The translations under genes were made by a program, and so were the position numbers. From a virus, in the IMG/VR virus record IMGVR_UViG_3300021375_000013, positions 1 to 64,000 of that record: DNA of 64,000 nucleotides. The stretch is one strand, 5' to 3'. Within the stretch, counting starts at the first letter, position 1; the number at the start of each line of letters is the position of its first letter. The notes under the pieces are model-generated. The model was not told the DNA's origin. It did no database searches and was given only the letters and a program-made list of their open reading frames with translations. Below are positions 1 to 64,000 of this stretch, piece after piece.

Positions 1-1
1 T

Positions 2-121
2 CAATACGCTAGTGGTTCGAAAGAAATTAGAATGATATTTAATGAAGATATCACAAGAGTACCATTGGAAGTACCAACAGACGCATTTACAATTAAAGGT
101 AAAATAGTAGAAATAGAATAA
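2..121 (+). CDS. 3' end of upstream gene (partial), hypothetical
   Basis: Open frame from window start (QYASGSKEIRMIFNEDITRVPLEVPTDAFTIKGKIVEIE) ends in TAA at 119-121, 5 nt before the next ATG. Confidence 0.65.
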   Translation, partial: QYASGSKEIRMIFNEDITRVPLEVPTDAFTIKGKIVEIE

Positions 122-126
122 GCAAA

Positions 127-3100
127 ATGGCAAGATTAATATCCAGAAAACAAGTCGAAGAGATACAGGATTTTATTAAAGATACTTCCTTTGCACAGGG
201 TGTATCTATATCTGGTTCTTTGCTTGTATCACAAAGTTTTAATTTAGGTTCAGACCCAGATGAAAAATCTACTATAACTGGTTCAGTTGAACTTACTGGT
301 TCTCTTACCATTGATGGTGCACTTAATGTAGTTGGTGACCAAGCATTAGATTTAACATCATCCGTTTCATTAGAATCATTAGATTCTTTAAAATTCGGTG
401 GAATCAAACCTGAAGATTTCGGAGCAATGGATGCTACTCTTTATGTATCCTCAACTTCTGGTGATGATAACAATGATGGTAGAACACCACAATTTCCATT
501 AAGAACTGTAAAGAAAGCTGCTGAATTAGCAACTGCTGGAGATGATGGTAGATTTGGTTTACCAACTGGTTCTTTATTTACTGGTTTCCGAATTGAAGTA
601 GCTGCTGGTACTTATTTAGAACAAAACCCAATCGAACTTCCAAAGAATACAACTGTATGGGGAGCTGGTTTAAGGGTAACTAAGATTGTAGCTAAAAACG
701 AAAACGAAGATTTATTTTGGGTAAATAGTGGTTGTTACCTATCAGAGATGACATTTGCTGGATTGAGAGTATTTCCATCAGTAGATAACTCTCGAAGTGG
801 TTTCGCAATTGCATTTGCACCAAACTCATTTATTACAACATCTCCTTATGTTCAGAACTGTTCGATGATTTCGAATCAGGAGAACTCATTCTTAGAAGCA
901 TACGAAGCAATTCCTGCTGGTGGTGGTGGATTGAACGTAGATGGAAATATAATTCATCCTGATTCACCTCTTGCTTCAATGGTATTGGATGCATACACTC
1001 AGATTGCACCCAATGGAGTTGGTTGTCAAGTTGTTGGTAGAGGATTTATTCAGTTAGTATCGTTCTTTACAAACTTCTCAGCATATTCGGTAAAGGTATT
1101 ACAAGGTGGACAGGCAGTACTTCTAAACTCAAACACATCGTTTGGTGATTTTGGTATGTATGCTAGTGGTTCTAGATTTATTACTGGTAGTGGTGGTAAT
1201 ACTGAAGCATTTAATATTGTAAGAGATAACTATACAATTATTATTGATACTATCGAAGATGGTTTAACATCGATACCTGAATTCGTACCAAATACAAATG
1301 CTGGTGTTAAAGTAACAGATGCTTTGCAGCAATTTAGTAGTAACAAATCATCTGATAAAGTTGCAGAACAAGCAAAATCAGAATATAGATTAGTTTCAAA
1401 TATCGTATCAAGTGGTATAAGTAATATCCCATCTTTATTAGCTAAATCAGCAACAAGAGGATATAATACTGGTTCGGTTTGGAATGTATCAAATGGAACA
1501 CAAACAACAGGTTCAACATCAGCAACTTCTACTGAGTTAGCAATTATAGATGATAGATTTGATAAAGTTAAAAGAGTATTGGAGTTAGGTGCAAGAGCAA
1601 CTGCTAGTTATACTTTAGTAGATAATATTGAAGGGTTGGTAAAAGTTGGAAATTCTAATCCATACACTGGTTCAGATGCAACATCACAAATTGAAGTAGA
1701 TACAATAAATAGAAACTTTAATACAGTACTTCAAATAGTAGAATATGGATTAAATAATGAAGATTATCCATTACCAGCACTTACATCATCAAATGCTGCA
1801 AATATAAAGGTAACCGAAACACCTCAATATAATACTGATATTTCATCAAGTGCAGAAGTTGCTAACAAAGTATCTTCTTCATTCGCAACTGTTTTCAGAA
1901 TATTAGAATTAGGTTCAGATTATGCACCTACTATTGTTCAAAGCTCTTCATTTGAAAATCCATCGATTGATTATCAAAATGGGTATGATACTTTAATTGG
2001 TAACTTATCATTTATACAAAATGAAACAATTGCTTACTTATCATCTTCTTGGAGTGAATCTGATTACAATGAAGAAACTTGTAAAAGAGATATTGGATTT
2101 ATTGTAAATGGAGCAGCACATGATTTATTATATGGTGGTAATGAAGAATCAGTTTTAAATGGTAACTTCTACTACTTATATCCCTCAGAAGCAACAGCTT
2201 CACAAAAGCAAGAAACTTTAGATGCTATTAGATATGCTGGAGGACTTGCAGAAAATTTAGTAGGTGATATAACTTATGTAGAACCATCAGTAAATGTAGA
2301 AAATGGATATGACTTATTAGTAAATAATAAATCATTTATACAAAACGAAGTTATTTCATATGTATCATCTTCTTGGAGAGGATTTGAATATGATGAAGTA
2401 AAATGTAAAAGAGATGTTGGGCATGTTATTAATGCAGTAGCAACCGATTTAAGATATGGTGGTAATGAACGAAGTAGAATTGCTGGTGAGTTCTATTACC
2501 TATACCCTTCAACAGCTACAACAACACAATTATTACCAACATTGGATGGTATAGAATGGGCAAGGGATTTATCTAAAAAGTTAGTTGTAAAAGATACATT
2601 TGTAACGGCATCAGCTATCATCCAATCTACATATGATTTAATCGTTGAAAATAGAAGTTTAATTCAAGAAGAAACTGTAAACTTCATTGATACTCAGTTC
2701 CCTAATTTAGTTTATCTAAGAGATAAATGTAAAAGGGATACTGGATATATTGTAGATGCAGTTGCAACTGATTTATATTATGGTGGTAACCAAAAATCAG
2801 TTAGAGCTGGTTTATATTATAATGAGGTTCCTTCGAAAGTAAATGGAGACCAACTAAATGAAACAGTTGATGGTATTTCTTACGCTAAATCATTTATTGA
2901 TAAGGTAGTTGTTAATGAGATAGTAGAATCACCTGAAGTAATTAATAACACATATGCTAGAGTAAGAGTTGGCGATGTATTACAATATGTATCATCTTCT
3001 ATTTCTGGTAGTGAAACGGAAAGAGTTAAAGTAAGTTCTTCTTTCGGAATAGTTGAAGATATTATAAAGCAAGGTGAGGAATCATTATTATCTGCGATAG

Positions 3101-6100
3101 CTGGTAATACACCAAACTTTAAATGGACATTAGATGAGCCAAAATTAGTTAGTAACACAACATTAATAACATCATCAATATCAGCGAGTTCAGCTGATGT
3201 TCAATCTATTTCATCATCATTTGAAATAGTAACAAAAATTATTGAAAGTGGTAGTTCTATAAATACTGATAAAACAATAGGTTCTGCTTCAAATGGATTA
3301 CCAATATCACAAGTTGGTATTCCTAAAGATTCTTATGGTGATAATTTAATAACAACAACTATTGGAACTAAACTTCCAAACGATATAGTTGCTGTATCAA
3401 ATGTAAATAGTAATATTAAATTTACTAATAATGCACAATACTCATCTTCTATATCAGCATCTAACACAATTGCATCAGAGATTTCAGAATCATTTAGAAC
3501 TGTAATTGATATTGTTGAGTATGGTATTAGTGGAAGTAAAGAGATATCTGGTTCAGCTAATTCTTCATCTTATTTCGAAGTTATTACTTTACCAAATGAT
3601 TCAACTGCATTCTATATTAATGATGACCAATTAAAATACTTTGATGGTAGAGAAGGTTGGAGATTGGGTGGAGAAGATACTGGTTCATTCTTAGGTTCTA
3701 AAAAAGACCCAACTCTAACATTGGTTAGAAATGAAATGTACACATTCTCAATTAATGATTTAGGTTTTGAGGATACTACAATTGATGAACCATTCTTGAT
3801 TAAAACAAAACCAACTGCTGGAACTGTATATGATGTATATGAAAGTATTGGTTTGGTAAATAATGGTATTACATTTGGTACTATAACATTTACTCCTTTA
3901 ACTGATACACCAGATACACTTTATTATGTAAATCCAAACAACGCTTCAGCTAGTGGTGTGATAAACATCGTAGATAGTTTACCACTTTCATCGGAGCAGG
4001 AATTTGTTTATGTTCCAACTAGAGGTGAATTTGAAAAAGTAGTAAACACTAAAGATAATATAAAAATAACAACTGGTTCTCAATATACATCATCATTAGA
4101 TGCTAGTGTTTCTGATAGAAACATAGTAAGTGGAGGATTCAGTACAATAGTTGGTATTCTAAAAAGTGGAGTAGATTCATTTACACCAACTGCAGCAACT
4201 TATAATCCAGCTGATGGTGAATTTGTAATGACTGTTTCTCAACATGGTTTAGATGTTGGTGATAGAATTTACTTAAAGCCAGAATCATTCGTATTCACTT
4301 GTGATATGGATGGTAATAGAACTGAGCACAAATTACCTTCAGTTGGACAACCCGCATACAACAAACAATTAACTATAACTTCGATAACCGATGATACCAT
4401 AACTGTAAATGTTGGTAAATCAGGTCCGAATATAAACTTTAATACAACTAACGCAACTTATGACCCAGCAACTGGAGATTTCGTTGCAACTGTTGGGAAC
4501 CATACTTTAAGTGTTGGAGAAGGTATTGTACTTTCACCAGAATCATTTGCTTTCACTTGTGATATGGATAATGACCAATCAGTTAAATCTTATCCAAGAG
4601 TTGGTATTGACCCGTTTGCAGTTCGTTCTATTCCAATTACTTCTGTAACTGATACTACGTTAACATTTAATGTTGGAGCATCAGGTCCTAATAAGTATTT
4701 TACTCCTTCATCCGCATCTTATAATGCATTGACTGGTGATATGATTGTAACTGTTGGACAACATGGATTGGGAGTTGGGAGAAGTGTAGTATTGGAGGAT
4801 GAATCATTTGCATTCACTTGTGACCAAGATTCAGATGCAACAACTCATTCTTATCCAAGACCAGGTTCAGACCCATATGCTGGTAAATCGATAGAAATTA
4901 AATCGGTTGGAAATACTCAACATACACCAACAAATGCTCCTTATGATGCATCTACTGGAATTGTAACTTTAACTATCGCTGGACATGGATTTAGTAATGG
5001 AGATTATGTTAAAGTTGATGATGGAGCATTAACCTATACTTGTATATTGGATGGTAATACTGTTGAGAAATCTTATCCAAGAGCTGGATATGATTACCCA
5101 AGCGGAAGATGGTTAGAAATTTCAAACGTAACAACTGATACTTTTGATATTAACATTGGAGCATCTTCTTATAAATCAACACATACATTTGTATCTGCAA
5201 CTAATGGTGGTATAAGAAGGCAAACTGGTACATTTACAATTAATGTAGGAGATGGTGGAACGGCATCAAACTCTTTACACACATTTGTATCAGCTTCAGC
5301 AAACGCTGTAAAGCATGAACCACAATCAGTTCATACTTATGTATCTTCTTCAAATGGAGCTATTAAACATTTACCACAATCAACTCATACCTTTGTTAGA
5401 ACAAGCGAAGATTCGGTAAGTACTTTACCAATTCTAACTAAAAATATTGAAGGTTTGGTTAAAAGAAGTAATGCAACTCAATTTACTTCTTCACTAAGTG
5501 GTTCAGAAAACCTTATATCTAAGTTATCATCTTCGTTTGAAACTGTATTAGATATTATAGAATTTGGAACTGGTTCAACTCCAACAACTGCAACTTATGA
5601 CCCTGCGGATGGTGATTTCGTAATGACTATTCCAAATCACAAATTTAGAAAAGCAGATAGTATTTATCTAAAACCAGAATCATTTGTATTCACTTGTAAA
5701 ATGGATGATAATAAAACTGAACATAAATTACCTTCAGTTGGACAACCTGCTTACAATAGTAAATTAAGAATTAAATCGGTAACTGATAATACTGTAACTG
5801 TAAATGTTGGTAAATCGGGTCCAAATTTACATTTTAATCCTACTAACGCAACTTATGACCCAGCAACTGGTGATTTTGTAATTACAACTGGTACTCATAG
5901 TTTAAGTGTTGGTGAGGGGATTATATTAGATATTGAATCATTTGCATTCACTTGTGATATGGATGATGACCAATCAGTTAAATCTTACCCTCGATTGGGT
6001 ATAGACCCTTATGCTGGTCGTTCAATGATTATAACCGATGTTACTGATACTACAATGACTGTAAACGTTGGGGTATCGGGTCCAAACAAATACTTTACTC

Positions 6101-9100
6101 CATCGGATGTTAACTATAACGCATTGACTGGAGAAATGGTATTGACTGTAGGTCAACATGGGTTGGGTGTAAGTAGAAGTGTAGTATTAGAAAATGAATC
6201 AATTGCTTTCACTTGTGACCAAGATGGTGATTCATCTGTTCACTCTTACCCAAGAAGTGGTTCAGACCCATATGCAGAACAATCAATAGAAATTATTTCA
6301 GTTGGAACTACATCACATACTCCAACAAATGCACCATACAATCCAACAACTGGTATCGTAACACTCACAATCGCTAATCACGGATTCTCTAATAATGATT
6401 ATATAAAAGTTGATGATGGTGCATTAACTTATACTTGTGTTTTAGATGGAAACACAACTCAGAAATCTTATCCAAGAACTGGAATAGATTATCCATCTGG
6501 AAGATGGTTACAAATTTCAAATGTAACAACTGATACATTTGATATTAACATAGGTTCATCTTCTTACACTGGAGCTCATACATTTGTATCTGCTACAACT
6601 AATGGAATAAAAAGACAAGATGGTACATTTACAATTAATGTAGGGGATGCTGGTAGTGCTTCTGATTCAATTCATACATTCGTATCTGCATCAACAAATG
6701 CAGTGAAACACGAACCACAATCACTTCACACATTCGTATCAGCATCTAGAGAAGCAGTTAAACACCTACCACAATCAGTTCATACTTTTGTTAGAACTAT
6801 TGATGATTCGGTAACTGTAATTCCACCAAAAGTGGAAAATATTGAAGAAGCTATTTCTGTAACAACTGAAACTCAATATGTAACATCTTCTATATCTGCA
6901 TCGGCTGCAGATATCTCATTCATCTCAGAATCATTTGAGATTGTAACGAGAATTATAGAATTTGGTAGTGGTTCTTATGAATCATCATCATTATATGGTA
7001 GTGAGGTAACTGCATCATCAACTGTTGCGGCTTATAACTTATTAAAATCAAACATTGACTTTATAAAAGAAGAAACAATTTCATATTTAAGTTCTTCTTG
7101 GTCTGCTGCAGATTACAATGAGGCAAGTTGTAGTAGAGATATTGCTGGTATTGTTAGTGGAGCAGCTGAAGATTTAATTCACAATGTTTACTCAGCATCT
7201 ATATTCAATGGTAAGTTCTACTTAGAATATCCATCACAAGCACAAGGTTCACAATTAAACCAAACGTTGGATGGAATTAGATACGCAAGTAGAGTAGCAC
7301 AAAAAGTAGCATCGAATGTAACATTCTCAAATCCATCACAAGATAGATTAGATACGCAAACAATTATAAACAATAATAAAGAGTTTATCAAAGAAGAAGG
7401 AATTGCATTCCTATCAGCTTCTTGGAGTGATTTCGATTATCCAGAAGAAACTTGTAAAAGAGATATCGTACATATCTTAGATGCATCAATTACTGATATT
7501 GTTTATGGTGGTAATGAAAGAACAATTAATGCTGGTGTATTCTATTGGAAATATCCATCAGAAGCAACTGGTTCTCAATTGTTCCCAACTTTAGATGGTA
7601 TTGAATATGCTGGTGAAGTTGCACAAAAAGTAGTTAGTGGAGCAGTATTTACACCACCAACTTCTGATAAAGTAAATGCTTATAACTTAGTATTAGAAAA
7701 TAGAGATTTAATCCAAAATGAAGTAATAGAATATGTTTCATCTTCTTGGAACGCAGCTGATTACGATGATGTTAAATGTAAGAGAGATACTGGATACATT
7801 ATTGATGCAGCTATTACTGATTTACTATATGGTGGAAATGAAAGAAGTATAATAGCTGGAGATTTCTACTACAAATATCCATCACAAGCACAAGGTTCAC
7901 AATTAGACCAAACTGTTGATGGTATAGTTCACGCTCAAAGATTATCTGATAAGGTAATGAGTAATACTATATTAGTAAATCCATCAGTAGAAAGAGAAGG
8001 ATTATATCAAACGATAGAACAAAATAGAGAATTGGTTCAAGCTGAAGTAATTGCTTACATCTCATCTTCTTGGGTTGGGTTCGATTACGATGAAGCTAAA
8101 TGTAGTAGAGATGTTGGACACATCTTAGATGCAGTTTCAACTGACTTGAGATATGGTGGAAATGAAAGAAGTGTTATTGCTGGTGAGTATTATTACTTAT
8201 ATCCATCAGAAGCAACAAGTGTTCAAAAAACACAAACTATCGATGGTATCGTACATGCAGCTAACTTAGTTCAAAAACTTATTCAGAATGTTGTATTAGT
8301 ACAACCTTCAGAAACTAAACTAAGTATTTGGAATACAATTAGAGATAATAGAAGTTTAATTCAAAAAGAAGTAACTGAGTATATTGATTACGCATATCCA
8401 TTCTTTACATATAATAGAGAAAAGTGTAGAAGAGATGTTGGGCATATTTTAGATGGTGTTGCAACCGATTTCTTATGGGGTGGTAATCAAAGAAGTATTA
8501 AAGGTGGAGAATTCTATTACTTATTCCCATCTGAAGCAACTACTGTACAAAAAGATGAAACTATTGATGGTATTATGTACGCTAAGAATTTAGTTAGAGA
8601 TATAATTACACAACAAACATTATTATCTCCATCAAAGGTATCCAATACTGATGGAAACATTAAGGTAACATCTTTTGAGGCTGTAACATCTTCAATCGCA
8701 TTGAGTGGTTCATATCAAACTGAAGTTAGTGAATCATATGATATTGTAACTGGAATTATAAAAACAGGTATTGAATCATTCACACCTAAAACTGCAACTT
8801 ATGACCCTGCGAATGGTGATTTTGTAATGACTGTACCTAAACATAATCTATATAGTGGTGATAGTATCTATCTAAAACCTGAATCATTCACATTTACTTG
8901 TGAAATGGATGGTAATAGAACTGAACACAAACTTCCATCAGTTGGACAACCTGCTTATGATAATAGATTAACTATTAAATCAACAACATCAGATACTATA
9001 ACTGTAAACGTTGGTAAATCAGGTCCAAATGTAGAATACAACCCAACAACTGCATCATATGACCCAGCAACTGGAGAATTTGTTGTAACTGTGGCAAGTC

Positions 9101-12100
9101 ATAGTTTAAGTGTTGGTGAAGGTGTAGTTATGAAAGCTGAATCATTTGCATTTACTTGTGATATGGATAATGACCAATCGGTTAAATCATATCCAAGAGT
9201 AGGAATCGACCCATATTCAGTACGTTCAATTCCTCTAACGGCTGTAACTGATACTACAATGACATTTAATGTAGGAGCATCAGGTCCGAATAAATATTTC
9301 ACACCTGTATCTGCTTCTTACAATGCTCTAAGTGGAGATATGACTCTGACTGTTACCGAATCATTCGGATTGGGTGTTGGTAGAAGTGTGGTATTAGAAA
9401 ACGAATCATTCGCATTTACTTGTGACCAAGATTCAGATGCTACAATACATTCTTATCCAAGAAGTGGTTCAGACCCATACGCAGAACAATCAATTGTAAT
9501 TACTTCAGTTGGTACAACTTCACATAGTGTAACTGATGCACCATATGATTCTGCAACTGGTGATGTAACTATAACAATCGTATCACATGGATTTAGTAAT
9601 GGAGATTACATCAAATTAGATGATAATTCTCTAACTTATACTTGTGTATTAGATGGTAATACAACTACAAAATCTTACCCAAGACCTAATTACGATTATC
9701 CAAGTGGAAGATGGTTAGAAATTTCTAATGTAACAACTAACACATTCGATATCAATATAGGTTCTTCACCATATGTAGGTTCACATACATTTGTATCAGC
9801 AACTACTAATGGATTAGAAAGACAAAATGGAACATTTACAATTAATGTTGGTAATGGTGGAAGTGCTTCTGGTTCTTTACACACATTCGTATCAGCATCT
9901 AATAGAGCAGTAAAACATGAACCTCAATCAGTTCATACTTTTGTATCAGCTTCAAATGGTGCATTGAAACACTTACCTCAATCAGCTCATACATTTATTA
10001 GAACTGATAGAGATTCAGTAAGTACATTACCTGTATTAACTGAAAGCATTGAAGGGTTAATTAAAATAAATGATACAACTCAATTTACTTCTTCTTTAAG
10101 TGGTAGTGTGGTTGAATCAGCATTTGTAACTCGAAGTGTAGGATTTATCAATGATATTATCAGATTAGGAACTGATGATATTCCTTTCGCATTAGCAAAA
10201 TGGTACGATGATACATTGGATACTCCACAACAATTAACAACGGGTTCTTATACTCAAATAGTTGGACCTACATTGGATTCAGAATACAACAATGGTTCAA
10301 TTATATCTTTAACTGGTGATGGTAGTAATTTCTTCAAAAAAGAAGTTACGGTCAATGGTGTAAGAATTGTTGTAGCCGGTGATGTTGGTGGACAAACTGC
10401 TGTACCTGATACATTTACTGAGAAAGTTGCTCGTATGTTTGAATTATTTACTGACCCAAGTGGTTCGGGAATAAATGAAACATTCCAAAGAAATTTAATT
10501 AAAACATTAAGTGGTGATAGTGGAACTTACCACGCTGGATTACCAACTATACAAAGAGTAGCAAGAGGAGCTGGAAGTGATTATACTCCAAACTTCCTTG
10601 ATGATGCTGGTATTTTATATTGGAACTTAACAAACTTGTTTGATACTCATGTACAAAACGATATGGTTTGGTATCTAAACTCAACAGGTGATATATCTGG
10701 TTCTGGTGATATAGATGCACAAGAAGTAATTGAACACATATTCCACACATTACATATGCATGGTTTACCTGCAGATGATATAAAACTATATTCTTATTTG
10801 GCATCTGATTGGCAGACTGGTGATTTATATCTTGCAATGGAAGAGGCATATGATGCTGGATTGTGGGATTCATCGGGATATGGTGGTAATAGTTGGAAAA
10901 CTGATTCTGATGCATTTGAGGTAGCTGCTAAAGAATATCTATATTTGTTAAACTTCGCAATGTTTGAATATACCGATTTATGGGAAAATGGAAGTCTTTC
11001 TCCTGAGTGGGATGATTCAATGAGAACACAAGCTGGAATTTTAGCAAATAACCCATTAGGTTATGCATTCCATAACACATATATTTCACCTACAATTAGT
11101 AAACCATCATTGGCAACTATTAGAAGTATATTCCAAGATGGTGATTTGGGTGACCCAACAATAGCAGGTGAATCTGGATATGTTGTAACTCCAACTGGAA
11201 CTTATACAACTGATACTGAATTTGGTATCGTAAGTTCATCATTTGGTCAAATTATTAATATCATCGAAAATGGTGTTGATACATTCACACCAACCACAGC
11301 AACTTATGACCCATCAAATGGAAACTTTGTAGTTACTATTCCAAATCATACTTTAGATATTGGAGATGAGATTTATATAAGACCAGAATCGTTTACATTT
11401 ACTTGTACGATGGATGGAAATAAAACTGAACACAAATTACCTTCAGTTGGACAACCTGCTTATGATAATAAATTAGAGATAACATCAAAAACTGATGATA
11501 CTATAACTGTAAATGTGGGAGCATCGGGTCCTGATGTTGAATGGACTCCATCTAACGCAACTTATGACCCCGCTACTGGTGATTTTGTAATTACAACTGG
11601 AACTCACACATTAAGTGTTGGGGAAGGTATCGTATTAGATACTGGTTCATTTGCATTTACTTGTGATATGGATAACAATCAATCAACTAAATCTTACCCT
11701 AGATTTGGAATTGACCCATACGCTGGACGTTCAATGAAACTTACTTCGGTAACTTCAAATACAATGACTGTAAATGTTGGAGCATCAGGTCCGAATAAAT
11801 ATTTCACACCTGTATCTGCTTCATATAACGCTCTAAGTGGAGATATGACTCTGACTGTTTCTGAATCATTTGGATTAGGAATCGGAAGAAGTGTAGTATT
11901 AGAAAACGAATCTATCGCATTCACTTGTGATATGGATAGTAACTTAACTACTCACTCATACCCAAGAAGTGGTTCAGACCCATACGCAGAACAATCAATT
12001 GTAATTACTTCAGTTGGAAAAACTCAACATACACCAACAGACGCTCCATATAATTCAGCAACTGGTGATGTTATTATCACAATTGCTAATCACGGATTTA

Positions 12101-15100
12101 GTAATGGTGATTATATTAAGATTTCTGATAACGGATTATCTTACACTTGTATATTAGATGGAAATAAAGTTAAAAAATCATATCCAAGACCTGGTTATGA
12201 TTATCCATCTGGAAGATGGTTACCAATTTCTAATGTAACTACAAATACATTCAAAATTAATATAGGAACTTCATCATATGTTGGAGAACACACATTCGTA
12301 TCAGCAGAACAAAATAGTATTGAAAGACAAACTGGTATATTTACAATTAACGTAGGAGATGCTGGAAGTGCTTCTGGTTCTTTACACACATTCGTATCAG
12401 CATCAGCAAACGCTGTTAAGCATGAACCTCAATCAGCACATACATTTGTATCTGCATCTAAGGGAGCAGTTAAACATTCACCTCAAGCAGGTCATACTTT
12501 TGTTAGAACTGAAAATAATTCAATAAGTGTTTTACCAGCGGTTGTAAATAATACTGAAAACAATATTAAAGTAACTAATACAAATCAATTTACTTCTTCT
12601 ATTATTGGTTCTATAACTGAAGTTAATAAAGTAAAATCATCAATTGGTATAATTGAAGATATATTACAAAATGGTACGTCTGTTAAACCAAACGTAGTTA
12701 AGAACAACTCTGATAAAAATAACTTAATTAAAGTTACTGATGCAGTTCAAATTACATCAGAATCATTTGGAGATAGATTACAACAAAGATTGATTTCATC
12801 ATCAATTGCAATCGTAACTACAATTGTTGAAAACGGAACTGGTTCACTACCAACTGTTGTTGAGTATGGAACTCCTTCCGATTCTCCAAAAACATTAGCA
12901 GCTTATAACTTATTAAAAGATAACATTGAATTTATCCAAAGTGAAAGTATCGCTTATTTATCATCTTCTTGGTCAACTGCATCTTACAATGAAACGAGTT
13001 GTAGTAGAGATATTGGGGCAATTATAAGTGGAGCAGCTGAAGATATGTTGTATAACGCAAACTCTTCATCTATATTCAATGGTAAGTTCTACTATGATTT
13101 CCCATCTAAAGCACAGGGTGCACAATTACAACAAACATTAGATGGTATTAACTACGCTGGTAGATTGGCAGAAAGTATCGTAAGAGGATATACATTCCAA
13201 ACTGCATCTGCAGTAGTTAGTGGTTCTTATGAATTAATTAGAAACAATAGAGAATTTATTGAAAATGAAACAATTGAATTCTTATCATCTTCTTGGGATG
13301 GATTTACTTACAATGAAATAACTTGTAAAAGAGATATTACTCACATTATAGATGCAGTATCAACTGACCTTCTTTATGGTGGTAACGAAAGAAGTGTAAA
13401 CGCTGGTGATTACTATTACAGATTCCCATCAGCAGCTATTACTGGTGGTGTTCCAAATGAAGATAGACAAAAAGACCCAACTGTAACTGCTATTGATTAT
13501 GTACAAAATATAGTAACTGAAATAGTAAGTGGGGCTGTTTTCCAAACTGCATCAAATGAGGTTGAATTTGTTTATGATACAATCAGAGAAAATAGAGCAT
13601 TCTTACAAGCTGAAACTGTTGCATTTGTAAACGCTAAATATCCAAACTTTGATTATAACGAAGCAAGTTGTAGTAGAGATACTGGATTTATTATTGATGC
13701 TGTTGCTACTGATTTAAGATATGGTGGAAACCAAAGAGCATTAACTGCTGGTGAATTCTATTATAGATTCCCATCTGAAGCAACTGGTAACCAATTAGAT
13801 GAAACAACTGATGCATTAATCTATACTAAAGATTTAATTGAAAAATTAGTTAACAAAGAAACATTATTTATTCCAACTGGAAGTTTGAATACTGATAATG
13901 GAATTAAAGTAACTTCATTCTCACCAGCAACTGGTAGTAGTATAACTGATGTTACTATTCTTAACACAATTTCATCTTCATTCTCAATTGTATCAGATGC
14001 AATCGCTAATGGAACGGGTTCAACACCAACTTCATCTAATTATGGAGCAGTTTCTACTGATTCAGATATCCTAACTACTTATGGATTGATTACTGAAAGT
14101 GTACCATTTATTCAAAATGAGGTTGTTGCTTATATTTCATCATCTTGGGTAGGATTTGATTACAATGAAGCTAGTTGTAGTAGAGATGTTGGATTTATAG
14201 TAAATGGCGTAGCAGAAGATTTAAGATACGGAATTGTATCAGCATCTTCAGTAAATGCTAGATATTATTATCAATTCCCATCTGAGGCTAATGGAACTGG
14301 TTCTCAAGCTCAACAAACTATTGATGGTATCAATTACGCAGCACAATTAACTGAACAAATCGTTAAAGGTGTAACATTTGATTTCCCATCAACTCAAATA
14401 TCAGCATCAGTTGAATTAATTAGAAATAATAGAGAGTTTATTCAATCTGAATCTATTTCTTACCTAAGTTCATCTTGGGAAGGGTTTGATTATGTAGAAG
14501 CAACTTGTATGAGAGATGTTGGACATATTTTAGATGCAGTATCTACTGATTTACTTTATGGTGGTAACCAAAGAAGTAAAATTGCAGGAGAATACTACTA
14601 CAAATATCCTTCATCAGCAACATCAACTCAATTAGAACCAACTACAACAGGTATTAAGTACGCGGGTGATGTGGCAAGTAAATTAGTACAAAACGAAATA
14701 TTCGTAACGGCATCGGCTGAAAGATTAGCTGGTAATAAAGTTCTTTTAGATAACAAAGAATTTATCCAAAATGAAGTAATTGCATATATTTCTTCTTCTT
14801 GGAGTACATTTGATTACAATGAGGATAAATGTAAGAGAGATACTGGTTATATCTTAAATGGTGTAGCAACTGACTTCTTATATGGTGGTAATGAAAGAAG
14901 TAGAGTAAATGGTGAATACTATTACCTATATCCATCGGATGCAACTGTTAATTTCCAAACTAATCCAAATGGACAATTGAATCAAACAATTGATGGAATT
15001 AACTATTCAGCAAGATTGGCTGAAAAAGTGTTGGAAAATACAACATTTGTTACCGCATCTACCGAAGTATCTGCATCGGCTGAATTACTAAGAAATAATA

Positions 15101-16350
15101 GAAGTTTCGTACAAAATGAAACAATTGAATTTATCTCATCTTCTTGGAGTAATGTAAAATATAATGAAGATAAATGTAGAAGAGATACTGGATACATTAT
15201 AGATGCAGCAGTTACTGATTTAGTATATGGTGGTAATGAAAGAAGTATTAATGCAGGATTGTACTATTGGAGATATCCTTCAAGAGCAACAAATGCTGGA
15301 ACACCTTCAGAACAAAATCAATTAGACCCGACTGTTGATGGAATCAGATTCGCAAATGGAACTTCACAAAATGTAGTTCAGAATCTACCATATACAACTC
15401 CATCAGCTGATATTAAAAATGGTGTAAAATTATTAAGAGATAATACAACATTTATACAAAAAGAAACAATAGCTTATCTAAGTTCGTCTTGGAGTGAGTT
15501 TGAATACAATGAAGTTAGTTGTAGTAGAGATTTAGGATACATAATTGATGCTGTTGCTACCGATTTAACATATGGTGGTAATGAAAGAGCAGTTCAAGCG
15601 GGTACTTTCTACTACTATATTCCTTCAATAGCAACTACGGAGCAAAAACCACAAACAACTGATGGTATTGATTTCTCTAAAGGGTTGGCTGAGAAGATAA
15701 TCAAACAACAACAATTAGTATTCCCAGCATTCTTAAATAATAATGGGGCTACTGCTCTTAGAAACGCTAAGAAAGTATTACAAGGTAAAGCAATATCGTA
15801 CACAAACGCTGCTTTCCCTAACTTTATATACAATGAAGAAAAATGTTATAGAGATACTGGTTTCATTGTAGATGCTATCGTAACTGATATCATTTATGGT
15901 GGTAACGAAAGAAGTATCAGAGCAGCTGAATCTTACTACACTGGTGTGTATGGAAGTGCGGCTGTGGTTATAAACGAACAAAAGAAAGAAACGGCAGAAA
16001 CTAATAGATATCTAAGAACACAATTCCAATTTGTTGCTAGACAAGCACCGGTTGAAGAATTTGGTTCTTTGATTATTACAACTGGACATGATTTCTCTTA
16101 CGCAGGTGCTGGTGTAACTTATAAAGCATTACCTCCTAACCAAGGTGGTGATGGTATACCTGATCCTGATAAAGAAATTACTGAAATTGGTGGTGGTAGA
16201 GTATTCTTTACTTCTGGTAACGAACTTGGTGACTTTAGAATCGGTGGAGGTCTTGTTATTAAACAAGCATCTGGTACTTTAGAAGGTAGGACATTCTCTC
16301 GTTCACTATTCTCACTTGTAACACCATTCTCATTAGCACTGCAAGATTAA
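127..16350 (+). CDS. Giant (5407 aa) repeat-built virion structural/fibre protein with N-terminal beta-helix-like domain
   Basis: Uninterrupted ORF. N-terminal YVSSTSGDDNNDG..PLRTVKKA..VAAGTYLE motif is typical of pectin-lyase-like phage structural proteins. Contains 17 CxRD helical repeats, four beta cassettes and a zincin-like insert. Confidence 0.85.
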   Translation: MARLISRKQVEEIQDFIKDTSFAQGVSISGSLLVSQSFNLGSDPDEKSTITGSVELTGSLTIDGALNVVGDQALDLTSSVSLESLDSLKFGGIKPEDFGAMDATLYVSSTSGDDNNDGRTPQFPLRTVKKAAELATAGDDGRFGLPTGSLFTGFRIEVAAGTYLEQNPIELPKNTTVWGAGLRVTKIVAKNENEDLFWVNSGCYLSEMTFAGLRVFPSVDNSRSGFAIAFAPNSFITTSPYVQNCSMISNQENSFLEAYEAIPAGGGGLNVDGNIIHPDSPLASMVLDAYTQIAPNGVGCQVVGRGFIQLVSFFTNFSAYSVKVLQGGQAVLLNSNTSFGDFGMYASGSRFITGSGGNTEAFNIVRDNYTIIIDTIEDGLTSIPEFVPNTNAGVKVTDALQQFSSNKSSDKVAEQAKSEYRLVSNIVSSGISNIPSLLAKSATRGYNTGSVWNVSNGTQTTGSTSATSTELAIIDDRFDKVKRVLELGARATASYTLVDNIEGLVKVGNSNPYTGSDATSQIEVDTINRNFNTVLQIVEYGLNNEDYPLPALTSSNAANIKVTETPQYNTDISSSAEVANKVSSSFATVFRILELGSDYAPTIVQSSSFENPSIDYQNGYDTLIGNLSFIQNETIAYLSSSWSESDYNEETCKRDIGFIVNGAAHDLLYGGNEESVLNGNFYYLYPSEATASQKQETLDAIRYAGGLAENLVGDITYVEPSVNVENGYDLLVNNKSFIQNEVISYVSSSWRGFEYDEVKCKRDVGHVINAVATDLRYGGNERSRIAGEFYYLYPSTATTTQLLPTLDGIEWARDLSKKLVVKDTFVTASAIIQSTYDLIVENRSLIQEETVNFIDTQFPNLVYLRDKCKRDTGYIVDAVATDLYYGGNQKSVRAGLYYNEVPSKVNGDQLNETVDGISYAKSFIDKVVVNEIVESPEVINNTYARVRVGDVLQYVSSSISGSETERVKVSSSFGIVEDIIKQGEESLLSAIAGNTPNFKWTLDEPKLVSNTTLITSSISASSADVQSISSSFEIVTKIIESGSSINTDKTIGSASNGLPISQVGIPKDSYGDNLITTTIGTKLPNDIVAVSNVNSNIKFTNNAQYSSSISASNTIASEISESFRTVIDIVEYGISGSKEISGSANSSSYFEVITLPNDSTAFYINDDQLKYFDGREGWRLGGEDTGSFLGSKKDPTLTLVRNEMYTFSINDLGFEDTTIDEPFLIKTKPTAGTVYDVYESIGLVNNGITFGTITFTPLTDTPDTLYYVNPNNASASGVINIVDSLPLSSEQEFVYVPTRGEFEKVVNTKDNIKITTGSQYTSSLDASVSDRNIVSGGFSTIVGILKSGVDSFTPTAATYNPADGEFVMTVSQHGLDVGDRIYLKPESFVFTCDMDGNRTEHKLPSVGQPAYNKQLTITSITDDTITVNVGKSGPNINFNTTNATYDPATGDFVATVGNHTLSVGEGIVLSPESFAFTCDMDNDQSVKSYPRVGIDPFAVRSIPITSVTDTTLTFNVGASGPNKYFTPSSASYNALTGDMIVTVGQHGLGVGRSVVLEDESFAFTCDQDSDATTHSYPRPGSDPYAGKSIEIKSVGNTQHTPTNAPYDASTGIVTLTIAGHGFSNGDYVKVDDGALTYTCILDGNTVEKSYPRAGYDYPSGRWLEISNVTTDTFDINIGASSYKSTHTFVSATNGGIRRQTGTFTINVGDGGTASNSLHTFVSASANAVKHEPQSVHTYVSSSNGAIKHLPQSTHTFVRTSEDSVSTLPILTKNIEGLVKRSNATQFTSSLSGSENLISKLSSSFETVLDIIEFGTGSTPTTATYDPADGDFVMTIPNHKFRKADSIYLKPESFVFTCKMDDNKTEHKLPSVGQPAYNSKLRIKSVTDNTVTVNVGKSGPNLHFNPTNATYDPATGDFVITTGTHSLSVGEGIILDIESFAFTCDMDDDQSVKSYPRLGIDPYAGRSMIITDVTDTTMTVNVGVSGPNKYFTPSDVNYNALTGEMVLTVGQHGLGVSRSVVLENESIAFTCDQDGDSSVHSYPRSGSDPYAEQSIEIISVGTTSHTPTNAPYNPTTGIVTLTIANHGFSNNDYIKVDDGALTYTCVLDGNTTQKSYPRTGIDYPSGRWLQISNVTTDTFDINIGSSSYTGAHTFVSATTNGIKRQDGTFTINVGDAGSASDSIHTFVSASTNAVKHEPQSLHTFVSASREAVKHLPQSVHTFVRTIDDSVTVIPPKVENIEEAISVTTETQYVTSSISASAADISFISESFEIVTRIIEFGSGSYESSSLYGSEVTASSTVAAYNLLKSNIDFIKEETISYLSSSWSAADYNEASCSRDIAGIVSGAAEDLIHNVYSASIFNGKFYLEYPSQAQGSQLNQTLDGIRYASRVAQKVASNVTFSNPSQDRLDTQTIINNNKEFIKEEGIAFLSASWSDFDYPEETCKRDIVHILDASITDIVYGGNERTINAGVFYWKYPSEATGSQLFPTLDGIEYAGEVAQKVVSGAVFTPPTSDKVNAYNLVLENRDLIQNEVIEYVSSSWNAADYDDVKCKRDTGYIIDAAITDLLYGGNERSIIAGDFYYKYPSQAQGSQLDQTVDGIVHAQRLSDKVMSNTILVNPSVEREGLYQTIEQNRELVQAEVIAYISSSWVGFDYDEAKCSRDVGHILDAVSTDLRYGGNERSVIAGEYYYLYPSEATSVQKTQTIDGIVHAANLVQKLIQNVVLVQPSETKLSIWNTIRDNRSLIQKEVTEYIDYAYPFFTYNREKCRRDVGHILDGVATDFLWGGNQRSIKGGEFYYLFPSEATTVQKDETIDGIMYAKNLVRDIITQQTLLSPSKVSNTDGNIKVTSFEAVTSSIALSGSYQTEVSESYDIVTGIIKTGIESFTPKTATYDPANGDFVMTVPKHNLYSGDSIYLKPESFTFTCEMDGNRTEHKLPSVGQPAYDNRLTIKSTTSDTITVNVGKSGPNVEYNPTTASYDPATGEFVVTVASHSLSVGEGVVMKAESFAFTCDMDNDQSVKSYPRVGIDPYSVRSIPLTAVTDTTMTFNVGASGPNKYFTPVSASYNALSGDMTLTVTESFGLGVGRSVVLENESFAFTCDQDSDATIHSYPRSGSDPYAEQSIVITSVGTTSHSVTDAPYDSATGDVTITIVSHGFSNGDYIKLDDNSLTYTCVLDGNTTTKSYPRPNYDYPSGRWLEISNVTTNTFDINIGSSPYVGSHTFVSATTNGLERQNGTFTINVGNGGSASGSLHTFVSASNRAVKHEPQSVHTFVSASNGALKHLPQSAHTFIRTDRDSVSTLPVLTESIEGLIKINDTTQFTSSLSGSVVESAFVTRSVGFINDIIRLGTDDIPFALAKWYDDTLDTPQQLTTGSYTQIVGPTLDSEYNNGSIISLTGDGSNFFKKEVTVNGVRIVVAGDVGGQTAVPDTFTEKVARMFELFTDPSGSGINETFQRNLIKTLSGDSGTYHAGLPTIQRVARGAGSDYTPNFLDDAGILYWNLTNLFDTHVQNDMVWYLNSTGDISGSGDIDAQEVIEHIFHTLHMHGLPADDIKLYSYLASDWQTGDLYLAMEEAYDAGLWDSSGYGGNSWKTDSDAFEVAAKEYLYLLNFAMFEYTDLWENGSLSPEWDDSMRTQAGILANNPLGYAFHNTYISPTISKPSLATIRSIFQDGDLGDPTIAGESGYVVTPTGTYTTDTEFGIVSSSFGQIINIIENGVDTFTPTTATYDPSNGNFVVTIPNHTLDIGDEIYIRPESFTFTCTMDGNKTEHKLPSVGQPAYDNKLEITSKTDDTITVNVGASGPDVEWTPSNATYDPATGDFVITTGTHTLSVGEGIVLDTGSFAFTCDMDNNQSTKSYPRFGIDPYAGRSMKLTSVTSNTMTVNVGASGPNKYFTPVSASYNALSGDMTLTVSESFGLGIGRSVVLENESIAFTCDMDSNLTTHSYPRSGSDPYAEQSIVITSVGKTQHTPTDAPYNSATGDVIITIANHGFSNGDYIKISDNGLSYTCILDGNKVKKSYPRPGYDYPSGRWLPISNVTTNTFKINIGTSSYVGEHTFVSAEQNSIERQTGIFTINVGDAGSASGSLHTFVSASANAVKHEPQSAHTFVSASKGAVKHSPQAGHTFVRTENNSISVLPAVVNNTENNIKVTNTNQFTSSIIGSITEVNKVKSSIGIIEDILQNGTSVKPNVVKNNSDKNNLIKVTDAVQITSESFGDRLQQRLISSSIAIVTTIVENGTGSLPTVVEYGTPSDSPKTLAAYNLLKDNIEFIQSESIAYLSSSWSTASYNETSCSRDIGAIISGAAEDMLYNANSSSIFNGKFYYDFPSKAQGAQLQQTLDGINYAGRLAESIVRGYTFQTASAVVSGSYELIRNNREFIENETIEFLSSSWDGFTYNEITCKRDITHIIDAVSTDLLYGGNERSVNAGDYYYRFPSAAITGGVPNEDRQKDPTVTAIDYVQNIVTEIVSGAVFQTASNEVEFVYDTIRENRAFLQAETVAFVNAKYPNFDYNEASCSRDTGFIIDAVATDLRYGGNQRALTAGEFYYRFPSEATGNQLDETTDALIYTKDLIEKLVNKETLFIPTGSLNTDNGIKVTSFSPATGSSITDVTILNTISSSFSIVSDAIANGTGSTPTSSNYGAVSTDSDILTTYGLITESVPFIQNEVVAYISSSWVGFDYNEASCSRDVGFIVNGVAEDLRYGIVSASSVNARYYYQFPSEANGTGSQAQQTIDGINYAAQLTEQIVKGVTFDFPSTQISASVELIRNNREFIQSESISYLSSSWEGFDYVEATCMRDVGHILDAVSTDLLYGGNQRSKIAGEYYYKYPSSATSTQLEPTTTGIKYAGDVASKLVQNEIFVTASAERLAGNKVLLDNKEFIQNEVIAYISSSWSTFDYNEDKCKRDTGYILNGVATDFLYGGNERSRVNGEYYYLYPSDATVNFQTNPNGQLNQTIDGINYSARLAEKVLENTTFVTASTEVSASAELLRNNRSFVQNETIEFISSSWSNVKYNEDKCRRDTGYIIDAAVTDLVYGGNERSINAGLYYWRYPSRATNAGTPSEQNQLDPTVDGIRFANGTSQNVVQNLPYTTPSADIKNGVKLLRDNTTFIQKETIAYLSSSWSEFEYNEVSCSRDLGYIIDAVATDLTYGGNERAVQAGTFYYYIPSIATTEQKPQTTDGIDFSKGLAEKIIKQQQLVFPAFLNNNGATALRNAKKVLQGKAISYTNAAFPNFIYNEEKCYRDTGFIVDAIVTDIIYGGNERSIRAAESYYTGVYGSAAVVINEQKKETAETNRYLRTQFQFVARQAPVEEFGSLIITTGHDFSYAGAGVTYKALPPNQGGDGIPDPDKEITEIGGGRVFFTSGNELGDFRIGGGLVIKQASGTLEGRTFSRSLFSLVTPFSLALQD
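1975..16035 (+). repeat. 17 copies of a ~100-aa helical repeat (N..FIQ.E...Y.SSSW..F.YNE.KC.RD.G.I.DAV.TDL.YGGN.RS...G..YY.YPS.A....T.DGI.YA) in four clusters (~1975-2910, ~7025-8610, ~12895-13855, ~14075-16035)
   Basis: CxRD motifs counted in the translated ORF: 3+5+3+6. Confidence 0.9.
4180..12525 (+). repeat. Four ~1240-nt (~410 aa) beta-rich cassettes (~4180-5420, ~5575-6815, ~8780-10025, ~11285-12525)
   Basis: Each has four related units (TYDPATG..H....G....L..ESF.FTC..D......YPR...DP) followed by four HT(F/Y)V(S/R) segments; nucleotide identity between copies is high. Confidence 0.9.
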
Positions 16351-16368
16351 GGATAAAAAAATAAACAA

Positions 16369-16377
16369 ATATTTATA
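16369..16377 (+). promoter_or_regulatory. Putative late promoter motif ATATTTATA
   Basis: Recurs in intergenic gaps before structural genes; ends 6 nt before the ATG at 16384. Confidence 0.55.
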
Positions 16378-16383
16378 TAGGAT

Positions 16384-17244
16384 ATGGCAGAAGAATTAAT
16401 ACCACTAAATGCATTTAAATCCGTACTTACCACTTTAACAGGTGATAATGATGTAGTTTATTCAGCTCCTAAAGGAGTTTCAACTATTTTATTATCAGCT
16501 CAGATAACAAATACGGGTAATACAAACGAACCCGTTACTATTAGTATGACTAGTAACAGAGAGTTACCAGTACCACAAGTAGATTCAATTAGTAATGCTG
16601 GAAACTTTATAAGCGCATCGGCACTTATAGCAAAAAACCAAACTTTTATTGAAAAAGAATCTGCTGCTTATATTAATTTTCAAAATAACTTACAACAAAT
16701 TCCGTTTAGTTTTACATCTTCCTTTTTTGAAGGGTATGTAAGAACTGCGGTAGATGGGGTTGAAGCAGATTTAATAGCAGGGGGAACATTACAATCTAAA
16801 AAAGCCGCTCTTTCTTTTTACAATAAGAATGGAGAAAGCTTAATTATTAGTGATTATTACACTTCATCATATCAATCAATAGATTACGCCAGTAAATTAG
16901 TAGAACAAATACTTATTAATGAATCTGTAACAGGTTCAACTGATGTAGCTAGATTATATCAAGACACGGTAACGCAATCCATAGATAATACTCTTTTAGC
17001 AGAGACAGGTTCAATATCAGCATCGATTGATTTATTCAATGCTATATCTGAAACCATATCAAATCCAACAAGAGTTGAACAAGCACCAGTTGATTTAATT
17101 ACGAATGTAACTATACCAGCTGGAGATTCATTATCGCCGATTGTAGCAGGTAAATTAGTATTAGAACAACAATTTTCATTAATTGTATCAGGTTCTACAA
17201 ATTTAACTGTAATATTATCGATTCTTGAAAGTGCAAACGAATAA
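16384..17244 (+). CDS. Virion adaptor-type protein (paralogue of 30234-30566) with an inserted helical repeat
   Basis: N-term NAFKS..VYSAP..STILLSAQITN and C-term IPAGDSL...KLVLE....V....LTVILSILE match the 110-aa protein; the middle resembles a Cys-less CxRD repeat. Confidence 0.75.
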   Translation: MAEELIPLNAFKSVLTTLTGDNDVVYSAPKGVSTILLSAQITNTGNTNEPVTISMTSNRELPVPQVDSISNAGNFISASALIAKNQTFIEKESAAYINFQNNLQQIPFSFTSSFFEGYVRTAVDGVEADLIAGGTLQSKKAALSFYNKNGESLIISDYYTSSYQSIDYASKLVEQILINESVTGSTDVARLYQDTVTQSIDNTLLAETGSISASIDLFNAISETISNPTRVEQAPVDLITNVTIPAGDSLSPIVAGKLVLEQQFSLIVSGSTNLTVILSILESANE

Positions 17245-17267
17245 TTATATACTAAGACTAATAATAA

Positions 17268-20200
17268 ATGAGCCAATTATTAAGCGGAAAGGTTAAAGTA
17301 GTAAGACCATCCGATGTTTCGGAGGATAGGTACGAATATCTACGATTAAATGAAGCAGAACCAAACTTAGGTGTTCCTGAGAGTGGTTCACTTTCATCTG
17401 GCTCTATTGCGTTAGTTGCTTCCGATGCTGAGGGTAATCGTTTATTTGTTACAACACTTCAATTAGAGCAAGTTACTGGTTCATTTAGTGGTTCATTTGC
17501 TGGAGATGGTTCTCAATTAAATAACCTTCCAGAAGCTGTAAGATTAATAAGTGGTTCTGCATCCGCATCAATCGCTCCAAATATTGGATTCTTAGTAAAC
17601 GTATCATCATCATTTGATGGAGATGTGGATGTTACTGGTGATGTTAGGGTTAGTGGTGATTTAATTGTTGATAATAGAATAGTAGCAAGAGAATTAATTG
17701 TTGAAATTATTTCATCTTCTATTATATTCTCATCTGGCTCAAATAGATTTGGTGAACTATCAACGGATAAGCAAGAATTTACAGGTTCAGTTGAAGTAAC
17801 TGGTTCATTAGATGTATTTGGAGATACTACTATAAGTGGTTCTACATTTGTTAGTGGGAATGTACAACTAACTTCAGGTTCAGCATTTAGTGGTAGTGGT
17901 GAAAACTTATTTAATATCCCAAAATCAGCACTTACTGATGATGCATTACTTTCAAACTTAATAACAACAGGTTCAGTAACCGCATCTGTATCACCTGATG
18001 GTGTATTTAAAGTATTCGGAACAGGTTCAGTAACAACTGAGTTAAGTGGTTCTTTATTTGTAAGTGGAAATGTACAATTAATATCAGGTTCTGCCTTTAG
18101 TGGTAGTGGTGAAAACTTATTTAATATCCCAAAATCGGCATTAACCGATGATGCATTACTTTCAAACTTAATAACAACGGGTTCAGTAACAGCTTCAGTT
18201 TCCCAAGATGGATTTTTTAGAGTATTTGGAACTGGTTCGGTAACAACTGAATTAAGTGGTTCACTTTTAGTTAGTGGGAATGTTAATCTTAATAGTGGTT
18301 CATCATTTAGTGGTAGCGGTGAAAATTTATTTAATATTCCTCGTTCAGCACTTACTGAAGATGCATTAGAAACGAATTTAATTATTAGTGGAGCAGTAAC
18401 TGCTTCCGTATCACCTGATACTGGGTTTGTGGTAAACTCTTTAGATAGTGGTTCAACATTTACTGGTTCAGTATTCCTAAGTAGTGGTTCATTCTTTAGT
18501 GGTAGTGGTGAGAATTTATTTAATATTCCTTTATCAGCATTAGCAGAAGAGGTTGAAGTATCAACTAAAATACAATCTGGTAATGTAACTGCATCTGTTT
18601 CAGATGAAGATGGATTTGTTGTAAAATCTGAAGCTAGTGGTTCTACATTTACTGGTAGTTTAAGATTAAGTACTGGTGGTATCTTTAGTGGTAGCGGTGC
18701 AGAGTTATTTGATATACCTCGTTCAGCACTTACCGAAGATGCACTTATTACTAATAATATTAGAAGTGGTTCAGTAACTGCTTCTGTATCTCCAAACTTT
18801 GGATTTGTTGTAGAATCAGAACAAAGTGGTTCTACCTTTAGTGGTTCATTGTTTATAAGTGGTGGAATTGAAATTAATAGTGGTTCATCGTTCTCTGGTA
18901 GTGGTGAGAATTTATTTAATATACCAAGAACTGCATTAACAGATGATGCACTTATTTCAAACTTAATATCAACTGGTTCAGTAACCGCATCAGTTTCAAC
19001 TGATGGTTTCTTTAGAGTACAATCAACAGGTTCAGTAACAACTGAATTAAGTGGTTCGGTATTTGTTAGTGGAGCAGTTCAATTAAATAGTGGTTCAAAA
19101 TATAGTGGTAGTGGTGAAGATTTATTCGATATACCATTCTCAGCACTTTCAAATGATGCACAAGAAGCAATTGAAGCTTTAGTAACAAGAGAAGCAGTAT
19201 TTATCGCAAGTGGTTCTATAACCGCATCAACAGAAAATAATCAATTTAAAGTAACTTCTGAGGAAAGTGGTTCTTTATTTTTAGGTACAATAGAAATACC
19301 AACATCAAGCGGATTTTTTAGTGGTAGTGGTGAAGGTTTAAGTAACATTCCTCGTTCAGCATTAGTTGAAGATGCATTATTATCGAATTTAATTACAACT
19401 GGTTCAGTAAGTGCATCGGTTTCAACTGCTGGTATATTTAAAGTATTTGGAACAGGTTCAGTAAAATCTGAATTTAGTGGTAGTGTTTCTATATCAGAAT
19501 CATTAGATGTTCCAAAAATCATAGCTGATGAATTCACTGGTTCGTTTAGTGGTTCTTTTGCTGGAGATGGTTCACAACTCAATAATATTCCCCAATCAGC
19601 ACTTTCCGAAGATGCTTCTCAAATATCAAGTGGTTCGGCAACTGCATCAATTTCACCCAACTTAGGATTTGTAGTGAATACTTCATCTTCTATTGAAGGT
19701 GATTTATCAGTTAGCGGTAGAATTACTGCTGAAGAGATTTTTGTAAACTTTATTTCATCATCCATAATTTATTCTTCTGGCTCAAACATATTTGGTGATG
19801 ATTCAAATACTGATACACAAAAGTTATTTGGTGAAACTCAAATATTGGGTAATGTAACGGCAAGTGGATTAATATCATCCAGTGGATTCGTTGGTGATGG
19901 TTCGGAATTGTTTAATATTCCACAATCAGCATTATCAGATAATTCACCATTAATAGCTAGTGGAGCTGTAACTGCATCTACTGAAAATGATATATTTAGA
20001 GTAATATCTGCTGGTAGTGGTTCTATATTTACTGGTTCAGTTGAAATTAGTGGAAGTGTAACACTTACATCTGGTTCATTCTTTAGTGGTAGTGGTGAGA
20101 ATTTATTTAATATCCCACAATCAGCACTTTCGGAAGATTCTCCAAGAATCTCAAGCGGTTCAGTTAGTGCTTCTATTTCTCCAAACTTAGGATTGATTGT

Positions 20201-23200
20201 AAATACATCTGCATCAATCGATGGAGATGTTGATGTAACTGGAACTGTATCTGCATCTATCTTTAGTGGTAGTGGTGAATCATTATTTAATATTCCATTA
20301 TCAGCAATTACTGAAGAAGCATTTAGAATTGTTAGTGGTTCAGTAACTGCGTCTGTTGACCCTAATAGAGGATTTGAAGTAAATTCAACTGGTAGGTTTG
20401 ATGGTGGTGTAACTACAAGTGGTAGTTTAATAGTATCGGCATCAACTTCTTGGGGACCTGATAATTTAGAAAAAATTGTAAAAGTTATTGGAACTGATGA
20501 TGGTAACAAATATGAAATAGATGGAAAGAGACAACCATTACTTTATTTAGTAAGTGGTAGTACATACACATTCAATCAATCAGATTCTACAAACGCTACA
20601 CACGAAATAAGATTTTCAACAACTGATAATGGTACACACGCTGGTGGTGTTCCATTTACTGGTAGTGTAGATACTGGTAGTATAGATGCTGGTACAAATG
20701 GTTCACAAGTTACAATAGCAATAAACTTTGATACTCCTAATACACTATACTATTATTGTTTGAATCATTCTGGTATGGGTGGGGAAATCAGAAAAGTACT
20801 TAGTTATCCGATTAGTGAAACCATAATAAATGATACAGTTATTGTAACTGGTTCAATTTTTACAAGTGGTTCAATCACAACAACTGGTGATATTGATACA
20901 AATATTGTTAGGGGTACTCAATTTAGTGGTTCATTTAGTGGTAGTGGTAGAGATTTATTTGATATACCTCTTTCAGCATTAGCAGAAGATGTAGAGGAAT
21001 TATCATTTATAGCAAGTGGTAGTGTAACCGCATCAACAGATCCTGAATTTGGATTTAAAGTAAATACAACATCTTCTATTGAAGGTGATTTAAATGTAAC
21101 AGGTGGATTATATGTATCTACTTCATTAACTCAATTAGAAACTCTTCCGGTTACTCAATCAGTAACTATTGGAGAGAATGGATTTACAATAAATGGTAAT
21201 TTAAAACAACCATTAAAATTCTTAAATGGTGTTACATATCATTTTGATATATCCGATTCTTCTAATTTAAATAATACAATAAAACTATCTCAAACAATAG
21301 ATGGTTCACATAATGCTGGTGCTGAATATACAACTGGTGTAACAACAAGTGGAACTGCTGGTAATAGTGGTGCATTTGTAAAATTACAAGTTACTAATAG
21401 TACACCAAAACGATTATACTATTATTCAATTCCATCAGCATCTTATGGTTCTTCTATAAAAATATTAGAAGAAGTTCCAACAATTTCACAAAATATTATA
21501 AATGGTAATACTGAAATAACTGGAACATTAGATGTAAGTAGTATTTCATCTGCAGAAAAAATATCATCACCATTTATAACATCATCTTATTTAACTTCAT
21601 CGGTTATAGATTTTGTTACTGGTGAAAACACATTCCCAACTCAACCAGGTAGATTAAAGTGGAATGAAACTGATGGTACTTTAGATTTGGGAATGAGTGG
21701 GGGTTCTGCTTCATTACAAATCGGACAAGAATTATATTATCCAAAAGTAGTAAACAAAGCTGGTGAAAATCTAATCAATGGTACATTGGTAATGGTTGAC
21801 CCAAACAATCCAGCACAAGGTAACCGAATTAGAGTTATTAAATCTATCTCAGATGGTACTTATGATTCTGATTTATTAATTGGTGTACTAACCGAAAATA
21901 TAGATAATAATCAAGAAGGATTTGCTACTTGGTTTGGTATGGTTAGGGATGTAAAAGTAAACTTATTAGAAGATGCTGGGTTAAAATATACTGGTTCAAC
22001 TTGGAGTGAGGGAGATATGTTATACCCAGACCCACAAAGGGCTGGTGGTATGACAAATGTACAACCAGAAGCACCTAATTTAAAATCAACAATAGCACTT
22101 GTTGAGAGAGTAAATGGTAATAAGGTACAGCTTTTAGTAAGACCACAATTAGGTAATCACTTAGAAGATTTACATGATGTACAGATAGTATCGGCATCTA
22201 ATAATGATATTATAGTATTTTCATCATCATCAAATAGATTTGAAAATAGAAGTGATAACTTAGTACTAAGTGGTTCGTTTAGTGGTTCATATAGTGGTTT
22301 CTATCAGGGTATATTTAGTGGAGATGGTTCACAACTTCAAAATGTAGAAGCAGCAGCTGCACCTCTTATCTCAAGTGGTTCTGCTACGGCATCGGTTGCA
22401 AGTGGTGATACATTTGTAGTAACTGCTCCTGATAGTGGTTCGGTATTTACTGGTTCAATTGTAACATCTGGTTCAATAACTGTTGGTGGTGGGGGAATAT
22501 TTAGTGGTGATGGTAGTGGTTTAACAAACATTGATATTGCTAATTTATCACTAAACGTAACTCAGTTATCAAGTGGTTCAGCAACTGCATCATTAGAATT
22601 TAACGAATTTAAAGTATTTGACAAAGGTATTACTGCGAGTGTAGATTCATCATTTAGTGGTTCAGTAAATATTTCAGAATCATTAGATGTGGGTGGTATT
22701 ATTAGTGGTGATGGTAGTGGAATTACAAATATTGATATTGCTAATTTAGCAATTGATTCATCAAAAATATTTACAGGTTCGGTAACTGCATCGGTTGATC
22801 CTGATGGATTCTTTAGAGTTGAAAACTTAGATTCTAATATAAATTCAGGTTCAGTAAAAGTAGAGATTAGTGGTTCATTAGAGGTTTCTCAATCAATAAC
22901 AGCATCTCTATATCGTGGTGATGGTGGGGGATTATTTAATATTCCATTAGATGCGATTGAAGATTTAGAATTAGATAGAATAGTATCTGGTTCAGCAACT
23001 GCATCAATTTCACCAAATAAAGGTTTGGTTGTAAACAATCAAATTAGTGGTACATTATTCGTTGGAGATGGTGGAGGGTTATTTAACATACCAGCTGAAG
23101 CATTAGAAGATTTATCATTACCTCTTATTATTAGTGGTGGTGTAAGTGCATCGGTTGAACCAAATAGAGGATTTGAAGTATATTCACCTGAATTTGGTTC

Positions 23201-26200
23201 TAAGTTTACTGGTTCACTTAATATTAGTGGAAGTGTAACTATACCATCTGGAAGTGGATTCTTTAGTGGTAGTGGTGAGGGATTATTTAATATTCCAGCA
23301 GATGCAATTGAAGGATTAGACCAAAGTAGAATTCTTAGTGGTTCGGTAACCGCATCTACAACTCCTGATGATGGGTTTGTAGTACGTTCTGTTTCTAGTG
23401 GTTCAACGTTCTTTGGTGATGTTGATTTTAAAAACGATATTAGTGCATCTAAGATTCACGCTAGAACTGAAGTATTCTCACCAAGAATTACATCATCATT
23501 TGTAGGTTCATATCAGGGTGAAAATGTTGGTATAGATGTACCTGATGATTTAGATATTTTAGTATTTGATGCAGATGCAAACAAATTTAGACCTGTAACA
23601 CAATTTGGTGATACTGCTGTATTCCCATTCTCTGATGTAACTCAAGTAACATTCCAACACAATTTTGGAATTGATTATCCAGTAGTTCAAATTTATGAAA
23701 CTGGTTCAAATGGACAGATTATTCCACAAGCAATCGAATCAATCAATAGTTCATCGGTTAGAGTAACATTTAGTGGATTGACAAGTGGACAAGCAGTAAT
23801 TGGTACTGGTGGTAGATTGGCAGGATTTGTACAAGGTAGTGATGTAGTAGGTTCAGTAGTATCAGCATCATATGCAGATTTTGCTAAAAACGCAGATACT
23901 GCATCAACGTTAGTAGGATTTGATTCAGCATCACTTGCTGAACTTGGAAACTTATCTGAATATATAAAGAATAACCAAACTGCATCTATGACAGTTCTTT
24001 CAGCATCATATGCTGAAACTGCTTCATTCGCTGTAAACGCTGGTGATTTTAATACTTCTAATTTTGTAAGAACTGACCAGACGGCATCAATGACTGTACT
24101 TTCAGCATCATACGCTGAATCAGCATCTTATGCTATAAACGCTGTATCAGCTGAAGATTATGTAAGAAATAATCAAACCGCATCGATGACTGTACTTTCA
24201 GCATCTTATGCAGCAACTGCATCATTCGCTCTAAATGCTGGTGATTTTGTTGGAGAAAATTTCTTACCAAATAATGGTACTGGTTCATTTGTTGGAAGAT
24301 TTGAAGTAAGTGGTAGTTTAGTAGTAACGGGAAGTACTGAGTTAATAGGATTAGAAACAGGTAGTTCAGATACGGTATTAGTATTAAATGAAACTACAAA
24401 TAGAATAGAAAAAAGAGATGTAACTGCTGTAAGTGGTACATCTGGTACTGGTGGTACTTCTGGAACGTCTGGTTCTGGTGGTTCAAGTGGTTCTTCTGGT
24501 ACAAGTGGGACAAGTGGAAGTAGTGGAACGTCTGGTTCAAGTGGAACAAGTGGAACGAGTGGAAGTAGTGGAACTTCAGGTTCGTCTGGAACAACTGGAA
24601 CAAGCGGTAGTTCTGGTACAAGTGGGACAAGTGGAAGTAGTGGTACTTCAGGTTCAGCTGGTTCATCTGGAACAAGTGGAACGAGTGGAAGTAGTGGAAC
24701 TTCTGGAACAAGTGGTACATCAGGTTCATCGGGTTCATCCGGCTCAAGTGGTTCAAGTGGAACATCTGGTACTGGTGGTTCTTCTGGAAGTAGTGGTACA
24801 TCGGGTTCTTCTGGAACAAGTGGAAGCAGTGGAAGTAGTGGAACAAGCGGAACTTCTGGTTCCTCAGGTTCATCTGGTTCATCTGGTACATCTGGGACAA
24901 GTGGTTCGACTGGTACTGCTGGTAGAGAAGGTGGTAGATTATTTATTGTACAAAACTCAGGATTTAATTATTCTTTCTCTGGTTATACTGGAGATTTCCC
25001 AACACTAACTTTGGTTAGAGGTGAATTGTTCTATTTTGATGTTAGTAACGTACAATCATCTCATCCATTTGCATTAAGATTAGCTAGTGAAAATACAAAT
25101 GTAGTTGCAGGTACAACGAATAATGACCCAGCAAATGGAAATCATTCAACATCAACATTAATAATATATAGAGTACCTGAAGATGCACCTGATAGTATAG
25201 TTTATCAATGTGCTTCTCATGCTTCAATGATTGGTACTATTGAAATAGTAGATAAGTACGGAACTTCTGGAACAAGTGGTTCATCAGGTTCTTCTGGTTC
25301 ATCTGGAACTGGAGGTTCATCTGGTTCAAGTGGTTCATCTGGTTCAAGCGGAACTTCTGGTTCTTCTGGAACAAGCGGAAGTAGTGGTTCTTCTGGTAGT
25401 GGAGGTACATCAGGTTCGTCTGGTTCAAGTGGAAGTAGTGGAAGTAGTGGTTCTTCTGGTACATCAGGTTCTTCTGGTACGAGTGGTACATCTGGAACAA
25501 GCGGAAGTAGTGGTTCTTCTGGTAGTTCTGGTTCAAGTGGAAGTAGTGGTTCTTCCGGCTCAAGTGGAACAAGTGGAGCTGATGGTGAAGAAGGTTCATC
25601 AGGTTCAGCTGGTACGTCTGGGACAAGTGGTAGTTCTGGTAGTAGTGGTTCAACTGGTACGAATGGTACGAGTGGAACTTCTGGTACAAGCGGAACAAGT
25701 GGAGAAAGAGGTAGTAGTGGTTCAGCTGGTACTTCAGGTACTTCTGGTACAAACGGAACATCGGGTTCTTCTGGAACGAGTGGAAGTAGTGGTACTTCGG
25801 GTACAAGTGGAACAAGTGGAACAAGTGGAACTTCTGGAACAAGTGGTACGTCTGGTAGTGGTGGAACCGCTGGTACTTCTGGTTCGAGTGGAACAACTGG
25901 AACCTCAGGTTCATCTGGAACTTCTGGTTCATCAGGTACTTCTGGAACAAGCGGTACAAATGGAACATCTGGTTCAAGTGGAACATCAGGTTCTTCTGGA
26001 ACAAGTGGAACATCAGGTTCAACTGGAACAAGCGGAACTTCTGGTACATCTGGTTCTGATGGAACATCAGGTTCAGCTGGTACATCAGGTTCAGCTGGTA
26101 CATCGGGTACATCAGCTGAAGGAAGTAGTGGTACTTCTGGAACGAGTGGAAGTAGTGGAACAACTGGAACATCAGGTTCAGCAGGTACAAGTGGTACATC

Positions 26201-28442
26201 AGCTGAAGGAAGTAGTGGAACTGCTGGTACATCTGGAACAAGTGGAAGTAGTGGAACTTCTGGAACAAGCGGAACATCAGGTTCTTCTGGTACATCCGCA
26301 GAGGGAAGTAGTGGTACTTCTGGAACGAGTGGAAGTAGTGGTTCAGCTGGTACGTCTGGTACAACTGGTACATCGGGTACTTCAGCTGAAGGAAGTAGTG
26401 GTAGTAGTGGTACAAGTGGTACTGATGGTACATCAGGTTCAAGTGGAACTTCGGGCTCTTCTGGAACAACTGGTGAAGATGGTGAAGATGGTACAAGTGG
26501 TAGTTCTGGTAGTAGTGGACAAGATGGTACGTTCTTTGGTTCATCAGGTTCGTCTGGAACGAGTGGTTCAACTGGTACTGCTGGTTCATCGGGTATTAAT
26601 GGTGTAGATGGTACTGATGGTACATCAGGTACAACTGGTAGAGATGGAACTTTCTTCGGAAGTTCTGGTACAAGTGGTACAAGTGGAAGTAGTGGAAGTA
26701 GTGGTTCGGCTGGTACTTCAGGTTCAGCAGGAAGTTCTGGTACATCTGGTACAAGTGGAACAAGCGGACAAGATGGAACATTCTTTGGTAGTAGTGGTAC
26801 ATCGGGTACATCAGGTATAACTGGTACATCGGGTACAAGTGGATTAGGTTCTTCTGGTACATCTGGAACATCAGGTGTTGATGGTACATTCTTCGGAAGT
26901 AGTGGTACTTCTGGTGAAACTGGGACATCGGGTACATCTGGAGCTGGAACATCTGGAAGTAGTGGTTCTTCTGGAACAAGTGGAACAAGTGGGCAAGATG
27001 GTACATTCTTTGGTAGTAGTGGTACAACAGGTACTTCTGGTACATCTGGAGCTGGAACATCTGGAACATCTGGTTCAAGCGGAACTTCTGGTACGTCTGG
27101 TGTTGATGGAACATTCTTTGGTAGTAGTGGTTCAAGTGGAACGTCTGGAACAAGTGGATTAGGTACTGATGGTACGAGTGGTCAAAGTGGTTCTTCGGGA
27201 ACTTCTGGAACGGGTGGTTCTTCTGGTACTGGTGGTACAAGCGGACAAGATGGAACTTTCTTCGGTAGTAGTGGTACTTCAGGTACAAATGGTACAAGTG
27301 GTTCAACTGGTACTGCTGGTACGAGTGGTCAAAGTGGAACTTCAGGTTCTTCTGGTACTTCTGGTTTAGATGGAACTTTCTTTGGAAGTAGTGGTACTTC
27401 AGGTACAAATGGTACTTCGGGTATTGCAGGTTCATCTGGTACGAGTGGTATAAGTGGTTCAGCTGGTACGAGTGGTGTAAGTGGTACATCTGGTGTGGAT
27501 GGTGCAGATGGTACTTTATTTGGAAGTAGTGGTAGTAGTGGTACGAGTGGAAGTAGTGGTTCGACTGGTACTGCTGGTTCAAGTGGTATAAGTGGTACTG
27601 CTGGTACTTCTGGTTTAGATGGTACTTTATTCGGTTCATCAGGTTCTTCGGGTACATCTGGAAGTAGTGGTTCAGCTGGAACAAGTGGTTCAACAGGTTC
27701 TGCTGGTTCAAGTGGAACGGCTGGTACTTCTGGTTTAGATGGTACTTTATTTGGTTCATCAGGTTCATCTGGAACATCTGGTTCAAGTGGAAGTAGTGGA
27801 ACATCTGGTATAGGTGGTTCATCTGGTTCATCGGGTACTTCTGGTTTAGATGGTACTTTATTTGGAAGTAGTGGTACATCTGGAGATACAGGTACTGCAG
27901 GTTCTTCTGGTTCATCGGGTACATCTGGAAGTAGTGGTTCTTCAGGTTCGTCTGGTTCAAGTGGATTCTTATCAGTTGATAATGATGGTACTGATAGAGT
28001 TCTTACTATGGATGGTGATGGAACTGCAACTGCGGAATCTAACTTAACCTTTAATGGAACATTATTAGATATAACTGGTGATTTAGATGTAAGTGATGCT
28101 ACATTCTCTACAAGATTCCACGAGAATTATAGTAACATAGGAAATTCATCTGGTGGTACAACAATAGATTTATCAACGGCTAATAATTTTAGAATTGATA
28201 GAACTGGTAGTATAACAATTTCTCTTTCAAATGCACCAACAGGTCCTCGTGCGATTGGATTTACATTATTGTTAGAGGATAGTAGTGGTGGTACAGCAAC
28301 TGTAAACTGGCCAGCATCAATACAATGGGCAAATGGAGCAGCACCAACACTAACGGCTGGTGGAAAAGATATATTAGTATTCTATACTTATGATGGGGGG
28401 AGTACTTATTATGGATTCCTAAGTGCCAACAACATAAGTTAA
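17268..28442 (+). CDS. Giant (3724 aa) tail/fibre protein with collagen-like Gly-X-Y region and cupredoxin-like domains
   Basis: About 20 FSGSGE.LFNIP.SAL repeats, GDGS.LTN fibre motifs, ~1060 aa of G-S/T-S repeats, and a C-terminal TIDLS..N.F...W.NG.APTLT..DIL.F fibre-end domain. Confidence 0.85.
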   Translation: MSQLLSGKVKVVRPSDVSEDRYEYLRLNEAEPNLGVPESGSLSSGSIALVASDAEGNRLFVTTLQLEQVTGSFSGSFAGDGSQLNNLPEAVRLISGSASASIAPNIGFLVNVSSSFDGDVDVTGDVRVSGDLIVDNRIVARELIVEIISSSIIFSSGSNRFGELSTDKQEFTGSVEVTGSLDVFGDTTISGSTFVSGNVQLTSGSAFSGSGENLFNIPKSALTDDALLSNLITTGSVTASVSPDGVFKVFGTGSVTTELSGSLFVSGNVQLISGSAFSGSGENLFNIPKSALTDDALLSNLITTGSVTASVSQDGFFRVFGTGSVTTELSGSLLVSGNVNLNSGSSFSGSGENLFNIPRSALTEDALETNLIISGAVTASVSPDTGFVVNSLDSGSTFTGSVFLSSGSFFSGSGENLFNIPLSALAEEVEVSTKIQSGNVTASVSDEDGFVVKSEASGSTFTGSLRLSTGGIFSGSGAELFDIPRSALTEDALITNNIRSGSVTASVSPNFGFVVESEQSGSTFSGSLFISGGIEINSGSSFSGSGENLFNIPRTALTDDALISNLISTGSVTASVSTDGFFRVQSTGSVTTELSGSVFVSGAVQLNSGSKYSGSGEDLFDIPFSALSNDAQEAIEALVTREAVFIASGSITASTENNQFKVTSEESGSLFLGTIEIPTSSGFFSGSGEGLSNIPRSALVEDALLSNLITTGSVSASVSTAGIFKVFGTGSVKSEFSGSVSISESLDVPKIIADEFTGSFSGSFAGDGSQLNNIPQSALSEDASQISSGSATASISPNLGFVVNTSSSIEGDLSVSGRITAEEIFVNFISSSIIYSSGSNIFGDDSNTDTQKLFGETQILGNVTASGLISSSGFVGDGSELFNIPQSALSDNSPLIASGAVTASTENDIFRVISAGSGSIFTGSVEISGSVTLTSGSFFSGSGENLFNIPQSALSEDSPRISSGSVSASISPNLGLIVNTSASIDGDVDVTGTVSASIFSGSGESLFNIPLSAITEEAFRIVSGSVTASVDPNRGFEVNSTGRFDGGVTTSGSLIVSASTSWGPDNLEKIVKVIGTDDGNKYEIDGKRQPLLYLVSGSTYTFNQSDSTNATHEIRFSTTDNGTHAGGVPFTGSVDTGSIDAGTNGSQVTIAINFDTPNTLYYYCLNHSGMGGEIRKVLSYPISETIINDTVIVTGSIFTSGSITTTGDIDTNIVRGTQFSGSFSGSGRDLFDIPLSALAEDVEELSFIASGSVTASTDPEFGFKVNTTSSIEGDLNVTGGLYVSTSLTQLETLPVTQSVTIGENGFTINGNLKQPLKFLNGVTYHFDISDSSNLNNTIKLSQTIDGSHNAGAEYTTGVTTSGTAGNSGAFVKLQVTNSTPKRLYYYSIPSASYGSSIKILEEVPTISQNIINGNTEITGTLDVSSISSAEKISSPFITSSYLTSSVIDFVTGENTFPTQPGRLKWNETDGTLDLGMSGGSASLQIGQELYYPKVVNKAGENLINGTLVMVDPNNPAQGNRIRVIKSISDGTYDSDLLIGVLTENIDNNQEGFATWFGMVRDVKVNLLEDAGLKYTGSTWSEGDMLYPDPQRAGGMTNVQPEAPNLKSTIALVERVNGNKVQLLVRPQLGNHLEDLHDVQIVSASNNDIIVFSSSSNRFENRSDNLVLSGSFSGSYSGFYQGIFSGDGSQLQNVEAAAAPLISSGSATASVASGDTFVVTAPDSGSVFTGSIVTSGSITVGGGGIFSGDGSGLTNIDIANLSLNVTQLSSGSATASLEFNEFKVFDKGITASVDSSFSGSVNISESLDVGGIISGDGSGITNIDIANLAIDSSKIFTGSVTASVDPDGFFRVENLDSNINSGSVKVEISGSLEVSQSITASLYRGDGGGLFNIPLDAIEDLELDRIVSGSATASISPNKGLVVNNQISGTLFVGDGGGLFNIPAEALEDLSLPLIISGGVSASVEPNRGFEVYSPEFGSKFTGSLNISGSVTIPSGSGFFSGSGEGLFNIPADAIEGLDQSRILSGSVTASTTPDDGFVVRSVSSGSTFFGDVDFKNDISASKIHARTEVFSPRITSSFVGSYQGENVGIDVPDDLDILVFDADANKFRPVTQFGDTAVFPFSDVTQVTFQHNFGIDYPVVQIYETGSNGQIIPQAIESINSSSVRVTFSGLTSGQAVIGTGGRLAGFVQGSDVVGSVVSASYADFAKNADTASTLVGFDSASLAELGNLSEYIKNNQTASMTVLSASYAETASFAVNAGDFNTSNFVRTDQTASMTVLSASYAESASYAINAVSAEDYVRNNQTASMTVLSASYAATASFALNAGDFVGENFLPNNGTGSFVGRFEVSGSLVVTGSTELIGLETGSSDTVLVLNETTNRIEKRDVTAVSGTSGTGGTSGTSGSGGSSGSSGTSGTSGSSGTSGSSGTSGTSGSSGTSGSSGTTGTSGSSGTSGTSGSSGTSGSAGSSGTSGTSGSSGTSGTSGTSGSSGSSGSSGSSGTSGTGGSSGSSGTSGSSGTSGSSGSSGTSGTSGSSGSSGSSGTSGTSGSTGTAGREGGRLFIVQNSGFNYSFSGYTGDFPTLTLVRGELFYFDVSNVQSSHPFALRLASENTNVVAGTTNNDPANGNHSTSTLIIYRVPEDAPDSIVYQCASHASMIGTIEIVDKYGTSGTSGSSGSSGSSGTGGSSGSSGSSGSSGTSGSSGTSGSSGSSGSGGTSGSSGSSGSSGSSGSSGTSGSSGTSGTSGTSGSSGSSGSSGSSGSSGSSGSSGTSGADGEEGSSGSAGTSGTSGSSGSSGSTGTNGTSGTSGTSGTSGERGSSGSAGTSGTSGTNGTSGSSGTSGSSGTSGTSGTSGTSGTSGTSGTSGSGGTAGTSGSSGTTGTSGSSGTSGSSGTSGTSGTNGTSGSSGTSGSSGTSGTSGSTGTSGTSGTSGSDGTSGSAGTSGSAGTSGTSAEGSSGTSGTSGSSGTTGTSGSAGTSGTSAEGSSGTAGTSGTSGSSGTSGTSGTSGSSGTSAEGSSGTSGTSGSSGSAGTSGTTGTSGTSAEGSSGSSGTSGTDGTSGSSGTSGSSGTTGEDGEDGTSGSSGSSGQDGTFFGSSGSSGTSGSTGTAGSSGINGVDGTDGTSGTTGRDGTFFGSSGTSGTSGSSGSSGSAGTSGSAGSSGTSGTSGTSGQDGTFFGSSGTSGTSGITGTSGTSGLGSSGTSGTSGVDGTFFGSSGTSGETGTSGTSGAGTSGSSGSSGTSGTSGQDGTFFGSSGTTGTSGTSGAGTSGTSGSSGTSGTSGVDGTFFGSSGSSGTSGTSGLGTDGTSGQSGSSGTSGTGGSSGTGGTSGQDGTFFGSSGTSGTNGTSGSTGTAGTSGQSGTSGSSGTSGLDGTFFGSSGTSGTNGTSGIAGSSGTSGISGSAGTSGVSGTSGVDGADGTLFGSSGSSGTSGSSGSTGTAGSSGISGTAGTSGLDGTLFGSSGSSGTSGSSGSAGTSGSTGSAGSSGTAGTSGLDGTLFGSSGSSGTSGSSGSSGTSGIGGSSGSSGTSGLDGTLFGSSGTSGDTGTAGSSGSSGTSGSSGSSGSSGSSGFLSVDNDGTDRVLTMDGDGTATAESNLTFNGTLLDITGDLDVSDATFSTRFHENYSNIGNSSGGTTIDLSTANNFRIDRTGSITISLSNAPTGPRAIGFTLLLEDSSGGTATVNWPASIQWANGAAPTLTAGGKDILVFYTYDGGSTYYGFLSANNIS
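17500..23400 (+). repeat. About 20 copies of a 55-75 aa repeat (F.G.G..LFNIP.SAL..DA..I.SGSVTAS......GF.V.....S.F.GS)
   Basis: Counted in the translation; the copies at ~17888 and ~18098 are near-identical DNA with a 210-nt period. Confidence 0.85.
24432..27965 (+). repeat. Low-complexity Gly-(Ser/Thr)-Ser triplet repeat, interrupted at ~24930-25259 by a cupredoxin-like domain
   Basis: GTSGSS tandem repeats in the translation; 12 DGT(F/L)FG punctuation motifs in the distal part. Confidence 0.95.
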
Positions 28443-28455
28443 TGAGTTATGAATT

Positions 28456-29379
28456 ATGAGTATAGCAAGAAGATTATTATCAATAGAAGCAGGACAAGTG
28501 AGACCTTTTAAATTTACAATACAAACAACATCAGTAAACACTCAATTTGAGTTACCTATTACTGCGCCAGGTGGAAAACAACCTAACATAACAGTAAGTT
28601 GGGGTGATAGTAGTAGTGATTCTGTAATTACATCAGCAACATCATCTGATAGATTTCATACATATTCAACTGCTGGTAGTTATCAAATTATAGTTAGTGG
28701 ATATTGTCCAGGTTTTAGTGTTGGTAATAACCCATCATACAAAAACTTATACAAATCAGTTGATGATTGGGGAGTAGTTCAGTTTGAAGAGATTGATTTT
28801 TATGGATGTATTAACTTAACTACTATTCCAGCGGATGTTTCTAATAATGCAACATTAAACGATGGATTAAATACTGTATTAAGATTTAACTCTACATTTA
28901 GACAAACGGGAATAACAATAATTCCATCTGGTCTATTTGATTATTCATCAAATGTAACTTCATTCGTTAACACATTCGTATTTTGTCAAGGATTAACATC
29001 AATACCATCTGGTTTGTTTGATAACAATACAAATGTAACATCATTTTCAGGTACATTTAACGCATTGTTAAATTTAACATCAATACCAACAAATTTGTTT
29101 GATAATAACCCATTGGTAGTAAACTTTGAATCAGTATTTAGAAACTGTAGAAAGGTGGCTGGAATTCCATCTAACTTCTTTACTAATAATCAGCAAGTAA
29201 CTACATTTGCTAATGCATTTAATATGGCAACAACATCAAACTTATTAACTGGTGTAACTCCAACTGATTCAAATGGTGATGAGATTTTTGAAAGAACATC
29301 AAATCCAATTGGTACTGATTGTTTTGCTTTTTGTAGTGGTTTAACTAATTTTGGTTCAATACCAGCAACATTTAAATAA
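28456..29379 (+). CDS. Leucine-rich-repeat (BspA/DUF285-like) protein with N-terminal PKD-like domain; probable fibre-tip adhesin
   Basis: Repeats LTSIPSGLFDNNTNVTSFSGTF; N-term TVSWGD...HTYSTAGSY.I.VSG; directly follows the fibre gene. Confidence 0.7.
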   Translation: MSIARRLLSIEAGQVRPFKFTIQTTSVNTQFELPITAPGGKQPNITVSWGDSSSDSVITSATSSDRFHTYSTAGSYQIIVSGYCPGFSVGNNPSYKNLYKSVDDWGVVQFEEIDFYGCINLTTIPADVSNNATLNDGLNTVLRFNSTFRQTGITIIPSGLFDYSSNVTSFVNTFVFCQGLTSIPSGLFDNNTNVTSFSGTFNALLNLTSIPTNLFDNNPLVVNFESVFRNCRKVAGIPSNFFTNNQQVTTFANAFNMATTSNLLTGVTPTDSNGDEIFERTSNPIGTDCFAFCSGLTNFGSIPATFK

Positions 29380-29385
29380 AAAGAT

Positions 29386-29844
29386 ATGTACTTAAAAGTT
29401 TCAGGTTCAACAATAATTTATCCATATTCTATTCAAATATTAAAGAATGAGAATCCTACCATTAGTTTTCCAACAACTATAAGTAATGATTTACTACAAT
29501 CATACAATGTGTATCCAGTTGAGTTGAAAAGTAGTGGGTACGATACTGATGATACAAAAGATGTAACTGAAGTTACACCTACTTTATCTGGTTCGGTTTA
29601 TATACAAACATATGAAATAACTGATGCGGATACTGAAACAATAAACAAAAGAAAGGAAATCAAATGGTCAGAAATAAGAAGTACAAGAAATACTTTATTA
29701 TCGGAATCAGATTGGACACAATTTCAAGATTCGCCAATAACAGGTTCATCATTAACGGATTGGCAAACTTACAGACAATCTTTAAGAGATGTAACAACAC
29801 AATCAGACCCATACGATATTACTTGGCCAAACAAACCTTCTTAG
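29386..29844 (+). CDS. Tail fibre assembly chaperone
   Basis: C-terminal W..IR..RN.LL.ESDWTQ..D.P......WQ.YRQ.LRD.......I.WP.KP signature of the phage tail assembly chaperone family. Confidence 0.85.
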   Translation: MYLKVSGSTIIYPYSIQILKNENPTISFPTTISNDLLQSYNVYPVELKSSGYDTDDTKDVTEVTPTLSGSVYIQTYEITDADTETINKRKEIKWSEIRSTRNTLLSESDWTQFQDSPITGSSLTDWQTYRQSLRDVTTQSDPYDITWPNKPS

Positions 29845-29865
29845 AAGTTAAAAGATATTTATTTA

Positions 29866-29874
29866 ATATTTATA
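29866..29874 (+). promoter_or_regulatory. Putative late promoter motif ATATTTATA
   Basis: Intergenic copy upstream of 29897; a variant ATATTTATT lies at 29855. Confidence 0.55.
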
Positions 29875-29896
29875 TCAAAGAAAAGGTAATTATCAT

Positions 29897-30229
29897 ATGA
29901 GAATAGACCAACCCAGTTTTTCCGGTTCGATTACACAAGCTCCATCGGCATATGCTGATTTGAGTGGTTCGTTTACTGGTTCATTTACTGGTTCACTTAG
30001 TGGTTCATTTATTGGAGATATTACAGTTGAACAAGCTGAATTTACTAATTTAACTGTAAAACAAACATTAAACGTTGGTACACAAAATACCGATGGTGGT
30101 GTAAATATTATTAATAGTGGTTCAGTTCAAATAAGTGGTTCAATAAATGTAACAAATGGAAACGCATTTACAGTTGAAGGTGTAGATGTATTGGATTCAG
30201 CGTTGGCATTTTCAATAGCATTAGGATAA
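29897..30229 (+). CDS. Small virion protein ending in ALAFSIALG
   Basis: SGSFTGSF repeats shared with the fibres; the C-terminal A.(A/S)IALG motif is common in phage fibre-associated proteins. Confidence 0.75.
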   Translation: MRIDQPSFSGSITQAPSAYADLSGSFTGSFTGSLSGSFIGDITVEQAEFTNLTVKQTLNVGTQNTDGGVNIINSGSVQISGSINVTNGNAFTVEGVDVLDSALAFSIALG

Positions 30230-30233
30230 AGAT

Positions 30234-30566
30234 ATGGCAAATGTATTTAAAAATAGTATAAAAGGACCTGCAGGAACAGGTGGTTTGGGTGTTTACACAA
30301 CACCAGCTGCTACAGCAACTACTGTTATTGGTGTAAATGTAGCTAATATTATATCTACAAATATTTATGTAGATGTACAAATAACCGATAGTTCTGCTGG
30401 AGTTACTAAATATTTAGTAAAAGGGGCAGTTATCCCCAATGGTTCATCAGCAGTTTTAGTTGGTGGTGACCAAAAAGTAGTTTTGGAAGCAAGTGATTCG
30501 ATAACTGTAACATCAAATGTTGATAATTCGGCAGATGTTATTTTATCAGTATTAGAGATATCATAA
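30234..30566 (+). CDS. Small virion adaptor-type protein (MANxFK family)
   Basis: MANVFKN..VYT.PA...TTVIG..VAN...KVVLE..D.I.V....S.DV.LS.LE, a family usually found right after IALG-ending genes. Confidence 0.75.
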   Translation: MANVFKNSIKGPAGTGGLGVYTTPAATATTVIGVNVANIISTNIYVDVQITDSSAGVTKYLVKGAVIPNGSSAVLVGGDQKVVLEASDSITVTSNVDNSADVILSVLEIS

Positions 30567-30576
30567 ATAGAGGTTA

Positions 30577-33500
30577 ATGGAATACGGAGGAAAGAACCCA
30601 AACGGAATCAATCAGGTCAGTCAAAGTTTACTTTCGATTGATGTTCAAGGTATAGAACAATTAAACATATCAACCTCATCGGTTGATATTAATACGTCTT
30701 TGAATGTTGAAAGTGGAATAACTGCATCATCATTTACTGGTTCCTTCACTGGTTCATTCAAAGGAGATGGTTCTCAATTAGAAAGTATTCCAACTACTGC
30801 ACTTACTGGTGATATTGGTAGAATAGCTGAAGGTTCAGCAACCGCATCAGTTTCAAATGGTACTTCATTCGAAGTAAATGTACCTACAAACATAACTGGA
30901 GATACAAATATAGTTGGAGATATATCAGCATCTGTATTTAGAGGTGATGGACAAGGATTATATAATATTCCAGCTGATGCATTAGGTGATATAGATAGAT
31001 TAAAATCAGGTTCAGTAGAAGCTATAATTTCACCTGATGGTGGATTGAGAGTAGAAGCTGGTGTAACTGTAAGGGATTATCTTATCGTAACTGGTAGTAG
31101 TGTATTTAAAGCAACTGCACAAGTAGGAACCGATTTAACAGTAACAGGTTCTGCTGATATACAAAACGATTTAACTATTGGTAATAATTTATCAGTAGCG
31201 GGAAGAATAACTTCTCAAGAATTATTAACAACGTTTATTTCATCATCAGTAATTTACGCATCGGGTTCGAATGTGTTTGGCGATGAAACAACCGATACAC
31301 ATCAATTTACAGGTTCAGTATTAATTAAAGATTCGGTAGTAATTCCAGTCTTTAGTTCAGCACCATCTGGTGGTGTAGTTGGCCAATTATATTATAACAC
31401 TTCAGATACTAACATTTATCGTTATACTGCTGGTGGATGGGAACCTGCAGCTGGTACTGCTGGTACATCAGGTACAAGTGGTACATCTGGTAGTGGAGGA
31501 ACATCTGGTTCTTCGGGTTCAAGTGGAACTGCTGGAACTGGAGGAACTTCAGGTTCTTCGGGTACAAGTGGTAGTGGTGGTACATCTGGTTCTGGTGGTA
31601 GTTCTGGTACTGACGGTTCTGAAGGAACCTCAGGTAGCGGAGGAACTTCTGGTTCTGGTGGTACAAGTGGTTCTGGTGGGACAAGTGGTTCTGGTGGAAC
31701 AAGTGGAACATCTGGAAGTGGTGGAACAAGCGGAAGTGGAGGAACCTCAGGTAGTGGTGGAACAAGTGGTTCTGGTGGAACAAGTGGAAGTGGAGGAAGT
31801 AGTGGTTCTGGTGGAACCTCTGGTTCAAGTGGCTCTTCTGGTTCATCAGGTAACGATGGTGTAGATGGTAATGATGGTGTTGATGGAGATGATGGTACAT
31901 CTGGTGTAGATGGTACTGATGGTACATCAGGAAGTGGTGGTACATCTGGTTCAAGTGGAACATCTGGTACATCTGGTTCTTCAGGTGAAGATGGTGCTGC
32001 TGGTGAAGGTGGTACTCCTGGTACATCAGGTTCTTCTGGTTCAAGTGGAACAAGTGGTAGTGGGGGAACATCAGGTTCATCTGGTTCATCAGGTGAAGAT
32101 GGAACATCAGGTTCATCTGGTTCATCTGGTACATCTGGAAGTAGTGGTACATCTGGTAGAGATGGTGCTGCTGGTGAAGGTGGTACTCCAGGTACATCAG
32201 GTTCTTCTGGTTCAAGTGGTACTTCTGGAAGTGGAGGAACATCTGGTTCTGGTGGAACATCTGGTTCAAGCGGTAGTTCTGGAACAAGTGGTAGTGGTGG
32301 TACATCGGGTACTGCTGGTAGTGGAGGTTCATCAGGTACAAGCGGAGCAACTGGTGCTGATGGAGAACAAGGTGTAGATGGAGATGATGGAACTTCGGGT
32401 TCATCTGGTTCAAGTGGAACAAGTGGAAGTGGAGGAACATCAGGAAGTGGAGGAACTTCAGGTTCATCTGGTACATCAGGTAGTGGAGGAACAAGTGGTT
32501 CAGCTGGAAGTAGTGGAACTTCTGGAACTGGAGGAAGTGGAGGAACATCAGGTTCTTCGGGTTCATCTGGTACTGCTGGTAGTGGTGGTACATCTGGTTC
32601 AAGTGGAAGTAGTGGAACTTCAGGTAGTGGAGGTACATCCGGCTCTGGAGGGACGAGTGGTTCTGGAGGTACAAGTGGTTCTGGAGGAACTTCGGGTTCT
32701 TCGGGTTCATCTGGTACATCTGGTAGTGGAGGTTCTTCTGGTTTATTAGCATTAACTGGTAATACTGATAATGGTGTAATCACACTTAATGGTTCAGCAC
32801 CAAATGGAACTGTTGAAAGTAATCTTACTTTTGATGGTACAACCCTAAACATAACAGGTAATCTGAATGTAACAGGTACTCAAACAATTGTGAATACCGA
32901 AACTATTCAGTTAGCAGATAATATTATTACTCTTAATTCAAACTTTACAAGTGGTACTCCTTCGGAAAATTCTGGTATTGAAGTTTTAAGAGGTTCATCA
33001 GCAACTAAACAATTTTATTGGAATGAATCATCAGATACATGGTATGCCGATTCAACATTACAATCAGCTGGAAATTTAATTGCTGGTGCTACAAATAAAA
33101 CTTCTAACACAGTAGTTCAGGCATTAGCAGACCAAAGTTATAGAGCAGGTTTTGAGGCATATGGTAATGGTCAAGGTACTGGTTATCTTTATGTAGGACA
33201 GTCTGCAACTTATGGTGGTGGTATTTCCTATAATGGGGATGGTTCACCTGCATTTGTTGGTGGAGAGAGTTCTGACCGAATTACTTTCTTTAATAGAAAT
33301 AATGGTACAAATACTGAAGTATTTAGCTATTCATATAATGGTACTCAAGTAGACTTTAATGGTACAATAACCGCAGCAAATATTAATACTGGTATAGGTA
33401 CAACTGAAGTTTATTTAATGAATCAAAACATTAGAACAACCGATGCAGTAACATTTTCTACGGTAAATACTGGACAGGGTGATAATGAGTTGTACGCAAT

Positions 33501-36500
33501 GAACCAAGCGGTTCGTACTTCGGATAATGTTACTTTTGCTAGAATCGATGTAAATGAATATCTAAGACACACTGGTGATACCAATACATACATCCGATTC
33601 AGAGGTGATGATGTACAAATGGTAGCTGGTGGTAGAAATATCATTAGAATGGATGAGGGTACAGACCCAGATAACGTACAATTAGGAGATTCAACTACTC
33701 AAACATATACTGAAGGACAATTAATTGTTGGTGATACATCTCCAACATATACTATAAACGATAATACTCCATTAGTTGGTTCAAATACTAATAATGTACT
33801 ACATATCGATGGTTCAATTCAGTTAAAAAATAATAACGATGCTATCGTATTCGGTAGAGGTACTTCTTCATTTATGAAAGATGAAGAAATTGGCTTCGGA
33901 TGGGGTGGTGGTTGGTACATGACCGATGTAACTTACCTAAGAGTAAGAAATAATAAAATTCTTTACTCAACTGGTGAGATGTGGGCTAGTAGATTTAATG
34001 ATGTGAATGATACTTCATATTATGGTGATTTCGCATCTACATCAAGACTAAATAATCTTGATGTTAATCATTTTGGTATAAACAATAGTAGTAGTGGAAC
34101 AAGAGATGGTATATCTTTATATGGAGGACATTCAACGGGTGAACCTACTTATGGTATTTTATTTACAGGTACATCTTTAGGAACACATGGTGGTGTAACT
34201 GGAGATTGGGCTACATACTTTACAATGAGTAACACTTCTAATAGAGGTTGGATATTCAGAAGAGTAGGTAGTGGTAATGCTGCTAGTATTTCAGCTGCTG
34301 GTTTAGGACAATTTAATGATAGTGTTCGTGCACCAATCTTTTATGATACAAATAATACGGGAAGATATCTAAATCCAAATGGAACATCGTCTCTTCAGAC
34401 GATTAATATGAACAATGCTAATCTTACCAATGTTAATAATATTACAATAAATGACCCTGGTGCTGGTGAAGGTATTCAATGGTTAAGTGGTAATGATTGG
34501 AGAATCTATGAATCTCCTGATAATATGAGTAATGCAGCGGGTAATTTACAATTTACTCAAGGTACTACATTTAGATTTAGAGTAGATACATCAGGTAATA
34601 GTTGGTCATCAGCATCATCCAGAGCACCAATATTCTATGATTCGGATAATAGTGGATATTATCTAAATCCTGCATCTACATCTAATTTAAATGCAATAGA
34701 TGTAAATGGTACATTGGATATTAATAGTGGTAATCAAATTAGATTATTTACATCAGCTGGAAATAATAGAGGATTTATCCAATCAACTGATACAAATGAT
34801 GCACACTTAATTATAGCAACATCTGGTGGTGAAGATATTTCATTCAGAGATGGTGGTTTAGGTGGAGATTGGAATGTAATTATGAGAGGTGATGGTAATA
34901 CTTTGTTTAGAAGTTCTACACAATCACCAATTTATTACGATAGAGATGACACAAACTATTACGCAAATCCTGCTGGAACTTCTGTATTTAATGGATTAAC
35001 TGTTGGTGGATATAATGTTCTTACTGGAGGAAATTTAGAAGATTACACTTCAAATATAGAAAATGGTTCGTTCTATAACATTACGGACTCAATGACTTCT
35101 GCTGAAGTAAGAAAACAACTTGGTAATACATCTAGTAAAATAGAAAAAATAGATGATAACACTGCTCCTGCGGAGGGTGCATTTAAAGTTACTGGTTATT
35201 TAGGATTTGATGATGCTAGATATATTAAGATTGATAAAGAATCTCAATATACTTTTGAAGTTTGGATTAAGGTAGTTGATGGTGGTGATACCAACCAAAG
35301 ATTATATATGGGTTGGACAATGTATGATAGAAATAAATCATCATATGGTAACTCTAAAAGATATTGGGGTTCTGGTGGAACTCAATTCGATACTAACACT
35401 AACACAAATGGTTGGTATAAAGTAACTGGAAAAATAAAAGGTGATGGATTCCATGCAGATGCTCAATACGCTAGACCAGTACTTCTTTTTAATTATTCAT
35501 CAAATGTGGGTGTAACTCATTATTGTGGATTAAAACTTTATAAATCAGAGCAGAGTCTTGGTAGATTAAGATTACATGGTAGTTATGGTAATAATGCTGC
35601 ATATGTTCATAACTTAACTGACCAAAGATATCCATACATCGAAGGTGGTGATAGTAATACATTAAGAATACAATCAAATAGTGGATATGTTGATTTTGGA
35701 GCAATGAATACTTCACATCTTCATATGTACACCGATAGAGGTTCATTCTACACCAATAAAATGATGTACATTCTTGGTGGTACTGAATTAAGACAGGGTG
35801 ATGTTAGGGCATCTATATTCTATGATAAAGATACTACATCAAGATATCTGAATCCAAATGGTACATCAAGAGTAAACGAAATTGAAATCACCGATACTAT
35901 AAGAATGACTAATTATGGTATTGGTATTACTGGTACATATACATCGACAAGATTACAAACTATCTTTAATATGGATGACCAGTATTCCATCGCACAAGAT
36001 GGTAATGCTACCAATAATGCATATGGTTTATATTGGTCTCACCCGAATGCAGGTTCATTAGGTGGTGCTAACAACTTAAATGACCATGGTTTATTGATTA
36101 TCAATAATGGTTCATTTAGAGCGGCAATATCAAGTAGAGCAGTATTTAGTTCTGATGTTAGAGGTACACAATTCTATGATTACAATAACACAGGATATTA
36201 TGTAAATCCAGCTGGTCAATCTCATATGAATACTCTTACCTTAGCAGGTAATAGAATTGGATTCATCAATCCAGCATTTGATGCTGAAATTAGAGTATCT
36301 GATAGTAACCCAGATGGAACTGGTGCAGAATTTACATTCTATGGTGATACTGGAGCTAGAAATGCACAACTTTCAGCTGAAGTAGGTAGTTTTAACGCAA
36401 GAGTTAGAACACCTATAATGTATGATTACAATGATAGTGGATATTATGTTGACCCTAATTCACTTACTAATCTTAATAACTTAACTGTACAAGGTACATT

Positions 36501-39500
36501 AAACTTAAATGGTACTGTTGATTTAGGTGATGATTATGAAATAGATGTTCATAAAACAATAGCTATTAACTCAACATTAAATGCAAGTGGAACTCAAGCT
36601 CGTAGATTTGAAATTGCTAGAATTGCAATGGATTATAACGATTGGAATGGTACTGGTACATTTGAAGTAGAATTACATGAACAATATTATGGTAGAGGTT
36701 CTAAAAAGACATACCAAGTATTTTGGGGATATAACAACGCTTACCAAGTAAGATTAGTTGATGCTAATATTTATGGTAACAATCATTTTAGAGTAACGAT
36801 TGGTTCCCCAGTAACAATTAGTGGTGATATTAGATATGTACCTGTTTATGTAGATGTAAGATACTATACTCAGGTAAAAGCAAGAGTTAGAACTACTAGG
36901 TCTGTAACTTATACTGATAATACACCTGCTAGAAGTTGGGCATATATAAATAAATCACCAGGTGCATCTAACATAGGAGATTTTAGTGCTGATAATATTA
37001 TTTATAAAACTGAATCAAATATTGCAGCAGATATTTTCTATGATGCAAACAATACTGGTTACTATGGTAACTTCGCCTCTACATCTTATATGAATGATGT
37101 AAGAGCTAACATTTTCTACGAAAGAGAAAACACCGCATACTACTTTGGTAGTTCACAGGGTGATGCAAGAATGCGTAACGTTAGATTTAATGAAGTTAGA
37201 ATTGAAAACGGCGTTACAATTCAATCTGTAAATGGTAATGGTAGAATTTATCTTGGTGGTAACTTCCACATAGATGCTCAAAATGGTAATGATTTATACC
37301 TCAACTATTATTCTGGTCGAAGAACAAGAACTTACTATTCATCAAATAGAGAAGCTTGGAGGTCTGATACTGACGGTATTGTTTATGCATTCAACCAACA
37401 TCGTTCACCAATCTATTACGATTATAATAATACAGGTTATTACTCTGACCCTTCAGGCGCTTCTAATTTCAATACATCTATAAGAGCAACTGAGATTTAC
37501 GCAAGAAACTGGTTCAGAAACGATAATAGTGGTGAAGGTTTATACAACCAAGCAACTGGAATGCATTGGTATTCTGATTCATCATCTCGTTGGAGATTAT
37601 ATTCTGGTAGTTCATCAACTGCACAAATTTTATTCACAACATCTGGTAACTCAGCTAGAGGATATGTTTACGCAACTAACTCAAATGAAATCGGTTTCTT
37701 AGATGCTGGTGGAAGTTGGGCAATGAGACATCAAAATGATAATGGTACTTATTTCTATACTGATAATAGTACATTAGAATTCAGAGTAGGTAGAGATACC
37801 GTAACTGGTAACTATGGTACTGTTCAAACTTCATCTACTAGAGGTGGTTGGGGTGGATACTCAATCAATGGTGGTTGGGTGTTTATGCATGACCACTCAA
37901 ACGCAGCTGGTATCTTTAACGATTACGAAAATGAGTGGGCTATCTATATGTTGAGAAACTCATATGTTGAGTTGATGTACAATGGTACTTGGGAATTGGC
38001 AACTCGGAGTGGATATGGTTTAGCTAGAGGTTCAATGAGAGCACCTCTATTCTATGATTCTAATGATACTGGATATTATATAGACCCTAATTCAACATCG
38101 AATACTGCACTTCGTATGAGAGGTGGAGCATTATTTGGACCAAACCAAAGTTGGGGTGAATACCTTGCAGTTGGTGGTAATGGTAGATGGACTAGTTCTT
38201 ACGCAAGTGTTGCTTCAACAAATGGTAACTTACACTTAGATGCAAGAAGTGGAAGAAGTATGTACCTAAACTGGTATACTGGTGGTACTGTTTATGTAAA
38301 TGGTGCAATGCAAGCAAACATTTACTACGATAGAGATAGTACTTCTTATTATGGTAACTTTGCTTCTACATCTTATATGAATGATGTAAGAGCTAATATT
38401 TTCTATGATAGAAATAATACCGCATATTACTTTGGTAGTGGTTCTGGTGATTCTAGATTCAATAGAGTAACTGGTAATTACTTCATCAATGATGGTTCAG
38501 TATCATCAGATGATAGATTTGGTATATTCTGGTCATCTGATAGAAGTGAAGCATACGCAATCTTTAGAGAATCAGGTGGATGGTCTTATAGATATCCTGA
38601 TTTAAGAATCGCATTCCATACGGGTATTAAGTTTGGAGCAAACTCATCTTACAATGGTATGCGTTTCTACAACGATTACAATATGGCAACGCAGGTGATG
38701 TCTGTTAACAACGCTACTGACCCATTGGGTGGAAACAATGTGTATGTTAACTACAACCTACAAGCTGGAGATTCGTTAAGAGCACCAATCATTTATGATT
38801 CAAATAATACTGGTTATTATTTCAATGGTGCATCTGCACACTCTACGAGATTCGAAGGTGTGAGTAATAGAACGATGGCTTATATGGGATTACCTGGTCA
38901 TACGAGAAATAGTGGTGAGTATTATAGAAGTAGACCTCGTCAAACTGGTGATACTAACTATTGGACTGGTGCTTATGGTTGGGGTAGACAGGATATGAAT
39001 GTTGTTTCAACTTGGGGTTCTGGTTTCATCGATTCTTGGAGTAATCCAGGTAACCAACCTTCAGGTACATCTCACTGGGTAGGGATGCAAGCATTCCACT
39101 ATCGTAGTTCAAACACAGGTGGTTATGGATGGCAAATGGTTGGTGGACCAATTACCAACTTGAGATTCAGAAGTTCTTGGAGTGGATGGAGAAGTTGGAG
39201 AACTATTCCTGTTCTTGATGAGAATAGTAGTAATGGTGGTTCAATGTATGCTGGTAGATATTATGATTCAAATAATACTGGTTACTACACAGACCCCGCA
39301 TCTACATCTCAAATGAGTAGTATATATGTAAACAATTGGTTTAGAGCACAAGGTTCAACAGGTCTTTACTTCCAAGATAGAGGATATGGACTTCGTTCAG
39401 TTGGTGATGAAGGTGGACAATACGGAACTGTTTCTACATATGGTAGTATAAACGGATGGGAAGGATGGTCAATGAATGGTCGTTCACTATTAATGCACAA

Positions 39501-40047
39501 CAATAGTAGTTCAACTGGTTTATATAATGATGTAAATAATGAGTGGTTATGTGAAGCTATTCACAACTCTCACTTCTACATTCACTATAATGGTAGTTGG
39601 AAAGCAAGAACTGAAAGTTGGGGTCTTAGAATTAACGATAACTTATACGCTGAGGGTAACGTAATCGCTTACTACTCAGATATGAGATTAAAGGATAAAG
39701 AGGGTGATATTGAAAACGCTCTTGAAAAAGTTGGTAAACTTAATGGTTTCTATTATAGAAACAATAAGGAAGCCAATATGATTGGATGGGGTGGAACTGA
39801 GCTACAAGTCGGTGTATCTGCACAAGATGTTAAATCAGTTCTTCCTGAAATTGTACATCCTGCTCCAAAAGCTGAGAGATTGGGATATGATTATATGACT
39901 GTTGATTACGATAGGTTAACTCCATTATTAGTTAACGCAATCAATGAACAAAATGATATAGTTAAATCACAAAAAGAAGAAATTGAATATTTAAAGTCAG
40001 AACTCTCTGAATTAAAAGAGATGATGAAAGAATTATTAAACAAATAA
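30577..40047 (+). CDS. Long tail fibre (3156 aa) with collagen-like region, modular receptor-binding segments and C-terminal peptidase S74 intramolecular chaperone
   Basis: YYSDMRLK...ALEKV..L.G..Y...GVSAQDV..VLPE.V...VDY.RL.PLLV.AI.E plus coiled coil; ~15 IFYD.NNTGYY.NP linkers. Confidence 0.88.
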   Translation: MEYGGKNPNGINQVSQSLLSIDVQGIEQLNISTSSVDINTSLNVESGITASSFTGSFTGSFKGDGSQLESIPTTALTGDIGRIAEGSATASVSNGTSFEVNVPTNITGDTNIVGDISASVFRGDGQGLYNIPADALGDIDRLKSGSVEAIISPDGGLRVEAGVTVRDYLIVTGSSVFKATAQVGTDLTVTGSADIQNDLTIGNNLSVAGRITSQELLTTFISSSVIYASGSNVFGDETTDTHQFTGSVLIKDSVVIPVFSSAPSGGVVGQLYYNTSDTNIYRYTAGGWEPAAGTAGTSGTSGTSGSGGTSGSSGSSGTAGTGGTSGSSGTSGSGGTSGSGGSSGTDGSEGTSGSGGTSGSGGTSGSGGTSGSGGTSGTSGSGGTSGSGGTSGSGGTSGSGGTSGSGGSSGSGGTSGSSGSSGSSGNDGVDGNDGVDGDDGTSGVDGTDGTSGSGGTSGSSGTSGTSGSSGEDGAAGEGGTPGTSGSSGSSGTSGSGGTSGSSGSSGEDGTSGSSGSSGTSGSSGTSGRDGAAGEGGTPGTSGSSGSSGTSGSGGTSGSGGTSGSSGSSGTSGSGGTSGTAGSGGSSGTSGATGADGEQGVDGDDGTSGSSGSSGTSGSGGTSGSGGTSGSSGTSGSGGTSGSAGSSGTSGTGGSGGTSGSSGSSGTAGSGGTSGSSGSSGTSGSGGTSGSGGTSGSGGTSGSGGTSGSSGSSGTSGSGGSSGLLALTGNTDNGVITLNGSAPNGTVESNLTFDGTTLNITGNLNVTGTQTIVNTETIQLADNIITLNSNFTSGTPSENSGIEVLRGSSATKQFYWNESSDTWYADSTLQSAGNLIAGATNKTSNTVVQALADQSYRAGFEAYGNGQGTGYLYVGQSATYGGGISYNGDGSPAFVGGESSDRITFFNRNNGTNTEVFSYSYNGTQVDFNGTITAANINTGIGTTEVYLMNQNIRTTDAVTFSTVNTGQGDNELYAMNQAVRTSDNVTFARIDVNEYLRHTGDTNTYIRFRGDDVQMVAGGRNIIRMDEGTDPDNVQLGDSTTQTYTEGQLIVGDTSPTYTINDNTPLVGSNTNNVLHIDGSIQLKNNNDAIVFGRGTSSFMKDEEIGFGWGGGWYMTDVTYLRVRNNKILYSTGEMWASRFNDVNDTSYYGDFASTSRLNNLDVNHFGINNSSSGTRDGISLYGGHSTGEPTYGILFTGTSLGTHGGVTGDWATYFTMSNTSNRGWIFRRVGSGNAASISAAGLGQFNDSVRAPIFYDTNNTGRYLNPNGTSSLQTINMNNANLTNVNNITINDPGAGEGIQWLSGNDWRIYESPDNMSNAAGNLQFTQGTTFRFRVDTSGNSWSSASSRAPIFYDSDNSGYYLNPASTSNLNAIDVNGTLDINSGNQIRLFTSAGNNRGFIQSTDTNDAHLIIATSGGEDISFRDGGLGGDWNVIMRGDGNTLFRSSTQSPIYYDRDDTNYYANPAGTSVFNGLTVGGYNVLTGGNLEDYTSNIENGSFYNITDSMTSAEVRKQLGNTSSKIEKIDDNTAPAEGAFKVTGYLGFDDARYIKIDKESQYTFEVWIKVVDGGDTNQRLYMGWTMYDRNKSSYGNSKRYWGSGGTQFDTNTNTNGWYKVTGKIKGDGFHADAQYARPVLLFNYSSNVGVTHYCGLKLYKSEQSLGRLRLHGSYGNNAAYVHNLTDQRYPYIEGGDSNTLRIQSNSGYVDFGAMNTSHLHMYTDRGSFYTNKMMYILGGTELRQGDVRASIFYDKDTTSRYLNPNGTSRVNEIEITDTIRMTNYGIGITGTYTSTRLQTIFNMDDQYSIAQDGNATNNAYGLYWSHPNAGSLGGANNLNDHGLLIINNGSFRAAISSRAVFSSDVRGTQFYDYNNTGYYVNPAGQSHMNTLTLAGNRIGFINPAFDAEIRVSDSNPDGTGAEFTFYGDTGARNAQLSAEVGSFNARVRTPIMYDYNDSGYYVDPNSLTNLNNLTVQGTLNLNGTVDLGDDYEIDVHKTIAINSTLNASGTQARRFEIARIAMDYNDWNGTGTFEVELHEQYYGRGSKKTYQVFWGYNNAYQVRLVDANIYGNNHFRVTIGSPVTISGDIRYVPVYVDVRYYTQVKARVRTTRSVTYTDNTPARSWAYINKSPGASNIGDFSADNIIYKTESNIAADIFYDANNTGYYGNFASTSYMNDVRANIFYERENTAYYFGSSQGDARMRNVRFNEVRIENGVTIQSVNGNGRIYLGGNFHIDAQNGNDLYLNYYSGRRTRTYYSSNREAWRSDTDGIVYAFNQHRSPIYYDYNNTGYYSDPSGASNFNTSIRATEIYARNWFRNDNSGEGLYNQATGMHWYSDSSSRWRLYSGSSSTAQILFTTSGNSARGYVYATNSNEIGFLDAGGSWAMRHQNDNGTYFYTDNSTLEFRVGRDTVTGNYGTVQTSSTRGGWGGYSINGGWVFMHDHSNAAGIFNDYENEWAIYMLRNSYVELMYNGTWELATRSGYGLARGSMRAPLFYDSNDTGYYIDPNSTSNTALRMRGGALFGPNQSWGEYLAVGGNGRWTSSYASVASTNGNLHLDARSGRSMYLNWYTGGTVYVNGAMQANIYYDRDSTSYYGNFASTSYMNDVRANIFYDRNNTAYYFGSGSGDSRFNRVTGNYFINDGSVSSDDRFGIFWSSDRSEAYAIFRESGGWSYRYPDLRIAFHTGIKFGANSSYNGMRFYNDYNMATQVMSVNNATDPLGGNNVYVNYNLQAGDSLRAPIIYDSNNTGYYFNGASAHSTRFEGVSNRTMAYMGLPGHTRNSGEYYRSRPRQTGDTNYWTGAYGWGRQDMNVVSTWGSGFIDSWSNPGNQPSGTSHWVGMQAFHYRSSNTGGYGWQMVGGPITNLRFRSSWSGWRSWRTIPVLDENSSNGGSMYAGRYYDSNNTGYYTDPASTSQMSSIYVNNWFRAQGSTGLYFQDRGYGLRSVGDEGGQYGTVSTYGSINGWEGWSMNGRSLLMHNNSSSTGLYNDVNNEWLCEAIHNSHFYIHYNGSWKARTESWGLRINDNLYAEGNVIAYYSDMRLKDKEGDIENALEKVGKLNGFYYRNNKEANMIGWGGTELQVGVSAQDVKSVLPEIVHPAPKAERLGYDYMTVDYDRLTPLLVNAINEQNDIVKSQKEEIEYLKSELSELKEMMKELLNK
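31453..32742 (+). repeat. Gly-X-Y (GTSGSG/GSS) low-complexity repeat, ~430 aa
   Basis: Direct translation; an internal DGAAGEGGTPGTSGSSGSSGTSGSGGTSGS block is duplicated (~31991 and ~32161). Confidence 0.95.
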
Positions 40048-40051
40048 TAAA

Positions 40052-40294
40052 ATGGCATTAGAAAAATTAGTAGTTTTAAACAAATTAGAAATAAACGTAC
40101 AAAATCCTTCAATGGATGTTGTAAAGAGAGTTTCTTTTATGGAAGATGGTGTTGAAATTAGTAGAAGGCACGAAGATGTTCACTACGATAGTTTCAATGA
40201 AGCACATTTAATAGCTAGTGAATCTGCATTCGTAATAGAAGCTTGGAATCATGTATCATCAAGTTGGGTAGAAACTTCTGGAAGTATATCTTAA
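40052..40294 (+). CDS. Small hypothetical protein (fibre-associated)
   Basis: 80-aa ORF tightly coupled to the fibre gene; MALEK...KLEI....EDGVEISR..H pattern. Confidence 0.7.
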   Translation: MALEKLVVLNKLEINVQNPSMDVVKRVSFMEDGVEISRRHEDVHYDSFNEAHLIASESAFVIEAWNHVSSSWVETSGSIS

Positions 40295-40319
40295 TATTTG
40301 TGTTTAATTAAAATTGGTT

Positions 40320-40369
40320 ATATTTATAGGTGATTGTTTTCCGTTTGGGGAACAACCTATATACTTATA
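40320..40369 (+). promoter_or_regulatory. Two putative late promoter motifs (ATATTTATA 40320, ATACTTATA 40361)
   Basis: Intergenic motif copies upstream of 40390. Confidence 0.5.
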
Positions 40370-40389
40370 TATATAAAAAGGAAAATAAA

Positions 40390-40782
40390 ATGGCAGTAAC
40401 TTATTCTTGGGGTGTAACCCAAATGACTAAAAAAACGATAGGTGATCTTGAAAACGTAATTTTACACGTTAGATGGACATGTATTGGTACTGAAGGAGCT
40501 ACCGGAACTGAAGGTAGATTCGTAGGAGCTACTCCACTAGATTTTGATTCAGGTTCATCTGATGAATTTGTAGCATTTGGAGAACTAACTGAAGAGTTAG
40601 TAGCTGGATGGGTATCATCATCAGTAACAAGTCCATCAACTGGATATTGGGACCACATCTCAGAACAAATTCAAAAGAAGATTGATGAGGTTGATGATGC
40701 TAGTGAAGAAATCGGTATGGAGGACTTACCTTGGTCAACAGGTTCAGTAACTCCAACACCAGTTAGTGGTTCTGGAGATTAA
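40390..40782 (+). CDS. Conserved phage protein found next to tail fibres (MAVTYSW...); start reassigned from 40330
   Basis: ATG at 40390 follows an A-rich leader; the 40330 extension runs through the promoter motifs. Confidence 0.75.
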   Translation: MAVTYSWGVTQMTKKTIGDLENVILHVRWTCIGTEGATGTEGRFVGATPLDFDSGSSDEFVAFGELTEELVAGWVSSSVTSPSTGYWDHISEQIQKKIDEVDDASEEIGMEDLPWSTGSVTPTPVSGSGD

Positions 40783-40805
40783 TTAATGGTTTCAACGTTT
40801 TAGTT

Positions 40806-40814
40806 ATATTTATA
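40806..40814 (+). promoter_or_regulatory. Putative late promoter motif ATATTTATA for the sheath gene
   Basis: Intergenic motif copy. Confidence 0.55.
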
Positions 40815-40855
40815 TTTGTAATAACTAAATTGTTTATTTAATAAACGGAGATAAT

Positions 40856-43156
40856 ATGGCAGAAAGAATTGTATCACCTGGAGTATTTACGAGAGAAAAT
40901 GACCTTTCGTTCTTAGCACAAGGGGTAGGAGAAATTGGAGCAGCGTTCATCGGACCTTTCAAACAAGGACCAGCGTTTGTTCCCACAATAGTTCGAACTC
41001 AAAGTGAGTTTGAAGATAAATTTGGTACACCTGATGGTACTTACTATACAGAATATGCAGTGCAGAACTATTTAAGGGAAGCAGGAAGTGCAACTATTGT
41101 TAGAGTAGCAGGTGTAGGTGGTTATAACCAAGCAGACCCAATTGGTATCGCAACATCTGGTTCAGCTGGAATAAAAATAATTGCAACACTTCACTCAACA
41201 CATAATGGTGATGAATCTGTTGGATTTCCTTCTACTACAATAACAGATGTAGCAGGAACATCTGGTTCTTTTGTTATTACTGGTAGTGGTATTACTGGAT
41301 TTACATCTTCTTTAAATGAAAAAGATAATTATGATGTAAGTGATGTATTTGGTTCTAATGCAAGAGGTTCGAAAAATGCATATGTTTATTCTTACTTTAA
41401 GAATGCATATAGTGGTTTAGAATCATCAGAAGGTCTAGTACAGGAGGTTACATTACCAACTCAAGACTTTGCTTATGATGCTCAAACTGCATCAACGCCA
41501 TTCGTAAAATCACAACTAATCTCCGGTGAAAGATACGACCTATTTAAGTTCCATACTTTAGGACATGGTAATGGTGAAAATAAAAGATTTAAAATCTCTA
41601 TATCAAATGTAAAAGCAGCAGGTGAAGATGGTGGAACTGATTATTCAGTATTTACTGTAACTGTTCGTTCTTACTCTGATACTGATAAGAGAAAAGTAGT
41701 ATTAGAAACATTTAGTAATGTAAACTTAGACCCATCATCTCCAAACTATATTGCGAGAGTAATTGGTGATAGATACAATACAATTGATTCAAATGGTAAA
41801 ATTACTGAATGGGGTGATTGGATGAACAATTCATCTTACATCAGAGTACAAGTTGGTGAGCAGGGTTCTTATCCTGTATCAGCCGCACCATTTGGACATG
41901 GAGCATATACTAACCCAATTAAAGCAACTATTGAAACTCAGATTCCTGAAGCTATATTCCAAACTGGTTCTATCGCTAACACAGCTGGTAACCCACAATT
42001 TTATGCTGGATTTGATTTTGAATCAGTTGGTATAAAAGAAGATAACGCTAATTACCTAAATCCTATTCCTGATGGAGCTGGAGCTGGTTCAAATGTAGCA
42101 TTTGGATTTGATGGTAACGTAAGTGGAGTTGGATTATCATTAGAAATGACTGGTTCAGCAACAGCTGATATGATTAAGAGACAATTCTCATTAGGATTCC
42201 AAGGAGGATTTGATGGAATGAGCCCGAATAGAGAAATCGCTTTAGGTTCTACAATCTCAGCTGGAAATTCGCAAGGATTTGATTTAACTGATTCTACTGC
42301 TAGTGGTTCAGTTGCATACTCAAAAGCTGTGAACGCAATTTCAAACGCTGATGAATATGATATTAATATGGTAGTAACTCCAGGTATTGTAAGAAGATTA
42401 CACACAGCAGTTGTTACTGATGTGATTGATATGGTAGAAGCTAGACAAGATGCATTCTACATTACTGACTTAAGTTCAGTAAACGATACAATCGCACAAG
42501 TAACTACTGAAGCTAATAAAATCGATTCGAACTATGTAGGTTCTTATTATCCTTGGGTTAAGACAGTAGATACAAATACTAACAAACTAATCTCAGTACC
42601 ACCTTCAGTACTATTACCTGCTGTGTACGCAGCGAATGACGCTATTGCAGCTGAATGGTTCGCACCTGCTGGTTTAAATAGAGGAGGTATTATTGGAGCA
42701 GTTTCAGTATTGAATAGATTAACACACTCTGAAAGAGATACTTTATATGAAAACAAAGTAAACCCAATCGCAACTTTCCCTGGACAAGGTATTGTGGCAT
42801 TCGGACAGAAAACGTTGCAAGATAAAGCATCAGCATTAGATAGAATCAATGTAAGAAGATTGTTAATCAACGTTAAGAAATTTGTAGCATCTACATCTCG
42901 ATTCTTAGTATTCGAACAAAATACGGCATCGACTAGAGGTAGATTCATCAACACTGTACAACCTTACTTAGAAGGTATCCAACAAAGACAAGGATTGTAC
43001 GCATTTAAAGTAGTTATGGATGAGACTAACAACACACCTGATGTTGTTGATAGAAACATATTGGCTGGACAGATATTCCTACAACCTGCTAAGACCGCTG
43101 AATTCATTGTAATTGATTTCAACATCTTACCAACTGGAGCATCGTTCTCAGCATAA
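40856..43156 (+). CDS. gp18: Contractile tail sheath protein
   Basis: SPGVFTRENDLS N-term; WFAPAGLNRG, LYENKVNPI, GQKTLQ...SALDRINVRRL, FVFEQN, QPAKTAEFI signatures. Confidence 0.97.
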   Translation: MAERIVSPGVFTRENDLSFLAQGVGEIGAAFIGPFKQGPAFVPTIVRTQSEFEDKFGTPDGTYYTEYAVQNYLREAGSATIVRVAGVGGYNQADPIGIATSGSAGIKIIATLHSTHNGDESVGFPSTTITDVAGTSGSFVITGSGITGFTSSLNEKDNYDVSDVFGSNARGSKNAYVYSYFKNAYSGLESSEGLVQEVTLPTQDFAYDAQTASTPFVKSQLISGERYDLFKFHTLGHGNGENKRFKISISNVKAAGEDGGTDYSVFTVTVRSYSDTDKRKVVLETFSNVNLDPSSPNYIARVIGDRYNTIDSNGKITEWGDWMNNSSYIRVQVGEQGSYPVSAAPFGHGAYTNPIKATIETQIPEAIFQTGSIANTAGNPQFYAGFDFESVGIKEDNANYLNPIPDGAGAGSNVAFGFDGNVSGVGLSLEMTGSATADMIKRQFSLGFQGGFDGMSPNREIALGSTISAGNSQGFDLTDSTASGSVAYSKAVNAISNADEYDINMVVTPGIVRRLHTAVVTDVIDMVEARQDAFYITDLSSVNDTIAQVTTEANKIDSNYVGSYYPWVKTVDTNTNKLISVPPSVLLPAVYAANDAIAAEWFAPAGLNRGGIIGAVSVLNRLTHSERDTLYENKVNPIATFPGQGIVAFGQKTLQDKASALDRINVRRLLINVKKFVASTSRFLVFEQNTASTRGRFINTVQPYLEGIQQRQGLYAFKVVMDETNNTPDVVDRNILAGQIFLQPAKTAEFIVIDFNILPTGASFSA

Positions 43157-43176
43157 TATAAAAATTTGAACAACTA

Positions 43177-43185
43177 ATATTTATT
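43177..43185 (+). promoter_or_regulatory. Putative late promoter variant ATATTTATT
   Basis: Lies in the gap between sheath and tube. Confidence 0.4.
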
Positions 43186-43208
43186 AGTATAAAGAGGAAA
43201 ATAAAAAA

Positions 43209-43697
43209 ATGGCAGAAGTATTAGAATTTAACGAAATGATGTTCACCAACTTCGAACCGAAGATGAAGAACAGGTATATCATGGAGATTGATGGAATTCA
43301 ATCTTATTTGATAAAAGCCGCAGCTAGACCATCTATCAATTTCGAAACTGTGAAGTTAGACCACATTAACACTTATAGAAAACTACAAGGTAAAGGAGAG
43401 TGGCAAGATATCTCTATTACATTGTATGACCCAATCGTTCCAAGTGGAGCACAACAAGTGATGGAATGGGTAAGGTTAGGATATGAATCTTTAACTGGTA
43501 GAAAAGGATACGCAGATTTCTACAAAAAAGATATCGATTTCTATATGTTAGGACCTGTTGGTGATAAAATCGAACAATGGAAGTTAAAAGGGGCATTCAT
43601 TCAGGCAGCTAACTTTAATGATTTATCTTTTGAATCAAATGACCCAGCTGATATCGAACTAACTCTTTCATACGATTACGCTATTTTAGAATTTTAA
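43209..43697 (+). CDS. gp19: Tail tube protein (T4 gp19-like)
   Basis: Follows sheath; FEPK.KNR..., W..I.ITLYDPI...Q.VMEW, YKKD, E.W.L.GAF, LTL.YDYA. Confidence 0.93.
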   Translation: MAEVLEFNEMMFTNFEPKMKNRYIMEIDGIQSYLIKAAARPSINFETVKLDHINTYRKLQGKGEWQDISITLYDPIVPSGAQQVMEWVRLGYESLTGRKGYADFYKKDIDFYMLGPVGDKIEQWKLKGAFIQAANFNDLSFESNDPADIELTLSYDYAILEF

Positions 43698-43729
43698 GAT
43701 ATTATCCACTACTATCTATATATTTGAAG

Positions 43730-43756
43730 AAGGTTCTCTTAGTGAGAACCTTTTTT
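43730..43756 (+). terminator. Rho-independent terminator after tail tube
   Basis: Perfect 9-bp stem AAGGTTCTC/GAGAACCTT, loop TTAGT, followed by a T-run. Confidence 0.85.
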
Positions 43757-43781
43757 CGTTTTACAACTTTTTAGTTTTGAT

Positions 43782-43790
43782 ATACTTATA
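43782..43790 (+). promoter_or_regulatory. Putative late promoter motif ATACTTATA
   Basis: Directly after the terminator, before 43815. Confidence 0.55.
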
Positions 43791-43814
43791 TATACAAACA
43801 AATAAAGGTTAATT

Positions 43815-44588
43815 ATGAGCGAAAATAAATTTGATTTCCCAACTGAGGTAGTGGATTTACCATCAAAGGGATTACTTTATCCAGAAGGACACCCTTTAAG
43901 AAAGGGAAATATTGAGATTAAATATATGACAGCAAGAGAAGAAGATATTCTTGCATCTCAATCTCTAATCAAAAAAGGTGTAGTATTAGATAAGTTATTT
44001 GAATCAGTAGTTGTAGAACCAGGTGTAGATATTAATGATATCTTCATTGGTGATAAGAACGCAATTCTGTTAGCAACTAGAGTAATGGGATATGGTTCAG
44101 AATATAAAGTAGAAATAACTGACCCATCTACATTAGAAGAGCAAGAGGTAAGTATTGATTTATCTAAGGTAAAAACAAAAGATTTTAATGAATCATTATT
44201 AAATGGTGAAAATCTTTATAAATTTAAATTACCAAAAAGTGGGACAGAGTTGGAATTCAAACTTCTAACACATGGTGATGAAACCGAAATCACAAAAGAA
44301 AACCAAGCATTAGCTAGATTGTATAAAGGAAAAGGAGATACTACATTTGATGTAACAACTCGTTTGAAATATATGATTCAATCGGTAGATGGTAATGAAG
44401 ATAGGGGATTTATTACTAAGTGGGTATCAAACTCATTCTTGGCATTGGATACTAAAGCATTCAGAAAATATGTAAGAGAAATCAGTCCAGATATGGATTT
44501 AACATTCAACTTTGTATCAGAGTTGACGGGTGAGGAGGAGGCGCTCGATATCCCCTTTGGGGCCGGGTTTTTTTACCCTTCCGAGTGA
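43815..44588 (+). CDS. Baseplate hub assembly / tail assembly chaperone (T4 gp26-like)
   Basis: V.LPSKG..Y...IKYMTA.EEDIL...GD.NAIL.A.R..GYG..Y, ending IP.G..FF.P; located between tube and tape measure. Confidence 0.8.
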   Translation: MSENKFDFPTEVVDLPSKGLLYPEGHPLRKGNIEIKYMTAREEDILASQSLIKKGVVLDKLFESVVVEPGVDINDIFIGDKNAILLATRVMGYGSEYKVEITDPSTLEEQEVSIDLSKVKTKDFNESLLNGENLYKFKLPKSGTELEFKLLTHGDETEITKENQALARLYKGKGDTTFDVTTRLKYMIQSVDGNEDRGFITKWVSNSFLALDTKAFRKYVREISPDMDLTFNFVSELTGEEEALDIPFGAGFFYPSE

Positions 44589-44781
44589 TTACTCGATTCA
44601 ATTACATAATCAAATTTGGGAACTGGTTAACTTTGGTAATGGATTTACTTGGAGAGATGTTTACTTCATGCCAATACAATGGAGAAAGTTTTACTTCAAA
44701 AAGTTATTAGACCTCAAAAAGAAAGAAGCAGACGAATACAAAAAAGCAGAACGTAAATCAAAAGTAAGGGTTAGGAAATAA
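44566..44781 (+). CDS. Chaperone extension (gp51-like segment), probably expressed by frameshift from the upstream ORF
   Basis: +1 frame LPSDYSIQLHNQIWELVNFGNGFTWRDVYFMPIQWRKFY has no credible start codon; it overlaps the upstream ORF at GGG TTT TTT T. Confidence 0.6.
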   Translation, partial: GFFTLPSDYSIQLHNQIWELVNFGNGFTWRDVYFMPIQWRKFYFKKLLDLKKKEADEYKKAERKSKVRVRK

Positions 44782-44797
44782 TCCTTACTTTTTTTTT
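44762..44797 (+). terminator. Rho-independent terminator
   Basis: 12-bp stem AAGTAAGGGTTA/TAATCCTTACTT (one G-U), loop GGAAA, then T7. Confidence 0.8.
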
Positions 44798-44802
44798 ATC
44801 CA

Positions 44803-44811
44803 ATATTTATA
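44803..44811 (+). promoter_or_regulatory. Putative late promoter motif ATATTTATA
   Basis: Immediately after the terminator, upstream of the tape-measure operon. Confidence 0.6.
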
Positions 44812-44839
44812 GTAGTATAAAACTATAAAGAAACTAATC

Positions 44840-45043
44840 ATGTCAAAAAAAGAAATAAATGAACTAAATATGGTTTCTCGATTCATAGGAGATTTTTTCG
44901 ATGGATTGCAAAAAGGTACTGCTAATAGAATAATTAAAAAAGCATCTGATAGAGGTTTACCCAAATCTTTCACAGATAAAATGGAAAAAATTAGAAAAGA
45001 AAAAGCAGAACTAGATGACCTTATAAAGAAATATTCAAAATAA
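44840..45043 (+). CDS. Small hypothetical protein
   Basis: 67-aa ORF with an A-rich leader, coupled to the tape measure gene. Confidence 0.7.
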   Translation: MSKKEINELNMVSRFIGDFFDGLQKGTANRIIKKASDRGLPKSFTDKMEKIRKEKAELDDLIKKYSK

Positions 45044-45051
45044 ACTCCTAA

Positions 45052-47298
45052 ATGGCACAAAGTAGAGCTGATTTATTAAAAGAAATAAAATCTCTTCAAT
45101 CTGAAATAAATAAGATTGAAGCTGCTGGTAGTGCCATTACTCAAGAGCAAATAAAACAAAGAAAAGACTTAAAAAAAGAAATAATATCTACTGCTAAAGA
45201 GCTTAAAAAAGTAAATGATACAAGACAACAATATTTTGCTGATGAAGAAGCTTCAATAAAATCAATATCCAGTATTTATTCTGATTTTAAAACTAAACAA
45301 ACTAATAATTTAAATTTAATAGCTAGTGGTCAAGACAAAAATGTAAAAAAATCTTTAGAAATTCTTAGTATAAATCGTGATATAGCAAATTTAAGTTCAG
45401 ATGATGAACAACAACGATTACTATTAGTGGGTAAAAGAGATGATATAATGAATTCTCTTGATAAACGAAGTAAAAGTTTAATAGCTAGTTTAAAAGAAGA
45501 AAATGCAATAGCAAATAGTTTATCAAACCTGTCTGAAGAAGAAGAAGCATCTCTTGAAAGACAAAAAGCAGCACAAGAAGCATTAAAATCTTCAATGCAA
45601 GCTATAACAGAAACTGCTGAAACATTTGTTACTAATCTAAAAAGTGCAGAAGGTATAACTGGATTACTACTAATAGGTGGTGGAAAGTTTTTTGGTAAAC
45701 TATCCGAAGTAAATAAAGAATTAGGGCAAGTTGGTGAAGGTTTAAGTGGGGCAGCTGGTAGTGCAACTGTATTAAGTTTTGCATTTGGTGATTCTGCAGA
45801 AACTCTAAAATCATTATCTGCCGAAATGGGTGGATTAGAAGATGCTACATTTGGAGCACAACTTCAAACTAACTTAATGGCTAATAATTTAGGTATTAGT
45901 GGTACTGAAGCAGCAACATTAAGTGGTTCTTTAGCTAGGTTAAATGGTGGTTCATTAGAAACTGCTGGTAATCTCGCAGCAGGTACTAGAGAATTCGCTA
46001 AAATGAATAACATACCAGTTTCTCAATTAATGGGTGATGTAGCTGGTTCAGCTGAAGAATTTGCTCTATTTGGTAAAGATGGTGGTAAAAATATATTAGA
46101 AGCAGCTGGTTATGCTGCTAAACTTGGTACTAATATGAGTACCATTAGTGGTATTGCTGATAATCTCTTAGATTTTGAAAACTCTATAAACAAAGAATTG
46201 GAGTTAGGTGCAATGCTCGGTAAAAATATCAATTTAGATAGAGCTAGGTCATTAGCTATGCAAGGGGATTTAACAGGTGCTACTGAAGAAACATTAAGAG
46301 CTTTAGGTGGAGTTGAATCTTTCAATAAAATGGATTACTTCCAAAAGAAAGCAACAGCTGATTTATTAGGAGTATCGGTTGCAGAACTTGGAAAGATGGC
46401 AGCAAACCAAGAAAAAGCACAAAATATATCTAAGTTAATGAGTGGGGATTTCTCTAACATAGGAGAATCTCTAAAAGCAGTAGTTTCTCAAGCAGGCCCA
46501 AAACTTTTAGATTGGGGTGGTAAGTTTTTAACACTATCTGCCCAAGCTGGTCAATCTTGGAGTGGTATAACCACTGTAGTGGGTGGGATTAGTAAGAAAT
46601 TCAAAGGACTTGGTGGAGCCGCAGCTGGAGGAGGACCTTTAACTAAAGCTGGTAAACCTGATATGAGATTCGGCGCTAATAAAGGTGGTGGATTAGCAAA
46701 AGCCTCTAAAGGTGGTGGAATTGGTGGAATGATGAAAGGTATGGGAGCTGGACTCAAAGGATTGGCAAAAGGTATTGGAGCATTTGCTTCCCCACAAGCC
46801 ATAGTAGGATTAGTTGCAGTAACTGGAGCAATTATTGGTATTGGATTCGCACTTAAAGTAGCAGCACCTGGTATTAAAGCATTTGGTGAAGCTATTGGTA
46901 ACATTGTAGTATCAGTAGGTACAGCCGTTGCAAAAGTATTTGGTGGATTGGGAGATTTCTTTGGAAAGATAGCACAAGTAGCAACCCCAGAACTAGCATT
47001 ATCCGTATTAGGATTAGCTGGTGGATTTGCTGCACTAACCGCATCTTTAGTAGGATTCTCAGTTGCTGGTATAGCAGCAATTCCAGCAATGATGGCTGTT
47101 TCAGCATTTGGAGCCGCAAGTTCCTTATTAGGTTTAGGTGGTGATGCTGGTGGAGGAGCTGAAGAAACCCCAGCTTGGGTAGAAGAATTAAAAACAACAT
47201 TTAGAGAAACAAAGGATGTTTATATAGATGGCGGAAAAGTTACATCAGCGATAGCAAGTAGAGTAAATAAGATAGGAAGTAATTCATACTCAATATAA
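45052..47298 (+). CDS. Tape measure protein
   Basis: Coiled-coil N-term, LLDFE.SI..ELE...LGK.INL..AR.LA..GD motif, Ala/Gly-rich hydrophobic C-term; position after the chaperone. Confidence 0.85.
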   Translation: MAQSRADLLKEIKSLQSEINKIEAAGSAITQEQIKQRKDLKKEIISTAKELKKVNDTRQQYFADEEASIKSISSIYSDFKTKQTNNLNLIASGQDKNVKKSLEILSINRDIANLSSDDEQQRLLLVGKRDDIMNSLDKRSKSLIASLKEENAIANSLSNLSEEEEASLERQKAAQEALKSSMQAITETAETFVTNLKSAEGITGLLLIGGGKFFGKLSEVNKELGQVGEGLSGAAGSATVLSFAFGDSAETLKSLSAEMGGLEDATFGAQLQTNLMANNLGISGTEAATLSGSLARLNGGSLETAGNLAAGTREFAKMNNIPVSQLMGDVAGSAEEFALFGKDGGKNILEAAGYAAKLGTNMSTISGIADNLLDFENSINKELELGAMLGKNINLDRARSLAMQGDLTGATEETLRALGGVESFNKMDYFQKKATADLLGVSVAELGKMAANQEKAQNISKLMSGDFSNIGESLKAVVSQAGPKLLDWGGKFLTLSAQAGQSWSGITTVVGGISKKFKGLGGAAAGGGPLTKAGKPDMRFGANKGGGLAKASKGGGIGGMMKGMGAGLKGLAKGIGAFASPQAIVGLVAVTGAIIGIGFALKVAAPGIKAFGEAIGNIVVSVGTAVAKVFGGLGDFFGKIAQVATPELALSVLGLAGGFAALTASLVGFSVAGIAAIPAMMAVSAFGAASSLLGLGGDAGGGAEETPAWVEELKTTFRETKDVYIDGGKVTSAIASRVNKIGSNSYSI

Positions 47299-47304
47299 TA
47301 TATT

Positions 47305-49116
47305 ATGCCAACATTAGAAGAATTATTTAAAAGTAAACAACTCCCTTCACAAGGTGGTAAAACCGCTGAAGAAGCATACGCTATACGAAACTCAAAGGAT
47401 ATTCGTATTTCAGCAGCTGACCCATTTGTGAATACAGTTGGTATGTCTTTAGCTAGATTAGCTAGAAAAAATTTAGGAGCTAAAGGAAGTGAAACTCTTT
47501 TAGAAGAAGAAGTAACAGGAGCTAGATTAATAAGAACGGCATCAATGCCATTTATATATGGTAGTGAATTACCAAGATTAACACTTAGAACTACTACACT
47601 TTTGGATACAATGAGAGCAGCAACTGGTGGTGATGATGGTGGTGGTGGTCCATTGGGTAATCTTATCAAAAAAGGTAGAGATGCAGTACTTAATAGTAAA
47701 TTCTTAGGAATTCCACAAACAATAATACCAACCAAAGTAGCAACTAATAAACTGATTAAAGAAATGTTAGCTGGTACTAGTGATAGTGCAGATAGTGGTC
47801 AAATTCAAAAAAATTATCTACAAACTTTAAAATCTGTAAAAGAAGCTGGTGAAGGTAAACCATTAGGACAGTTCTTAAAAGGTTTAGGTGGTGGTAATAT
47901 AAAAGATATCGGTAAACAGGCATTAGGTAGTGCACTAAAATTAGGAAAGGATAAATTAAGAGGAGCATTATTTGGCGGAGCTCCTACAACTGGATTCAAT
48001 GGGGCATCATTAGCGGGTTTAAAAAATACAACAACAAATTATGGTAGTATTTCTGTTCCTGGTGAAATCAATAGAACAGCTGATAATAATGGTGTAATAG
48101 ATGTTGGAGGTTTAATGTATTCTAAGACATTTGATTTAAAATTACCACCAGCAGTAGAATTCCCAATGTGGGGTGTTACTTTAGATGGAGTTAACTCAAA
48201 GGGTACAGATACAAGAGTTGGTTTAGATAAAAATAAACAAATTGACCCTACATTAACTGATAAACTAGATTTTGTTGATATATCAGATGAAGGTGGTTTG
48301 GGTGGAAGATATTCAAAAGCTCTAACTGATTTAGATATTCCAAATAAAATATTATTTAGTTCAAATCCTGATAGAAAGGGTAAATCATTTGCAAGTAAGA
48401 TTAAATCACCAATATCAAAAAATGATTTTGTAGAAAAGAAAAGAGGGATGAATCAGATATCTGATATTATAAATAGTACCAATATCTTTGAAGGTGAAAC
48501 TCTTACATTAGGTGATGGAGTAACAACCTTAGATGATAAAGATTTTGTACCATTGAAGTTTACTTCAGTACATAGGAATAAAACTGTACAATTTAGAGCA
48601 ACATTAAGTGGGTTAAGTGAAACACTTTCTCCATCTTGGGATTCTCATAAGTTTATTGGTTCACCATTCAGTAATTACACATATAGTGGAATAGAAAGAA
48701 GTGTAACTTTTAATTTTAAAGTTTATTCATTAAATGCAGAAGAACACAAAATTGGATGGGATAAAATTAATTTTTTAAATTCATTAGTATTCCCACAAGG
48801 GTATTATGATTCATCTGCAGTAGTTCCACCATTTATTAGATTAACAATTGGTGATTTATATAAAGGTAAATTATCATTTATAGAATCTTTATCACATACA
48901 TGGGATGATAATACTCCTTGGAATGTAACTAATAAAGAAAGAAAAGTATTATCAAACGAAGCAGGAGTTATAACAGGTACTTCTGAAAAGGATATAGATA
49001 TGAAAGGATATCGATTACCAATGATTACTGATGTATCAATGACTGTTAAATTTTTAATAGGTAGAAATAATACATCAGGTAGAAAATTCTATTCATTTGA
49101 ACCTCAAAGTAAATAA
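47305..49116 (+). CDS. Baseplate/tail tube initiator-like protein
   Basis: C-terminal FRA.L.GLSE..SPSW....IG.....Y.Y.G.ER.V.F.FKVY....PP...LTIGD.Y domain typical of contractile-tail tube initiators. Confidence 0.7.
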   Translation: MPTLEELFKSKQLPSQGGKTAEEAYAIRNSKDIRISAADPFVNTVGMSLARLARKNLGAKGSETLLEEEVTGARLIRTASMPFIYGSELPRLTLRTTTLLDTMRAATGGDDGGGGPLGNLIKKGRDAVLNSKFLGIPQTIIPTKVATNKLIKEMLAGTSDSADSGQIQKNYLQTLKSVKEAGEGKPLGQFLKGLGGGNIKDIGKQALGSALKLGKDKLRGALFGGAPTTGFNGASLAGLKNTTTNYGSISVPGEINRTADNNGVIDVGGLMYSKTFDLKLPPAVEFPMWGVTLDGVNSKGTDTRVGLDKNKQIDPTLTDKLDFVDISDEGGLGGRYSKALTDLDIPNKILFSSNPDRKGKSFASKIKSPISKNDFVEKKRGMNQISDIINSTNIFEGETLTLGDGVTTLDDKDFVPLKFTSVHRNKTVQFRATLSGLSETLSPSWDSHKFIGSPFSNYTYSGIERSVTFNFKVYSLNAEEHKIGWDKINFLNSLVFPQGYYDSSAVVPPFIRLTIGDLYKGKLSFIESLSHTWDDNTPWNVTNKERKVLSNEAGVITGTSEKDIDMKGYRLPMITDVSMTVKFLIGRNNTSGRKFYSFEPQSK

Positions 49117-49119
49117 TAG

Positions 49120-49410
49120 ATGGCAAGTAGATACGAAAATAACGAAAGTAAAAAATTAAATGATGGTAGGACTGTATATCGTTCTAAGATATATCCTAAA
49201 ATACCATTAAGAGATGATGATGTTTATGTAGCATCTGAAACTGGTGATAGATTAGATACCTTAGCATATCAGTACTATGAAGATTCATCACTTTGGTGGA
49301 TTATAGCAGCTGCAAATAATATACATAATGCTCCATTTGGTTTGAAAGATGGTACAATTTTAAGAATACCACAAAACTATATTGAAATATTAGTAAACTT
49401 TAGTGAATAA
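49120..49410 (+). CDS. LysM-like baseplate wedge protein (gp53/tail X-like)
   Basis: GDRLD.LA.QYY.D.SLWWIIA.AN......G..LRIP. Confidence 0.85.
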   Translation: MASRYENNESKKLNDGRTVYRSKIYPKIPLRDDDVYVASETGDRLDTLAYQYYEDSSLWWIIAAANNIHNAPFGLKDGTILRIPQNYIEILVNFSE

Positions 49411-49415
49411 CAGTT

Positions 49416-51722
49416 ATGGGAACATTTCCAAAATTTTCAAATATTGCGGGATATGCTACAAAAACCTTAGAAAGTAGAAAACGTAGTGTATATAACGTAT
49501 CTAAGTTAAATGCTTGGGTAAGAGTAACATCTGCCGTTTCTGGTAATAAGGGGGATGGATTAACAATAGTATCTAATCCAAATTTTAAATTATTTGGAGC
49601 TGCTGGTGTTTCTTCTATTTATGGAATTAATAAACAAAGTGGTACTATTGGTGAAACTTGGGGAGGTTCCCCAATAAATCCATCGGAGGGGCAAGGTTAT
49701 AAACCTTCTCCAATTATTGAATCTATTGAAATAGATGAGGGAGCTGGTAATTTAAGTAGAAAAGCTAATTTTACAATTAAATGTTTTTCTAAAGACCAAA
49801 TGGAATTAATAACTGAATATTTCCAAGAACCAGGATTTACTGTATTTTTAGAATGGGGATGGAATACTCCAGAATCTATGAAAGGTTTGGTAAAAAAATT
49901 AAATGCAACTGAAATAGCTAATTTTCAAAATTTTAAAAATCTTACAAGTAGAAGAGAAGCATCTAAAGGACAATATGATAACTATTTAGGATTTATAACT
50001 GGTGGTGGAATAGCAACCGAAGGTGAAAATTGGACTGTTGAAGTAAAATGTACAGGTTTTACGGAATTACCAGCTTATTTGGTAAATGGTGATAACGCTG
50101 GTGATGATTCTGATAAAAGTGCTAAAAAAGAACCTGATTATAAAAATTTAAGTGATGAAACTGATTTAAATGTAAAACGATGGATGTTTGCGTTCAATGC
50201 ACTACCATCTAATAGAAAAACTGCAGAAATTAAAGCATTGGGTTCTAAAAATGATGATTCCCTTAGAAAGATACCAATGGCACAGGCAGTTAATTATGTA
50301 AACTTTGATGAAACTATTGCTGATGCATTAAACAACAAAGCAGATGGAACGGCTATTGGTAGGCTCTTTGGTTGGGGTGGTGCAAAGGAAAAAGGTAATG
50401 ATGGAAAAGAACGTATAGATATACCAGGAGGTACTAAGATAGTTGGTGGTGAAAAGTTTATAAGATTTGGTACTCTTATGAAGATAATGAACCAAATGAT
50501 TATAAAGGGTTTAAAAATTGGTAAGAAAGTGGTTTCTATGGAAATTCATTCAGAGCATACCATATGTTCAGCGTATCCAAATATATTTAGTACTGATAAA
50601 AGTAAGTTGTTAATACCAAATGTAAACACACCAAAATTTAGTTTTCTTGATGCTAAAAACAATGAACAAGCATTAGAAGTTATACCATCTGATTTTGAAG
50701 ATTGTTCAATAGAATATGGTGGTGTAAAAATACAATTTCCTTTTGAAAATCCTATTATTGGTGGTTCTGTTCAAGTTGGTGGTAATTTTTATGATTTACA
50801 ATATAAAGATGGAACCACACCATCTAGTGAATGTATAGATAAAGATAAAGGAGAATGGGGATTTTTAGATGACTTGTATGTAAACTTCGATTTCGCATCG
50901 GGTATTATGGGAACAAGTAACTTTACAGTAAAGGATGCTTTATATCAAATCTTAAATGGAATGTCATCAGCTGTGAATGATTTATGGAATTTTCAGATAA
51001 TGGAAACAACTTTGGAAAATGATAGAGGAAACCTAAAAAAAGGAGACCAAATAATTACCATACAAGAAACTAACTTTACATATAAACCAAAAGTAAATCC
51101 ATATACATTTAATCTAATAGGTAGTGATTCTATTTTTAAAGATGCATCTTTAAATTTAGATATGAGTGCTGCTAAGATGAATCAAGTTATTGGTACAAGA
51201 TTAGGAAAAAAGATTAATGGTGAAACTCAACCACTTTTTGGTAGGTTAGATTCGGGTAAGATTACCGATTTAGTTTTAAAGGAAATCGAATCTAAAAAAG
51301 AATCACCACCACCACCTAAAGGTGGAGAAGAAACCGATGAAGAACTAAAAGAAAAGAATTATGCTAATTTTTTGGGTAAGATAGGTACATATCCAAAAGT
51401 ACAATTTGAAAAAAAGGATATAAAAGATAAGTTTGTTGTACAAGAAAAAACTTATGCATCTGTTTATGATGATAAACAATTACTAAAAATGGCTAAATCT
51501 GAAGCAGATAGGAAATCAAATGTATCTATTTTGTTACCAATTAATTTTACATTTACTGTATATGGTGTTAGTGGTATTAAGAGAGGAGATAGGTTTAGAG
51601 TAAAGGGTATTCCTGCAAAATACGAAACGCAAGGATTTTTCCAAGTTTTAGGTGTAAAACATACTATTCAAGGAATGGAATGGACTACTGAAGTTGAAGG
51701 TGGATTTAGAAACAATACATAA
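49416..51722 (+). CDS. Baseplate hub protein (gp27/gpD-like)
   Basis: P.I.SI.I....RKA...IKCF...Q...PG.TVFLEWGW N-term; FT..G.SGI..GD.F.V.GIP..Y...FQV..V.H.I....W.T C-term. Confidence 0.7.
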   Translation: MGTFPKFSNIAGYATKTLESRKRSVYNVSKLNAWVRVTSAVSGNKGDGLTIVSNPNFKLFGAAGVSSIYGINKQSGTIGETWGGSPINPSEGQGYKPSPIIESIEIDEGAGNLSRKANFTIKCFSKDQMELITEYFQEPGFTVFLEWGWNTPESMKGLVKKLNATEIANFQNFKNLTSRREASKGQYDNYLGFITGGGIATEGENWTVEVKCTGFTELPAYLVNGDNAGDDSDKSAKKEPDYKNLSDETDLNVKRWMFAFNALPSNRKTAEIKALGSKNDDSLRKIPMAQAVNYVNFDETIADALNNKADGTAIGRLFGWGGAKEKGNDGKERIDIPGGTKIVGGEKFIRFGTLMKIMNQMIIKGLKIGKKVVSMEIHSEHTICSAYPNIFSTDKSKLLIPNVNTPKFSFLDAKNNEQALEVIPSDFEDCSIEYGGVKIQFPFENPIIGGSVQVGGNFYDLQYKDGTTPSSECIDKDKGEWGFLDDLYVNFDFASGIMGTSNFTVKDALYQILNGMSSAVNDLWNFQIMETTLENDRGNLKKGDQIITIQETNFTYKPKVNPYTFNLIGSDSIFKDASLNLDMSAAKMNQVIGTRLGKKINGETQPLFGRLDSGKITDLVLKEIESKKESPPPPKGGEETDEELKEKNYANFLGKIGTYPKVQFEKKDIKDKFVVQEKTYASVYDDKQLLKMAKSEADRKSNVSILLPINFTFTVYGVSGIKRGDRFRVKGIPAKYETQGFFQVLGVKHTIQGMEWTTEVEGGFRNNT

Positions 51723-52072
51723 TGGATAACGATAGATATAAAGAAATAGCAAGTGCACAATCTTATATTATTGGAGATGTAACAGCATTTGTTCCAACTA
51801 TAACCGATAGACAATATCAGAGAGGATATATTGAAAGATGTTTTGTACAAAAAGCTAACGATTCCTCATCTAATATATTTGAAGTTTCAGTAAGTGAAAT
51901 TAATCGATATAAAGGTAATCCTTTTTATATTCAGACAAAATTAGATTGGAGAATAACTGGAGACCCTATTGAAGTAAAGAAATCTAACTCAATATCTCTA
52001 CAATTAGCATCTGAGGATATCCCTAAGATTGCATTGTACTTACCAAACCTTTTACAATTTCATAAAAAATAA
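51722..52072 (+). CDS. Hypothetical protein
   Basis: 116-aa ORF overlapping the previous stop (TAATG). Confidence 0.75.
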   Translation: MDNDRYKEIASAQSYIIGDVTAFVPTITDRQYQRGYIERCFVQKANDSSSNIFEVSVSEINRYKGNPFYIQTKLDWRITGDPIEVKKSNSISLQLASEDIPKIALYLPNLLQFHKK

Positions 52073-52104
52073 TTTGGATATTACAAATATTTTTCTTATA
52101 TTTG
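52073..52104 (+). promoter_or_regulatory. Bacteroidota-type sigma70 promoter (TTTG-N20-TATATTTG)
   Basis: TTTG 52073-76 and TAnnTTTG 52097-52104 match the Bacteroidetes -33/-7 consensus. Confidence 0.8.
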
Positions 52105-52108
52105 TTAG

Positions 52109-53392
52109 ATGATTGTAGTAGAATCTAATAAAGAGAAAGAGAATTTTATGCAAATGTGGGAAAATAATCCCTCAATTGTAATTCCTATATGGTCTGATTT
52201 GGATAAACATCCAATGAACAACGAACTTGCTTTCTTATTCGTAAGGATGGGAAAAACTGACTTTATTCTCATATATAATCATATTGATGGAAAATCCCAT
52301 CATTTAGACCTTTCTAAATCTACACAACCAAAGTGGGTATGGAATAAGAAAGGATTATTACAAACTGGTACAAATATACAAAATATTTTTGATATATCCA
52401 ACTATTACTTCTTTGAAAAGAATCAAACTATACCCGATGAGGTACAAAATCAACCATTTATATCACATTATACCCGAATGGGTATAAGAGATGGTTTAGG
52501 AAAGATAGCACCTTTAATGAAGTGGGGAGAGTACTTAAAATCATTTGTTGACAATATAAGTAGTACTATTCCTCCTCCCGATTTATCTCCTAAAAGTTGG
52601 ATTGATAATACAATGATTCCTCTTTTATCTCAGATTGAACGATATGGGGTTCGGGTCGAAGGGGGAAAATTTTTTGATAGATATCCACAAGCCACTAAAC
52701 ATTTAAACAACAATATCGTATATACCGAATATAACCCATATACGATTACATCCCGTCCTTCCAACCGATTTGGGGGAATCAACTTCTCTGCTTTAAATAA
52801 AAAGGATGGAACTAGAGAAGTATTTATTCCCAAAGATGGGCACATATTCCTACAAATGGATTATGATGCCTATCACCCCCGAATCATAGGTAAGTTGATT
52901 GATTACGATTTACCCGATACTTCGGTTCACCAATGGTTAGCGGACCAATATGGAGTTCCTTATGATGAATCCAAAGGAATTACCTTCCAATTACTTTATG
53001 GTGGGATACCTGAAGAGTTTGATTCTATTCCTTATTATAAGAAGGTTAGAGAGTACATCGATGAAATGTGGAGTAAGGCATCAAAAGTGGGTTATGTATC
53101 CACAAACAATAGAAATATCCCTTTAAAATACATAGAACAATCGAATCCTCAAAAAGTATTCAACTATTTACTACAAGCAACTGAAACTGAGTTAAATATG
53201 GATACAATGAGGAAAGTGTTGGAGTTTATTCAACAAACCGATATTGAGTTGAGTTTATACACTTATGATTCATTCTTATTCTCTTATCCATTAGATACTC
53301 CTAAAGAACATGCTCTTAAATTAAAAGAAATTGTAGAAAGTAATGGGTTTCCTATAAAAGCTAGTTGGGGAACGGATTACTCAAAACTTTAA
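52109..53392 (+). CDS. polA: Short, divergent family A DNA polymerase
   Basis: TSRPSN, motif A QMDYDAYHPR, motif B KGITFQLLYGG, NYLLQATE, motif C YTYDSFLF. Confidence 0.8.
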   Translation: MIVVESNKEKENFMQMWENNPSIVIPIWSDLDKHPMNNELAFLFVRMGKTDFILIYNHIDGKSHHLDLSKSTQPKWVWNKKGLLQTGTNIQNIFDISNYYFFEKNQTIPDEVQNQPFISHYTRMGIRDGLGKIAPLMKWGEYLKSFVDNISSTIPPPDLSPKSWIDNTMIPLLSQIERYGVRVEGGKFFDRYPQATKHLNNNIVYTEYNPYTITSRPSNRFGGINFSALNKKDGTREVFIPKDGHIFLQMDYDAYHPRIIGKLIDYDLPDTSVHQWLADQYGVPYDESKGITFQLLYGGIPEEFDSIPYYKKVREYIDEMWSKASKVGYVSTNNRNIPLKYIEQSNPQKVFNYLLQATETELNMDTMRKVLEFIQQTDIELSLYTYDSFLFSYPLDTPKEHALKLKEIVESNGFPIKASWGTDYSKL

Positions 53393-53400
53393 TATTTATA
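53392..53400 (+). promoter_or_regulatory. Putative late promoter motif ATATTTATA
   Basis: At the stop codon of polA, before 53420. Confidence 0.55.
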
Positions 53401-53419
53401 GGATATAGGAAGAGTTACT

Positions 53420-55594
53420 ATGAACAAATACGAATTTTTTACTGAATTATTATCTGAGTTATCTTATCGTTCTAATGAAGGGTATCCTATCTTAGATAAT
53501 AGAGAGCACATTTCTATCTTATCTGAAATCTTAGATGAGTGGGGATATACTGAAATGAAAAACGAATTAATTGGAAATCTTTTAGAAGCAGAGGAAAAAT
53601 TCTATGCTATAAGTAAAAAGAGTGGACAAGTTGTTGATTTTGATTCTGAAGAAAATAGAGATGCGGCAATAGAAGCTGGTACTCATGAAAAGAGAAAAGA
53701 AGATTCTGAAGAAGATGATTCTAAAGAAAAGAAAAAAAGTATATTTTCTAAAGATACTGGATATTCAGCACCTGATTTAGAAAAAAATAAGCGTAATACA
53801 AAAAGTAGAGTACTTCCCAAAGAAATTGATAGTACCGAAATGGGGAAAGTTGTATCAGAAACTGGAGATACTGATGTTAAAAACACAATGCTTGATGTAG
53901 GGTATGGTGGATATGAAAAGAAAACAGGTTCAAAACCAGCTCCCGGTGGGCCTGGTTCTGCATTTAATGAAATAGTTTCTGGTGAGTTAGTTCTCATATT
54001 AGAAAAATACCCTGATATGACTGAAGATGAATTAGCAGACTATTCTCACAAAAGATTTGGAAATACTAAATTAGGTAAAGAACAAAAAGATACTTCTGGT
54101 CTTGTAAAAAATCCTGATATAGAAAAACGAAGAGAAGAGGCTAAAGGAACAGGAACACATACCAAACCAGAATTTCCAGAACAACATAAGCAAGTTATGA
54201 AGGAAAGAGCAGCATACTCCAAATCTAGAGTTGCGGCAGCTTCTGCTATAAAAAAACATAAAAATACTCAAAAAAGAATTAAAAATCTTCAATCAAATAA
54301 ATTATTTGGTAAAAAAGCAAAAACATATCCTTTCTATGGAGCTGGTGCTAGTATAGATGCTCAAGTTGATATGGTAAACAACGCAAAAGGAAAAGTTTAC
54401 TTACCAAATGGAACTGAGGTTGATAAAAATGATTTAATTGAATTCATAAAAGCTGGTGGTGGTGGAATGAATCCATCTGATACTGCAACTTTCGTAACTG
54501 ATGAAAATGGAAATTTATTAGTACAATTTCATAGTGATAAAACCACAACAAATGATATTCAAGATAATTCTACACTAGCAAATGAAAAATCTAACTATGA
54601 TTCATATATTGATAAATCTTCATTATCTGATGAATATAAGGTAGAATGTAAAAAAATAAACAAAGAATATGCTGATAGAATGAGTTCAATTGAGGAAAAG
54701 TATAATCAACAATCAGTTCCCATAGCAACTAACTTATTAAAATTAGATAAATCTAAGATAGAGAAAATCATAGATGAGGATAAGGGTACTATGGTACAAA
54801 ATATGAACGATGCAATTTATGGTGAAACGGCACGTAAAGCTGGTAATTTTTCCAAAATAAATAAGAAATGGGATAAATATTTACCAGATGGTGTAAAGCC
54901 GGAGGACTTAACAAATATTCAAAAATCCGAAATGATAAATAAATTTGTTGCAGATGGTGGTAAGTTAAATGCCTCTATGGTTAAATCAATTAATAAAGTT
55001 GCATTACAATATCAAAAAGAAAATCCTGATACACTTGGATTGGATGTAAAGAAATTATTATCCGAACAAAGAACAGAAGTTGTAGAAATGCAAAGAGAAC
55101 GGATTCGTACAATGAACAACTTTAAAGTTGATGTAGATGGTGAGAGTGTTGGGGCAGGTACTTTAATGGAAGCTGAAGAAAATATTAGAGGATTTCATTT
55201 AACTATGATGGATTATCCACCTAAAGCATATGTAAAAGGAGACCCATCATCAATAACTGGTGCTTCTCTTGATGTAAATATGGGTGGTGTTGAAGTAAAT
55301 GGTGAAGTTCTAAGGGAATGTTTGGATGTAAAAGATACAACAGAATTTAAACAAAAATTTAAGTTAATAGAAGAAGAAGAGTTAACATATGATTCAGACG
55401 ATAGAGATGAACAAGGTAATCGTACGGGTAATGTAACCGGTAAAAAGGTATTCACATATATAGTTGATACTAAAGGTGGAAGAAAAGAACTTGGCTTCAA
55501 ATCTTATAGAAGTAAAGAAGGTGCTTCTGGAAAGACAAATAATACAATGACTTACTCAACTGAAATGCAAAAGTGTTTTAAATCCAAATCTTAA
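53420..55594 (+). CDS. Hypothetical 724-aa charged protein (possible internal head protein or nuclease-like)
   Basis: Long K/E/D-rich ORF; weak NPSD...FHSDK motif. Confidence 0.7.
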   Translation: MNKYEFFTELLSELSYRSNEGYPILDNREHISILSEILDEWGYTEMKNELIGNLLEAEEKFYAISKKSGQVVDFDSEENRDAAIEAGTHEKRKEDSEEDDSKEKKKSIFSKDTGYSAPDLEKNKRNTKSRVLPKEIDSTEMGKVVSETGDTDVKNTMLDVGYGGYEKKTGSKPAPGGPGSAFNEIVSGELVLILEKYPDMTEDELADYSHKRFGNTKLGKEQKDTSGLVKNPDIEKRREEAKGTGTHTKPEFPEQHKQVMKERAAYSKSRVAAASAIKKHKNTQKRIKNLQSNKLFGKKAKTYPFYGAGASIDAQVDMVNNAKGKVYLPNGTEVDKNDLIEFIKAGGGGMNPSDTATFVTDENGNLLVQFHSDKTTTNDIQDNSTLANEKSNYDSYIDKSSLSDEYKVECKKINKEYADRMSSIEEKYNQQSVPIATNLLKLDKSKIEKIIDEDKGTMVQNMNDAIYGETARKAGNFSKINKKWDKYLPDGVKPEDLTNIQKSEMINKFVADGGKLNASMVKSINKVALQYQKENPDTLGLDVKKLLSEQRTEVVEMQRERIRTMNNFKVDVDGESVGAGTLMEAEENIRGFHLTMMDYPPKAYVKGDPSSITGASLDVNMGGVEVNGEVLRECLDVKDTTEFKQKFKLIEEEELTYDSDDRDEQGNRTGNVTGKKVFTYIVDTKGGRKELGFKSYRSKEGASGKTNNTMTYSTEMQKCFKSKS

Positions 55595-55619
55595 ATAATC
55601 ATTCTAAAAATATTATTTA

Positions 55620-55628
55620 ATATTTATA
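55620..55628 (+). promoter_or_regulatory. Putative late promoter motif ATATTTATA
   Basis: Heads the 55657-59643 gene run. Confidence 0.55.
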
Positions 55629-55656
55629 GGTGATTGATTAATACAGAAAAAAATTT

Positions 55657-56058
55657 ATGAAAACACAATTATTGTGTACATTTACTTCAAAGGATGGGTT
55701 ACAAAAGACTCTGCAGGATATCAGAGAGACTTATGTGATAGTGTATAACTATATCTATATCTTACAAAATAAATCAAACTTAGATGAACTTTACGTTACC
55801 TATAATATAAATACGGAGTTCAAACCACCACAACCTTTAGAAGATACAATACTAATACACAGAAAAAAAGAATCAAATACTTTATATACCATTAACGCAC
55901 TAAACCAATTAGTGAGAGAAGAAAATGGTGGTGTATTAGATAAGACATTTGTAATAGACTGGCAAAAATTTAGAAATTCAATAATACTTACAAATACTGA
56001 GGGTACGAAACGTATTCAGACTCGTATCTTTGAGGTTATAGAATTTAATCAGAAATAA
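55657..56058 (+). CDS. Conserved hypothetical phage protein
   Basis: LLCTFT...HRKKESNTLYTINALN...NGG.LD..F.IDW. Confidence 0.75.
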   Translation: MKTQLLCTFTSKDGLQKTLQDIRETYVIVYNYIYILQNKSNLDELYVTYNINTEFKPPQPLEDTILIHRKKESNTLYTINALNQLVREENGGVLDKTFVIDWQKFRNSIILTNTEGTKRIQTRIFEVIEFNQK

Positions 56059-56070
56059 AAAACACATAGT

Positions 56071-56982
56071 ATGCTATTAAAAGTAGGTTCAAGAGGAGAA
56101 GATGTAAAAGCAGTTCAACAATTCTTAGGATTGGGTGCTGATGGTATCTTTGGTAAAGGAACGGAACAAGCCGTAAAAGATTTTCAATCCTTAAATGGAT
56201 TAACTGCTGATGGTTTAGTTGGAAAAGGAACTTGGGCAGCAATGGGATTAAATGATACTGATGTAACTGGACAAGAAGAATCAGATGCACCAGATATCTA
56301 CTCAAAGAAAAAAGTAAACGAAGGTGGATTGGAGTATGTAGAATACTTTATGCCTGAAGATGAATACAAACATGGGCCTGTAAAATACGAATACCTTTTC
56401 TTACACCACACCGCTGGATGGCATAATCCATACAAATGTATTGAGTATTGGGATAGAGATGGTGGAACTATTGCAACTGAATGGGTAATGGGTGGACCAT
56501 CAGTAAAAGGAAACAACGAAGTATATGATGGAGAATTAGTACAATGTTTCCCACAAGGTAACTACGCATGGCACTTAGGTAAAAATGGTTCACAACATAT
56601 GCATGTACACTCAGTAGGAATTGAGATTTGTAACTTTGGATATGTGGTAAATGGAAAAACTTATGCTGGTACTCAAGTAGCAGATTCACAAATCGTAACT
56701 CTAAAAGAAGAATTTAGAGGACACAAAACTTGGCATAGATATTCTGATAAACAAATCGAACAATTAGAAAAGTGGATGAAGTTTATCGGTGAAAGAGATG
56801 GAATTGATATCAGAGCTGGATTACCTACTTTAATCAAAGAAAAAGGTGCAGCTGCATTTGAGTTCAACGAAGATGCTTACTATGGTAAAGTAAAAGGAAC
56901 TTGGACACATACTAATACTCGTAAAGATAAATTCGATTTATTCCCTCAACAAGAGTTGATGGATATGTTAGTATCTCTATAA
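56071..56982 (+). CDS. Endolysin: peptidoglycan-binding domain plus N-acetylmuramoyl-L-alanine amidase
   Basis: LK.GS.GEDVK.VQ..LG..ADGIFG.GTE.AVK.FQ...GL.ADG.VG..TW; LHHTAG, AWHLG, SVGIEICN, HTN.RKDK.D. Confidence 0.9.
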   Translation: MLLKVGSRGEDVKAVQQFLGLGADGIFGKGTEQAVKDFQSLNGLTADGLVGKGTWAAMGLNDTDVTGQEESDAPDIYSKKKVNEGGLEYVEYFMPEDEYKHGPVKYEYLFLHHTAGWHNPYKCIEYWDRDGGTIATEWVMGGPSVKGNNEVYDGELVQCFPQGNYAWHLGKNGSQHMHVHSVGIEICNFGYVVNGKTYAGTQVADSQIVTLKEEFRGHKTWHRYSDKQIEQLEKWMKFIGERDGIDIRAGLPTLIKEKGAAAFEFNEDAYYGKVKGTWTHTNTRKDKFDLFPQQELMDMLVSL

Positions 56983-56996
56983 TATAAAAGTTAGTT

Positions 56997-57545
56997 ATGA
57001 CACTTACACTTTCTGGTCAAATAGCGGCAGGTAATATAAACCAAGAGTTTGGTAGAGCATATTCTACCTATATGTCTATTTGGCATGCTAGAAATGGTAG
57101 TTATGGTTCTATCAACACTCAATCAGCAAGGTATCCAACAAATGGAATCAGTAAAGCAAATAATGGTTATGCTTATTCCGATTGGTATGGATATAGGCAT
57201 AATGCAGTAAGTGCTACAATAAATCTTTTTCAAAGTGAAAGAAGTGCCGATGCAGATACTAGAGCTTGGGAATTTAGATATAATGGAACAGCTTTAGGTC
57301 AAAGTTGGCAATGGGGAACCACAAGTATACGTGGTTGGCTTCGTATTCCATATGGAAATGGCTTAGATGTTTATTTTGATAATAGTATTGGTTGGGGTTC
57401 ATCTTGGACAACTGCTTTTAGAGCTATATATTCAAATCAAAGAGGATGGCTTTTAAATGTAAGAGAACCTGCAAGAAATTATAGAAATTATTCTAGATTA
57501 TATGTTCAATCATCAGAAAATGTTAGTATTTATAATCAAAGTTAA
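56997..57545 (+). CDS. Probable fibre-tip/adhesin-type virion protein
   Basis: N-term MTL..SG.I....IN.EFG pattern of small fibre-tip proteins; Trp/Tyr-rich beta body. Confidence 0.55.
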   Translation: MTLTLSGQIAAGNINQEFGRAYSTYMSIWHARNGSYGSINTQSARYPTNGISKANNGYAYSDWYGYRHNAVSATINLFQSERSADADTRAWEFRYNGTALGQSWQWGTTSIRGWLRIPYGNGLDVYFDNSIGWGSSWTTAFRAIYSNQRGWLLNVREPARNYRNYSRLYVQSSENVSIYNQS

Positions 57546-57556
57546 AAAAAGTTATT

Positions 57557-57805
57557 ATGGCAAATCATTATTTTAAAGAAAGAGATTCTTATTTTAAGTT
57601 AGTAGATGAAACACATGAGGTAATTTGTGTAACTACTAACTTTACAAATAAATGCATAGCTATTAGTTTTGATAACGATGGTGGATATGAAAATATGAGA
57701 GATGCATATATAGGTGGTGATGTGGCTGGTGTTGAACTTATATCTGAAGAACTCTTTGAGGCAAAAAGAGATGAAGTAAAGGATTACATAATTGAAAATC
57801 TATAA
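57557..57805 (+). CDS. Hypothetical protein (paralogue of the next gene)
   Basis: D.YFK..D N-term and ISEELFEAKRDEVKDYIIENL C-term. Confidence 0.7.
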   Translation: MANHYFKERDSYFKLVDETHEVICVTTNFTNKCIAISFDNDGGYENMRDAYIGGDVAGVELISEELFEAKRDEVKDYIIENL

Positions 57806-57807
57806 AA

Positions 57808-58110
57808 ATGGGTAATTGGTTTGTAAAATCTTTTGATAACTACTTTAAATTTATAGATGATGATTCATCTATGATAGTATTAACATCAGGTAGTATAAAT
57901 GAAAGTGGTAGTGTAGATACTGTAATTTCTTACAATTTTTTATCTGAGAGTGTACCTAAATATGAAAGTATTAGAGATTCTTTTATATCATCATCATTTT
58001 TTACATCATCATATACAGGTTCATCAGAACCAGTACCACAAATTATTAGTGAATCCCTTTGGGAAGAAAAGAAAACAGAATTAAAAAGTTATATAATAAA
58101 TAGTTTATAA
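57808..58110 (+). CDS. Hypothetical protein (paralogue of the previous gene)
   Basis: DNYFKFID N-term and ISESLWEEKKTELKSYIINSL C-term. Confidence 0.7.
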   Translation: MGNWFVKSFDNYFKFIDDDSSMIVLTSGSINESGSVDTVISYNFLSESVPKYESIRDSFISSSFFTSSYTGSSEPVPQIISESLWEEKKTELKSYIINSL

Positions 58111-59643
58111 ATGAAAATAGTTATAGCGGGTGGAGGAACTGCTGGTTGGTTATCAGCATTATTCCTAGCCAAACAAAATCTACATAGAGATAAACCAGCA
58201 TACGATATCACTTTAATAGAAAGTGAAGATATTCCTATAATCGGAGCTGGTGAAGGTTCAACTGGAGTACTACAAAAAGTACTTTTATCAACACTAACAC
58301 AATTAGAAGGATTTGGAGAGCAAGAGTTTTTTCAACATTGTAACACTACATTTAAATTAGGAATTGATTGTATTGATTGGAATGGAGTAGGTGATAGATT
58401 CTTTGAATCGTTATCTGGAACACAAACTTCATTGTGGCCATTGGATAGAGATTTTACTCTTTGTTCAAAATATGGAGTAGCTGCAGAATCTAGTCCTAAC
58501 AAATATCTTTGGGAAAAAAATCTAACACCATTTTTAAAAGCTGAAAGTAGTGATAGTTACGAAACTGGATATGCTTATCACTTTGATGCACATAAAGTTG
58601 GTGAGTGGTTTAAAAAGATTGCATTAGAAAACGGAATCAAACTTCAAATAGGTACAATAACTGATACAAATCTAAATCCTAAAAATGGTGAATTACAAAA
58701 AGTAATTTTAAAAGATGGAACTGAAATAGAATCTGATTTTTGGATTGATTGTACTGGATTCAATAGAGTATTAAGTAATGCAGTTGGAGCAGAGTGGGTT
58801 TCATATTCAGAATACTTACCAATCAATTCAGCATTAGTTTACACACATCAATATGAAGAGAATGAAGAAATACCAAATGTAACAACTGCTTGGGCAATGC
58901 CAAATGGTTGGATGTGGCAAATTCCAACTCAAGAAAGATTAGGATGTGGATATTGTTATTCTGATAAGTTTGTATCTGAGGAACAAGCTCTGAAAGAACT
59001 ACAAGAAGTTACTGGTAGAAAGATAACACCTCTTAGAACTATTAAGTTTGATAGTGGTAGGTTAAACGAAGTTTGGAAAAAGAATGTACTTTCAATAGGA
59101 TTATCATCTTCCTTCTTAGAACCATTAGAAGCAACATCGATACATTCATCTATAATTCAGTTAGTACAATTAACACAACATCACTTATCACCTTACAAAG
59201 AGGATATGATGAGAGAATCAAACGTCAAAGCAAATAATGAACACTTTAATATGATGTTAGATGAATTTAGAGGTTTGATTCAAATGCACTATATTACAAA
59301 AAGAAATGATACTCCATTTTGGAAATATGTACACAATGATTTGAAAAGAGACCCATTGGTTGAAAGTATTTTAGAAGTATGTAAATGGAGAGTTCCCAAT
59401 GCTAATGATTTTCCACATTACAATGGTTCAGCTGGTTGGGGTGTGTTTAATTGGATATTAGCAGGTAATGATTTAATTAGTAAAGAGGTATTAGATAAAT
59501 CCTTACATACTCATAATTTTGAAAAATCATCTGAACAAATTTATAAACATATGGTAAAACAGTATACATTTGATAGTAAACAACACTTTCCACATACTGA
59601 TTTTATCAAATGGACAAAAGATTTCGCAAAAAATCCAAAATAA
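58111..59643 (+). CDS. Flavin-dependent (tryptophan halogenase family) halogenase
   Basis: GGGTAG FAD motif, IGAGEGST, TFKLGI catalytic Lys region, AYHFDA, IDCTGF, WMWQIP (WxWxIP), FLEPLEATSI. Confidence 0.92.
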   Translation: MKIVIAGGGTAGWLSALFLAKQNLHRDKPAYDITLIESEDIPIIGAGEGSTGVLQKVLLSTLTQLEGFGEQEFFQHCNTTFKLGIDCIDWNGVGDRFFESLSGTQTSLWPLDRDFTLCSKYGVAAESSPNKYLWEKNLTPFLKAESSDSYETGYAYHFDAHKVGEWFKKIALENGIKLQIGTITDTNLNPKNGELQKVILKDGTEIESDFWIDCTGFNRVLSNAVGAEWVSYSEYLPINSALVYTHQYEENEEIPNVTTAWAMPNGWMWQIPTQERLGCGYCYSDKFVSEEQALKELQEVTGRKITPLRTIKFDSGRLNEVWKKNVLSIGLSSSFLEPLEATSIHSSIIQLVQLTQHHLSPYKEDMMRESNVKANNEHFNMMLDEFRGLIQMHYITKRNDTPFWKYVHNDLKRDPLVESILEVCKWRVPNANDFPHYNGSAGWGVFNWILAGNDLISKEVLDKSLHTHNFEKSSEQIYKHMVKQYTFDSKQHFPHTDFIKWTKDFAKNPK

Positions 59644-59644
59644 A

Positions 59645-59676
59645 TTTGGTAATCTCAAAATAATTTCTTATATTTG
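59645..59676 (+). promoter_or_regulatory. Bacteroidota-type promoter (TTTG-N20-TATATTTG)
   Basis: TTTG 59645-48, TATATTTG 59669-76. Confidence 0.8.
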
Positions 59677-59723
59677 TATCAACAAATGAGAAAATCAGCA
59701 TTTCAAAAAAAAAGTAAAAAAGA

Positions 59724-59755
59724 TTTGGAATTGTTGAAAACTTTTCGTATATTTG
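59724..59755 (+). promoter_or_regulatory. Second tandem Bacteroidota-type promoter (TTTG-N20-TATATTTG)
   Basis: TTTG 59724-27, TATATTTG 59748-55. Confidence 0.8.
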
Positions 59756-59798
59756 TATAAATAAATGGAGATAGACCTTCTTAAAACTAGGTTTTTTG

Positions 59799-59807
59799 AT
59801 ATTTATA
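59799..59807 (+). promoter_or_regulatory. Putative late promoter motif ATATTTATA upstream of the SSB gene
   Basis: Intergenic motif copy. Confidence 0.5.
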
Positions 59808-59873
59808 TAAGGTGTAGGAAAGACACCATAATAAAACCATTAAAATAAATAAAACTTTAAAATTTAAACAATT

Positions 59874-60698
59874 ATGGCACTAGATTTAAGCGCAATCAGA
59901 GGTAGACTGAACAAACTACAAAACACTTCCAATAGAACATCTAATCTATGGAAACCCACACCGGGTAAACATCAAGTAAGAATCGTTCCTTACAAATTCT
60001 CTCCTGAGAATCCTTTCATTGAATTATTCTTCCATTACAACATCAACAACAAAACGTATTTGTCTCCTTCTTCTTTTGGAAGACCAGACCCTATCGTTGA
60101 GTTTGCTGAAAAGTTGAAAAGAATGGGTGATAAAGAAGATTGGAAAGCAGCTAAGAAGATGGAACCAAAATTAAGAACTTTTGTACCTGTACTTGTAAGA
60201 GGAGAGGAATCAGAAGGAGTTAAGTTCTGGGGATTCGGAAAGACTGTTTATCAGGAAATCTTAGGTTACATCGCTGATCCTGATTATGGAGATATTACTG
60301 ACCCTACCAATGGTAGAGATATTACTATCGAATATACATCAGCTGAAGATGCAGGAACTTCTTATCCTGTAACTACTATCCGTGTTAAACCTAATGTAAC
60401 TCCATTAGGAGAAGATGCAACGGCAAATCAAAACTTTATGGAAACTCAAAGTAACATTACTGATATCTATTCAGAATTATCTTACGATGAGTTGAAATCA
60501 GTATTAGAAGGTTGGTTGAACCCAACAGCTGAAGAAGCTGAAGAGAGTGTTTCACAACAATCTCTAGCAACTCCATCAGCACCGAAAACTGAAGCTAAAG
60601 CAGCACCAGCTGCAGCACCTTCAAACGCGGTAAGTACTGAAGAGAAAAAGAAAATGGATGATGTTGCATCAGCATTTGATGATTTATTTAACGGATAA
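59874..60698 (+). CDS. gp32: Single-stranded DNA-binding protein (T4 gp32-like)
   Basis: WKP..GK..VRIVP...PF.E..FHY...DPI.E...K.WGFGK.VY..DITD...GRD; acidic C-terminal tail DDVASAFDDLFN. Confidence 0.88.
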   Translation: MALDLSAIRGRLNKLQNTSNRTSNLWKPTPGKHQVRIVPYKFSPENPFIELFFHYNINNKTYLSPSSFGRPDPIVEFAEKLKRMGDKEDWKAAKKMEPKLRTFVPVLVRGEESEGVKFWGFGKTVYQEILGYIADPDYGDITDPTNGRDITIEYTSAEDAGTSYPVTTIRVKPNVTPLGEDATANQNFMETQSNITDIYSELSYDELKSVLEGWLNPTAEEAEESVSQQSLATPSAPKTEAKAAPAAAPSNAVSTEEKKKMDDVASAFDDLFNG

Positions 60699-60708
60699 TA
60701 TACACTAA

Positions 60709-61827
60709 ATGGCAAAAAAAGAAATGGACTTAGCGGCGGAACTAGCTTCCGAGCTAAACAAAACAAACAAAGACCAAAAGGTTGCCTTCTTCTTAGGAGA
60801 GAATGATGCACCCACAAATGTGGATGGATGGATATCAACTGGCTGTGCTATGTTAGATGTTGCCATTTCGAATCGCCCTTATGGTGGACTTCCTGTTGGA
60901 AGGATTACTGAAGTAACTGGTTTAGAACAAAGTGGAAAATCATTAGTATCTGCACACCTCCTTGCTGAAACACAAAAGCAAGGCGGTGTTGCGGTTCTAA
61001 TCGATACTGAAACTGCGGTAAGTAGAGAGTTCTTAGAAGCAATTGGTGTAGATGTAGCAAAACTACTTTATGTATCAGCTGATTCGGTAGAACAAATTTT
61101 CGAATTTACTGAAACAATCATTGAAAAGGTAAGAACCACACAAAAGGATAAATTAGTTACAATTGTAGTAGATTCAGTTGCAGCAGCTTCAACTAAGAAT
61201 GAGTTGGCAGCTGATTATGGCAAAGATGGATATGCTACTGATAAAGCTATTATTATCTCAAAAGCGATGAGAAAGATTACCAATCTAATTGGTAGGCAAA
61301 AAATCACCTTAGTATTCACTAATCAATTAAGACAAAAGATGAATGCTATGTTTGGTGACCCTTGGACTACTTCTGGAGGAAAAGCTCTTGCATTCCATGC
61401 ATCGGTTAGACTTCGTTTGAAGAATATGGGACAAATCAAACAAAAGGTAAATGGTAAAGATAGAACCATTGGTATGAAAGTTAGATGTCAAGTGATTAAG
61501 AATAGAATGGGACCACCTCTTAGAGCGGCTGATTTTGAAATCTTCTTCGATAGAGGAATCGATAACTTCGGTTCTTGGATTGGAGTAATGAAAGAAAATA
61601 AGTTAGTATCACAAGGTGGAGCATGGTACACATATGTTGATACGGAAACTGGTGAGGAAATTAAATTCCAATCCAAAGATTTCATCGATTTGATGGAAGA
61701 AAGAGAAGATGTTAAAGAACAAATCTATAAAAAGATTTGTGAAGCAACTATCTTACAATACAAATCAGATTCTAAAGATATCGAAGCACATGAGTTAGAT
61801 ACTGAGGGAGCTGAGGTAGTAGATTAA
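60709..61827 (+). CDS. uvsX: RecA/UvsX recombinase
   Basis: STG...LD.A...GGLP.GRI.E..GLEQSGKS (Walker A), IDTE, IVVDSVAA, FTNQLR, TSGGKAL.F.ASVR. Confidence 0.95.
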   Translation: MAKKEMDLAAELASELNKTNKDQKVAFFLGENDAPTNVDGWISTGCAMLDVAISNRPYGGLPVGRITEVTGLEQSGKSLVSAHLLAETQKQGGVAVLIDTETAVSREFLEAIGVDVAKLLYVSADSVEQIFEFTETIIEKVRTTQKDKLVTIVVDSVAAASTKNELAADYGKDGYATDKAIIISKAMRKITNLIGRQKITLVFTNQLRQKMNAMFGDPWTTSGGKALAFHASVRLRLKNMGQIKQKVNGKDRTIGMKVRCQVIKNRMGPPLRAADFEIFFDRGIDNFGSWIGVMKENKLVSQGGAWYTYVDTETGEEIKFQSKDFIDLMEEREDVKEQIYKKICEATILQYKSDSKDIEAHELDTEGAEVVD

Positions 61828-61842
61828 ATAAAATAATAAGTT

Positions 61843-62088
61843 ATGAGCAAATTAAAAGAAATGTTACAAGCATCTGCGAAAGCAGATAGAGCGAAAGCAC
61901 TCCTTACTTTGGAGTTGTTAGAGAATAAAGCAGTAGGTATTGGAGACCACTCAACTGAGGATTTTTATAAAAACGCAGAAGAGGCACTATCCAAACTATG
62001 TGATGCAGAAGATAGATTACAAACTATCGATAATTATTTCGGTGAAGGTATTCACAACTATTTTTCTGATTCAACAACAACTACATAA
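61843..62088 (+). CDS. Small conserved hypothetical protein
   Basis: 81-aa helical ORF with VGIGDH, coupled to its neighbours. Confidence 0.75.
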   Translation: MSKLKEMLQASAKADRAKALLTLELLENKAVGIGDHSTEDFYKNAEEALSKLCDAEDRLQTIDNYFGEGIHNYFSDSTTTT

Positions 62089-63134
62089 TGAAAGACCTCT
62101 ATAAAAACATTCTAAACGAAGTTGAGCAGGAACGAGAAACTAATCACCTTCGAGAAAGAAATAGTAGAGTTCTAATTATTGATGGACTAAACACCTTTAT
62201 CCGTAGCTGGACAACCAACCCTACAATGAATGAGGATGGTGACCATACGGGTGGGGTGATTGGCTCCCTCAAATCTATTGGATACCAAATTAGAGAATTT
62301 AATCCAACCCGATGTATCGTAACCTTTGATGGTAAAGATGGTTCTCAATCCAGAAAGAAAATCCACGAAGGATATAAAGCTGGTAGAGAAAAGAACCGAT
62401 TTAGAGTAAACCGTCAATATCAAGGTATGATGGATGAGGAAGAGGAAAGATTATCTATGAAACAACAATTCGTTTGGTTAAATGATATTTTAGATTATCT
62501 ACCAGTATCAACAATGATTTATGATGGTATTGAAGCAGATGATACAATAGCATATATAACTAAACACAATGAATCAGATTTAGGTAATGAGGTTGTTATT
62601 GTTTCAACTGATAAAGATTTCCTTCAATTGGTTTCTGATAAGGTAAAGGTATTCTCACCAACTAAAAAGAAGTTATACGATAGACAGATGGTGTTTGATG
62701 AGTATGGAATTTGGCCTGAGAATCTTTTATTATATAGAACATTGGATGGTGACAAATCAGATAACATACCAGGCATCAGAGGATGTGGTATTAAAACTCT
62801 TTTAAAGAGGTTTCCTGAACTTTCTGAAGATAGAACTATAACACATAAAGAATTCTTTGAACTGTGTGAGGAGAAGCAAGGTAAAATCAAAATGTATGAT
62901 GATATCTTAAAAGCAAAAGACCAACTTCTTATGAACAAAAGATTGATGGAGTTAGACCAACCCCACATTCCAACAAATCAGAAGTTGAAAATCTTAGATA
63001 GATTCAATCAGAATGATATTGAATTTAAGAAGTTAGATTTTCTTAGAGTAGGTCAAAAATACAAAATTCTTCAAAATTGGAGAGATATTAACGATTGGTT
63101 ACATTCAACCTTTCATAATATTATTACAAAATAA
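62088..63134 (+). CDS. rnh: 5'-3' exonuclease / T4 RNase H-like flap nuclease
   Basis: LIIDGLN, FDG, YKAGR, EADD.IAY, STDKDFLQL, GDKSDNIPGI.G.G.KT. Confidence 0.93.
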   Translation: MKDLYKNILNEVEQERETNHLRERNSRVLIIDGLNTFIRSWTTNPTMNEDGDHTGGVIGSLKSIGYQIREFNPTRCIVTFDGKDGSQSRKKIHEGYKAGREKNRFRVNRQYQGMMDEEEERLSMKQQFVWLNDILDYLPVSTMIYDGIEADDTIAYITKHNESDLGNEVVIVSTDKDFLQLVSDKVKVFSPTKKKLYDRQMVFDEYGIWPENLLLYRTLDGDKSDNIPGIRGCGIKTLLKRFPELSEDRTITHKEFFELCEEKQGKIKMYDDILKAKDQLLMNKRLMELDQPHIPTNQKLKILDRFNQNDIEFKKLDFLRVGQKYKILQNWRDINDWLHSTFHNIITK

Positions 63135-63135
63135 A

Positions 63136-63167
63136 TTAGGTTTATTCAAATATTTTTCTTATATTTG
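63136..63167 (+). promoter_or_regulatory. Bacteroidota-type promoter variant (TTAG-N20-TATATTTG)
   Basis: Same spacing and near-identical spacer (caaatatttttct) as the 52073 promoter. Confidence 0.7.
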
Positions 63168-63188
63168 TAAAATCAAATTAGGTTATAG

Positions 63189-64000
63189 ATGCAAAATATA
63201 GATACTCTTTCCAAATACGGACAATCATTTCAAACAAAGGTTTTATCATCTTTGATTACTGATGTTCGTTTATTGGATACTCTTAGTGAGATTATACATC
63301 CAAAGTTTTTTGAAGCTGAAGCTAATAAATGGATAGCAGAAGAGATTGTTTCTTATTACGATGAGTTTAAGAAATCTCCAACGTTAGATGTTTTCAAATC
63401 AGAGGTTTCAAAGTTAGATGATAGAGGTTTTCAGAAAAGTATAGTGGAGCAACTAAAATCAGTATTTACCAAAGTTGGTGATTCTGATTTAGATTATGTA
63501 AAGAAAGAGTTTTCTTCTTTTTGTATCAACCAAAACCTAAAACAAGCTATTGTTAGTTCAGTTGATTTACTAAAAGCTGGTAACTATGATAGAATCAAAG
63601 ATTTAGTAGATAAAGCAATGAAGGTAGGAGTGGATTCAGATATGGGACACGATTACCTTTTAGATTTTGAAGAAAGAACTAACGAAGTTAATAGAAGTAC
63701 AGTTCCAACTGGTTGGGATTGTATTAATGAATTGATGGATGGTGGTTTGGGACCTGGCGAATTAGGAGTAGCAGTAGCACCTTCTGGTGTTGGTAAAACT
63801 TGGGTACTATGTGCATTAGGAGCAGCAGCTGTTAAGCAAGGATTAAATGTAGTACATTACTCTTTAGAATTATCAGAACATTATGTGGGACAGAGATACG
63901 ATACTGTATTTACACAAATCCCATCTGCAGATGTGAAAGATAAGAAAGAAGTAGTATTAGATAAAATTGGTAGATTAAGTGGAAAACTTCTTATTAAGTA
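63189..64000 (+). CDS. Replicative DnaB-like helicase (gp41-like), partial
   Basis: MQNIDTLSKYGQSFQTKVLSSL..., VPTGW..IN..MDGGLGPGELGVAVAPSGVGKTW (Walker A), HYSLELS; runs off the window. Confidence 0.9.
   Translation, partial: MQNIDTLSKYGQSFQTKVLSSLITDVRLLDTLSEIIHPKFFEAEANKWIAEEIVSYYDEFKKSPTLDVFKSEVSKLDDRGFQKSIVEQLKSVFTKVGDSDLDYVKKEFSSFCINQNLKQAIVSSVDLLKAGNYDRIKDLVDKAMKVGVDSDMGHDYLLDFEERTNEVNRSTVPTGWDCINELMDGGLGPGELGVAVAPSGVGKTWVLCALGAAAVKQGLNVVHYSLELSEHYVGQRYDTVFTQIPSADVKDKKEVVLDKIGRLSGKLLIK

What the first reader, a model, noticed from the sequence alone, without database searches (positions are those of the whole stretch)
4180..12525. Matryoshka cassettes: four beta-domains nested one inside another and closed in reverse order
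Seen: each cassette opens four homologous units. Only unit 4 is complete (...TFDINIG..HTFVSA). It is followed by the missing ends of the others in reverse order: TFTINVG..HTFVSAS (unit 3, which had stopped before its T.T.NVG strand), then PQS.HT(F/Y)VS (unit 2), then PQS.HTFVRT (unit 1). The whole cassette sits at the G..S^LP junction of the scaffold's helical linker repeat. Inference: the chain runs out and back, building a four-domain side arm that projects from the scaffold with both ends at its base. One polypeptide would make a branched, antenna-like appendage with four arms. Each unit also has a conserved FTC Cys and His residues that could bind metal.
Basis: partly seen in the sequence, partly recalled or inferred. 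Interest (0 to 1): 0.8.

Follow-up and report, generated by a model that had tools for sequence, protein, structure and literature searches.

The report
Self-nested beta-barrel arms on phage fibre
A 5,407-residue fibre-type protein of a large marine phage carries four side arms, each most likely made of four copies of one small beta-barrel domain inserted inside one another like Russian dolls, a rare protein build known from cyanobacterial RNA polymerase that I found no paper describing for virus fibres.

Summary

- **The gene.** ORF 127-16350 (+) encodes a 5,407-aa tail-fibre-type protein. It holds four cassettes of about 430 aa that are 72-76% identical.
- **Sequence evidence.** Against a 92-position profile of the complete, contiguous unit, units 1 and 2 match positions 1-80 and unit 3 matches 1-68/71. 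Unit 4 matches 1-92. The next segment supplies positions 68-92, and two further HTFV strands follow.
- **Structure evidence.** AlphaFold2 on cassette 1 gave pLDDT 92.8. Single beta-barrel domains from the PDB (72-85 aligned residues) align to nested model ranges: 252-356 inside 178-388 inside 91-406 inside 4-425.
- **Homologues.** They hold contiguous single units, arms 2, 3, 6 and 7 levels deep, sibling insertions and further insertion loops. Token strings parse as a nested grammar far more often than shuffled strings.
- **Fold.** The unit resembles the E1 FCCH and endosialidase beta-barrels (Z 8.0-8.8). It stays below Pfam thresholds.
- **Untested.** Metal binding by the invariant Cys and His, the oligomeric state, the geometry of arm and scaffold, and the function.
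- **Precedent.** Recursive insertion is known in cyanobacterial RNA polymerase Si3.
- **Earlier notes.** This scan has already noted the same build on several other phage genomes.

The parts
127..16350 (+). Giant fibre-type structural protein, 5,407 aa
   Evidence: ORF list and translation. PHROG 5342 'tail fiber protein': E 3e-50 for the N-terminal part and 6.5e-96 for cassette 1.
4159..5454 (+). Cassette 1 (the arm that was modelled), with short flanks
   Evidence: Alignment A1. AF2 model ma650c02e6d77, pLDDT 92.8.
4180..4428 (+). Cassette 1, unit 1 opening part (core plus T.T.NVG strand; lacks the HTFV strand)
   Evidence: Matches unit profile positions 1-80 of 92. Boundaries.
4429..4689 (+). 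Cassette 1, unit 2 opening part (core plus T.T.NVG strand)
   Evidence: Matches profile positions 2-80. The VIA range for unit 2 starts at model residue 91.
4690..4911 (+). Cassette 1, unit 3 opening part (core only; stops before T.T.NVG)
   Evidence: Matches profile positions 1-68. The VIA range starts at residue 177/178.
4912..5226 (+). Cassette 1, unit 4, complete and contiguous barrel (the tip of the arm)
   Evidence: Matches profile positions 1-91. VIA range 252..355/356; Z 8.0 to the UBA1 FCCH domain and 7.8 to the phi92 endosialidase barrel.
5227..5322 (+). Cassette 1, closing piece of unit 3 (TFTINVG ... HTFVSAS)
   Evidence: Matches profile positions 68-91. The unit 3 VIA range ends at residue 387-390.
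5323..5376 (+). Cassette 1, closing strand of unit 2 (PQSVHTYVSS)
   Evidence: Motif. The unit 2 VIA range ends at residue 405/406.
5377..5433 (+). Cassette 1, closing strand of unit 1 (PQSTHTFVRT), then return to the scaffold (..STLP)
   Evidence: Motif. The unit 1 VIA range is 4..425.
5554..6849 (+). Cassette 2. Segments: U1a 5578-5823, U2a 5824-6084, U3a 6085-6306, U4 6307-6621, U3b 6622-6717, U2b 6718-6771, U1b 6772-6828
   Evidence: 75% identical to cassette 1. Segment map by alignment. Same profile coverage pattern.
8758..10056 (+). Cassette 3. Segments: U1a 8779-9027, U2a 9028-9288, U3a 9289-9513, U4 9514-9828, U3b 9829-9924, U2b 9925-9978, U1b 9979-10035
   Evidence: 76% identical to cassette 1. 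Segment map. Profile coverage.
11263..12561 (+). Cassette 4. Segments: U1a 11284-11532, U2a 11533-11793, U3a 11794-12018, U4 12019-12333, U3b 12334-12429, U2b 12430-12483, U1b 12484-12540
   Evidence: 72% identical to cassette 1. Segment map. Profile coverage.

Best explanation
**What it is.** Each cassette of about 430 aa is one continuous stretch of chain. It folds into four six-stranded beta-barrels of one family, which resembles the E1 FCCH and endosialidase barrels. The four units are 34-54% identical to each other.

**How the chain runs.** The barrels are recursively inserted into each other's loops.
- Unit 2 sits between the T.T.NVG strand and the last (HTFV) strand of unit 1.
- Unit 3 sits at the same loop of unit 2.
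- Unit 4 sits one loop earlier in unit 3, before its T.T.NVG strand.
The chain therefore runs outward through three unfinished barrels, completes the tip barrel, and on the way back supplies the missing strands in the order 3, 2, 1. Both ends of the arm lie on barrel 1.

**Consequence.** The cassette is spliced between two consecutive linker repeats (G..S^LP). The arm must therefore stand off the scaffold, and the scaffold chain continues from the same point. This step is inferred.

**Function (inferred, low confidence).** The four arms are stiff rod-like bristles of FCCH-type decoration domains on a giant fibre. They would give weak multivalent adhesion or reach towards the host surface. The invariant Cys, the closing-strand His, and the His and Asp kept in 90-93% of units may form a clasp, possibly a metal site, that locks each discontinuous barrel.
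For: **Shown:**
- Motif order and four-fold repetition.
- Complementary profile coverage: 1-80 for units 1 and 2 (1-90 for unit 2 of cassettes 3 and 4), 1-68/71 for unit 3, 1-92 for unit 4, then 68-92.
- AF2 model with pLDDT 92.8 and pTM 0.84.
- Nested single-domain structural alignments: 252-356 inside 178-388 inside 91-406 inside 4-425. Each covers 72-85 residues at rmsd 2.3-3.9 A, against contiguous target domains of 74-103 residues.
- A second AF2 model, of a homologue arm with a different insertion loop (pLDDT 88.4), again gives nested ranges 186-293, 85-399 and 1-416.
- Homologues hold contiguous units with core, T.T.NVG strand and HTFV strand. They also hold a depth-2 arm and a 7-unit arm with seven closing strands, and an 8-unit arm.
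- Grammar test on 120 homologous proteins: of 109 arms with equal counts of cores, T.T.NVG strands and HTFV strands, 104 parse as nested units. The figure is 1.9% after shuffling and 4.2% when the T.T.NVG tokens are re-placed at random.

**Fold:**
- UBA1 FCCH Z 8.0-8.8, phi92 endosialidase barrel Z 7.8.
- Recurrent sub-threshold Pfam hits: E1_FCCH in 19 of 54 units, End_beta_barrel in 5 of 54.
- The nearest Pfam-bearing cluster in the ESM Atlas is E1_FCCH.

**Conservation over 1,335 distinct cores:** Cys 100%, His 93%, Asp 90%. The closing-strand His is invariant in 54 contiguous units.
Against: - Strand-by-strand pairing and the distance between Cys and His were not checked, and VIA reports only the first and last aligned residue.
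- Only a monomer was modelled. Fibres are usually trimers, and inter-chain completion of barrels is not excluded.
- In the second model, the unit split after its first hairpin did not appear as a range of its own.
- Many arms in the grammar test are homologous copies, not independent cases. 120 of 229 arms did not have equal token counts under the crude tokeniser.
- Variability is even along the arm, with no hypervariable tip. This gives no support for a receptor-specific tip.
- Fold Z scores of about 8 are middling by the tool's own calibration.
Confidence: 0.82

Rival explanations
1. Beads on a string plus a cap. Four sequential barrels fold from contiguous sequence, and the four HTFV segments form their own small beta-sheet domain at the end of the cassette.
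For: The closing strands are adjacent in sequence and similar to each other. A simple 'all cores first, then all HTFV strands' order would also give balanced counts.
Against: - Domain-sized PDB barrels align across ranges of 210, 315 and 421 residues with only 72-85 aligned.
- Units 1-3 lack exactly those profile positions that the later pieces supply.
- In homologues, HTFV strands are interspersed with new cores, and the T.T.NVG strand turns up exactly after the inner unit closes.
Confidence: 0.04
2. Nested in sequence but swapped in space. In a trimeric fibre, the returning strands complete barrels of neighbouring chains, giving an intertwined trimeric arm rather than three independent arms.
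For: Phage fibres are typically trimers with intertwined chains (established knowledge of T4 gp37 and gp12). No multimer prediction was available here.
Against: - The monomer model is very confident without partners.
- FCCH-type barrels fold as monomeric decoration domains on tail tubes (PMC13576161).
- Short two-stranded connectors between units (DSSP) favour intrachain return.
Confidence: 0.1
3. Prediction artefact. AlphaFold forces repeated motifs into barrels, and the true structure is different, for example a beta-helix or a triple-stranded fibre.
For: The alignment for model 2 had only 7 sequences. No experimental structure of any homologue was found.
Against: - Two independent models agree.
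- The nesting is predicted independently by sequence homology to contiguous units and by the grammar test.
Confidence: 0.04

Closest known systems
Si3 insertion of cyanobacterial RNA polymerase beta' (RpoC2): recursively inserted sandwich-barrel hybrid motifs
   Same: One small beta domain is inserted recursively into copies of itself, so several domains are discontinuous in sequence and the module is elongated. PMC10895346 reports that SBHM-2 to -5 contain elements from distant parts of the chain. PMC13114784 reports a six-level recursive insertion.
   Different: The fold family differs: FCCH-like closed barrel here, SBHM/HABAS there. The protein context differs: a virion fibre rather than a polymerase trigger loop. 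Here the module is repeated four times per protein, and its depth, branching and insertion loop vary freely among homologues.
E1 FCCH domain (Pfam PF16190), and FCCH-type decoration domains on siphophage tail-tube proteins
   Same: Six-stranded closed beta-barrel. This is the best structural match: Z 8.0-8.8, rmsd 2.3-2.4 A, 75-78 residues, 14-23% identity. FCCH is itself an inserted domain in UBA1 (my own recollection). In phage tail tubes it faces outward as a decoration (PMC13576161).
   Different: The sequence match stays under Pfam's threshold: 13.9 bits against a cut-off of 29.5, best E 0.0035. I found no known FCCH domain described as hosting another FCCH domain.
Beta-barrel domain of phage endosialidases (Pfam PF12195; phi92 endosialidase 4hiz residues 255-340)
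   Same: A small barrel inserted into another domain of a phage tail-spike. Z 7.8, rmsd 2.2-2.3 A, 79-80 residues. 5 of 54 units give weak PF12195 hits.
   Different: It is a single copy inserted in a beta-propeller, with no self-nesting. Its sugar-binding role, which I recall from the endoNF literature, was not tested for these units.
T4 gp37 long-tail-fibre tip
   Same: A fibre part in which the chain runs out to a tip and back, with His residues lining the structure. This comes from established knowledge, not from a test here.
   Different: gp37 is an intertwined trimeric needle with HxH iron sites. Here the parts are monomer-foldable barrels with a single His per strand. No sequence or structural match appeared in any search.

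Membership tests
Recursive (nested) domain-insertion architecture, A1-B1-C-B2-A2 type | A host domain is discontinuous in sequence and is interrupted by a complete guest domain | tested here: met
   Unit profile coverage is 1-68 followed by 68-92 around a complete unit. The VIA range 178..388 has about 80 aligned residues and encloses 252..356.
Recursive (nested) domain-insertion architecture, A1-B1-C-B2-A2 type | The guest is itself a host (two or more levels) | tested here: met
   Four nested ranges in model 1 and three in model 2. Depth 6-7 was read by hand in homologues.
Si3 / SBHM (HABAS) family of RNA polymerase beta' | Units have the sandwich-barrel hybrid motif fold or are homologous to it | tested here: inconclusive
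   No SBHM or RNA polymerase chain appears among the 50 listed VIA rows of either model, and there are no Pfam hits. The listed matches are FCCH, FNR-like and elongation-factor barrels.
E1_FCCH (PF16190) | [quoted passage not shown] | tested here: met
   4p22_B and 9mc4_A: Z 8.0 (model 1) and 8.8 (model 2), rmsd 2.3-2.5 A, 75-78 aligned residues. By the tool's own calibration, Z near 8 is only middling.
E1_FCCH (PF16190) | Sequence score above Pfam's gathering threshold | tested here: not met
   Window unit 4 scores 13.9 bits against a cut-off of 29.5. 19 of 54 units hit, with best E 0.0035. The PDB profile search found nothing relevant.
End_beta_barrel (PF12195) | Sequence or fold match to the endosialidase barrel | tested here: inconclusive
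   Fold Z 7.8 to 4hiz_A residues 255-340. Only 5 of 54 units give weak hits, best E 0.015.
Phage tail-fibre proteins (PHROG 5342 / 4527) | Significant profile match to families annotated as tail fibre, and a fibre or tail gene neighbourhood | tested here: met
   phrog_5342 E 6.5e-96 on cassette 1. Downstream lie two more giant fibre proteins, a tail-fibre assembly protein, the tail sheath and a baseplate hub. The annotation is by name only; presence in the virion was not tested.
Phage tail-fibre proteins (PHROG 5342 / 4527) | Trimeric assembly | not testable with these tools
   Only monomer prediction is offered.
Metal-binding structural site (Cys/His) | Conserved ligand set | tested here: met
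   Cys 100%, His 93% and Asp (C-x-x-D) 90% of 1,335 cores. The closing-strand His is invariant in 54 contiguous units.
Metal-binding structural site (Cys/His) | Ligands within bonding distance, and metal present | not testable with these tools

The most novel reading that the evidence does not exclude
The FCCH-like barrel is a self-inserting building block with at least three permissive loops. Across this phage protein family, one chain would then build tree-shaped (dendritic) arms of 1 to 13 or more barrels, six to seven levels deep, with sibling branches. Each discontinuous barrel would be locked by a metal clasp between the invariant core Cys (with the nearby His and Asp) and the invariant His of its returning strand. 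The arms would act as multivalent sugar-binding bristles that enlarge the capture radius of the virion.
Probability: 0.3. Interest if true: 0.8.

Novelty: new variant of a known kind. Interest (0 to 1): 0.62.

Why it matters
The cassette shows a natural way to build a stiff rod or tree from one chain whose two ends lie together. Such a module can be spliced into any loop of a larger protein without breaking it.

It gives protein-evolution and protein-design work a second family that tolerates recursive self-insertion, independent of RNA polymerase Si3. This family offers hundreds of natural variants differing in depth, branching and insertion loop.

For phage biology, it explains a large share of the unannotated sequence in the giant fibre genes that are shared among marine cyanophage-type viruses. 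It also makes the shape of those fibres testable.

Tried and rejected
**Searches that found nothing usable**
- Pfam on the whole protein gave nothing above threshold.
- Sequence searches of the PDB, with the cassette and with the unit profile, gave no relevant hit.
- Foldseek of the whole model against the PDB returned only generic strings of Ig/FN3 domains at TM about 0.1. I rejected these as shape matches.
- Foldseek against BFVD returned only other cyanophage giant proteins.
- Six literature searches found no description of this build in phage fibres.

I obtained divergent cassettes through the search for related loci instead.
- Model coordinates are not placed in the script box, so no contact map could be made.

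**Method caveats**
- A first regex tokeniser for cores was too loose: 0 of 121 proteins came out balanced. I replaced it with an HMM for the cores and position-weight matrices (PSSMs) for the strands.
- The pattern 'ONOONHONHNHH' looked at first like two sibling units. Reading the sequence showed a unit split after its first hairpin, so tokeniser topologies are approximate.

**Ideas not supported**
- I looked for a hypervariable tip as a sign of receptor binding and found none.
- I first assumed the phage belongs to Kyanoviridae. The tail sheath does not support this.
Full report
**The gene and its setting**

The finding lies wholly within one ORF, 127-16350 on the + strand, which encodes a 5,407-aa protein. 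Pfam finds nothing above threshold. PHROGs places the N-terminal part, the cassette and the C-terminal part in families annotated as tail fibre or virion structural protein. Phrog_5342 scores E 6.5e-96 on one cassette.

Downstream lie two more giant fibre proteins with collagen-like parts, a tail-fibre assembly protein, the tail sheath (40856-43156) and a baseplate hub. After those come T4-type replication and recombination genes.

The sheath is closest to Microcystis phage Mel-JY01, at 48% amino-acid identity. It is only about 35% identical to the sheaths of Synechococcus phages S-SKS1 and S-B05. Close homologues of the giant protein sit on contigs of 238-258 kb. The virus is therefore a large T4-superfamily marine myovirus of unknown host. 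It is not a typical T4-like cyanophage (family Kyanoviridae), although it shares the cassette with 319 cyanophage records.

**The observation**

Four cassettes of about 430 aa are 72-76% identical to each other.

I built a profile of 54 complete, contiguous units, using the fourth units of cassettes and single-unit arms of homologues (A3, 92 positions). I then scanned all six frames of the window with it. In every cassette:
- unit 1 matches profile positions 1-80/81. Unit 2 matches 1/2-80 in cassettes 1 and 2, and was reported as 1-90 in cassettes 3 and 4;
- unit 3 matches positions 1-68/71;
- unit 4 matches positions 1-91/92;
- the next segment matches positions 68/69-91/92.
Two further HTFV strands follow this segment. 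No unit occurs anywhere else in the window.

The cassette is flanked by G-x-x-(S/F) on one side and (L/I)P on the other. An uninterrupted linker repeat further on in the same protein reads ENGTGSLPTVV. The cassette therefore sits exactly at the boundary between two linker repeats.

**The structural test**

I collected 66 non-redundant four-unit cassettes, 47-95% identical to the query, from viral contigs. I aligned them with the four window copies (A2) and folded cassette 1. The result was mean pLDDT 92.8 and pTM 0.84.

VIA-align against 48,161 PDB chains returned single beta-barrel domains that align to four nested model ranges:
- 252..355/356. UBA1 FCCH: Z 8.0, rmsd 2.4-2.5 A, 75-76 residues. 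Phi92 endosialidase residues 256-339: Z 7.8.
- 177/178..387/390. For example 6l2u_B, a 103-residue FAD-binding barrel with 85 residues aligned.
- 91..405/406. 9jlf_E residues 16-96 with 79 aligned; also 8qq5_A, 7wuo_A and 9n71_B.
- 4..425. 5i4q_C residues 209-298 with 72 aligned.

A contiguous target domain of 74-103 residues that aligns across 210, 315 or 421 model residues must skip the middle. The model therefore has four barrels. Three of them are discontinuous and are closed in the order 4, 3, 2, 1.

DSSP adds two consistent details. Long paired strands at 244-255 and 352-362 lie where unit 4 leaves and re-enters unit 3. Short strands at 92-94 with 402-404, and at 179-181 with 384-386, lie where the chain passes between units.

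**Evidence from relatives**

Homologues show the same unit in other arrangements.
- Contiguous single units with core, T.T.NVG strand and HTFV strand occur in other scaffold positions.
- P0115 has a two-unit arm with two closing strands.
- P0078 has seven cores followed by exactly seven HTFV-type strands. The order fits 1[2[3[4][5[6[7]]]]].
- L219 shows eight units nested seven deep.
- L161 shows two sibling units inside one loop.
- L119, L253 and L257 show a unit split after its first hairpin, and in L257 a split at a further loop.

I tokenised cores with an HMM, and the T.T.NVG and HTFV strands with position-weight matrices, in 120 homologous giant proteins. This gave 229 arms, of which 109 had equal counts of the three tokens. 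Of those 109, 104 parse under the rule 'unit = core, [units], T.T.NVG strand, [units], HTFV strand'. After shuffling the figure is 1.9%, and with randomly re-placed T.T.NVG tokens it is 4.2%.

Many of these arms are homologous copies, and the tokeniser fails in the most divergent proteins. The numbers are therefore indicative rather than a probability.

A second AF2 model, of the L119 arm, used only 7 sequences and reached pLDDT 88.4. It again gave nested ranges: 186..293, 85..399 and 1..416. The hairpin-split unit did not show up as a range of its own.

The number of cassettes per protein varies from 1 to 7 among close relatives.

**What the unit is**

- The best structural matches in both models are the FCCH domain of ubiquitin-activating enzyme E1 (Z 8.0-8.8) and the inserted beta-barrel of phage endosialidase (Z 7.8). 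Behind them come FNR-type FAD-binding barrels, elongation-factor domain 2 and several phage tail proteins.
- Sub-threshold Pfam hits recur over the 54 units: DUF7243 in 24, E1_FCCH in 19 and End_beta_barrel in 5.
- The nearest Pfam-bearing cluster in the ESM Atlas is E1_FCCH, made up mostly of viral proteins.
- FCCH-type barrels are known as outward-facing decoration domains on siphophage tail tubes (PMC13576161).
- A profile search of 1.84 billion representative proteins found only 731 with the unit, nearly all with several copies. The family is narrow.

I file the unit as FCCH-like by fold. It is not a member of PF16190 by sequence.

**Conserved residues**

Over 1,335 distinct cores, the Cys of FTC is 100% conserved. 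The His after the first hairpin is kept in 93%, the Asp of C-x-x-D in 90%, and the Y-P-R motif in 86-100%. The His of the closing strand is invariant in the 54 contiguous units.

A Cys/His/Asp/His clasp between the core and the returning strand is an attractive explanation. Neither the geometry nor any metal was tested.

**Function**

Variability is even along the arm, with no hypervariable tip. I therefore favour a structural or generic-adhesion role, as stiff lateral bristles of decoration-type barrels, over a specific receptor-binding tip. This is inference only.

That the arm projects sideways follows from both of its ends lying on barrel 1 and from its position between linker repeats. The shape of the scaffold and the oligomeric state are unknown.

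**Comparison and novelty**

Recursive self-insertion is described for the Si3 region of cyanobacterial RNA polymerase beta'. That region has eight SBHM domains, four of them discontinuous (PMC10895346). It is described as a six-level nest (PMC13114784).

The present case uses a different fold and sits in a virion fibre. It is repeated four times in one protein and varies combinatorially among relatives. Six literature searches found no description of it in phage fibres.

Earlier notes of this scan describe the same build in giant fibre or gp7 proteins of other phage genomes. My tests were run independently and agree with them.

Noticed in passing
window 40856-43156: The tail sheath is closest to Microcystis phage Mel-JY01 (48% aa), an uncultured 484-kb phage (44%) and Flavobacterium phage immuto (41%). 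It is only about 35% identical to the sheaths of Synechococcus phages S-SKS1 and S-B05. Yet the fibre cassette is 55-64% identical to cassettes of Synechococcus phages. Fibre modules therefore seem to be shared across distinct myovirus lineages.
   Followed up: partly
L119:343-1590, L253:148-1407, L257:151-1389: Homologue arms use other insertion loops. One unit is split right after its first hairpin (..TVAGHGI | complete unit | AVKLDDGSITFSC..). In L257 a unit also appears split after YPRP. The barrel thus tolerates insertion at three or four loops.
   Followed up: partly
L161 frame 0, aa 22-660: Two complete units lie in tandem inside one loop of a host unit (HTFQNA..NNTYTATG|ATYTPSTG..). 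This is true sibling branching, not only linear nesting.
   Followed up: partly
homologues P0002-P0033, P0117-P0120: The number of four-unit cassettes per protein ranges from 1 to 7 among close homologues (mostly 72-95% identical). This points to frequent gain and loss of whole arms.
   Followed up: no
window about 1975-16035 (helical repeats between the cassettes): Several homologues carry precomputed Pfam PF00502 (phycobilisome protein) hits. Other notes of this scan read the C-x-R-D helical repeats as phycobiliprotein-like. Not examined here.
   Followed up: no
window 10060-11300: The non-repetitive segment of about 410 aa between cassettes 3 and 4 has no PHROG match at E 0.001. Another first-stage note calls it zincin-like.
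   Followed up: no
window 58111-59643: An ORF of 510 aa matches the PHROG 2928 tryptophan halogenase family over its full length (E 2.4e-106).
   Followed up: no
window 16384-17244: The small ORF directly after the giant gene gives weak hits to phrog_1276 (E 3e-05) and to phrog_4527, a 'short tail fiber' family that also matches the giant protein's N-terminal, inter-cassette and C-terminal regions (E 5.3e-05).
   Followed up: no
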